A DNA stretch of 58,921 nucleotides, the filler included, from Nemertoderma westbladi (Eukaryota; Animalia; Xenacoelomorpha): the NCBI GenBank assembly GCA_032718475.1. It is 3 parts of 3 records of this genome, joined end to end, with 100 filler letters (N's around TTAATTAATTAA, not from the genome) between each part and the next. Parts side by side here need not be neighbours in the genome. Positions count along the whole stretch, not along the records: positions 1 to 24,800 come from JAUCBJ010006040.1; 2 more parts are not named here. One strand, 5' to 3'. Below, piece after piece: positions 1 through 58,921 of the stretch. Numbering within the stretch: the stretch's first letter is position 1; each line of letters opens with the position of its first letter. The notes beneath the pieces are model-generated. The model did no database searches, was not told where the DNA came from, and saw nothing but the letters and a program-made list of their open reading frames with translations. The position numbers and the translations under genes were made by a program.

Positions 1-333
1 AATAACCATCCTCGCTTTTGGTTATCCTTTATTATCCGGAATAGTAATGAATTTTTATTTGGTTTGGTCGTTTCTTTGTTTTCCTTGTTCTTTGGAGTCA
101 GCTTGGTCGGTGGAGGGAGTAATGACTCGGAGAACCGGTGCCGATACTAATATATCAATCCAAAAGTTCAGGAGTTCAGTTGTACAGTTGTATAGTTGTA
201 TATTTGTACAGTTGTACAGTTCCAGGAGTTCAGTTGTACAGTTGTGCAGTATATCAATAGTATATCAAAAAAGTCAAATAAATCAAAATCAAATCAAAAA
301 AAAATTGAAAAAAAATGGTTTTTTTGTTTTTAA

Positions 334-2458
334 ATTTGTTTTGTACAGTGGGTTTGTGTCTTTGGTATTTGTTTTGTACAGTGGGTTTGTGTCTTTGGTA
401 TTTGTTTTGTACAGTGGGTTTGTATCTTTGGTATTTGTTTTGTACAGTGGGTTTGTGTCTTTGGTATTTGTTTTGTACAGTGGGTTTGTGTCTTTGGTAT
501 TTGTTTTGTACAGTGGGTTTGTGTCTTTGGTATTTGTTTTGTACAGTGGGTTTGTGTCTTTGGTATTTGTTTTGTACAGTGGGTTTGTGTCTTTGGTATT
601 TGTTTTGTACAGTGGGTTTGTGTCTTTGGTATTTGTTTTGTACAGTGGGTTTGTATCTTTGGTATTTGTTTTGTACAGTGGGTTTGTGTCTTTGGTATTT
701 GTTTTGTACAGTGGGTTTGTGTCTTTGGTATTTGTTTTGTACAGTGGGTTTGTGTCTTTGGTATTTGTTTTGTACAGTGGGTTTGTGTCTTTGGTATTTG
801 TTTTGTACAGTGGGTTTGTATCTTTGGTATTTGTTTTGTACAGTGGGTTTGTGTCTTTGGTATTTGTTTTGTACAGTGGGTTTGTGTCTTTGGTATTTGT
901 TTTGTACAGTGGGTTTGTGTCTTTGGTATTTGTTTTGTACAGTGGGTTTGTGTCTTTGGTGTTTGTTTTGTACAGTGGGTTTGTATCTTTGGTATTTGTT
1001 TTGTACAGTGGGTTTGTGTCTTTGGTATTTGTTTTTTACAGTGGGTTTGTGTCTTTGGTATTTGTTTTGTACAGTGGGTTTGTGTCTTTGGTATTTGTTT
1101 TGTACAGTGGGTTTGTATCTTTGGTATTTGTTTTGTACAGTGGGTTTGTGTCTTTGGTATTTGTTTTGTACAGTGGGTTTGTATCTTTGGTATTTGTTTT
1201 GTACAGTGGGTTTGTGTCTTTGGTATTTGTTTTGTACAGTGGGTTTGTGTCTTTGGTATTTGTTTTGTACAGTGGGTTTGTATCTTTGGTATTTGTTTTG
1301 TACAGTGGGTTTGTGTCTTTGGTATTTGTTTTGTACAGTGGGTTTGTGTCTTTGGTATTTGTTTTGTACAGTGGGTTTGTATCTTTGGTATTTGTTTTGT
1401 ACAGTGGGTTTGTGTCTTTGGTATTTGTTTTGTACAGTGGGTTTGTGTCTTTGGTATTTGTTTTGTACAGTGGGTTTGTGTCTTTGGTATTTGTTTTGTA
1501 CAGTGGGTTTGTGTCTTTGGTATTTGTTTTGTACAGTGGGTTTGTATCTTTGGTATTTGTTTTGTACAGTGGGTTTGTGTCTTTGGTATTTGTTTTGTAC
1601 AGTGGGTTTGTGTCTTTGGTATTTGTTTTGTACAGTGGGTTTGTATCTTTGGTATTTGTTTTGTACAGTGGGTTTGTGTCTTTGGTATTTGTTTTGTACA
1701 GTGGGTTTGTGTCTTTGGTATTTGTTTTGTACAGTGGGTTTGTGTCTTTGGTATTTGTTTTGTACAGTGGGTTTGTATCTTTGGTATTTGTTTTGTACAG
1801 TGGGTTTGTGTCTTTGGTATTTGTTTTGTACAGTGGGTTTGTGTCTTTGGTATTTGTTTTGTACAGTGGGTTTGTGTCTTTGGTATTTGTTTTGTACAGT
1901 GGGTTTGTGTCTTTGGTATTTGTTTTGTACAGTGGGTTTGTGTCTTTGGTATTTGTTTTGTACAGTGGGTTTGTATCTTTGGTATTTGTTTTGTACAGTG
2001 GGTTTGTGTCTTTGGTATTTGTTTTGTACAGTGGGTTTGTATCTTTGGTATTTGTTTTGTACAGTGGGTTTGTGTCTTTGGTATTTGTTTTGTACAGTGG
2101 GTTTGTGTCTTTGGTATTTGTTTTGTACAGTGGGTTTGTATCTTTGGTATTTGTTTTGTACAGTGGGTTTGTGTCTTTGGTATTTGTTTTGTACAGTGGG
2201 TTTGTATCTTTGGTATTTGTTTTGTACAGTGGGTTTGTGTCTTTGGTATTTGTTTTGTACAGTGGGTTTGTGTCTTTGGTATTTGTTTTGTACAGTGGGT
2301 TTGTATCTTTGGTATTTGTTTTGTACAGTGGGTTTGTGTCTTTGGTATTTGTTTTGTACAGTGGGTTTGTGTCTTTGGTAATTGTTTTGTACAGTGGGTT
2401 TGTGTCTTTGGTATTTGTTTTGTACAGTGGGTTTGTTTCTTTGGTAATTGTTTTGTAC
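334..2458. repeat. 33-bp tandem satellite, about 64 near-identical copies
   Basis: Unit TTTGTTTTGTACAGTGGGTTTGTGTCTTTGGTA with a recurrent GTGTC/GTATC variant. It explains the 11-aa periodic ORFs on both strands. Confidence 0.97.
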
Positions 2459-2621
2459 TCACCCATATAAACGCCTCCCTTTAATACTGGTTTATTGCAA
2501 TATAGCCTTTATTTTGATCCTATTTATTATGAGCTTAAAGTTGAATGTTTACGTGGAATGTGGTTATTTTATAGTTATGTTTATGGTTGAAAGTTGAAAG
2601 CCCATGTGACCAGGGCCTATG

Positions 2622-2797
2622 TAATAACCATTTACATATTTGTGTGTAAAGTAGCACTTTACAGTGTAATGATCCGAGTGGATTTGTTACACGAACGAAC
2701 GTTAGTGAGTGAGTGTTGAAAATAAAGCCACGAAGGTCAGAACACTGTAAAGTACTTTGCAACAAGTATGTATGTAGTTTTATTCCAAAATTTTAAC
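2622..2797. mobile_element. Short palindromic interspersed repeat (MITE-like), copy 1
   Basis: Inverted arms ACTTTACAGTGT..GATCCGAGTGG / CCACGAAGGTCAGAACACTGTAAAGT around a CGAACGAACGTTAGTGAGTGAG loop. Second copy at 30106-30277. Confidence 0.7.
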
Positions 2798-4984
2798 ATT
2801 ACGAAATGATTGTACATATACATTATAAGTGATAGAAACTGCACAAAGTATATTAGTTGCTGTATAAATAAATGTAAAAATGACATAAATTATGTTATAA
2901 ATAAGTTAGCTTATATTTATCGCGGCGTTGGAGCCATGTTATAATAATATACCTAGACCCTACTGGTTATTAATAGCTACTGTATACCCCGCCTAGTAAT
3001 GCAGTAGGCCTATCTGGCTGTCAGGCAAATTTCCACCTATTGTTTACATGGTATCCAATGACGGCGTTAAGTAATGTCCCCTTAGTGGACATTACTTAAC
3101 GTCGCCATGCGTCGTCACGTAAACAATAACACCAAATACAATACTAAATGTCCAGGCCAACACAATGCTGTAATGTCCTCAAAAGTTGTAAAGTGCTAAA
3201 TAACAACTCGCTGTTAATACTAACGGCGACGCAACGTTGAGTAATGTTACAATTTTGGAATAAAATTAATAACTTATCACATATTATTGAGGGGGAATGT
3301 TTTCAATGTTTGAATAGTTGAATAATTATTTCTTTAGTGACATTAAATGTAATATCATATGGTCATGTCATATATATCCATGGTATTGTGTTGTATAACA
3401 TATGAATTCTGTTATGAATAAACAGTGTCCCAAGTCTGGACTCGATGATTTGTACATCGTACACCGTACTCGTACTGTATACCGTACTATACATCGTACT
3501 GTATCTTGGGGCCTCGATTATTTTTCATGTATATTAATGATCTTCCAAATTCATCATTACTGATACGCAACATTATTTGCAGATTAGACAAGCCTTCTTC
3601 AGTTTTCTAAAAATCCGGATTGACTTTTAAATTTGTTTGTCAAAAAGTTTTTTGTCTATTTCCAAAATAGGGAGGTGTGTGTTATTTCGTAGCACCCCCT
3701 ATTTTGGAAATAGACAAAAAACTTTTTTTATTCAATCATGTGTAGAATTTGATGGAGATTTTAAAGTTATTGTTGAACATAGAAAAATGGTATTATCTAC
3801 CATAGCGGGAAGGTTTGAATTGTTCCTTAAACTTTAAACACCCATATCTCAGAATGAGGTTTTTTCATGAAAAACGTTATTTCTCCACCAATTTTATCTG
3901 AAATGAGATGAAATTTGGTACACTTCTTGTTAAGAATTCCAATTTTAACATTCCAAATTTCAACAAATTTCAACAAAATATTGGTGGAGAAATAGACCTT
4001 GTCGCAAAAACGCAATTTTGGGGCCAATTTTAAAAATATTTGTTTTGGTTATTCTTACACAGTCCAGATGATGTTTAGTAGCACAAAAAATAGTTTCCAC
4101 CCAATTTAAGGCTCCAGAGACTCAAAAATATGAGGTTAAATTTGGGAGTGCTAGCCCCCCCCCCCCCCCTAAACGGGCTTAACATACTGTAGAACTTAAT
4201 AAAATTGGCTAAAAGATTATCATTAAATTAAAAAAAAAAACAGAATAAACAAATTTACACAAATACCAAAAATATACCACACCATTTGGGATACCATACC
4301 AAAAAATCATACACAAAAAAGCCACCAGAAGGTAAACTACTTTTTTAAAAAGTGCGTTTGTTCATTATTGTTTTTTTACTCTCTTCAGTAACCAATTAAC
4401 CAATGTCGTTCAGTAACCAATATTTTAAAACTGTTTTTAACTTCTTGTAATATATTTTTGAGTTCGCCTTAACTCTGTCTTTCAACATGATTCACTACGG
4501 TGAACACACCTAAAAGGGGGACAGATGGCAGGCTAAAGGCCGGACCGCGGCGATAGACAGGAATATCGGCAGAATGTAAAGAAGACCACACATCTAGATT
4601 TGTAAATCTTCGCCCACCGCCTAAAGGTTAGACATAAAAATTTTAGGAACAATATTGTTTGGTTTAGGCAGAACCCGTGGCACCCCTTCATACTCCTATA
4701 GGCACGCCACTACGGGTGCAGGTACACAAGTAAGGTACACTAGTAAGGTACACCTACCGTGTTCCCACCAGGTACAGGTACGCCACTCAGGTACGCTGGT
4801 GACTCATTTGGCGATAATACGGTGTCCATCATTTGTATCAAGTGTCTGTAGGCCAGTAGATCTTTATCAAATTATGACGCTCTGATCTGCCAGTCTGTAG
4901 GTCTGTTCAACTTTGTGTCTGTCTGTCCAACTGTCTGTACTTGACTAAAATGGACAGACAGACCGACAACAGACAGACTGACAG

Positions 4985-5747
4985 GTTAGTGTTTCACAGA
5001 TTAACAACGAAACACTAACAACTACACTATACAAAAAACCAACTAGCAATAAACTCCCGATTCTCTACGATACAGCTTCCATGATAAGAAATTACTACTA
5101 TCCGTAATTCGTAGCCAACTCCTACGCATCCACCGCAGATGTAGCGGGTCTAACGACTATACAAAACTCAGAGACGAATTCCTTGGCAAATGTCTACTCA
5201 GGTAGTACCCCCAGAACCTCCTTAACAAACTTAGACATTGGACTCCCCAAACTAGACCTAAAGACACCAACTCGAAACCCACATTTTACTTATCCACTAA
5301 CCAACAGATGAAGGGCGTGTTCCAAAATACTGTACGTAGATACTCCAAAAACTACGACCTTGACATCAACATTAATGTAGTCACGAAGAATCCCACATCA
5401 CTAGGACAAATACTAACCAAAAATAAAACTCAATCAAAAACACACACAAATAACACCACTAACGAGCCATGTAACTCTAGCCGCTGCCTTACATGCAAAA
5501 CTATCACTAACATACAACAGACACCATGGGATGAAAAGATAAAAAAACACTATACATGTAAGTCCTCACTGTATGTTACTTGGCCTGGTGTCACTGCCAC
5601 CCTACTCTATACTACATAGGCCAAACGAGACAGAAACTTCACGAACGCTTTAATGGACACCGCAACAACATACGACACTACCCCTCACGAGCCAATGACG
5701 GAAAAACACACGAAGACATACTCCTAGCTAGGCACATATACGGTTGT
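4985..5747 (+). pseudogene. Penelope-like retroelement, 5'-truncated: RT thumb, Cys linker and N-half of GIY-YIG endonuclease
   Basis: Manual translation across frameshifts and a stop: TTTLYKKPT..SFHDKKLLLSVIRSQLLRIHRRCS..PCNSSRCLTC..VCYLAWCHC..YYIGQTRQKLHERFNGHR..LARHIYG. Confidence 0.88.
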
Positions 5748-7740
5748 TGTTAAACAGGGGCGATCAGGAGCGCGTTATTACTGCCGCACTGCAGCACTGC
5801 TGCTAAACACAAAACTGCTTCTCACCGCTGGATGGCGCTAACCTGGCCGTTCGCTAATATATTTTACTAATTTTATACGGCTCCTGCAAATCGCTTGTTC
5901 CTTTCTCTGTTGATCGCTCAACAGAAAGCTAACTGTTCGAATCTATGAGCCACGCGGGAATAACCAAAACAATAAACCCGAATCGGCTCCCTAAGCTACT
6001 TAAAACGAGTGCGGGTGACCTAGCACTCAGAGCTCACTTATCGCAAAATACTGGAATTCACTGGCAGAACACATTGAATGTGAGAATGTTTTAAATGTTA
6101 AGGGGGATAGATCTGTTACTTTCCTAGGTGCTGAAACTTGGCCTTTGGCTGGTTTTAGACCAGCAAACTTACTACTGCTGTACTGTATACTGGACACTGC
6201 TGCCAGCCCGTTGCCCCGCTATTTTCAAATAACCGCCTAGCGTGAATAGTCTACAGTATTCTAAACAATTACTTAAACTACTCTCCGCTATGCTGCGTAC
6301 AAATTCTTATTTTATTTTATCGCTAAATTAATTACAGTCATAAATACAAATTCGCGTACTAATTACTAGATTTTCTAGAATACGTACTTCTAATTTATTA
6401 CGTACTGGGGCTTATACTAGCAACAGTCTAAATGCGGTATTATTTTGACCTAATTAGCAATTAATAAGCATAAACTAAGAAATGGAAATCAATCAAGGAA
6501 AACAGCGCCTATCTAAGCATTCACATTTAAGAATCAGGCACTCTTTAGCAACACAACACAAATAGCGTAGCAATTAGCTAGTAGTACGGCAGATAGCGCT
6601 AACTACACCAATCAGCTAGTGCACTAAATACCCGTACATTAGTACATCAGTATACCAGTATTAGTCATCCATCCAATCAGTCAGTCAGTCAGTCAGTGTA
6701 AGAACCACAGGTCACCCAAAGCCACACATGGGACTCCTAACTAAACCCAAATTCTGCCCCCCTAAAACTACTAAGTAGAGACGGAAATCTGGATCGTCAG
6801 CCCCCTAATACTGTAACAGCGGCTGGTCCCCGGTTCTCAACTGACTAACCCCGACCGCAACGGTGGCCCACCGCCAGCATCGCCCCGCTTTGGATCCTCT
6901 GCACTCCCTTCCGTCGCTTCCTAACAGTGCGCCCGCCGCGCCTACCGGTACCTTAGCCCTCCATTAGAATGAATAGCTACCGTAGCGGCGCATGCAATAA
7001 CAAACAGACTGACAGTCTAAAGAAATCCCGTGAGATTATTACATCTTAAATCACATAGGAATTAATAATCAAAAGTAGAAATCATAATTCAAGGTTGTAA
7101 TTTGCAGTAATTGATAATGAGAGATTAAGATAGACGAAAAATTAACAATTAACAAAAGGCAGAAACCAGAAACAAACTACAATACTGCCACTGGTATGAG
7201 AGATTAAGATATTAAGATGCACATACCGGAAATACAGCCAATTTATAGGTGATGCAACAGGGATGACGCAATAGTCCTCTCATTGGTTCCCCAATCCGCA
7301 ACACCATCAGACCAACCTGGAACAGCTGGGCCAATAAGGAAGCCGGATTGTGAACCTCATGGCTCCCAAATCGCAAATTATTACCATATATGGTAATGGA
7401 TCACGTCCTTGGCTGCTGAATGGTTAGGATTGCATCCCTGGATGCTGGCCCTATCAAGGCTAATAACAGCAAGCTTAAATCCAGGGTCCAACTTGCTACC
7501 CTGGAACTATCTACTTATATCCTATTACAAAATTACATAGGTAGGGCTACATACTATACAAAATGGATGAATACAAATATATGGGCATTTTATTTTCCTT
7601 ATCTAAATGTCATCGCGCATTATCATGTCTTATCTAAATAATTATACTGCATAATAACTAATATTGTGTACAGTATAACGGCTAATAATGTGTACTGCAT
7701 AATGGCTAATAATGTAAATACAGCGCCATATACCGTAACA
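5748..7740 (-). repeat. 3' LTR of BEL/Pao element
   Basis: TGTTAAAC...CCGTAACA. Matches 16317-18296 with roughly 35-40 differences counted by eye (~98%). A short purine-rich PPT-like TTGGAGCGG abuts it on the minus strand (7741-7749). Confidence 0.95.
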
Positions 7741-10351
7741 CCGCTCCAAGGGAAATCATGCAATGTTTCCCTCCAACTGTAGAAGAGTATAAGGCGATGT
7801 ATACAAAACAAAATAAATTTCCTTTCAAATTATCTAAATAACTTGGTACCATAATAATTCTACTATTTACAAATATTGCCATAGATATTGCATAATGAAT
7901 TTACATACAAATCAAATTTACAAAAAATATTATCTCTCTCAATGTTTAACGATTATTACATACAATTTAAATTTACAAAATATATTACTTTCATTTATTT
8001 ACAAATTGACGGTCTATCTATTGAAATGGAACATGGCTAGGACTATGTCCCCCATTTCCCATCTCAAATTAACGATCAACATTAACAAGATAAACTAAAT
8101 ATAAACGTATTTGAGGCTAAATGTTTAACTAAATATTATTGCATTTAAGGCTGACAATCAAATTAAATATAAAATACGTAATAATTTCTTTCATTTTCGG
8201 ACTTTACTTAATTTCTTATAAAAAACGCAAATCATCTTGGTTTGATGATTGCTCAGGTAAGTGAAAGGAGTAAGCCAAACCCGCGGGTTTGTCTCCCCAA
8301 TCACTTCCTTTGCCTCTTTCAATAAACTTTAGAGCAAATAAAGTCATATACACAAAATCAAATATAGTATAAAGTATTTACTATTTCCAACGGACTATAA
8401 AGTAAAAGTATTTCCTTTCAATATTTTTCGGCCTTCGAAAATAAAATTCTAAAATATGGATACGACTAGTGTATATGAGTCCAGTCGAATGATTGATCAA
8501 AACCTATGATATACATCAGAGCGACGATGATGTATATGTCTAGAGTATGTCGCTCCGTGATATTATAGTCTCATCGGCTAGCTCCTGGGTCTCTCGGGCT
8601 CGCTCCTCTCCTTTGTCCCCTCCCCAGATACACCAGTCTACCCCCTGTAGACTCTGTTGACGGCGTCCTTGAGGCGTCACTTCCCGGAACCGGCGTCAAT
8701 GTTCCCTGGGCACCGACTATCTCCCGACTGGTGCTCCTCCCTCGGCCCCGTCCCATTTGCCGTGTCCCTGTGGGTGCCTCCGCCAACTCCTCTTTCTTCA
8801 ACTGTAGAATGGAACTGCTCGTCCTTGGCTTGACGCTTGCCAAGGACTCCTCCTTCTGGTACTTGCCGCGAGCTGTGAGTTCCGGCTGTTGTCGCTGTGG
8901 GCGCCGCGGTCCTGATCCTCCACTCGTTCAGAGGTCAATAAACTAAACGAGTCTCCTTAGGCCGCCAATTGTGCGCTGGGTAATAAATCTAGACGTATAT
9001 ATCAGAGCGACGATGATATATAAAGGATTGGACATATTTGGGCTTAATAATGCGTGCGTCGAAACTTCCCAAAATAATTTGAAGTAAAATATTGTATAAA
9101 TCGCGGATCGTGGGTATGGTTAGTAGACGGATGGATGGCGCGAATCTCGTCTGGATACTCAGGCGTGACCTTCCTTTCCTGGTGAAGCGAAGTGAACGTG
9201 GTCCAGGAACTCGAGTCCCGTGCCGCTTCGCGCCGCGCCTCTAGGTCCTTATAGGCTCGGTATAGCGAAATGGCCGCTGCCGTCTGTATCAAACTGGGTG
9301 TCGAACAGGGTTTAATCTCCGTATACGGTAAATAGTCGTAACGGTCGGCGTAATGGGTCTCGGAGGTTGCTTTCCGCTGAAGTCAATACTGATCATCGGG
9401 TTGCTCATTGGGTAACCTCCCTCGTTGTATCTAAGGAACTGGTGAGCTTGACATCGCGTTAATATCGGTTCGGGATGTTGCTCGTCCAGTCGGTCGGGAA
9501 TTGCTAGTCTTGTTTATTCATGCATTCACCACATTTATAGAACAACTTGTATACGTTGAAACCCCTTGGCGTCGCCTCGTCCTCGCCTCAAGTCCTCCGG
9601 TAAAGATGCATCCCGTCGAATTGATCTCGGACGGCAGGTAGCGGTTCATCGTGTCGCAAATACATATATCCCAATAGTTCGTTACGCAAACCAATTATAC
9701 TGTGGGTAAATCAGTTAGATGGTGTGGAGGGACAAACTTCCCGAGCTACCCGGCCGCCTTCCAGCAGTTCAGGTTTGGCTCTCTAGATCCCGTCTCATTC
9801 CTAACTACCTTCTAACCTATTCCCATGCATAGCGCAAAAACTTCGGAGATAAACTGGCCATGACTGACTCACTTTTTGATGCCCAAACTACTCCCATTAC
9901 TTGTACTAGACTACAGTAGTTAAAAAGGACAATAGCTATGGCGTTCGACTATACCAAACCCGCAGGTTTGATAATCGAACACCTCACTCTACTGCAAACT
10001 ACTGAGTGGGGTCCGTGTACGCCTCAGGTGCTACTAACCTTTAGCACCTTGGTTGTTGTACTGTTGGCACCAATCTGTGCAAGTTACTGAACTCAATTTA
10101 CACTCCTACATAATATAGCCGTCACCATGGTTTCTAAATGCTATTTTCCAGGCTTCACAACTTTTCAAATTACTGTATATCTATAGAATAATTCTAAAAC
10201 GCATCTATACACAGCGTTTGGAATTGTCTTGGGTTCATTTCTAATTATTAAAATTTTTTAATTTTCCAAAATTTTTTGAAAATAAAATTTTTGATACCCA
10301 CCAGACAAATTCTCAACGCAAATCACCGCAATCCCGCTCCTATGCATAAAG

Positions 10352-10869
10352 AAATACTGGGAAACCGGAGTCATCTTGCACACACACCCAGACGTGCAAA
10401 ACATAATGCGCACAGTCACTGTGAAAATTAGGTGCATATGTCCGCACCCAAAGATGTGTAAAACTAATGGTTTACACACCTTGGACCGACCGGTCCAAGA
10501 TATCGTGTTATTAGAGGAGACACGCATCGAGACAGGAGATTATAATTTGTCTCCTGCCTCAAAACAAAGTTATTCGCAACTCACTTTGTATGCATTCCTC
10601 ATATGCAAATACTAGCATATGAGGAATGCATACAAAGTGAGTTGCGAATAACTTTGTTTTGAGGCAGGAGACAAATTATAATCTCCTGTCTCGATGCGTG
10701 TCTCCTCTAATAACACGATATCTTGGACCGGTCGGTCCAAGGTGTGTAAACCATTAGTTTTACACTTCTTTGGGTGCGGACATTTGCACCTAATTTTCAC
10801 AGTGACTGTGCGCATTATGTTTTGCACGTCTGGGTGTGTGTGCAAGATGACTCCGGTTTCCCAGTATTT
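10352..10869. repeat. Near-perfect inverted duplication (255-bp arms, 8-nt spacer) of the integrase C-terminus
   Basis: 10352-10606 is the reverse complement of 10615-10869 with two mismatches seen. The ORF track shows mirror peptides. Confidence 0.95.
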
Positions 10870-12600
10870 TCTCTTGATAATCGGTTCGGTTATCAATACA
10901 TAGTCTCCTCTTTGGAGGCTCCGAACCGTTTTGTACCACTTCGATCTGGTGGATATGGTGGGAAGATAATATTCTCTGTTAGCTTATTCAATCCCGCTAA
11001 CACCCCATAAAGTTAAGCCGATAAGCAATATTGGGGGCCATGAGATTGGGTAACCAATAACTCGTGTCACCCCAACAAAGTGGGAAGGAGAAGCACACAA
11101 TAAGGGTCAGGGGCCAAACCCCTAACTGAGAGAGAATAGGTGGAGTGAACGGGAACACTCCAAAAGGCGCCAACAAGGGTATCAACCAATCAGAGGGGGG
11201 AAAGGCACCGGCTGAGTACAGTAACAAGGCCACCCGTGCAATATAACCAGTTGGCAGTAATCATCTCATTCAATTATCTCAGTATCATATTGGTGCTAGT
11301 TAGGTTAGTTAGTTTAGCTAGGGAAGTACCGGGATTTTAATTACCGTCATCACCCGCCTTCCGTGTACAACAACGTATTATCTATATCTATATCTATATC
11401 TTTGTACCCAAACATTATACATGACGAACAATGCAAACTCTTTCACTCTTCACACACGGCGGGGACACGTGAATTAACAAACCGGATAAACCGGGATCCT
11501 TCCTGGATCCCGTCACATTCTCGCCAATATTCCCAGAATGTGTACGTGACAAATTGTGTCATTTTCTAGCTCTTACGACTATATAGGTCAGCACTAATGG
11601 GTTCTGATGCCGGCACAAGAAATGCTGGACTCTGCATTAGCAAATGATTTGGCGTTAATGCAACACCGTCTGGCAACATAGCTATCGGCCTCGAGTTCAG
11701 TGTATGCTCGATTTCAATGAAAGCTGTGACCAGTTCGTCGTCGGTAAGTTGTTTGTTCACAGGCAATGTCTTAGCAATAGCCTGTTTTATGGAACGAACT
11801 AAACGCTCCCAACTTCCTCCTCTCCAAGGACTTTCTGGAGTATTAAATCTCCACTCTACTCTTTGCGGCAAAAGTGCTGCAGAAATTTCTCTATTCTGCG
11901 CCGCCCTATGAGCCGCATTTAACTCGCTATTCCCTCCGACAAAGTTTGTACCCTTATCAGAGTAAAACGCCCTTACTAGTCCTCTCCTGGCCATAAATCT
12001 CTTTAAGGCCAGGAGCAGAGATTTGGTCGACATGTCTGCCACATGCTCTATATGTATGGCTCTACTAGCCATGCATGTCAGTAGCAGGCCCCCTCGCTTG
12101 TGGGTCAGCCGTCCACTCTTTGCTTCAATCGGACCAAAACAATCCACCCCCATATTTGTAAAAGGTGGGTCATATGCCTGCACTCTCGCTTCCGGGAGTT
12201 CAGCCATCTCCTGGTCCAATATTCTGGCATTCACTCTCTTGCAAACCAGACAGGCGTCGTACATAGTGCCTACTGCCCTGCTTGGCTGCAACAGAATGAA
12301 TCGCTGTCTCGCTGTCGACAAACAGTGTAACTTTCCCGCGTGATGCAATCGCTTGTGTATATCCTATAAAATCGCTCTTTGCAATTTTATTGGGTGACTA
12401 GGGATTATCACTGGGAACCGAAACTGTGAGTTTATGTCGACAGTCTGGATTCTCAATCTATGACAAATCAAGCCCTTATTGATTAATGGACTCCATTTTC
12501 TAAGGGGTTTATAGAGAACTGGTCATTGAGTCGATAATAGATAAAATTCCTTTGGGAAGGCACACATTTGATAATGCTTCAAATGTTATAATTCCGCTTG
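10612..12600 (-). pseudogene. BEL/Pao integrase (HHCC, DDE core, C-terminal DUF5641-like domain), interrupted by stops and a solo LTR
   Basis: HKRLHHAG..CLVC; GVDCFGP; SDKGTNFVGG; SPWRGGSWERLVRSIK. After removing the solo LTR the frame reads FWEYWRE-YYLPTISTRSKW..YWETG..RTVTVK..RPVQDIVLL. Confidence 0.9.
10977..11517. mobile_element. Solo LTR (541 bp) of another family nested in the integrase
   Basis: TGTTAG...GTCACA termini flanked by TTCTC on both sides (10972-10976, 11518-11522). Removing it restores the integrase frame. Confidence 0.88.
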
Positions 12601-13010
12601 ATCAATCTCATTCTCTGTCAGAGGTTGTTTCAATTTCTGAATTCGCTCAATATTAGTGCTCATTTGTTCTCCTAAATGTTTCGAATGTTTTATACAAAGG
12701 TACGAAATGTATCGGCTTAACCATGTCTTTTACAAATTGTCAGCCAAGAGGCAGACGAATTTAGTAATTTGTCATAAATACTACATGGCTCTAATGCCAG
12801 CAATGGTTGTCCGCTAATTAATGGAAGTTTCGAATCCAAACCCGCAGGTTTGGAAACCAAAGGCTCCATTGTTTCGGTCATTTTCTGTCCGTCACTTACC
12901 AACTGTGACTCTCGTGTAGTCTGGAAGGGTTGTTTTACGTCATAACTTACCCTTCCTGACCTAGTCGTCACGTAAGTCTGTAGGTCTGACAGGTCTCTGG
13001 GCCGCTCCAA

Positions 13011-13828
13011 TTACTCTTCAGGCCGCTCCAATGACTCTTCAGGCCGCTCCAATGACTTGAGTTTGGCTTTCGACTTTGACTTGGAGACTTTCTCCACTAT
13101 GACTTCTGCATCTTCTGGCATCGGATTGGTCACTATCTTTAGTCGTTCTGGCCAATGTTCCTGTGTCCTCGTTAGAAAATCAGGTCCATGCAACCAAAAC
13201 TCCTGGGACTCTTCCTGACAGAATTCCGCCGGCATTGCACCTCTCAAAGTTATGTCGGCCGGGTTCAACACTCCCGAACAATGTCTCCATTGTTCCTTCG
13301 TCGAAAAGTCGACGATCTGAGCGCGTCTGTTGGCCACAAATGTCTTTAGTGCTATATTGTCGGCCACAATGTATACTAACACTAAGAATGCATCCGTCCA
13401 ATAGAATAAGGTCAATGTCGTGTCTAACTCCTCTATTATCTGCTTACTTACCTCGACTGAAACTACTGCCGCCTGTAACTCTGCACGAGGGACAGTCATG
13501 TATTTGACCGGCATTGTCTTTGATCTAGAAGTCACAAAGGCCGTCTCAAACTTGTCCTGACTTACCTCTCGGCGAAGGTAGGCTACCATACCAAAGCCGG
13601 TGTCACTTGCGTCACTAAACATATGCAGTTTGAGATCAGCTGGAAATACCAGCTGATTCGGAAAGTAGGATCGGGGTATATCTATATTTTTCAATAGATG
13701 CAACTCGGCTTCCCACTCTCTCCACTGCTTTGCATGTATAGGGGATATTGGTTTGTCCCACTCTAAGTCGGATAACCAAATTTTCCTTATGCGCGCTTGT
13801 GCCTGTAATATTACCTGTATAGGAATTC
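13011..13828 (-). pseudogene. BEL/Pao pol fragment: Pao 'peptidase A17'/RNase H region
   Basis: IRKIWLSDLEWD..W..W..IPR; LHMFSDASDTGFG.VAYLR; TVPRAELQAA; FVANR; W.HCSGVLNPAD; WLHGPDFL. Confidence 0.92.
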
Positions 13829-15378
13829 TGGTCGTCGTCGACTTGCTTCCTCTCGTCCTCCGTTCTCGCTTCCTGTTCGGCCTTCTGCAGTGTGAACAGT
13901 TCTCGCAACTCGGTACCTACACTCGCCCCACATTCTTCGATCATTCGCATCCCCTTCTCGGCGATTTCATTCGCCTTCCTGGTCCGTTCTTCGCTCTCTA
14001 GGTTTAATCTCGCACTTTCCAACTGCGCCAGTTTACGTTCTTCTTCTTCCCTCGCTCGTCTCGCTGCGCTCTCTTCTTCCACGCGCGCCTTCTCTTCATA
14101 CAACGCCCGTCGCTCCTTCTTGATCTCGAGTTCTCGTTCTTTACGCTCGTGTTCGAGTTGAAGTTCGTATTCCATGCGCTCGCGTTCCTTCTGTTCGCGT
14201 TCCTTGCGCTCGCGTTCCGCTTGCTCACGCTTACCTTTCTCTTCCAACTCTCGCAACTTTGCGTCTAACTTACGTGTGCGCTCCCGTTCCCGCTCGGCTT
14301 CCTTCCGTGCTTCCGATGCACGCAAAACTTCCACTTGTTGTTCGTCTAGTCGGCGTCTTTTCTCCTCTGCCGAGTTATGAGAAACAAGGGATCTAGCACA
14401 TATAACCTTCCCTCGCGAGTGACTAACCTGGGAATCGCCACTGTCTCTGGATGCGTCGTCGGGTGGAGTCAACGTCCTCTGTTGGATGTTCTCCGTCATC
14501 GGTAGCACCTGGCCTGGTACCACCACTCCATTCTGTATCAGCCAGCTAGTAACTTCCCTCTGATACCGGCGCTCTTCCTTGTCTTGCGTCTCTTCACGCT
14601 CCACTAACTCTCTCAACTCCGCGTCACTCACCTGAGTCACCTGCGCTTGTGATGCCCATAGCAACCAGTTCTCCGTCCTAACTCGTCGGAATCGCTCCGA
14701 TAACGCGCGGTGCTCCAACGAGGCTGCTAAAACCCTATCTTAAACCCTCGTCGCCACGTTGCTTGACTGAGACTCCACTGCTTTCTTTGCTAGGACTGCA
14801 AGCTCCTCCGTCTGCTTGAATAACGTTGAGTTATATCCCCTTCTAATTTCTACTAACCCTTCCCTTCCGATGTTACCTGAGTCGGCTAGCATCTTCCTTA
14901 CCTTGTCCGTCGTCCGAGTTATATGTCCGGCATGCGCGCGAAGTTTCTTCTTTATCGCGATGTCTAGTTCTCTCTCGCTTACCTGACTTACACTTGGTGG
15001 ACTTGAAGGATTATTCTGGGAACTACGGGTACTCCTTATAGCCACTGGGACCACGGCACTTACCATACACACAGGTCTGGAAACCGGGCTCTGGGCTCTC
15101 GCTTCTGCTACACTACCCTCCCTATCACTCACCTCTGTCCGGGCTGCTATGCAATCCTTCCTTACAGTAGTGGTAGGGGATCCTAATACTATTACTGGTG
15201 GTCCTTGTTCTTCCTCACTAGTTACTGTCTCGTCCTCCTGTTCACTTACGTCAGCGTCGCTCGCTGCGTCGTCATAGTCGGCATTGTCATCGACAGTAAT
15301 ATTTACACTATCGTCAGTCGGCGGTCCAGCCGCCGTCTCATAGCTGTCCTCTAGTGCCTCCTTGTCTGAGACACTCAT
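13829..15378 (-). pseudogene. gag-like N-terminal region (acidic head, long E/R coiled coil) of the BEL/Pao element, one in-frame stop
   Basis: ORFs 14740-15378 and 13636-14718 share a frame. Position downstream of the 5' LTR. Fused out of frame to the RNase H region at about 13828. Confidence 0.75.
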
Positions 15379-16316
15379 AGTCTAAATAATGTTTTACCTT
15401 GCGGCTAAAATCTCGCAAAATTTCGAGATATATATATAATTTAATCGAAAATACGATCAAATTATTTGTCAAATAATTGGTTGTCCAAAACGTCAAAATA
15501 AATTCGCAATGCAATATTGTGAATTTAATAGGGTATAGTTATAGCAAATACCAGTACAATATTTAAACAAAAATATTATTCTATAGCTATTATATAGCAT
15601 TTAAATACCGGTATGACACAAAATAGTTTCTGAATCTAATTCAAAATATTCAGAATTAATTTGCCACCCAAATATTTCTAATTTTACATATATAGCTCTA
15701 ATCAACGCAATTTTAATTTCAAATATTATATGTATCCACTAGCGCGTGGCTACACCTTTGGGTTGCAACTCTCTCTCTCTCTCTCTCTCTCTCTAACTTG
15801 AGCGATTCAAAAAACCATGGTCGGCTAAACCTAACTAACCTAACTAATAAATTGAGTTCAACTTCGCAGTTAAACAACCGGTAACCTTTTACTGCTTCCA
15901 CAAACACAATAGTGCCAACAGAACAACTAACCTTGTTTGCTGTGAGATTCCACGTCCGCGTCCAAAGTTTCAGGCTCTTCGCTGATTGCAAACCGAACCC
16001 GCAGACCCACACAAACCCCAAACTCAGAAGCTCTATCTCGCCATGTATCTCCAGATGGTATAAAATAATTAAGCGGTTATCCAACATACCGGTACAAAAC
16101 TCTAGATTTTATTATATATAAATTTGGACCAAAACTGAATTCTCACAAACCTAGCTAAAATTTTCAAAACTTACTAATTTACAATTTACCCTAACGGCCC
16201 AATAAATTGCTGTATTCCACGATTAGTAAACAAATGTTTCTTACTGTTGCAAAGCAACAGCAAAATAAAAAGTGGTTCTTACTGTACGTAGTACAGTAAG
16301 TCAAAGTGGTTCTTAC

Positions 16317-18296
16317 TGTTAAACAGGGGCGATCAGGAGCACGTTATTACTGCCGCACTACAGCACTGCTGCTAAACACAAAACTGCTTCTCACCGCTGG
16401 ATGGCGCTAACCTGGCCGTTCGCTAATATATTTTACTAATTTTTTTACGGCTCCTGCAAATCGCTTGTTCCTTTCTCTGTTGATCGCTCAACAGAGAGCT
16501 AACTGTTCGAATCTATGAGCCATGCGGGAATAACCAAAACAATAAACCCAAATCGGCTCCCTAAGCTACTTAAAACGAGTGCGGGTGACCTAGCACTCAG
16601 AGCTCACTTATCGCAAAATACTGGAATTCACTGGCAGAACACATTGAATGTGATAATGTTTTAAATGTTAAGGGGATAGATCTGTTACTTTCCTAGGTGC
16701 TGAAACTTGGCCTTTGGCTGGTTTTAGACCAGCAAACTTACTACTGCTGTACTGTATACTGGACACTGCTGCCAGCCCGTTGCCCCGCTATTTTCAAATA
16801 AACGCCTAGCGTGAATAGTCTACAGTATTCTAAACAATTACTTAAACTACTCTCCGCTATGCTGCGTACAAATTCTTATTTTATTTTATCGCTAAATTAA
16901 TTACAGTCATAAATACAAATTTGCGTACTAATTACTAGATTTTCCAGAATACGTACTTCTAATTTATTACGTACTGGGGCTTATACTAGCAACAGTCTAA
17001 ATGCGGTATTATTTTGACCTAATTAGCAATTAATAAGCATAAACTAAGAAATGGAAATCAATCAAGGGAAACAGCGCCTATCTAAGCATTCACATTTAAG
17101 AATCAGGCACTCTTTAGCAACACAACACAAATAGCGTAGCAATTAGATAGTAGTACGGCAGATAGCGCTAACTACACCAATCAGCTAGTACATCAGTTAG
17201 TACATCAGTATACCAGTATTAGTCATCCATCCAATCAGTCAGTCAGTCAGTCAGTGTAAGAACCACAGGTCACCCAAAGCCACACATGGGACTCCTAACT
17301 AAACCCAAATTCTGCCCCCCTAAAACTACAAAGTAGAGACAGAAATCTGGATCGTCAGCCCCCTAATACTGTAACAGTGGCTGGTCCCCAGTCCTCAACT
17401 GACTAACCCCGACCGCAACGGTGGCCCCCGCCAGCGTCGCCCCGCTTTGGATCCTCTGCACTCCCTTCCGTCGCTTCCTCCCAGTGCGCCCGCCGCGCCT
17501 ACCGGTACCTTAGCCCTCCATTAGAATGAATTGCTACCGTAGCGGCACATGCAATCACAAACAGTCTGACAGTCTAAAGAAATCCCGTGGGATTATCACA
17601 TCTTAAATCACATAGGAATAAATAATCAAAGTAGAAATCATAATTCAAGGTTGTAATTTGCAGTAATTGATAATGAGAGATTAAGATAGACGAAAAATTA
17701 ACAATTAACAAACGGCAGAAACCAGAAACAAACTACAATACTGCCACTGGTATGAGAGATTAAGAGATTAAGATGCACATACCGGAAATACAGCCAATTT
17801 ATAGGTGATGCAACAGGGATGACGCAATAGTCTTCTCATTGGTTCCCCAATCCGCCCCACCATCAGACCAACCTGGAACAGCTGGGCCAATAAGGAAGCC
17901 GGATTGTGAACTTCATGGCTCCCAAATCGCAAATTATTACCATATATGGTAATGGATCACGTCCTTGGCTGCTGAATGGTTAGGATTGCATCCCTGGATG
18001 CTGGCCCTATCAAGGCTAATAACAGCAAGCTTAAATCCAGGGTCCAACTTGCTACCCTGGAACTATCTACTTATATCCTATTACAAAATTACATAGGTAG
18101 GGCTACATACTATACAAAATGGATGAATACAAATATATGGGCATTTTATTTTCCTTATCTAAATGTCATCGCGCATTATCATGTCTTATCTAAATAATTA
18201 TACTGCATAATAACTAATATTGTGTACAGTATAACGGCTAATAATGTGTACGGCATAATGGCTAATAATGTAAATACAGCGCCATATACCGTAACA
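16317..18296 (-). repeat. 5' LTR of BEL/Pao element
   Basis: Direct repeat of 5748-7740. CCAAT and TGACGCA motifs at about 17820-17890 and a minus-strand TATAAAT near 17797-17803. Confidence 0.95.
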
Positions 18297-18301
18297 GTTG
18301 T

Positions 18302-18900
18302 GGTTTAGAAAATCTACGCACCGCAACTATAAAACAATTCACAAACATACCCGAACTACTAGCAACGGAAGCTAACCTAATCTATACATACAACCCCCCA
18401 CTTAACGTAGCAAGACCAGCAATCTAAACCCAACTTTTTATATAATACACCCTATATTCTATATCTTACACAACTACAGTGCCCTCTATAGCGAATTTCC
18501 GGGGTTTCTATGTGCTTTTCCCCTATCTTCTTTTTTGTTTTTGTCTTCGGTTTTTCTGTTTCTTGTGATTTCTTACTCTGTAAAAATTCCCCGGCAATAT
18601 GTAGACAGATAACCCAACCTGTAACCCTATATTTGTACTTTAGATTGACAGCTCACAACTAACTCGGTGAATTTTCCCTATCACAATTACCTTAAGTTAT
18701 ACAGTACATACATACACGTTAACCTTTCTGGGATTCACCTATCAGGTATTTCCCCTTTAAAACTTATATATATATATATATATATAGATCCCCACCTTTT
18801 CCTGTTAGTTGCCAGTACATAGTCTGATGCAGACCGGTAGGTCGAAAACGTTTACTATTATATCTTTATCTAATATAATATAACCAGCTAAAGACCCTCA
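18302..18900 (+). mobile_element. 3' part of the Penelope-like element (GIY-YIG C-half and 3' terminal region)
   Basis: Continues the frame broken at 5747: (C)GLENLRTATIKQF..LLATEANLIYTYNPPLNVARPAI*, with the conserved GIY-YIG Glu and terminal Asn. Confidence 0.82.
18819..18858 (+). ncRNA. Minimal type-I hammerhead-ribozyme-like motif (variant core)
   Basis: ATAGT-CTGATGCA-GACC ggta GGTC-GAA-AACGTT-T-ACTAT: stem I, stem II and palindromic stem III, at the 3' end of a Penelope-like element. Confidence 0.7.
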
Positions 18901-19212
18901 ATACTTTATTTTTTTCTATCATCTTTATAAAATATTTACGTATTGTATGTACAGTACATCCAAAATAAGAGACAACATACCTGAACTCACGAACCGACAG
19001 TAACTAGGTGTTACCACATCACCAACTGGTAGAGGACACATCATAGTACATATGTACTAAATTTCAAGACGATTGACCAAAACGGGGCCGAGATAATAAG
19101 GGGGGGTCGAATCGACTCCCCCCCCCCCCCCCCCCCGGCCCTAAGCGGGTTAAAAAACGCCCGACCCTAAAAGGGTTAATGGTATTCCAACAGCCAAAAT
19201 GTACTTTTTACA

Positions 19213-19430
19213 TAAATAAATAAATAAATAAATTTAACATTTTATATTTGTTATTGCAGGCGCGCCATCAGGGACTATTACAGCCTCATCAGAGCGCCTG
19301 TATTATTTTTCCCCCAGCAAAGCCAGGTTCCCATTATACCGCTAGGTTGGCGTCGGCACTAAAGTGTCTTGTCTGAGGATTGAACAGCGCGAAACTTCTA
19401 CAGCCTTTAGTCGGATTTGAACCTGCGCCG
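19213..19430 (-). mobile_element. 5'-truncated tRNA-derived SINE
   Basis: Minus strand has B box GGTTCAAATCC, a CAAGACACTT / GGTATAATGGGAACCTGG core and a (TTTA)n tail. Confidence 0.6.
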
Positions 19431-19713
19431 CAAACACTATTATAAAAGCAGTTCAGGCGCCGTTTGGTGCTGTAAAGTTCTACTTTACCGTGAACAGTAC
19501 TTTACGTTTTGCTGGCTATTAAGGTTATGTGAACCGCCAGGTTCTGTGCACAATACTACTTCATGAACCTGATTCATACAGAACCGTGTTTTGATTTAAG
19601 TTATTTCCCATTGCAGTTTTAATTAAGTCAGTATGGGATGGTTCTCAAATATTTACAGTATGTCCAATACAAAACATTCGTGAATATTCTTGTCATAAAT
19701 TCGTCTCGAACCG

Positions 19714-20731
19714 CCACCATACTTTCTCCACCATACTTTCTCCACCATACTTTATCCACCATACTTTCTCCACCATACTTTCTCCACTATACTTTCTCCA
19801 CCATACTTTCTCCACCATACTTTCTCCACCATACGTTCTCCACCATACTTTCTACTTTCTCCACCATACTTTCTCCACCATACTTTCTCCACCATACTTT
19901 CTCCACCATACTTTCTCCACCATACTTTCTACTTTTTCCACCATACTTTCTCCACCATACTTTCTACTTTCTCCACCATACTTTCTCCACCATACTTTCT
20001 CCACCATACTTTCTCCACCATACTTTCTACTTTCTCCACCATACTTTCTCCACCATACTTTCTACTTTCTCCACCATACTTTATCCACCATACTTTCTCC
20101 ACCATACTTTCTCCACCATACTTTCTACTTTCTCCACCATACTTTCTCCACCATACTTTCTACTTTCTCCACCATACTTTATCCACCATACTTTCTACTT
20201 TCTCCACCATACTTTCTACTTTCTCCACCATACTTTCTCCACCATACTTTCTCCACCATACTTTCTCCACCATACTTTCTCCACCATACTTTTTCCACCA
20301 TACTTTCTCCACCATACTTTCTCAACCATACTTTCTCCACCATACTTTCTCCACCATACTTTCTCCACCATACTTTCTACTTTCTCCACCATACTTTCTC
20401 CACCATACTTTCTACTTTCTCCACCATACTTTCTCCACCATACTTTCTCCACCATACTTTCTCAACCATACTTTCTCCACCATACTTTCTCCACCATACT
20501 TTCTCCACCATACTTTCTCCACCATACTTTCTCCACCATACTTTCTCCACCATACTTTCTCCACCATACTTTCTCCACCATACTTTCTCCACCATACTTT
20601 CTCCACCATACTTTCTCCACCATACTTTCTCAACCATACTTTCTCCACCATACTTTCTCCACCATACTTTCTCCACCATACTTTCTCCACCATACTTTCT
20701 CCACCATACTTTACTACCATACTTTACTACC
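19714..20731. repeat. 14-bp minisatellite (CCATACTTTCTCCA) with 7-bp TACTTTC insertions
   Basis: Direct reading of the array. Confidence 0.96.
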
Positions 20732-21881
20732 ACACCTTCCCTTCATTCTGAGATAAACTTCTTCTACATATTGAAATTATCAAACTATACAATCGAACTC
20801 CAATAAATCACTTGAGTTGTATTTTACATCACAGGTTAGTTTTGTACTGTTTACTGTATTGTAAATAATAAAATAAATCTACCACGAACATAAAACTTGC
20901 AATAAATTACAACAAAACCTATTGAGTACAACTCAATAAATTACTGTATAACTGTTCTCTGCCTGCATTACCACCAATGAGTTCCATATTTATTTCTACT
21001 TAATACAACATATGTTACCTATGAATAAAACCTATTTCTGTACCTTATAAGTATACCTTATTTATATCAATTACATTACCAAGTTCCTTAATCATTGATA
21101 ATCACAATGGACAAATCATAATACACACACACATTTTTTTTCGCAAAATTTATATATTTTCCAATTTATTTATTATTATAAATTTATAAAGCTTTCAAAC
21201 TCCAAAAACTTTTGGAGAATATTAATTATTAATGAAAAAGAACAAGAATGCTACTTAGTATTAAAATATAATATCTAATGTAAGAACCGGCCCAACCTCC
21301 ACAGTGTCAACCCATATCCTTAACTAAATCTACATAATTATCAATATAAATTTATCCAGCAAAACATCCGAGCAAAACTTATCATCGAGCCAAGTTTCAG
21401 AGATTGTTAAAAATGTCGGATTGGATTAGGCGATTGATTTTATCGAATTCGAAACTTTTTGATGCAGACCTCAGGCCTTTAACCCTTTCCGGCCGACTGT
21501 ATATTTTTGTATACACTGAATTTATTTCACTACGGATTGCATAATTTTAACTAATTATAGTTGGTTTCATCCAATTGTGGCACTATCACACTTCCTTTAT
21601 TTATAAATTACCGATTCTGATTGGATAATTGTAGTAGAAGGCTTCAATGAACGATTTTAGATGCCGTGTTTTCAGGTATTGACATGATGACTACCTGGTA
21701 TAGGAAAGATGGTTATTTAACGGCTTTAGCAAAGCGATATTGAGAATTTTGATTGGGTATTCCAAAGATGGATTTTCCAATGAGATAATAATATTTCCAG
21801 GATAAACTTTACAGTACATGTAGGCTGGTAGTGTTATTGATAAACCACTGTATACATTTGTCTACGTTAGGTTTATAAAGT

Positions 21882-22747
21882 TGGGGAGTAGAAGTGGTGC
21901 AGCCACAGTTGTGGAGTAGATGTGGTGCAGCACCGTTGGGGAGTAGATATGATTCAGCCACCGTTTGGGTGATTTGGTGCATCCACCATTGGGGTGTACG
22001 CCTAGATGTGGTGCAGCCACCATATGGGAGTCGATGTGTGACCATTGGGGTGTAGATGTGGCGCAGCCACCATGGGGAGTAGATGTTGACCATAGGGTAG
22101 TAAAGGTGATGCAGCCACCATTGTGGATAGATGTGGTGCAGTCACCATTGGGGAGTAGATGTGGAACAGCCTCCATTGTGGAGTAGATGTGGCGTAGCCA
22201 CCATAGGGGAGTAGATGTTGACCATTGGGCCTTGGGAGTAGATGTGATGCAGCCACTATTGGGGAGTAGATGTGGCGCAGTCACCATTGGGCCTTGGGAG
22301 TAGATGTGATGCAGCCACTAATGGGGAGTAGATGTGGCGCAGTCACCATTGGGGAGTAAATCTGGCGCACCCACCATTAGGGAGTAGATGTGATGCAGCC
22401 ACTATTTGGGAGTAGATGTGGCGCAGTCACCATTGGGCCTTGGGAGTAGATGTGATGCAGCCACTAATGGGGAGTCGATGTGGCGCAGTCACCATTGGGG
22501 AGTAAATCTGGCGCACCCACCATTGATGAGTAGATGTGGTGCAGCTACCATTGGGGAGTAGATGCTGACCATTGATGAGTAGATGTGATGCAGCCACCAT
22601 AGTGAAGTAGATGCTGACCATTAATGAGTAGATGTGGTGTAGCCACCATATGGAGTAGATGTTTACCATTGGGCCTTGGGAGTAGATGTGTTTCAGCCAC
22701 CATTGCGGAGTAGATGTGGTGCAGCCACCGCTGGGGAGTAGATGTTG
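21882..22747. repeat. Degenerate minisatellite, ~29-bp core GGGGAGTAGATGTGGTGCAGCCACCATT with shorter variants
   Basis: About 30 imperfect copies of the GAGTAGATGT..CCATT motif. Confidence 0.9.
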
Positions 22748-23049
22748 TACACCCACAGTAAACAGGCAGGGCAGATAGACATACAAACAATTGAAAAAAG
22801 TCAGTCGATACTGTTTTTTTCAAACTTGAACAAAACTGACAGAAAAAAACCTCCACTGTATAATTCTTCATTTTAAGTTTTTTTGTCGCACTGTGTTGCT
22901 TTTAAACAACGTGTGTTGTGAAAACACACAAAATTATAAAATTTTGGCATTTTGGTAAATTTCACAGTATTGACAGGTTTTTATTACCAAAAAACATAAT
23001 TTAAGTTTTTTTAATTAAAATTGCCTGCTCGTTGTATGCTTGTTTATTC

Positions 23050-23081
<32 letters not shown>

Positions 23082-23309
23082 ATATACTTACTATACGATG
23101 TATGTATGACAATCTAGAGTTCGTATACAAAAGTATACATTGGGAACATGTTTCATATACCTAACGTATACTTTTGTATTCAATAAAAAAAAAAAAACAT
23201 TGGAAATAATTTTTTGAAAATTTTTTCATCGAAAATTATTATTTGGTGTATAATTAACCCATTAACAAGACCAACCAATTTTTTTTCCTAAATTAAATTA
23301 ATTCAGACC

Positions 23310-23789
23310 TACTACTACTAGGATCGGCATGCTGCATTGCAGCTGCATTTTTAAGAATGCTGTGCCGGCTTGTCAACAAAATTGCACCGCCACAACTCCC
23401 TATCACCCATGACATTTGCTAGATCATCCGCATCTTTAAGGCCAGTGTCCTTTACGATGCGTCTCAAGAAAGTCATGGGCTGTCCACCATGCTTATTCAC
23501 TCCATGAGGCTGCCAAAGTACAAGATTATGCACTGGCTGGTCCTCACGGCGAAAGCAATGTCCTGCAAAGCGGAGGCGATTTTGTTCTAGTGTCAAGCTG
23601 GGGGGAACCAATGAGACACCTCCAATCTTATATAGTGTCTGGTTGGATATGTTTGCAATGTACTTGACACAATGTACCCGGCGTAGCATTCTTGTGAATG
23701 TGCCATCCAGAGATTTGGTGTCCTCAGCAGTTAGAGCCCAGCATGGACTCCCATAGAGGAGTACTAGAACTACTGCTGCTCTAAATAAT
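23310..23789 (-). mobile_element. RTE-clade LINE 3' fragment with (TAG)n tail
   Basis: RLFRAAVV.VLLYG..W.LT..DGTFTRMLR..RLRFAGHCFR..LVLWQP..DRELWR. Confidence 0.88.
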
Positions 23790-23900
23790 CGGACATAAAT
23801 AATCTACATAGCATGTAGACTTACATTAATGTCACGCAGGAGTTAAGAATTCTTACTGATCCATTAATCAGCTCAGGAGATGCTTGTATACTGAGGACCA

Positions 23901-24376
23901 ATTATTTAGAGCAGCAGTAGTTCCAGTACTCCTCTATGGGTGTCCATGCTGGGCACTAACTGCTGAGGACACCAAATTTCTGGATGGCACATTCACAAGA
24001 ATGCTACGCCGGGTTCATTGTGTCAAGTACATTGCAAACATATCCAACCAGACACTATATAACATTGGAGGTGTCTCATTGGTTCCCCCAAGCTTGACAC
24101 TAGAACAAAATCACCTCCGCTTTGCAGGACATTGCTTTCGCCGTGAGGACCAGCCAGTGCATAATCTTGTACTTTGGCAGCCTCATGGAGTGAATAAGCA
24201 TGGTGGACAGCCTATGACTTTCTTGAGACGCATCTTAAAGGACACTGGCCTTGAAGATGCGGATGATCTAGCAAATGTCATGGGTGATAGGGAGTTGTGG
24301 TGGTGCAATTTTGTCGATAAGCCGGCCCAGCATTCTTAAAAATGCAGCTGCAATGCAGCATGTCGATCCTAGTAGT
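23901..24376 (+). mobile_element. RTE-clade LINE 3' fragment, inverted twin of 23310-23789
   Basis: Same peptide and 3' UTR on the opposite strand (ORF 23884-24339). Confidence 0.88.
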
Positions 24377-24800
24377 AAAAATACTGGAGCAACACTAGTG
24401 CAGTGAGTGAATAGCCCATACAATCAGAACCACCTTTGGAAACTTCCTAGCTTTTTCTTCGAGAATATTAGATGTGGCAAAGCCTTCACAATATAGGCTC
24501 CCTGATGCCCAGTGTTTCGGCGAGAAAGGTCATTAGGAAAGGGACTCACAGAAATTCTGGCCGCTCTCTCTCTCCTCTAGGGGGTAAATCAGGTTGCCCG
24601 TCAAAAGATAACTCACAGAAAATACATAATGCCAAACGTTAGTACCAAATCATTTCAGAACTAATTTGCACCTATGGCCACATGATACAACATTAGTAAT
24701 GAGATGCTACTATTTTTAGACTGATGATTCCCATTTGTTATATCATTGATATTTTAGGTAATTTTATTTAATTTGACAAATATGTTATTATGGGCTCAAC

Positions 24801-24900
24801 NNNNNNNNNNNNNNNNNNNNNNNNNNNNNNNNNNNNNNNNNNNNTTAATTAATTAANNNNNNNNNNNNNNNNNNNNNNNNNNNNNNNNNNNNNNNNNNNN
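24801..24900. other. Assembly gap / artificial contig linker
   Basis: 100-nt N run with central TTAATTAATTAA (stops in all six frames). Confidence 0.97.
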
Positions 24901-27900
24901 AAATACCGGTATGCAGTTTACACTTATAGTGTATATATATAAGTATAATTACAAACTAGAATTAATTACAAGTACCGGTATAATTTCAGCCGAAATTTAT
25001 AGAAATAAAGATAATAGGCCTATCGTAAATACCGGTATATCAATTATTTCAAATAATTGAATTTCTGATACTTTAGGGTTACTTGGTTACTTTACTTACT
25101 TTATTACCGTTATTTGAGCAGTAATCCAACTGATGTTGAGACCTAATTGTTATATGGTAGGCCTACGATTTATAAATCGTTAGATTTGATTTATAATATA
25201 TATATACCCGTTTTAATGGGTTTTGTCAATGTTTGAAATAAATGTTATTATTTCTGGGGAGTAATCACTACACAAAGCGGTGAGCTTTCAGTGAAGTGTT
25301 ACGTACAGGACACTAAAACAAATAATACTAATTTACCTAAGTTACTTAATACTACAAATTACGTACAATTCGGGTTGAGATTACAATCTCTAAATAAACA
25401 CAAAATTTTACAAAAACACAAATACGAATTTTTAGGGTAATTTTACAAGAAGTCTACAAACCAGCCTAACAAAGGGTTAGAAAACTGATTATTACAGCGG
25501 ACAGGGTACTACGGTATTTGAAATAATAAGTAGTAGCAAATACACTGCGTTGTCTAGATAGGAAAATACCACCGCCTGACGACCTATAGCCGTATCGCTA
25601 TAGGTTCTACGTTATGTATCACGGAGTGTTCCTACCTAGAAGTTAATAGAGCTAATCGAATGTGCCTATCAACCACTTTACAACTCAAATATAATGGCTA
25701 CAATAATTACTTCGGGAAAGCACTGTACACTAAACCCTAAATTAGGTACGAGTACTTGTACAACAAATAATCAGTAGTTAAATATACTTGAACAGCTAAA
25801 AGAACCACGGCATCTGCTGGAGTGACCGATGCACAAAATCACCAGTCTTTACCTACGCCGAGCAGCCCGTATAGTACCGGGGTTAATTTAACTATAACGG
25901 TATGTATAACAAACACAATTACTGTAGGAACAAACTTAGGGAATGAATGTTGCGAATAATCGCATAAACTCTGAATAATAAATATTACGCTACGCGTACA
26001 AACTACTCAAATAAAATACAGACCGAACACTGACAGACTACTATCAAGCCTAAACAAACTACGGTATATGCAGACTCCGAAATGATTAGGGAGTATGCGC
26101 TCTAACCCAGTAGTGCGACTTATTCTTTAGCTGGGGGTTTACCTTACAGCGTTGCTGCCCCTACTGCCTAATCGTACTTAATCGGACAGATGATCTACAC
26201 ACGCGGCAATCCGTTCAGACCTAATAACAGCCAGACAACTATCCAGCCTACAAATTATTTAAATAAAATTATACGCTACCCGTACAGACTTACACAAACA
26301 AAGTACAGACTAAACGATGGCAGACTACTCTCAAGCCTAAATAAAATACAGGACATGCAGACTCCGAAATGATTAGGGAGTATGCGCTCTAACCCAGTAG
26401 TGCGACTTATTCTTTAGTTGGGGGATTTACCTTACAGCGTTGCTGCCCCTACTTCCTAATCGTACTTAATCGGACAGTTGCTCTACACACACTGCAATCC
26501 GTTCAGACTTAACAGCAATCAGACAACAGCTCAGCCTACAAATTGTCTGTACAATCTGATGAGGTTTACACGCCTTCTGTTCAATACTGGCCTACAAATA
26601 AATAAAACTTGACAGAAATAAGTAAAAACTCAATAAAAAACCAGGGCGGGCCCTCCCTGATTAATTATTAAGGCCTACCGGTATATAATTATCAAAATCG
26701 AATAATACTGCTGTACCTGTACTGCTGTAGGTACCGGTCCGGGTGGTTAGGTAGTCAGGCCTACTGGGTACCGGTTGCCGGTACTTCAGCTTTATTGCCT
26801 ACTGCAATACAGAAGCTATATCCTTTAATGTTCGCGCTTTCAGACCTTTGGCAGTTTAACCCGCCAAATTAGAATGTCTTCTAGATAATAAATCTGCTTT
26901 TTAGTCTATGACAAGTATTTGATTCACTACACTAGTCGAAACCAATCCGTGCGCGACCATTCACCCGCTGGATATTCCCGGGAGATTGGGTTCGACGGTT
27001 TAATTTGTATTGCTATGTAAGCCTAATGTATTATTCGACTGACAGTATTATATAATCTCTGACAATATTATTCACCTTCGGTAATATTAACAGTTCCTTT
27101 AGGACGTGGCGCTTTATCTACATAAACAGAGTTATGACTTAAACTACTCGCAACGATATGGCTTAATTATAATCCACATATATGGCGCATTCTTTAGGAA
27201 TTGCTTCTTTAACAGACTCACTCATACACTATGCTGCACAATACTGCACACTAATCTGCCAATCTTCACTGATTTTAGTCACATATAAAAGGAACACAGG
27301 CTGACTCATGTAGGGTCTATCAAATAACATTAGATTCACTTCAAACCACTTTAACATAAGTCACAATCGTTATTGGTAACCTTTCTCTCTTACCTTCGGT
27401 ATATCAAGAATATTGGGTTGCGGGGTTATTTATCGTTATTCCAAATATAATTATTCATCAACCATATTATGAAGATCTGACAGCAAATAGCAGTATAAAA
27501 CAACAACTGAACAGTTAGGTACATCGGTACATCAGTACCGGTATGTCAGCAGTGAGATATTTACGGTTAAAGGATATATGCCCTTTATAATTAAACCTAC
27601 CAGTGTACGACTAAAAAGCAGTACAGCACAAAATATTTATAAGCCGTTCTTTCTTTGGCTCAAGACTGAATGATAAACACTGCACATAGGCATTTCGTCA
27701 TTTCTCGGAAATTCTCTGTACAAGGAGCCACAAAAACGCTCTCATTGGCTGACTGAGCTGAGAGACACCGTAGAACAAAGGAAATCAACACGTATGAATG
27801 TCAGCTGTTAACCGTAGTCATAGTAACTACTGTTCAAGAGTAGCTATCACTCCTTTGCGTCACAAATTGCCATAGAATCATAAAATATACCTTTCACAAT

Positions 27901-28046
27901 ACACATACGGAGGAAATAAGTCTTAGATCCTCTAAAAACACCGATACAGTAATAATACGGTCTCTTACACTTATTAAATCAACTACAGAGTATTTTAATG
28001 TAAAAGATAATAAAAACAACGGGGCAATTCAGCAAAGGCTTTTACA
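24901..28046 (-). mobile_element. LTR retrotransposon family 2, copy A: putative 5' LTR (25297-28046) plus leader, cut by contig end
   Basis: Aligns with about 49590-52871. Homology ends at TTTTACA(AGT). Inner TGTTAC boundary inferred. Copy B leads into a gag-like ORF. Confidence 0.72.
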
Positions 28047-29084
28047 AGTTTTTCTTACTTGTATTTAAATTCTCGCACGAAATCTGTTTTGCTAACAAAA
28101 CTGACTCAAGATATAGTGCTCCGTAATGTTGTGTATTGAAAGGGGTTAGTATGGATTGTAAATAAACTTACCTTGTAGCTGAATCCTTTCGTAGAACTCA
28201 GGCCTTTAACCCCCATATATGTTTTCACCTGCACTTTAGTTATTTCTATAAAGTCGCCCTCCTTGCCAACAAACTCCGACTCCCCCCAAATTGTAAGAAC
28301 TGCCGATGAGGAGTGGTCACGGAGGCACACCTCCGTAATGTTTACCTCTCCGTTTTTCCCCGGAACAGGTCGGGGTGGTGCGACATCCACTATCCATGCG
28401 TATATAAACTCTGTAATAAATAAAATGTTTTGGTTATATTATGTCAACTTATCATTGTTCTGGTGAAATCCTCTTAACGCTGCAAGGTACCAAAAAAATA
28501 AAGTTAAGTAAATTTTCTTCGGCCGCTAGCTAGTCCAGGGATTACGCACAAAGACTTATTACGACTTATTTTCAGTGCGGTCCCCGCAGAACGTTACTTG
28601 GAAACTCCAGTACTCATTTAGCTACCACTTAAGGATGCAAGGCAGAGATGCGCCATGGCTGGTCCCTTTAAATCATTCGTGCCGAAACGAAAACTGCCCT
28701 GGCCCATGTGAGGATCGAACCCACGACCTACGGGAGATGTGAATTCAATGCGACCACTACACCAAGGTAGAACTACTTTGTTGCATTGTGGCCTATACAG
28801 TAAGAGGTACTGAAAAGTCTGAGAAGTGTTACTTTTCAAGTAACGATAAGTAAATAGTTATTGTTGTTACGAAAAATAGCTGAGAAAAAAGTTCAAGTGT
28901 CAAATTTTGTAAAAAATTGAAAAAATATTAAAACTAAGACCTACAAGAGTGTTTAGAAATATATTAAATTCCACTCTATCTGACATTTATATTAAAATAA
29001 AATAAATATTTTACAAAGTAGATACTTACCACTTACATATCGCCGATCCGGCCAACCGCCCAAACGTTTCAAAGAAGCCTCCAT
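28042..29084 (-). CDS. Putative 3-exon small OB-fold (SSB/RPA-like) protein, ~110 aa; exons 29084-29030, 28410-28172, 28083-28042
   Basis: Canonical GTAAGT donors and CAG acceptors in compatible phases give MEASLKRLGGWPDRRYVSEFIYAWIVDVAPPRPVPGKNGEVNITEVCLRDHSSSAVLTIWGESEFVGKEGDFIEITKVQVKTYMGVKGLSSTKGFSYKISCENLNTSKKNL. The L.D.S..V.LTIWG..EGD.I.I..V.V..Y.G pattern is OB-fold-like. Exon 3 is the least certain. Confidence 0.65.
28492..28773 (-). mobile_element. tRNA-derived SINE (central domain resembles MetaSINE type) in intron 1 of the OB-fold gene
   Basis: A box TGGTGTAGTGG, B box GGTTCGATCC, central CTCTGCCTTGCATCCTTAAGTGGTAGCTAAATGAGTAC, T-rich tail. Confidence 0.75.
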
Positions 29085-29193
29085 CGCGTAAATACAAAAT
29101 ACAGGAAAATACAGTAAAAGACAAAAATAATTGCAAAGAAGTACAATTGTAATAATGAAATAAAACACCAAATAATCACTGTAATGAAAAATG

Positions 29194-29203
29194 CCCTTTT
29201 TAT
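29194..29203 (-). promoter_or_regulatory. TATA box upstream of the OB-fold gene
   Basis: TATAAAAAGG on the minus strand about 110 nt upstream of the ATG. Confidence 0.5.
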
Positions 29204-29548
29204 AGTAGATTTTTAATATTAATTTATAAACATGTTAATTGATGTTCAATCAGGTGATAATACTGTAATTCCAGTATCTCCTCATTCTAGTTGAATAATG
29301 AATGTGTGTAACATAATGATAGGGAACATTGTGGTAGAGCTAAATTGGAGTTTATAATTAGTATTGAGCCCCACTAAAACATATTGCGACGTTGAATAAA
29401 CGAGATTGATATACATAGTTACTTCAATTACTCTAATCTCGATGGGTAATATGGACTAGGTAATACTATCAGGGCCTTCGTGCACAAAAAGCTACACTTA
29501 TTAATTAGTTTTAGAACAGTTTTAATTATAACATGGCTAGTTATATAA

Positions 29549-29799
29549 AGGCCCATGATACACCACAGAAGCGGCGAGCGGCAGCGGCGGGCGGCCACGG
29601 CGAGCGGCGGGCGGCCGCGGCGAGCTGCCGATGTGAGCGGCGACTTTTAGTATGATACACCATAGGGGCCGCGAGCGGCAGCGGCCATTTGTGGTGTATC
29701 ATCACCCATAGAAAATAATGTGTTCTATTTTTAAAAAGGGGCCGCTCACCGCGGCCGCCCGCCGCTGCCGCTCGCCGCTTCTGTGGTGTATCATGGCCT
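29549..29799. mobile_element. PIF/Harbinger-type MITE
   Basis: ~48-bp TIRs AGGCC(C)ATGATACACCACAGAAGCGGCGAGCGGCAGCGGCGGGCGGCC; TAA on both flanks. Confidence 0.88.
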
Positions 29800-30105
29800 T
29801 AATATTGGCTTCAGACAATAATTGTGGCTTCCGTCACTCACACGAACACGCCTATGCGCAATGTGACATTAGGAAAACGCCCAAAGTATAATTATAACCT
29901 AATGGCTCGCAGTTTTCACTCGCCCTACACAAACTACTGGTAGGATGTCCGCCGTAAATAAATTTTTCATGTTACGAAAAATTTGCGTATTTAATTGCAA
30001 TTTAAATAAAAAATAAATATGACAATTCCGCTTTATGAACCTTTTTCTTACCTGTTAAACCTGTTTATAAAACCAACAAAATAAGTGAGATTTTCAACTA
30101 TGATG

Positions 30106-30277
30106 TAATAACTATTTACATACTTGTGTGTAAAGTAGTACTTTACAGTGTGATGATCCGAGTGGCTTTGTTACACGAACGAACGTTAGTGAGTGAGTGA
30201 AAATAAAGCCACGAGGATCAGAACACTGTAAAGTACTTTGCAACACGTATATGTAGTTTTATTTTAAAATTGTTAAT
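30106..30277. mobile_element. Short palindromic interspersed repeat, copy 2
   Basis: Homologous to 2622-2797. Confidence 0.7.
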
Positions 30278-31499
30278 GATAAAATATAATATCAACATAA
30301 AATATAAATGTACTTTAGAGTCATTTACTCTGCACTGCTTCAAAAAAATAAAAACGAATTAACCATAAAATATCATCTGCTTCCTCAAAACATTCGATTG
30401 CCAAAGAAAGGGCCTCAGCCGCACCATCCTCCCCCCAATGCTGCATTACTTTGTGCGGCTGGAATGGAGGCACAGGTTTTTGTTATTTGTTGTTATTGGC
30501 ATATTCGTTATTTACATTTATTATTCGAGTTGCTGTAAGTATTTTTGTAGGTTATTACAAAAATATATATTATTTGGTGGAATGGGTTAGCGAAAAAATT
30601 GTGACAAAAGTGAGAAAATATTTTATGAGTAACTACGGGTATAGGCTACGTATAGATGAAAATAATACCTATAATAACTATTTAAGTGGTGGCAAAAAAA
30701 GTAGGCTTTTTTGTCCAGCGTTATTATTTGGCGATCGTACCGAGATAAATAAGGGATTAATTTTTATTGCGTCCAGTCCCCCCCCCCCCCCCCCCCTCCC
30801 TATCTGCATTTTCTAGGTACTAAAAAAATGTAAAAAAAGTGTCTCCATCGATATTTCATCAGTAACGCTGGAGTTATTCTTCATCCTTATAGTGTGTTTT
30901 TGGTAACATTGGAAATCTGGCTGTGCAAGGATTCAAAAAATTTATAAACATTAGAATTTGGTTGGGAAATATCTGAAGTATGGGCATTCGAAAGCATGTA
31001 TTTGCTTTCTATGAAGGCCATATATTCTATTAAATAAATAAATACAACATATTCTGGAACATTTTGTTTATCCTATTCCCATACATGGCTGGGCAGACAA
31101 AAAACCCTATTTAATCATACTATTACGTAGCTATTCAAACATAAACAAAACGTTCTAGAATTTGGCTGTTACAAATATCATGTAATCTCATTAAAAGATT
31201 TGTAGAACAATTTCGGGGGGGGGGGGGGACCTGAATGAAGCACTGTCCTAATCGAGATAATTATGGTAGAGGTGTATCGATAGTATGGATGGTGGCAGAT
31301 TCAATAATTATGGGTGATGGAATATTTAGGGTGGTGCAATATAATTATTCTATTTGTTATTTGTACGTGATTTCAAGTAATTTTATTTTTATTTATTATC
31401 AAGAATTAGGTATATTAAATCATATCATTTACGATAATATGAAACAAAGATAGGGCCGCGGGGATCAAGAAGCCAGTTAGGGTCAAAATCCACACCGGT

Positions 31500-32354
31500 T
31501 ACAGCATGTCCTGGAATATAGTGTCGTTATTCAGGTACATGACCCACCCCCCCCCCCCCCCCCCCAAATTTTTATACAAATCGTAATGAGATTGCATGAA
31601 ATTTGACTTTAGCTACAAGCGTTTGAAAAAGGTGTCTCTGACAATACTTCACAAGTTACACTGCAATATTTATTCTTCAATCTTACATTGATTTATAGGT
31701 CCCAGTTAGAAAGCTGGCCATGCAAGGATTCCAAATAAAGTATCGCAATCTGAATTTCATAAATAGCTGAGACATGAGCGTTCGAAAGTTGCGTGGTTTT
31801 ACACACGCGTAAGGCTATTTTATTCTATTAAATAAAAACACCATATTCTAGAATAATTTGTTTATGTATGAATAGCTACAGAATAGTAGTATTATTATAT
31901 AGTTAATGCATAGTTGCTAAGCTAGGTATGGGATAAACAAAATGTTCTAGAATATGGTGTATTTATTAAATAGAATAAAATAATAGCCTCGCGCAAATGC
32001 AAAACCATGCAACTTTTGAACGCTCATATCTCAGCTATTCTACGACTAAATTCAGATTATGATACATATTTGGAATCCTTGCATAGCGAGCTTTCATTCA
32101 ATATCAACAAATCGCTATAAGGTTGAAGTATAACTGTGGTGTAACTGATGCAATACCAACGGAGACGCCTTTTTCAAACGCTTGTAGGTAAAGAATGAAA
32201 GCGAAAATAAAACTTCTGGCTCACCCAGCAAGGAGGAGGGAGGTGAAACTATCTCTGTTTCAAATTTCATGCAATATCATTACGATTTGTAGAAAAATTT
32301 GGGGGGGGGGGGCAGGTACCTGAATAACGACACAATATTCCAGGACAAATGGTG
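31500..32354. mobile_element. Fold-back non-autonomous DNA transposon (long imperfect TIRs)
   Basis: 31507-31865 is an imperfect reverse complement of 31933-32347. Related fragments near 30830-31235 and 36065-36165. Confidence 0.75.
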
Positions 32355-33322
32355 TAATCTTGGGACTCAAAAGTTGACCTCAAACTGTCAGTCAAACATA
32401 ATTAATACCAGGATTGGCCGAGATCAAAAACAATTATCTCTTGTGAATGGCTAAAAGCGAGATTGTATCAACAAATTAATTATCACCTATATCAAAGGGC
32501 GGTATTTCTTGAGTTCCCGTTGAGCCCATGTTAGCCGTGCACGTGGTCGTAATACAAACACAATGGCCCTTAACACAATGAGATTCACCTTCAAACAACC
32601 AACCGCCCGCCCGCCACACAGTATTACCAGCTTCCACCCTCTTTGCCTCAATCCACATCCCTATTACATAGCAGTTGATTAGCTCAACTGCACTATTATA
32701 CCAGTGAGGTATCTATTTGCTGCTATAAACCTCGAGGTTTATTGGCTGACTATCAATTAACTGTATAGCTGATGAGATGGAGGCGGCCGATTCCCATTAC
32801 CCAATAATGTCATGGCTGAATAAAATCTACATTGAAATAATATTGTTCCTGGATAATGTTTACAGTGAAACCCGTGATGAATGAATGCCCTACTGTAAAT
32901 TAATATCTTGGGAAACGCATTGGGTATCTAACTACGAAGCTTTAAACTCCAATACACGCAGCACGTGACATAATGTGTCTTTTCTTTTGTTAAGTGTTAA
33001 CGCGAAAGAATTATAAGCAAAAATAGGCGGATGACACCTAATAACTTTACCACCTAGAGGCAGACTGGGTAACTGCAGTTGATTTAAGACCTCACAAAAA
33101 CTCAATCTGTGGTCTAGCCAGGTATCAATCAGGAAGAAAGGATTATAAACAAAAAAAATAATAAGAAAGGGCTAAGGTTTAAATTTTAGCCCGCTAGCGG
33201 TAGACGGGAAAACCGCCGAGGGATTACTGTCTTAACAAAGATGCAGTCTATGTATGGTCTACGTCTAGCATGTATATCTGTCAAGTCTCGGCTTGAACAA
33301 ATAACGGAAGGAGAGATGGTTT

Positions 33323-35850
33323 TACTACTACTACAGTACTAGGTCGAGCGAACTCGGACAGTGGAAATGAGATCCTTCCAGGCTTCCCGATTCTCCAACT
33401 ACTACTACTAGGTCGAGCGAACTCGGACAGTGGAAATGAGATCCTTCCAGGCTTCCCGATTCTCCATAGTTGTCGCAATTTCGTTTCTCCCAAGTTCAGT
33501 ATCCCTTTCAAGTTGATCTATATATGTTATGGCCGGTCGTCCACGACTACGCTTTCCATGAGTTGGTTGCCAGAGAAGTAGATCTGGTATGACCTCGTTT
33601 TTACTTCGCCAGCAGTGCCCACTGAATCTTAATCTGCGTTCACGGAGGGTGGTTGATACAGGTGGTATTGTACCATAAAGCTCGGCGTTTGTCTGTGTTG
33701 TCTCCAGCTGCTGTTTAGGGCTGCCCTTAATAGTCTTGTGTAGCAACCATCAATTCGTTGTTCAAGTGATTTAGTCAGTGTCCAGGTCTCACCCCCATAT
33801 AAAAATACACTTTCCACTGTGGCTCGAAAGAACTTAGTCTTCAGGTGCCTGGAGAGATCTGATTTCCAGATGGTATCCATTTTTGATAGAGCTACCCAAG
33901 CCTTTGCTTTCCTAACTTCTACAGTATGTCCTTTTTGCTACTCTCTATCCATGATCCAAGGTACTGGAAGTCATCGACCTTCCTTAGTTGATTATTATCA
34001 ATGGTTGTCAAGTTTCCATCAACATTAAAGGTCATGAATTCGGTCTTTGTAGCATTTATATGCAATCCAACCTCCTTAGCAGCCCTCTCCACTTTATTTA
34101 GTAGAAGCTGTGCATCTGCTAGGGTATTAGAGAGCAGGGCGATGTCATCCGCAAAGTCGGTGTCTGTGACTGTAGTTGCCGGATATCTACTACTTCTGCG
34201 TTCTTGAAGTGTGAATCCCAGGTCTTCACCCTTTGTGGCCGTCCTCATTGCGTAATCCAGCACAATTACAAATAGTAATGGTGCTAATGTGTCACCTTGC
34301 AGTGCGCCAGCCAGGATTGAGAAAAACAATCCAATGCCAGCAACAATTACTTCTGGTATTCCATAAGCTCTTAGGATTTCAAGCATTTTACCTCTATGGA
34401 TGGAGTCGAATGCCTTCTTGAAGTCCACAAAAGTCATGACAGCGGGGAGATTCTTTGACTTAAGGGGGGGGGGGGGGGGGGGGGTACACCATTTTGGTCC
34501 AAAATAAGTCGAAATTTTTTTTATGGTCTAGTATAATGCACCATTGAATGGTGTTTCCAATTCGGAAAACCGCTGTTTAATAGCTCTTTTAGTGTTCAAG
34601 TTATAAAAATTTCCATTTAGGGAATCCTATTAAAATTACTATTACTATGTATAATGAAAGGTCGATTATCTCCAAATATTTTTTTCATGAAATTGTCAAC
34701 TTCAAAACCCTACTACTTTTACAACTTTTGAGTAATTAGTCTGAAACTTCCTGTGGGTGTCTAGATAGCCACCCTGCATAAAAGTATCAGACAACTTTTC
34801 GAAATATTTTGTTAATAAAATTTAATACCATTTATAAAAAACCTAAAAATTAGCATAAATTTGCAGCGCCACCTAGCGGTGCAGAATTATTTTAACAAAA
34901 TTTGGCCTGATTGTTATGTTGCCCCATCTTTGATCTATCATATAAAAAAACTTTCATGTGATTAGGTTGAAAACTGTAAAAGCCTTAGGGTTTTAAGCGT
35001 AACCAAGTTTTTTGATTTTTAACTAGTATTAACTAATATTAAATAGCGAAAAAAAAAATTTTCTGACCTTTCATGTAGAATAGCATCTTAGGCACCTATA
35101 TGCCAAATTTTAGCCAAAACCAAACAATTTTGAAACGCTGAGAGTGATAAATCGAAGAGTTGTCCGAAAATGGTGTACCCCCCCCCCCCCCCCCCCCCCC
35201 CCTTAATTCCTTCAATCAGTCTCCGTAGTGCAAGTATCTGAGCTATTGTTGATCTACTTGGTCGAAATCCGTTTTGGCTCTTACGCAGTAGTTTCTCTAT
35301 GTGAGGCCTAATCCTATATAGAATCATTTTATTGTATATTTTGGCAGCTACCACAAGCAGACAGATCCCACGATAGTTTGTTGGTATGCCGAGGTCTCCT
35401 TTCTTGGGGAGAGGCTTTAGTTGACCTTTAGTCCAAATTGGTGGTGGCTTTTCCCCTTTTAACATCCGGTTGCAAACATTCAATAATGGTCTGTTTAGCA
35501 CTCCTGTTTTCCATACCTTCGCTGGGATTTCATCTAATCCACTCGCTTTATTATTGGACATGCTTTTAATGCTTCTTTGGAGTTCGGCAGGTGTGAAGTC
35601 CCCCTTTTTCTATAGGTAGTGTCTTGTCATATATTTTCCTTGTAGGGCTGACCTCGATGTTTGGTGGCTGCCCAAGCAAGTTGCTGAAGTGATTTTTCCA
35701 CTTCCCAACACGTTCTTCAGGACTATCGGCTTTGAGGCGCCCCTTTGCACAACTTTTCCGACCAGATACCTCATTTACAGTTTGCCAGGTAAGTCTTGAT
35801 TGCTGCTGTATGTGAGCAGTTGTAATTGCTTCAGTTTTATCCTTGATGAG
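33323..35850 (-). mobile_element. RTE-clade LINE, 5'-truncated and frameshifted
   Basis: KASGLD..PKKGDL..NYRGI..QNGFR..FVDFKKAFDS..QGDTLAP..DFADDIAL..FQYLGS..RLRFSGHCWR; (TAG)n tail; short internal deletion before LAGALQG. Confidence 0.92.
34464..35202. mobile_element. Non-autonomous DNA transposon with TTAA TSD and poly-G-TACACC termini (Kolobok-like) in the RTE RT
   Basis: TTAA at 34460-34463 and 35203-35206; TIR G(n)TACACCATTTT. Removal restores EGIKSKNLPAVMTFVDF. Related fragment at about 48657-48781. Confidence 0.85.
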
Positions 35851-37893
35851 ATGGTTTTAACTTTCAGTTATTTCGACCTCTAGCTGCAAACTCTAGAAGT
35901 CTAGACGGAGTCCACAAAGAAGCAGCCAGTTTTCTACGGCCTGTAGTACAAGTAGGCCAAGTTTCAGCATAGACTAATTAAAATTGAGGAAATGGTGGAA
36001 GGTTTCACTTTAAACATTTCGCCCTATAGCGACAGACTGGAGAACTGCGGATGGTAAATTATATGTCTCCCTGTTTCAAATTCCATGCAATCTCATTAAG
36101 ATTTGTAGAACAAAATTCTTTTTTTTGGGGGGGGGGGGGGGGGGTGTCATTAAATTACGACATTATATTAGGGCATCCATGGCGGGTAACCGAATGGTAT
36201 GGAACTTTATGTATGGAAGAGCTGATTGTAGTTTATAATTAATTGAGCCTCTAATTCTAATACTAAAATATATTGGAATCTTGAAAATAAGAGTTTTATT
36301 ACCTACTGTATCTATCTAACCCCGATGGGTAAAGCACCATTTTCGATAGTACTGTAAAAGCTACATAAAAATTCTTAAAAGCTCTATAAAGATTTCCAAA
36401 AGTTAAAAATTAAGATATATAGTCATTGGGTTGTATATGATTGTAATCCTCGTGTATTCTAGAATAATAGTGCAATACAAAAAATAATACTAAATAAGTA
36501 AGCTAGGAAAACCATATATAAGTAAGCAACTATTTGTATTGAAAATATTCTGGAATACATTAAACTTTTACAAATTTTTCTAACTTTTTTGCCAATTCCT
36601 TTGCCAAAATTTGGTGATACCTGATAACTGGTACAGTCTGCACCTTTAGGTACAGTTGTACCGTTACCTTTCTAGTTTCGAAATCGGGATGCCCACTACA
36701 GTATAGTACTGTATATACTGTAGATTGATAGATTAATAAAGACTGCGTTACACAATGCAAAGCATTGAATTTGTCCATTTTTTGAGTTCAGTTTTATCTA
36801 CATATCAAAGTAACATAAATCTTCGGTAATAAATTATCCTGGTTCGAACTGTGCATAGTTACTGTATTATTTGCAGTCCCCTAAACTTACTACATAACTA
36901 ACTGTCTTACCATTTTATTAAAATTATCCCGGTCATTGCTGAATATCCCGTAACCATGTTGAGATACCCCAACTATTCCTACTGTGCAAGGTGCTGGCTT
37001 GGGTATCAACATTTTGAAGCAGTTACAACCTGTATTTTTTTGAATGATAATGGTCGATTATGTGAAAAAAATTGAGCAGAATTTTTGTTTCAGTATTTTT
37101 GCTTTGTGATAGGAATAGGAAAATGGAAAAATGTCATTCCGAGATAATTGACTTTAAAGGTTGTACCTTCCCATACGCAAAAACTGTCTGTTAATATGTG
37201 AGAATGTATGTCAATATATATTTTGCTATGGGGGTTTTCCTGATTTCATTTCTGACGTCAGTTGCGCTTTTATTGAAATCTAGTTAGTCTGTCTGTCTGT
37301 CGGTCTTTCTGACAACTCGACAATCTATACGTCAAATGAAAAGGGCACACCTAAATCTAAATGTTTGGCTTTAGGGGTTTTCCTGGTTGCAAAATTCATT
37401 TAGAGTGTCAGTTTTACATTTCATGACTTACAAATTGTCTGTTTGGTTGTCAGTTATATTTTGACGGACAGACTGATAAACATACAGACAGAAACGACTA
37501 GGCCCAAATTAAATAGTGACATCGAAAATGAAGTCACGGACCAGCAAAACACATAGGAAATTTTTTTAGGCAAATAAGTATGCTTTCTAATGTTTTTGAG
37601 ACATACTGACGGATAGATCGACAGTGAAACGGACGTACAGTAATATCTCGATTTACGTAAATTTTCCTGTTTACGAATTTGAGTTTCTGGTTACAGCATT
37701 CTTAGACCTTTAGCTTCGCCGAAGATAATAAACTGATCCACGGTCCAATGCGTTGCGGTCATTTATCTTAAATTTTATCTGCGGCGCTGAATCTTTCTGC
37801 CAAATACTAACCACATGAGCGCTACTGTACATAATAAAAATATTTGTTTACCAATAATTGAGGGAAAGTGGTACGGTTCAATGTGACTTAGTA

Positions 37894-39613
37894 CAGTACC
37901 GCTTTCAAATAACGTCGTATTGGTTCCTAATAGGATCCTATTAGGATCCAAGTCACTGATTCACTACTATTGGAGTTAGGATTTAATTGGAAATGAAATT
38001 TAGCCCAAATTCCAGACTTGGAGGCACTTAGGATTTTACTTGGATTTCATTAGGAATTTAATTGGAAATCGGCGCTTACTTTGATGTCTGGAAGGTTGGA
38101 CTCAGACTATGCTTGTGCTGGTCTACTTCTTCTCTATCCTGTCAATCATTAAGATGTATAGAATGGACTAGACTCAGCCTAAAGTTTGCGTAGTGTTCAG
38201 TTCATTACATTGAGGTATGGATATCAATGGAAAATGACACTCCTCACTGTACCTTGTATTACCAGCCTCTGACGTGAATAATATTTAAAATATAAACTCT
38301 AATAGATGAAATCCACACATCCGCACATAGTTAACGTCCGTGGGCTGGTGGGCTCTGGAATAATTTAAAATCGTATTGAACTTACAAATAAATGTAGGAC
38401 CACACACTGTATTTATTAATATTGAACATATATGTTGAGTAATAAAGAGTAAAACACAATGTTTGTGTAATTATTAACAGAATAAATATTAGTTTATTTT
38501 CATTTATTAGTTTAATTAATAATTAGACAGGGGCTAAAACTGGGCGACTAAATAAATGTATAATATCCACGGGAAATTTTCATTTCCTATACACATTGAC
38601 ATTCTGCTTACTATACAAACAATGTTTGCTGTAAGGGGAGTACAGGGGTAGATAATTGGGTGTTCAATTATTATTATAGTCTTAAAAATAAATATGGGCA
38701 TTTAATTATTAGCAGCCCACTTACTGCCTAACACGCTGTATCTCATTGTGTAGTTAAATATCCGTTCGGCCAATAGTAAGTCATTGATTAGTCCCCAAGG
38801 AGGGCTAGGGACTATAGCCCCCCCCCCCCCCCCTCCCTTCCTGACATAGATAAACTGTAATATTGAATGCTATATTTTACTGAAATACACAAGTTCCGTA
38901 TTTAAACATAACACCCACAAAGCACATTACACTCTCCAAGCAGATTCCGCAACATGTCACAATCATTATCGCTACCACTACTAAAAATAAATGACATAAC
39001 ATCCTACAGGAATTAACAGACCCTTATGAGTTTAGTGGCGGTTTGTAACAAACTTAACCTCTTGGCATAATGATATTAATATGAATTATAAATTATATTT
39101 ATTATACCATGGAAATGGTAAAATTGCCAGATCTAAAAAGTTCGCACAATAATTTAAATAAAATTATTAAAAGTTTGACGTCCGAATACAATCAGATTAC
39201 GCCTTAGCAGCCTAACTACTTGTTGAGGCTCACTCAACGTGTTGGTGGGCCTATTTTACACAAGCGGCGATACCTTTACCGTATGGTAGTTAATGTGTCC
39301 AGATGTTGAGTTAAAGCTAGTAGGTGTACTTTGCATATTTAACATTAGCCTATGGGGAGTATCGTTGTTGTAAGACAAGTCAGGGGAAGGGAAATACAAC
39401 TCAACCACTACTAGACAAAGCGGCTCTCTTTACTACTTTCAGCTATCCCGGGAGGTTGATTGACAGACACTTCTAAGCTTTGATATTTAGCCGCTCTAGG
39501 TAGACTTACATTAGGCAAATTCCAAGTGATTTCCTAAAGGTTATTTATTTCCTATTAGGTTCCTATTAGGATCCTATTAGGATCCAATAGGACGTTATTT
39601 GAAAGCGTTACTG
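37894..39613. mobile_element. Non-autonomous TIR DNA transposon with TA TSD, inserted in the LINE microsatellite tail
   Basis: ~55-bp TIRs CAGTA(C/A)CGCTTTCAAATAACGTC..TAGGATCCTA; flanks TAGTA | TAGTAGTAG. Confidence 0.82.
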
Positions 39614-39815
39614 TAGTAGTAGTATTTTATTGACATTGATAATATTGTTAATAATATAAAGCACAGCACATTCACAAATAATAAGCGAAATAGGAAATGA
39701 GGGAACTGTTAAACCGTATTCAAAAAATAGTACCTAATTATAATGTCCAAAATATTCAAATGATATAAACAACGATAGTTCAATACTAATATAGTAATTA
39801 CAGTAGATATAAGTA

Positions 39816-42800
39816 CTAATCGCCGAAAACCTGTATTACTTCATATATATATTTACATAGAGACCCTAAATTATTATTATTACCATAGAATAATACATTA
39901 ACGTTATCAAAATCCAAATTTTCATATTTATTCCGTAATTTTGTGGTTAAAGGGCAGAAAAGTAAAACATGGGGTTCATTTTGTACAGAAATTTTGTCGC
40001 ACTCACACACCCGCTGTTCGGTCGGGGTTCGGCTCCATCTACCCTTTTCTATCCTTAGGTTGTGTGACATTAGTCTGATACGGGTGAACCCTATCCGGAT
40101 ATAATCTGGCAGGTATAGGTCGCGTTTTTTATACAACTGGTGTGGTTCGAGCTTGGGGTTCATTATTTCGCGATATGTCCAGAATTTTGTTTTTGATTCA
40201 TCTTTAGATCTAATTTTACTGCGGACTGTTTTTAAAGTATCACCATCTACTGATAGGTCAGTATCAGTTAAAATTTTATAGGCCGGTGTATTTGCAGATT
40301 TACAGAGCTCGTATACTTGGTAAAATGGGATATCTATATCTGTGTTCTTTAACATCTTTGATAGATAATTTTTCCGAGAGTTACAAATACGGGACTCAAG
40401 AGGTTGTATTCCGGCTTCAATTAAACATAGATCAATCGGTGTCCGTAGTCTAACACCAAGGAGTGTCCTTACCATACGGTTATAGTATTTTTCGACTATT
40501 TTTGTATTGCATGTGAGCCAAGATTCGGATGCGTAGGTAAGTGATGCTAATATTCCGGCTTCAAATACTTGTCGTTTTAGAATGAACGGCATACTTGTGT
40601 TTTTTGCACAAAAAATGGCAAATTTGTTAGCGGTTTCTTCCCAGTGGGGTTCCTGAAATTTGAAACATGAGGTCATTTTACCATCACTTGTAAAAACTGC
40701 ACCTAAATATACATAATTTGTACAATGAGAAACGTAACATGATTCACTGAGTACGAAAGGTTCCTTGTCATCCCCAGTACCGTTGATTACAAAAAATTTG
40801 TTTTGTTTGTTTTTTTTTGGGTTAATAACCATTCCAGAATAGTTACAATAATCGTAAAGTGCATTTAGTTTACTTGTACATGTTCGCCGTGATGTAGATA
40901 AGATGACAGTATCATCCATTAACAAAAGTACCTGGATTGCTCCAAGGAAATCATCACTAGAAACAGCATCAAATATCATAGTAACTAACTTATTTAAATA
41001 TAAACAAAACAAGGTGCCGCTAGATGGCGCCCCTTGTCTAACACCTATTGTAGAAATAATACATGCAGTTTTTAGTATACTTTTAGTAGATGAATACAAG
41101 GCTTTTATTGATAATATAAATAATTTGCCGCAACCTAAAGATCTCAAGTATTGTAACATCTTATCTCTCGGCACTTTGTCATATGCTTTACAAAAATCCA
41201 CAAATACAATAAATAATTTAACCTTTTTATGTACAGCATAATCGATAAGTAACCTAAGAGACAGAATGTGTTCCAGACAGCCACGGCCTTTCTGAGCACC
41301 GGCTTGACATTTATTAATATTGCACCACTTAATTAAACGGTTATTCAGTAATATATCATAAATCTTGGCTAGACTAGTCATAATACTAATGCCCCTGTAG
41401 TTTCCGCAGAGTAAATGATTACCGGATTTAAAAATAGTCACCAGCTTACTAACTCCCCAAGAGGTAGGGATAATGTTACTTTGAAAAATACAGTTAAATA
41501 AGGATAGGAAGAATAATAGCCAGTTACCGGGTAACCAGGTAAAAATCCCCGGGCTGATTCCAATGTAACCTTTGTTAGTATTTAGGCTAGACATAGCTTC
41601 CGCTAGTTCACGTTCTGTAAATGGGTCGTCAACGATCGGGATGTAAGGAGCGTTGTCTGTGATACAGTCAGGTATAGTCAGTCCGTCATTGGGGTTCAGT
41701 AACCTCTCAAAGTGTTGCTTAAAGTCGTGGTCGTTGGGTGAGTCATCACTTCCGGTAGACGGTTCGTTAATATTACCTTTCCAGTCTAAGGATCGCCATA
41801 TCGTTCTGGAGTCATTGGTTTTAAGAATACGTTCCCAACGAGATATAGATGGGTCAACAGGACGGTTGTCTGGCGGGCGGGTAGAGTTCTTAGCAGTTGA
41901 GTTAATCGTCTCCGATGCCCTACATAATAGGTCATCAAGACTGGGTAAGTCTTCGGATATGTTGCATAAATCTGGTGTTGTAATATTACTCATCGCGGAT
42001 GTAAATGTCGATTGGTCAGTCCTGTGGTGGGGAGGTCCCCGTCGTTCGTGTGTAACAGAGTTTGATGTGGGTTTGATTATATATTGACATCCTAAACTAT
42101 TAGCTCGTTCTAACAATTCAGTGGAATAACAACTATGTGATATATTTACATTAACACAAATAGAGAGAGGAGCATGGTCTGACCCAGCGCGTTGGTTATC
42201 AACCACAAGATTACAAATACAATCTAAACAATTACTACTGGATATACACAAGTCTAGTTCCGATATCCATTGGTTGCCCTTCCGGTAAGACAGCCCACCC
42301 CCATAATTGCACTTGGTAGTTTTTAAATGGTTCACAATAACAGAGCTAGGGGGCCGTCCAAGTATGACGTCTGCACTTTTCCCCAAAATGTTGACCCCCT
42401 CCCTCCCCTAAATCAGATGTCATCAGATAGGCGTAGACCTCCCCCCCCCCTAAATCAGATTAAAAAAATTTTTGTAATAAACTATTATATTATGAAGATT
42501 ATTTATAATCACTTGTAAATCACTCAAATCGTCCTAATCACTGAAACATGGTGACTGGTAACTGAAACAGAAGGTCGTGCTACGGGCCTTCGGGAGCTTC
42601 GAACAATTAAAATAGGCAAGCTATTTACTCTTCTGCTATATCTCTTCTAGCACCTATAAATGAACATGCTGACGTCAGATTTTGGCTGACCCCCTCCCCT
42701 CCCCTCATCAGCACGTCATCAGATTTTCCCAACCCCCCTCCCCCCCATAAAGTGCTGACGTCATACTTGGACGGCCCCTAGTACCTGCACAAATATTACG

Positions 42801-43313
42801 TAGACTATGACCATTAGCATTAATAACATTATCAACAATGCCGATGTATTCGGCTTGTTCATTCAAAAAGCAAATATCTGGTGTACCTACTCTAGCATTT
42901 AAATCACCTAAAACTATAAAACTTTCATTATATAACAGTGTACTATGTAAATATGCGAAAAGGGAATTGTCATAGTACGGTGAGTCCCTCGGGGGAATAT
43001 AGCAGCCACAAAATAGTAAGTTCGGGTTAAATGTAAAGCTAACATAAATTTGACCTTCTACGGTAGTTTGTACGGAACTTATATACTTTACCAGGTCAGA
43101 TTTAACAAATAGAGAAATTCCCCCGCGGTGTGTAAATTTTGAAGGGTGTGGGTAATGGATGAAACCTGGGATCCTGAGTTTAGCATTAGTTTTAACCTCT
43201 GATAACCAAATAATGTCAAAATCGTTTAAGTAACTGATAATCGAGTCGTCTTCGAGTTTATCCTTAACACCGCAAATATTCCAGGAACAGAGTTTGAGTT
43301 TTTTCCATGTCAT
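39816..43313 (-). CDS. LINE ORF2 (APE endonuclease + RT + C-terminal CCHC), ~1021 aa once the MITE is removed
   Basis: SWNICG..LSEVK..YIPP..LGDLNAR..LD..SDHAP; NYRGIS; FVDFCKAYD; GVRQG; LLMDD; YLG; SHNLRIEKGRW..CEC..HVLLFC. Confidence 0.9.
42350..42778. mobile_element. Harbinger/ISL2EU-type MITE in the LINE endonuclease
   Basis: TIR GGGGCCGTCCAAGTATGACGTC; 3-bp TSD TAG. Removal restores NICAGTSSVIVN in frame. Confidence 0.9.
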
Positions 43314-43346
43314 AGAGGATTCAACCAGTGACTGTGCTGCGTAACC

Positions 43347-44192
43347 CTAGTGGTGAGGGTTGGTGAGCACAGATTGGCCGATTACTACTCCGTTGCGAGT
43401 TATTACCTTACGTTTGTAATCGATTCGGATCATAGCGGTCTGATTTTCGGGTTGTTGGCGCGCTTCATATGCTTGTTTTCGGAGTCGACTTTCTTCTTGC
43501 CGAACTATAGGGTTGGTGTCGCGTCTTATATAGACCTTCTTGAACGTTTCCGATTCTTTTAAGTTCTTAGCTGAACTAAGAATAACATTTCGTATTTCCT
43601 TATTCTGTAGGATCATTAGGATTGGGCGAGGGCGGGTAGGATCGGTAGTCGCAACTCCAAGACGGCGAGCGGACCATTCACACAACGGGTTCGGTGTTCC
43701 GATCGCGTCCAGCATCTCGTTTAGAGCGGTTACGTCTTCCACGCCACTAGTTGCCGTTTCTTTGATACCCGTTATCACTATGTTACACTCACGTTCTTTA
43801 TTATCTATCCGCTCGATAAACGCCTGTTGTTTACCGATTATCTCATAGGCTTTATCCAACTTACAGGTTAGACCTTGAACGGACTCGCGTAGTGAGTTGA
43901 TCTGTTTGACCTCAGTGCGCAATTGTCGCAATTCTTCAAGTATCTGTACTGTTATCGGGCTCCGATCTTGGTTTAGGCCTACACCATCCAATGTGCTCGT
44001 ATCGTCGTCGTCCAATGTAATCGAGTCAGCCTCCCGATATAAGGATAGTGCCGCTTTAAGTTGCGCATTCGTTAGGCTGTTGACTTGGGAAATTGTGAGT
44101 TTACGAATATCGTCGATAGAGTCGGTAGGGATCGACCTACGTTGTTTCTTTGGCGACATGCTGATGGATACCGGATACCGGTTATTACCCAA
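43347..44192 (-). CDS. LINE ORF1 (coiled coil + RRM-like domain)
   Basis: NIVITGIKE..RLG..RPRPIL..IL..AKNLK..VYIRRD pattern, directly upstream of ORF2. True start may be a downstream ATG (~44165). Confidence 0.85.
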   Translation of the reverse strand: MGNNRYPVSISMSPKKQRRSIPTDSIDDIRKLTISQVNSLTNAQLKAALSLYREADSITLDDDDTSTLDGVGLNQDRSPITVQILEELRQLRTEVKQINSLRESVQGLTCKLDKAYEIIGKQQAFIERIDNKERECNIVITGIKETATSGVEDVTALNEMLDAIGTPNPLCEWSARRLGVATTDPTRPRPILMILQNKEIRNVILSSAKNLKESETFKKVYIRRDTNPIVRQEESRLRKQAYEARQQPENQTAMIRIDYKRKVITRNGVVIGQSVLTNPHH

Positions 44193-47100
44193 AGTACAGA
44201 AATATATAAAAAAGCAGTACAGTCAGACAGACAAGACCAAGTTTTTTTCAAGTCTTCGTTTTTCAAGTCTTACAACTTGCTTAACTGTGTCGTCTTTGCA
44301 GTGTCTTGATATACTGGAGGGTGGTATAATGAATTAGTTGCATTATTATAATTATAATTAATCAAAAATTGTGATTGGTTGTGCTTAGAAAGGATGGCAA
44401 GGTTGGGCTAAGAAAGGATGGCATGTTGTGCTAAGAAAGAATGGCAATCTGGTTGTAACCAACTCCAATCAGCAATTAATAGAGAATAACGGTCAGATAG
44501 ATAGACACGGCATAACTTAGGTCAGCTCAGTGAGATGCACCATCCTACAGGATCGGGTAGACATGTGGGGCGAGCCACGAAAGTAAGCGAGCTTAACATA
44601 CGGGTACCACAAACTCAATCGGTGTATGTGGGGCGAGGCACTACGTAAGTGAGCCTTAGCGTAGGGGTACCATTAATCAACCTGTCGTTCTGTGGGGCTA
44701 TGTGAATTAGGCTAGGATGAACGACTGGGGTGGGTATGAAACTTCTGTACATAGGACAAGATATGGATTATTTATATTCTTAGCCAGCCAGTGGCATCTC
44801 TCCCTGCCTGCTTGCCTGACTATTCCTATGACTGACTACCTACCTATTAATTTATTCTCAACCTGTTTAACTGGTATTTGATTCCTACAGAGTCTGTGGG
44901 GCGAGCCACGAAGTGAGTGAGCCTTAGCGTAGTGGTACCATTAATCAACCTGTCGTTCTGTCGTTCTGTCGTGTTCAATTTTAAACGTTAATAACTCGGC
45001 CAATCTTTGATGAAATCTATCCAAACTTGGTACACATGTTGTTTGGCAAAAGTTTAGAAATTTTCCAAGTAGAATTTCCGTGTGGCCTTCGAGAAGCTAA
45101 GATAATAGCAGTTAATTAGTTAATTAAGTTGATTACGGTGAAAACACCATTTTCAACCTGCCTTTTAAAGGAAATTAATTGTTTTACAGTATAAGATTTA
45201 AATAATTATCCAATAAATGACAGATATAATAACATAAATACAATCCATTGCATGGCTGTTGTGTAAGCTTATATATGAAATAGTTTATTCCACAATGTAT
45301 ATATGTCTGGTTATTTTTTAATTGAATTTTTGCAAAGTAGTAAAATTAATGTTCTTAAAAATAATATTATTATTTTATATGTAACCTAGGAAATTAGCTA
45401 CATTTTTTCGCTGCAGCTTTAAGAGTGTACATTGATTTAATATTATTTCAATACCCATATTACTACATCGGCATAAGATGCGTTGGCGTTGTATCACACA
45501 TCTCCACATATCACACATCTCCACATAGATGTATCAACAGTTACTCGCACAGTTTCGAAACTTCGCATAGTTATAACTGTATAAAGATCGTCAGTCTGCG
45601 TTTAGGAAAAATATTTTATGACAAAACAGGACAAGCGACGAGCGCAACGATGCATATAATGAAGACGAGTACTGCGTTGACTAAATTATTATATAAACCA
45701 CCTGGCTTCACATATTGATCGCATCCCTAGTTATTATTATTATAAAGATCGTCCTAGCCTGCGTTTAAGAAATATATTTAAATACAAAACAGGACGAACG
45801 CAACGAGGCTTATAATGAAAACGAGTACTGCGTTTATTATATTCCTATAAACCACCTGGCTTTGCATATTGAACGTGCGATTGGAAATAAGTTCGTGCTA
45901 CCCTTCCGTGGGTGGTAGATGTCGCAGTTATGTATTGGTGGTTGGGAAGGGTGGGGGGGGGGGGGGAGATTAAAAGGGGTGAACACGTACTGTCCCCCTT
46001 TCTTTGATTGATTGGTGGTGTGGGTAAATTTCTCAAAACCTGATTTTGTGATACAGTCGCTCAATTTTAATTTGTATCTCATAACTGGGCCTCGTGCTGC
46101 GCGAAGGCCCCACGAACGTGTTGTTAATGTACAGTATTTATTGCTTTAGCTAAAGGACAGATTTAATAATGATTGTCAATAATATTAAATACCAGAACTA
46201 TAGGCTTATATCCGAAGTAATTTATTCCACAAAATATTGGGCTGGCAATTTATTAATGGGATTTATGTGGAATGATCTAAAAAATAATATTATCATTTTA
46301 TTGAGTCCTTATAATATTAGCCAAATTGCATACCCAACAAATTGAACGTAATTAAAGCTACTGTACTTCAACTAGTCATTTTGTTCCTTTTCAAAATAGG
46401 AACTTAGGTCCTTGTCCAGATTAGCTTTTTCTGTTTGGTATAGGACACTGTCTTTTTGAACTCCAACTTCTTTTCCTCTCGGAGTTTCATTCGACTGTTT
46501 TTTTTCTTTATTTGTTGTCCAACTTCCTTTTTTTCCTCTACGTCGATTATTCTTTTTTTCTTTGTTCTTTTTGACCTTGTTTTTTGTACAATCATTCTTT
46601 ATTACTTTTTCTTTTTTCCCTTCTTGTTTTTTTCCCGTCTTGTTTTCGTTCACCTTTGTTTCCAGTCTCGCCGATAAACTGGATGCTTCCATGAAAAACT
46701 GCGTCATAAAATGTCGCCATAAATAATAAATATTATACAGAATATTATATTATATATTGCTTAGAGACAGGGGGGAAACTGGACGCAAATCCCACCTTGG
46801 CGAATTAATATCCCGCCTCAATGTTAAATGAGCAGGTACAATGGCACGTTATTTTAACCAAAACAATAAACTAAACACAATAGAACAGGATACAGTTTCA
46901 TTTTTGACAGTAATCATCCGTTATTTGCGCCTAATTTCCCCTGGAGAGTGATGAATTTATATTGCGTCCAGCCCCCCCCCCCCCCCCCCCCCCCCCTGAA
47001 TATCTGAATACTAATTAGGCCTACTGTACTTGGTTAATAACGCTGTGCGTACCAACACTCAAAAAAGGCGTCACACTGCCGCCTTTTTCATTCTAAATAT

Positions 47101-48789
47101 TTCAGGACCATGCTCATTAAAGCGGCATTGTACCAGCTTTATGTAATTATAACTTAACCCCTTGGGCGCCTGTGCCGCCTTTACATATTTCATATTGACC
47201 CCAGGGCCGTAGGGTGCCGACTATTTAAAACCTCTTATAACTTTGTTATAATTATTGGGACGGAAAATTCGCGTTGGGCAGGAAAAACTGGTCTATAAAA
47301 GTTAATTTAATATTGCTTGAAGGGATTCCTATTGGTTTGAGTGTAGGCCTACTTTAAATTACATAATTTATGAAATCACATGAAATATAAATTCAATTTA
47401 TAAAATTTAAATTGAATAATTATGTTACAAATGATTAAGGCGGAAGTGTTCCGCCCGTGTGGTGTTCAAAGGTGAAAGATTTCAAATAAATCCTCTATAT
47501 ATTAAAATATCTGGTACGACAAGAAATAAAAATTTAATTTAATTTAATTTAAATTAAAAAATAAAAAATATACTTTTCTTGGTCCTTAGGAGGAACAATT
47601 TATGTAATAAATTTTTCTTTGGTGCACAAAGGTGTTAATAGCTTAACGTCAGGATAAATAAAAAAAAACCGACAAAATAAGTATAATAATGGATGTACAA
47701 AATTAAATCTACTATTTTCAAGAAAATAAAAACAATGAATTTGGCAGAATCTGAATTACTGTATATATTAGCAATACTTTGGTATTAAAGGGCGTACTAT
47801 TATGTTTTAATTAACAAATGCAGTAAGTTGTGTTTTATTAAACATCAGGTCAACCTTGAGTAATACGTGATATAATGGAGTGATTGATTATGTTGTAATT
47901 ATTCAAAATCAAAAACCTTGATTAAAACGGTAAATCAATGACCGAGTTACACTATTACTTTATCAGATAGCAGGAGGGGGGGGGTTACTTTCAAAGCAAT
48001 AAAAATTATTCCCTCTCCAGGAGAAATTCGACGCAAATAACAGCTGATTACTTTCAAAAATAAATCTGTAATCTGTTCTATTGTGTTTAGTTTATTGTTT
48101 TGGTTAAAATACCGTGTTAAAATAACATCATAAGACTTATTTATTACATGGGAAAAAATTAGAACTTATTTACTATTCTCGAAGCATTTTATTTACCGAA
48201 CGCCATCTAGATAAAGGGTCGAGAGAATATTGAAAAAAATATTTTACGTTTTTTTCCCATGTAATTAATACGTAATTATGTTGTTAAAGTGGTACTTTTT
48301 TTAATTAATTTTTCTTTAACTTATTAATTAATTAATCTTAAAATTCTTTAATTAAAATATAGAACGATATAGAGTTACAAAATAAATTGAACTGCAGTAT
48401 TTTACTATATTGATTCCATAGTTACTGCGATTCCAATTATTGCGAAGCAGGACCTTATCGCCCCTGGAACTTATCGTCCCTATAAATTGGATTTCTATTG
48501 GGAACTTATCGCCCCTGGGTCTTTACCGCCCCAGGTCCTTTATCGCCCCTGTCATTATACAGTGTGCAGGATACTTTCCCCCAACTTTCTCATACTTCCT
48601 CTAAGTCACATATTTTACTGTACTGTAGTTATAGTTTAGATTCGTTCGAGTTTATCTTCGATTTATCACTCTCAGCGTTTCAAAATTGTTTGGTTATGGC
48701 TATAATTTGGAATATAGATGCCTAAGATGCCATTCTACAGGACAGGTCAGAAATTTTATTTTTCGCTATTTAATATTAGTTACTGTAAT

Positions 48790-48889
48790 NNNNNNNNNNN
48801 NNNNNNNNNNNNNNNNNNNNNNNNNNNNNNNNNTTAATTAATTAANNNNNNNNNNNNNNNNNNNNNNNNNNNNNNNNNNNNNNNNNNNN
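48790..48889. other. Assembly gap / artificial contig linker
   Basis: Same 100-nt N-TTAATTAATTAA-N structure. Confidence 0.97.
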
Positions 48890-49300
48890 TTTTCTTTCCG
48901 CTTCGGCTGCTGCCACTGCCGCCTTTCTTTCCGCTTCTGCCACTGTCGCTTTTCTTTCTGCTTCTGCAGCTGCCACTGCTGCTGCTATTTTCTTTCTGTC
49001 TTCTATAAGTTTTTTCTTTACTTGCTCTTCTTGGACTCGTATGATGCGGAGTTGTTCATCAAATTTAGCTTGGTTCGCCGCTAACATTTCCGCATCGATT
49101 GCGTCCAGCACAAGCTTGGTTCCTTCACTATTAGGGCTAAGCCCCTCCAGCCTTCTCCTCAACTCTTTGTCCCCTACAAAGCGTTGATAGTCTGACAGAT
49201 AGATGTCAATGGCATCTCTCTTTCGCGGCCCCTCCGCTGTCCCTTCGCTCTCGGTTGTATCTAGTAGACTGTCTGACAGGTTCTGCTTTGCGTCAGACAT
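48890..49300 (-). CDS. gag-like ORF start of LTR family 2 (runs into gap)
   Basis: ATG-initiated, acidic head then A/E/R/K coiled-coil repeats. Same position and composition as the BEL gag at 15378. Confidence 0.55.
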
Positions 49301-52300
49301 GCTTATGTATACAGTTGAATGTCTACTGCTGTATTACAGTCTGAGCAAGTCTAGTAACTCAGTATTAACTGCTAGCCTAGTAATTAATTACCGGTACTGC
49401 TACTCAGTGTAGTGTGATATATATAATATATTAAAATACCGGTATGCTTATAGTATATATAAGTATTATTACAGACTAGGTTTATCTCAGAATACCGGTA
49501 TAATTTTAGCACAAATATATATAAATATATAATAGGCCTATCGGGAATACCGGTATACAGCTTACAGTTTGTAGTATATATAATTCTGGACTAGAATTAA
49601 TTACAAGTACCGGTATAATTTCAGCCTAAATTTATAGAAATAAAGATAATAGGCCTATCGTAAATACCGGTATGCAGTTTACACTTATAGTATATATATA
49701 AGTATAATTACAAACTAGAATTAATTACAGAATACCGGTATGATTTCAACCTAAAATTTATAAAAATAAATATAATAAGCCTATTGTAAATACCGGTATA
49801 TCAATTATTTTAAATAACTGAATTTCTGAATTTTAAGGGTTACTTGGTTACTTTAACTTACTTTATTGCCGTTATTTAAGCAGTAGTCCAACTGATATTG
49901 AGACCTAATTGTTGTATGGCAGGCCTACTATTTATAAATCGTTTGAGTTGATTTATAATATATATATATACCCGTTTAATGGGTTTTGTCAATGTTTGAA
50001 ATAAATGTTATTATTTCTGGGGAGTAATCACTACGCAAAGCGGTGCGCTTTCAGTGAAGTGTTACTTATAGGACACTAAAACAAATAATTCTAATTTACC
50101 TAAGTTACTTAATACTACAAAGTACGTACAATTCGGGTGAGATTACAATCTCTAAATAAACACAAAAATTTACAAAAAAAACACAAAATACGAATTTTTA
50201 GGGTAATTTTACAAGAAGTCTACAAACCAGTCTAACTAAGGGTTAGAATCTGGTTATTACAACGGACAGGGTACTACGGTATTTGAAATAATAAGTAGTA
50301 GTAAGTACACTGCGTTGTCCAGATAGGAAAATACCACCGCCTGACGACCTATAGCCGTATCGCTATAGGTTCTACGTTATGTATCACGGAGTGTTCCTAC
50401 CTAGAAGTTAATAGAGCTAATCGAACGTGCCTATCAACCACTTTACAACACAAATATAATGTCTACACTAATTACTTCGGAAAGTACTGTACACTAAACC
50501 CTAAATTAGGTACGAGTACTTGTACAACATATAATCAGTAGTTAAATATACTTGAACAGTTAAAAGAACCACGGCATCTGCTGGAGTGACCGATGCACAA
50601 AATCACCAGTCTTTACCTACGCCAAGCAGCCCGTGTAGTACCGGTGTTAATTTAACTATAGCGGTATGTATAACAAACACAATTACTGTAGGAACAAACT
50701 TGGGGAATGAATGTTGCGGATAATTGCATAAACTCTGAATAATAAATATTACGCTACGCGTACAAACTACTCAAACAAAATGCAGACCGAACACTGACAG
50801 ACTACTATCAAGCCTAAACAAACTACGGTATATGCAGACTCCGAAATAATTAGGTAGTATGCGTTCTAACCCAGTAGTACGACTTATTCTTTAATTGGGG
50901 GTTTACCTTACAGCATTCGCTGCCCCTACTTCCTAACCGTTCTTTATCGGACAAGTGATCTACACACGCTGCAATCCGTTCAGACCCAATAACAGCCAGA
51001 CAACTATCCAGCCTACAAATTATCTAAATAAATATTATACGCTACCCGTACAGACTTACACAAACAAAGTACAGACTCAACGATGGCAGACTACTCTCAA
51101 GCCTAAATAAACTACAGGACATGCAGACTCCGAAATAATTAGGTAGTATGCGTTCTAACCCAGTAGTACGACTTATTCTTTAATTGGGGGTTTACCTTAC
51201 AGCATTCGCTGCCCCCACTTCCTAACCGTTCTTTATCGGACAGATGATCTACACACACTGCAATCCGTTCAGACTTAACAACAATCAGACAACAGCTCAG
51301 CCTACAAATTGTCTGTACAATCTGATCAGGCTTACACGCCTTCTGTTCAATACTGGCCTACAAACAAATAAAACTTGACAGAAATAAGTAAAATCTCAAT
51401 AAAAACCAGGCGTCCCCGATTAATTATTAAGACCTACCGGCATATATAATCAAATCGAATAATACTGCTGTACTTATACGGGAAGTACCGGTTATGACAG
51501 TTAGGCCTACCGACCTACTGAAGTACCGGTTCTGGCAGTTGGACCTACGGGCCTACGGCAGTACCGGTTCTGGCAGTTGGGCCTACTGACCTACAGATGG
51601 ACCGTTCAGGTTTACCGGTTGACCGGTACTTTCAACTTTATTGCTTACTGCAATAAAGAAGCTATATCCGTTATTGTTCGCGCTTTCAGACCTTTGGCAG
51701 TTTAACCCGCCAAATTAGGATGTCTTCTAGATAATAAATCACCTTTAGTCTATGACAAGTATTTAATTCACTACACTAGTCGAAACCAATCTGTGCGCGA
51801 TCATTCACCCGCTGGATATACCCGGGAGATTGGGTTCGACGGCTTAATTTTATTGCTATGTAAGCCTAATGTATTATTCGACTGACAGTATTATATAATC
51901 TCTGACAATATTATTCACCTTCGGGAAATATTAACAGTTCCTTTAGGACGTGGCGCTCTATCTATACAAACAGAGTTATGACTTAAACTACTCACAACGA
52001 TACGGCTTAGTTACAATTCACATATATGGCGCATTCTTTAGGAAATGCTTCGTTATCAGTCTCACTCATACACAATGCTGCACAATACTGCACACTGATC
52101 TGCCGATCTTCACTGATTTTAGTCACATATAAAAGGAACACGGACCGAATCATGTAGGGTCTATCAAATAACATTAGATTCACTTCAAACCACTCAACAT
52201 AGGTCGCAATCATTTATCTGTAACCTTTCTCTCTTACCTTCGGTATATCAAGAATATTGGGTTTTCGGGGTTATTTGTCGTTATTCCAAATATAATAATT

Positions 52301-52871
52301 CATCAACCATATTATGAAGAACTGACAGTAAATAGCAGTATAACAATATAAAAGTATGCACAGTGTTACACAGTATGCAGTGTATGCAGTACTGCAGTAT
52401 GCAGTATGCAGACATCAGTATGCAGATAACGGATATATGTCCTTATAATTAAGCCTACTAGTGTAAGACTAAAAACTGAAAACACAGAGGTGCCAAAAGC
52501 CGGTTCTTAGGCTCTGGGCAAAAACATAACACTGAACTACTGAGTTTCTGTATACACCTCCAACACAGAGACAACAAACGCTCTGATTGGTCAACCTGAA
52601 CAACGAGAGAACAAAGAAACGTCGACGTGGCAATATCAGCTGCTAGCCGTCGTCATGGTAGCGACACTGTTTTCAAGAGTATCGAGCTTTTACGTCACGG
52701 AATTACGGATTATGTCCTCTAAAGTACAAATACAGAAGAAATAGCTTTTATGTCCGCTAAAACACCAGTACAGCAAGGACACGGCCTTTTTATGCCTGGT
52801 AAACCAACTACAGAGTATTTTACGGGAAAAATAAGGAAAAATAACCGGACAATTCAGCAAAAGCTTTTACA
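48890..52871 (-). mobile_element. LTR retrotransposon family 2, copy B: putative 5' LTR (50060-52871), leader with AATACCGGTA subrepeats, gag start
   Basis: Homology with 24901-28046; TGTTAC...TTTTACA termini. Confidence 0.72.
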
Positions 52872-52909
52872 AGTCCCATGCCATGATAGTATGTCTCTAA
52901 ACGCATGAC

Positions 52910-53303
52910 TCTAAACGAAACTGACTAAACTTTAACAACAAAAAGATCTGATAAGGATCGAACCAGGTACTTTCACATCTTAGGTCTGGCCCTTTACTGA
53001 GTGAGCTACCAGCTGACCAGGTGATATAAACCACCATGACAGGGGGAGGGGGGGTGGTGTGAACTATTACAACAACTACCTACCTCTACTACTGTAGAAA
53101 AGCCAACATGCTGGGGGCTGGGCTGGCTGTAAACGAAACTGCCTAAACGTTAAATCCAAATTTAAGATTAAACAAAAAGACCTGAGCCGGGATCGAACCC
53201 AGTACTTTTGCATCTTCAGTCTGGGGTTTTAGTCGAGTGATCCAACGGAGATAAATTACCAGAACAACAACAAGAATTACATTCCAACAACAACTACCTA
53301 CCT
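52910..53303 (-). repeat. Two diverged tandem units, each with a tRNA-like SINE head
   Basis: B boxes GGTTCGATCC at 52955-52964 and 53190-53199; A-box-like GGTAGCTCACTCAGT; shared flanks. Confidence 0.5.
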
Positions 53304-53425
53304 AAAGATGCAGTTTTATTTCTAGACCTCCTCCTATTGGCAGACTGGTGTCGTGACTGCTTGACAGTGTTTTAAACTATTGTGTGAGTTTGGCGTCACT
53401 TATATTATATTATAAACTGGGCTCA

Positions 53426-53794
53426 ATGCAGTTTCCGGTACCCACACTTTTTCTTACTTGTATTGTACTGCAGTACTGTTGCAAACCACCTTTAGCTGTT
53501 TAGTCGGACAGTTACCGGTTCACTGTCATAGGCCTATCATAACCATTTATTCTTGTAAAGATATAGTTTGGTTTATTATTTTGGTTAGGGTTAGTTGGTC
53601 AGGCCTCAACCATAATTAAAACTGTCATGTAACCCTAACCCTAAGTCATAATCTAAGAAATTCCTTTAAATTTCTTAGATTATAACTTAGGGTTACATGA
53701 CAGTTTTAATTAGGGTTGAGGCCGCCACTACTGTAACCAGCGTGTTTCATACAGTATAAAAATCCAATGGCCGTGTGGGTACCCCAAACTGCAT
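53426..53794. mobile_element. Nested palindromic MITE-like elements
   Basis: Outer arms ATGCAGTTT..GGTACCCACAC / GTGTGGGTACC..AAACTGCAT; inner hairpin 53601-53723. Confidence 0.6.
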
Positions 53795-53821
53795 ATTCCC
53801 ATAAACTGATCTGTTGATACA

Positions 53822-54060
53822 ATGATAGTACTGTAATAATGCCTCAAAAAAAATGTAGGCCTACCACCGAAGATACCGTGATGATAGTACTGTAATAATG
53901 CCTCAAATAAAATGTAGGCCTACCACCGAAGATACCGTGATGATAGTACTGTAATAATGCCTCAAATAAAATGTAGGCCTACCACCGAAGATACCGTGAT
54001 GATAGTAGGCCTACTGTAATAATGCCTCAAATAAAATGTAGGCCTACCACCGAAGATACC
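53822..54060. repeat. 59-bp tandem repeat x4 upstream of DBT
   Basis: Unit GATAGTACTGTAATAATGCCTCAAATAAAATGTAGGCCTACCACCGAAGATACCGTGAT at 53824, 53883, 53942, 54001. Confidence 0.93.
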
Positions 54061-54261
54061 GCGATCCTACGGTACCGGTTGCCGGTACTACTGTACTAAG
54101 ATTCATTAACATTTTGAAATTGTACGGTACTGCGGTAGGCCTATTGTTTATTTCATTCCATTGTTATTTGAATTGAATTTACATTATTATTTGCAACTGG
54201 CTGGGGTTACTGCTGTACTATTCACCGGACCGGTACCACAACCACACCGAGGTTTCGAGAT

Positions 54262-55791
54262 ATGGCTCTCGTGTTCGGATCGATATCGCGATTACCAATG
54301 CTCCGGGCTTCGCGATTCTATAATCATATGTTTGCTGGTTCTAGAATCCGCAACTATTCGTTAAGTTCCTCACCCTGGGCCTGGGTATATAAAGTAACTA
54401 ATAAACTCCAACAAAATCGCCACCGAGTTGTGTTGTTTTCTGGGTTACACACGGCGGTTGGGAGGCAGGCAGTGGTCGCGTTTAATCTCTCTGATATTGG
54501 CGAAGGTATACGAGAAGTTGTAGTCAAGGAATGGTACGTAAAGGAAGGTGACGTTGTCGAGCAGTTCGATAGACTTTGCGAAGTTCAGAGCGACAAAGCG
54601 AGTGTAACGATAACCTCCAAGTACGATGGGGTCATCGTGAAACTTCATTACGAAGTGGAGGAGGTTGCCCGGGTTGGTATGGCGCTGGTCGAAATAGAAA
54701 CAGACGATTCTACGGGGGAGGAATCCGCCGGGCCTGATATTCACCTAGAGGGTTCTAAAACGGTTGAATTTCCCGCGGTTTCCGCCTCTGTACCGGGGCC
54801 TGGTGGTAAGGCAATGGCGACGCCGACGGTGAGACGGTTCGCTATGGAGACCGGCGTCGATATAAACACAGTGAAGGGTTCCGGGAAAGGGGGTCGAGTC
54901 GTTAAGGAAGATATCGAGCGGGTTCTAGCGGGATCCAGCGAGTCGAGTCTACCGGTAGTCGCTACGGGGGTTGCTACCCAACCGACTACTGACGTTGCCA
55001 CCCAACCGACTGGCATTGCTACCCAACCACCACGCGTCCATTTCCTCACCCCGAGACCCGTTCCGGCCCCACTGACCGGGTCCGATCGAGTGGAACCAAT
55101 CACGGGAATCCGTAAAGTTATGGCGAGATCCATGACGGAGTCGCTCTCGATCCCCCATTTCGGATACTCGGACGAGTTCGACGTGACCGCGTTGGTCGGA
55201 ATCCGCGAGCGGTTGAACGCCGTCGCTAAGCAACACGGGATCGACAAACTAACCTACTTGCCGTTCCTCATAAAGGCGGCCTCTTTGGCTCTCAATGATT
55301 TCCCCATATTAAACTCCCACGTTGACGATTCCTGCGAGAAAATAACCTACAAATGGGAACACAACATCGGGATATCGGTTGATACGGAATCCGGTCTCCT
55401 ACTGCCCTGTATAAAGCGCTGTCAGTCTCTAAGCGTGCTAGACATCGCGGCCGAGGCCTACAGACTCCAGGATTTAGCCAAACTCGGTAGACTAACTCCC
55501 TCAGACTGCTCCGGGTTTACTTTCGGTCTGAGTAACATCGGTTCGTTGGGAGGGACATACGCCTCGCCAATTATTCCTCGCCCGATTGTCGCTATCGGCG
55601 CTTTGGGTCGTATCCAGCGACTGCCTCGGTACGTGAACGAGCGTAGCGAGGATGTGGTCGCGGCGTCTGTGCTACGGGTCAGCTGGTCCGCCGACCATCG
55701 CGTTATTGACGGGGCCACTATGTGTCGTTATAGTAACGCGATGAAGCGTTACGTAGAGAACCCCGACGCTATGCTATTGTATTTGCGTTGA
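54262..55791 (+). CDS. DBT: Dihydrolipoamide branched-chain transacylase (BCKDH E2), mitochondrial, single exon
   Basis: Basic presequence; lipoyl domain LSDIGEGI..CEVQSDKASVTITSKYDG; E3-binding ATPTVRR..GSGKGGRVVKED; catalytic WSADHRVIDG; AATAAA near 55833. Confidence 0.96.
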   Translation: MALVFGSISRLPMLRASRFYNHMFAGSRIRNYSLSSSPWAWVYKVTNKLQQNRHRVVLFSGLHTAVGRQAVVAFNLSDIGEGIREVVVKEWYVKEGDVVEQFDRLCEVQSDKASVTITSKYDGVIVKLHYEVEEVARVGMALVEIETDDSTGEESAGPDIHLEGSKTVEFPAVSASVPGPGGKAMATPTVRRFAMETGVDINTVKGSGKGGRVVKEDIERVLAGSSESSLPVVATGVATQPTTDVATQPTGIATQPPRVHFLTPRPVPAPLTGSDRVEPITGIRKVMARSMTESLSIPHFGYSDEFDVTALVGIRERLNAVAKQHGIDKLTYLPFLIKAASLALNDFPILNSHVDDSCEKITYKWEHNIGISVDTESGLLLPCIKRCQSLSVLDIAAEAYRLQDLAKLGRLTPSDCSGFTFGLSNIGSLGGTYASPIIPRPIVAIGALGRIQRLPRYVNERSEDVVAASVLRVSWSADHRVIDGATMCRYSNAMKRYVENPDAMLLYLR

Positions 55792-57258
55792 ATCATTTAT
55801 TGCCGTAGTTACTATAGTAACTGTATGATGTAAATAAATTGCTTCTCCAAAGTCATTTAGTGCTGAAAACCGTTTAACTGAAATTTTTTAACACTGAAAT
55901 TAATTTACAAATGAATTTAAATTCAATTTAGTTGTTGTAACTAAATTCCGTCTCAATAAATACACATCCCACAAAAATGTTTAAATTATTGTGATATAAA
56001 ATGATATTTTAAATTACGATAAATTACTTCTGAACTTAGAACCGTTGTTTAGTTTCGTTGATGTTTACTTAATTAAATAAACCTGATAATGAAAGTAGTT
56101 TTAAACTATACAAGTTAATGAGCTATTCGGTTGAAATGTCGTGCTTAAAAAATATATTAATAATAAATAATAATTATTTTAGGTGATAGTGGTGCTTAAG
56201 GTTAGTACCGGTAGTATGAAATTATTAAAATGTGTGGCAGTGCCCTGGTAGTCGGGGCGAAATTTCCTGCAAAAAAATAATAAAAAATATACATAAGCAG
56301 TATACATAAATACAGTCGAGTTAAGGTGCTGAATTTTGTCAAATCTGTGAATGTGGAGGTTCTACATTTACAATTTTGACAGTCCAAATCGGGAGTTGTG
56401 CTTACAAACTCAGTTATGCCCCATTTCTTGTATTGGTCCTATTTATTATAATTTATAGGCGGAACTCATAATAATTATTCGTGGTCTATATTCTATAGAG
56501 TGATACTGAACGGGTTTATAACACAGTGCCGATAACCATAATAAACAATAAGTATTGTTAATTGTGAATTGAGATAAAGGTCCAGGTTACAGTTATTCTA
56601 ACCAAAACAATAAACCACCGTTATGAGCACCGGTTGCAGTTTCATATTTTTTAGTAGTCAGTTGTCGGCGTAGCGTTTACACCTATACTTAACTATGTCC
56701 ATTAATTGCAAATCTTTACTCTTAACTAATTTCGCGTATTTATCATCAAATGATGATCATTGAATTGTTGAGGCTAAATTATTCATCACCCTAAAACGTT
56801 ACCTTCATTCGCCTAAATAATAAGTGAAAACGCCAAAACATCGCGTCAATGGCCATTGGCCCATGATGCATCAACCCAAACACAAAATACAACGAAATCG
56901 ATAACCGTTCAATTTTACAAGATTATGAAGAAGTTCTGAAAAACTCAGTTTGCAGCCTTTATTCCAATCGCTTCTCTGAGTATTAATATTTATTATTATA
57001 GTCGCTAGTCGGTTTAATAGTGCATTAGTTGAGACTACTTTATTTAATATTAAATAATATAATTACCATTCCAATCCAATTACCTTTATTTCAGTCACTC
57101 GTTGTACATTTGGAGGATACCTGGGAACTTTTCCAAATGTATGCATAAGTGTGGAAACCAATATGACTATAAAAATCGCCCATCTTGTGATGTGAAGAAA
57201 ACCTATAAAACTGTATAAAACCTATAACATATTTGAATAATTTGTATTTTCCCAAATT

Positions 57259-57715
57259 GGCCCATGTGATGAATACGAAGACTTTCTACCGTTATATTTC
57301 ACTTTGCAGTTACCCCCATGTGAAGAATACCAGGTTTTCACCAAAAACACAGGTTACAGGACGGTTGAATCTAACCAAAACAATAAACGAATTAGTATAT
57401 GTACAGGTTATAAGACAGAAATAAGCGTTATAAAACACTTAATAAAGATAAATAAAAAAAATAAAAAATCTTCATATATAAAATTCCAATACAAAGTCGA
57501 CCGAAAAGTGAAATCCTGGTATTCTTTACATGGGCGTCCAAATTTCTCCTTATTAAGTGTCTTATAACTTGTATAGATACTTATCCGTTTATTGTTTTTG
57601 TTAGAAACAGCCATTCTGAAACCTGTGGTTTTAGTGAAAACCTGTTATTCTTCACATGGGGGTAACTGCAAAGTAAAACATAACAGCAGAAAGTCTGGTT
57701 TCTTCACATGGGCCA
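57259..57715. mobile_element. MITE with ~155-bp imperfect TIRs
   Basis: TGGCCCATGTGA.GAA... / ...TTCTTCACATGGGCCA. Confidence 0.8.
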
Positions 57716-58050
57716 TAAATAGAGCCTTAGTAATGGGTATCATAGTAACTGTTCGCTTGTGGTGACATCTTTCATACAGTGCTGCTGCACGGAGACCCCC
57801 CCCCCCCCCCCCCCAGACATGTCTCGCACCATCTTAATAGAATAGCCTCCCTTTAAACCTAGACCACACTAAAATATAACCTAAGTGTTAATTGGTCGTG
57901 GTATTTTCCTATAAGGCCACCATGTATTATAATGATGATCATTATATTTTCTATGCAGTACACTGATCGCACGTGGCCTATCATCCATTATATTTTCTAT
58001 GCAGTACACTGATCGCACGTGGCCTATCATCCATTATATTTTCTATGCAG

Positions 58051-58191
58051 TACGCTGATCGCACGTGGCCTGTCATCTTCCTTGGATCTCTTCTCTTCAT
58101 TCCCGGCGCCTACCACGTTTACATCGCCTATGGTGCTTGGCGCGGCTACCATGGTTACTCGTTTGCCGATATACCTTCCTCAATGGATTGA
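58051..58191 (+). CDS. TMEM230: Terminal exon of TMEM230 (upstream exons not identified)
   Basis: TTTTCTATGCAG acceptor, then YADRTWPVIFLGSLLFIPGAYHVYIAYGAWRGYHGYSFADIP, matching the TMEM230 C-terminus (ADR..P....G...F.PG.YH..IAY.A..GY.GYS..DIP). Confidence 0.82.
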   Translation, partial: YADRTWPVIFLGSLLFIPGAYHVYIAYGAWRGYHGYSFADIPSSMD

Positions 58192-58451
58192 ATTGGTATA
58201 ATTAATTGTACGCGGTTTATTCCACATATGGATATCTCTGATAATGTGACTTAAATTTTACATTTTATTGTTATTTATTTTTTTAATTCGTGCAATGTTA
58301 TAATACCTTGGTATTCATAAGAAAGATTGTAAAAACTGCAGATATTTAACTAATTATTGTCACATTTGGAATTTACCTCGTCATCAGTTGCATGTAAGTG
58401 ATAGATTTTATATGTTAATCTGCCCATTGATTGGTTGACCGTTAAATAGAA

Positions 58452-58921
58452 ATGCGTTCCAAAATACTGCGGATTAAATCGAAGATTCGTCAGCGACGAT
58501 CTCGACTACAGCGGAGCAGACAACGTAAACTGCGACGAATGGAAGCGGCGAGATTGGCTGAGAAACAGCGAGAGATTGAGAAGCGTAATGCTGTTAAAGA
58601 AAGGGAAGAAGCAGAACTGAAGAAAGACGTTGATTTAGTACTGAGAGATGTTCGAAAGAAAATTAGCGATATGATGGAGATATTAGAAACTATTCGATTA
58701 TTGAGGAAAATTCGAGGAATTCGTAAGGATAAAGCTACGGAGAAAGGTCAGTTTACTAAAGTAGAACACGACGAGAGGTTGGAAAACAGAACATCGGTCA
58801 TGAGGCGGATAATAAATAAGCGATTAGAAATTTATCGAAAGGAGGAAATTACATTAAGAGTGATACTAGAATCCTCACACGAAACCGAGGTGAACGCAAA
58901 AGCTATTCCCGAAGTTAATAA
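58452..58921 (+). CDS. PDCD7: PDCD7 (U11/U12 snRNP 59K), partial, runs off the window; absent from the ORF track
   Basis: Manual translation: ..ELKKDVDLVLRDVRKKISD..ILETIRLLRKIRGIRK..KG..RRIINKRLEIYRKEEITLRVILE, matching the recalled PDCD7 core (VL.EVRKK..D..LRK..KG..KR.ELY..EE..LRVMLE). Confidence 0.8.
   Translation, partial: MRSKILRIKSKIRQRRSRLQRSRQRKLRRMEAARLAEKQREIEKRNAVKEREEAELKKDVDLVLRDVRKKISDMMEILETIRLLRKIRGIRKDKATEKGQFTKVEHDERLENRTSVMRRIINKRLEIYRKEEITLRVILESSHETEVNAKAIPEVN

Follow-up and report, generated by a model that had tools for sequence, protein, structure and literature searches.

The question raised by this locus is how a BEL/Pao element starts reverse transcription when the sequence directly behind its 5' LTR does not resemble a binding site for a tRNA. 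We analyzed a window of 58,921 nt from Nemertoderma westbladi, i.e., the whole stretch of DNA, composed of three parts of assembly GCA_032718475.1 joined end to end. One such element, hereafter the window element, is located on its minus strand (Table 1). The primer-binding site (PBS) of this family very probably pairs with an 11-nt stretch in its own LTR, and its own RNA, rather than a tRNA, would then prime reverse transcription.

The window element carries paired TG...CA LTRs and a 5-bp target-site duplication, as is characteristic of BEL/Pao. Its pol is of the Pao type, with Peptidase_A17 followed by the integrase region and BEL/Pao elements as the nearest relatives. The 284 homologues of the frame at 11566-12363 in the integrase region were BEL/Pao polyproteins with identities of up to 44%, and nearly all of the 120 homologues among the matches listed (284 in total) contained PF05380 or PF18701. 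Protease and RT were not detected in the window element upon comparison with three intact relatives, which aligned to it only from approximately residue 1,000-1,260 on; the gag-like frames abut A17. These likely gag frames showed neither a Pfam match nor a tblastn match to the three intact relatives. An RT tree is impossible for the window element because the copy is internally deleted. By its frames, it is a defective, non-autonomous BEL/Pao element, assigned through A17 and integrase only. The C-terminal part of the integrase region contains a 255-nt inverted duplication with 99% identity (10352-10606 / 10615-10869).

Table 1. Features of the window element, in coordinates of the window.
Feature	Position	Strand	Basis or remark
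BEL/Pao window element	18296-5748	minus	LTR pair, target duplication, Pao pol remnants
5' LTR, TGTTA...TAACA, 1980 nt	16317..18296	(-)	sequence comparison
3' LTR	5748..7740	(-)	97.3% identity to 5' LTR across 1994 alignment columns
Target-site duplication ACAAC, 5' side	18297..18301	(-)	
Target-site duplication ACAAC, 3' side	5743..5747	(-)	
Promoter motifs CCAAT (17842) and TATA (17803)	17798..17846	(-)	predicted start ~17775 (inferred)
Candidate intron: weak donors 17508 or 17502, pyrimidine-rich acceptors 17326 or 17320	17320..17508	(-)	
LTR arm upstream of primer, predicted to pair with primer and following (ACTG)n run; predicted lock	17384..17412	(-)	folding
Predicted self-primer in 5' LTR, exact PBS complement, 11-nt slot	17256..17266	(-)	
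Two AATAAA poly(A) signals (16968, 16885)	16880..16968	(-)	~290 / 370 nt downstream of primer
PBS GTAAGAACCAC, no TGG, abuts 5' LTR	16306..16316	(-)	
Second exact PBS copy (16282-16272), half within predicted 10-bp hairpin (16300-16278)	16272..16300	(-)	
Third PBS-like unit, degenerate (16244-16235), predicted 11-bp hairpin	16235..16264	(-)	
Likely gag remnant: two broken frames, coiled-coil-like	13636..15381	(-)	
Pao Peptidase_A17 frame (PF05380)	13011..13916	(-)	Pfam, E 2e-30
Integrase region	11524..12630	(-)	36-44% identity to BEL/Pao polyproteins; no Pfam match of its own
Likely PPT, short purine-rich tract adjoining 3' LTR	7741..7747	(-)	
Same 11-mer in 3' LTR, copy from which primer site would be regenerated	6698..6708	(-)	

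Elsewhere in the window, a gene without introns (54172-55791) resembles DBT, the E2 component of branched-chain keto acid dehydrogenase, with 40-53% identity to animal and fungal proteins and only approximately 50% to any animal protein among the matches listed; either the host is divergent or the gene is a retrocopy. Judged by these matches, the host is likely an animal that is distant from those represented in the protein set searched. LINE-like elements, with frames for an endonuclease and an RT, were located at 39816-44222 and 33919-35609. Tandem arrays, i.e., a 33-nt satellite and two others, occupied 184-2500, 19714-20739 and 21881-22756. A 489-nt inverted repeat (96%) and a nested foldback-like region were observed at 23313-24377 and 30833-32357, and a 3-kb repeat occurred twice with 80-92% identity (24901-28049 and 49662-52874), each copy adjoining N runs.

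We compared the PBS with the LTR of the same element. GTAAGAACCAC and its LTR complement match over 11 nt, and the match ends at the LTR edge with no gap after the LTR. The 18-nt PBS for host tRNA-Arg or tRNA-Gly of the ICTV description is absent from the window element, and the first TGG past the 5' LTR is at 16219, 97 nt away. A complement of at least 11 nt was present in 15 of 20,000 dinucleotide-shuffled LTRs (0.00075). Likewise, an 11-nt complement was reached at 5 of 8,546 internal positions, two of which were the PBS and its copy, and the host-DNA control yielded an 11-nt match rate of 0.0022. That is, a PBS-LTR match of 11 nt by chance alone is unlikely, though not impossible. The first-pass annotation had described an exact complement in both LTRs (17266-17256 and 6708-6698), a match stopping at the LTR edge and no TGG right after the 5' LTR, all of which were borne out; its estimate of approximately 5e-4 for chance was of the right order.

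Four DNA runs, all from one organism (at most three samples), contained many and varied copies of the family. The second PBS copy was missing from some family copies in these runs, and joints in the runs indicated that copies carry different numbers of PBS-like units behind the LTR (16236-16312). A CTGT...ACAG hairpin of varying length precedes each of these units. Three other candidates were considered and rejected. Pairing at the second PBS copy had P 0 in all four folds, and this copy is absent from some family members. An 11-mer extended by splicing was sought in the window LTR and none was found; the best match stays at 11 nt and contiguous. For a ribozyme or a tRNA-like primer in the LTR, Rfam returned two sub-threshold bacterial sRNA matches (15700-18400) and ARAGORN returned none.

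The same runs showed that the PBS and the primer slot vary together. The PBS variant was recorded first, and the primer region of the runs was examined afterwards. In an X1 contig (depth 30.9), the LTR end was followed by a PBS that kept its first five letters and was changed at positions 6-9 and 11. Another X1 contig (depth 25.9) matched 17267-17319 and then contained a primer slot with the exactly complementary five changes, and an X2 record covered the same span. The PBS variant and the primer variant are represented by one X1 contig each, which are separate and not physically linked. The matched swap comprises 5 changes of 11, and the five bases nearest the primer 3' end are unchanged, which is the outcome that templated copying of a primer into the PBS would predict. 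For Tf1 cDNA, a copied PBS is described in the portion of PMC11042837 available to us. This natural five-letter swap on both sides resembles a compensatory-mutation experiment and provides the exact positions.

In two variants, the primer slot (17256-17266) had been exchanged en bloc. A third slot variant with similar flanks was present in X1 and X2 and had no PBS partner among the matches listed. Across the four runs, 17256-17266 showed no substitution reaching 2% in the main family; this conservation is not significant alone because only 6 sites vary over 146 nt. No LTR DNA joint with GT-AG ends, as a trace of a spliced copy, was present among the matches listed. In one X1 contig, position 18296, where the LTR starts, was joined to 17235 in the (ACTG)n run, 21 nt downstream of the primer site; insertion of one copy into the LTR of another is the likely cause.

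Next to the family itself, we assessed relatives from other sources. A metagenome scan yielded 80 loci with approximately 40% identity in the integrase and protein identities of approximately 32-45%; a search of viral contigs yielded no relative. For a swap test, in which each PBS was paired with its own and with foreign LTRs, 18 of the 80 loci had a usable LTR and leader and, together with the window element, provided 19 elements. The other 62 loci were near-duplicates of those included or were judged by eye not to contain both LTR and leader. The LTR end was obtained by comparison of the two copies in 9 of the 18 relatives (the 3' copy of L058 ends with its contig, and the end in L049 is blurred), and in the other nine each ACA upstream of the ORF was tested as a possible LTR end. 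Because some relatives are kin (L036/L031, L014/L026, L034/L037 and L038/L059), the number of independent cases is below 18.

All 19 elements had a complement of 10-15 nt in their own LTR, versus at least 10 nt in 19 of 342 foreign pairs, and the highest foreign-pair matches were between kin sharing a primer. The diagonal sum was reached in none of 200,000 permutations, both for all 19 elements and for the 10 with LTR ends from copy comparison. The PBS started 0-5 nt past the LTR end in every element, with GT in 16, AT in three and TGG in none, and the LTR side of the duplex ended in AC or AT throughout. The first-pass annotation had proposed covariation across families as a test. With own-LTR pairing in 19 of 19 elements and TGG in none, the outcome was positive, and the covariation within the family and across relatives supports its suggestion that this BEL/Pao lineage may prime without a tRNA.

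A blind scan of the 33 whole-ORF loci among the 80 was weaker than the swap test and points in the same direction. Matches of at least 10 nt were present in 18 of 33 loci versus 166 of 1056 foreign pairs, and those of at least 12 nt in 10 of 33 versus 17 of 1056. Among the 18 loci with a match, two had it away from the LTR end, and several of the 15 misses were in contigs without part of the LTR. ACA followed by TGG was present upstream of the ORF in eight of the 33 loci; it was away from the LTR end in all six with a known end, the rest being L002 and L007. In the same scan, L002, L005, L006 and L030 each matched their own LTR over 10-12 nt beginning with GT, and the match of L030 was at offset 0 across an intron.

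The primer was contiguous in 5 of the 18 relatives as well as in the window element. In the other 13, the best match existed only across an LTR intron of the form GT[AG]AG...YAG (66-372 nt), and the first exon supplied 4-8 nt of the primer. The unspliced LTR gave only 6 nt in L040 and L058. In L036, the 117-nt intron present in the 3' copy was missing precisely from the 5' copy, and 83 nt on the upstream side of the junction were retained there. If the contig derives from RNA, this suggests genuine splicing and a primer that is internal. In many relatives, splicing of an LTR intron likely builds the primer. Comparison of L036:1-214 with L036:6769-7265 showed a spliced 5' LTR and an unspliced 3' LTR, which is what the intron would require to persist from one generation to the next.

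We then considered how the primer of the window element would be exposed. In predicted folds, pairing of the upstream LTR arm with the primer amounted to approximately -31 kcal/mol in both LTRs. For unspliced RNA from 17775, primer-PBS pairing was predicted with P 0 at a cost of 13.9 kcal/mol. RNA beginning at 17266 showed P values of 0.89-0.99 per pair. For RNA from an initiator-like site at 17400, the pairing was part of the minimum-energy fold at a cost of 0, but P was only 0.11. Removal of the candidate intron, which would delete the arm, resulted in P values of 0.47 or 0.91 (17508 or 17502 to 17326). No GT[AG]AG donor was found upstream of the primer in the window LTR; therefore, the candidate intron is weak. 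We put forward unlocking by splicing as a hypothesis that is less likely than not: its donors are weak, and the folding result would be the same if the arm were lost in some other way. The predicted fold consists of the central 11 bp, a long helix (17252-17212/16416-16382) and a U5 stem (16378-16354/16343-16317), and was compared with the three-duplex 'pretzel' of Tf1/sushi. A wider reading would have the host spliceosome join two LTR exons into the primer in most relatives within a large aquatic-animal BEL/Pao branch, with removal of a ~180-nt intron unlocking the hairpin-locked primer in the present family; we offer it tentatively and regard it as more likely to be wrong than right. If it is true, only processed RNA would start reverse transcription, and the unspliced 3' LTR would pass the intron to the progeny.

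In the mechanism that we infer, the RNA would start at ~17775, so the primer would be located ~500 nt inside R (TATA 537 nt upstream). The primer would be freed from the arm at 17412-17384 by splicing of the intron (~17505-17325), by chaperone refolding or by a second start at ~17400, and would then pair with 16316-16306. By analogy with Tf1, an intact partner would provide RT/RNase H in trans, and this enzyme would cut after 17256 to leave a 3' end ...AC, and the capped upstream RNA piece could act as the primer. Strong-stop DNA would extend from 16317 to 17255 and then jump via the stretch of R, 290-370 nt long, that precedes the poly(A) signal; since the primer is upstream of both poly(A) signals, the general scheme of LTR replication would leave enough R for strand transfer. 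The primer site would be regenerated from the 3' LTR and the PBS recopied from the primer, so that both would change together. A caveat raised at the outset was that the TATA would place the 11-mer ~500 nt inside the transcript and imply a second start site or a different processing step. The TATA (17803) and the internal position stand, whereas the second start site would not be needed because a single cut after 17256 would free the primer. The TATA 537 nt upstream and the 83 nt kept upstream of the junction in L036 both point to an internal rather than a 5'-terminal primer.

The match between LTR and PBS could have other causes. The duplex may be structural, with a role in packaging, dimerization or translation control, while a host RNA, a protein or another agent primes. 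Covariation shows pairing, not priming; moreover, the region contains several predicted hairpins and three PBS-like units, and the site is ~500 nt from the predicted start, unlike in Tf1. We nevertheless consider a purely structural role unlikely, as all 19 duplexes begin 0-5 nt from the LTR end, have AC or AT ends and leave no TGG as a substitute, and as five matched changes replaced as a block are explained most simply by templated copying of a primer. It is also conceivable that a host tRNA half or another small RNA primes, as in copia or Bianca, and that the LTR match is a mimic or by-product. Half-tRNA priming without TGG is known from the accessible part of PMC6317226. However, the PBS differs between and within families and tracks its own LTR, often across an intron junction, and a single host RNA cannot serve both PBS variants; in addition, the window contains no tRNA gene (ARAGORN), and the two sub-threshold bacterial matches were the only ones from Rfam in 15700-18400. 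Priming by such a host RNA is thus very improbable.

Chance would require that a splice-donor-like ACA/GTAAG motif, repeated three times in a dead copy, met an accidental match in the LTR. The GTAAG donor core does recur at 16316, 16282 and 16244, the copy is defective, and the host-DNA background for 11 nt is 0.002. Against this, the five-letter change is matched on both sides and the swap test on relatives gave the same answer; the chance reading has already been largely refuted, and we regard it as scarcely credible. Priming by the RNA of the family itself is the reading that we compare with known systems below.

The primer of Tf1 is 11 nt long. According to the available portions of two papers (PMC4600332, PMC10085805), Tf1 and Tf2 of S. 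pombe, Tj1, Tosmo1-3 and the Tf1/sushi Ty3/gypsy chromoviruses self-prime, and the RNA 5' end is the primer. The window element resembles Tf1/sushi in that it has no tRNA PBS, its PBS abuts the 5' LTR and would pair with LTR-encoded RNA of its own, and flanking duplexes are predicted; a covarying PBS complementary to its own LTR, by which Tf1/sushi is recognized, is present. It differs in that the Tf1 primer is at the RNA 5' end, whereas the primer of the window element is predicted ~500 nt inside. In addition, the intron-spanning primer of 13 of 18 relatives does not appear in the Tf1/sushi descriptions, as far as the same portions extend (PMC4600332, PMC10085805). The pol of the window element is not that of a Ty3/gypsy chromovirus; because of its Pao A17 and BEL/Pao homologues, the window element is placed outside the Tf1/sushi group, although it would work like Tf1. 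Self-priming has also been predicted from sequence for the plant elements Tcn1 (gypsy) and TAR/Houba/Osr-1 (copia) in PMC6317226, which was available in part. Since these lineages are separate from Tf1, self-priming arose more than once. They differ from the window element in being plant elements of other superfamilies, and that part of the source describes no BEL/Pao or splice-built primer.

According to ICTV, Belpaoviridae have LTRs of 0.2-1.2 kb and a PBS of 18 nt that binds host tRNA-Arg or tRNA-Gly (PMC8742986), and an excerpt of PMC4580426 gives a tRNA-Tyr PBS for the BEL/Pao element Achilles. The window element shares with them the LTRs, Pao A17, integrase homology, domain order and an animal host; however, it has a self-complementary 11-nt PBS and 2-kb LTRs. 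In our judgement, the tRNA PBS of the ICTV profile describes type members and is not a criterion of the family. The C. elegans element Cer7, also BEL/Pao, has its own encoded tRNA-like primer, whereas ARAGORN found none in the window.

In a quick integrase tree, the window element was on a long branch with no firm position. The A17 tree grouped it with L040 (splice type) and L080 (support 94), apart from the hexapod group (support 99). In trees built without named reference elements, the relatives grouped with fish, echinoderm, coral and mollusc proteins, separate from hexapod ones; labeling them Sinbad/Dan is a guess from the host ranges in the part of PMC3118150 at hand. A word search for PBS, priming and tRNA gave no mention in the obtainable text of the Sinbad paper (PMC554778) or PMC3118150, and the sections at hand of PMC3286476, PMC13524379, PMC3601003 and PMC5443660 contain nothing on BEL/Pao priming. 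Our literature search found no BEL/Pao self-priming or splice-built primer, and a remark in older element descriptions is possible.

Among the LTR classes in the animal genomes that PMC3118150 surveyed, BEL/Pao ranks second in abundance, as stated in the part available. If a wide branch of it self-primes, the description as tRNA-primed would be wrong there, and BEL/Pao would be the third LTR superfamily with self-priming; PBS finders based on tRNAs would miss such elements. An internal primer, often spanning a splice junction, would be a route unlike that of Tf1, one in which host splicing is linked directly to the initiation of reverse transcription. The window element adds two things to this comparison: five letter changes that match on both sides within a single family, and a hairpin predicted to lock the primer.
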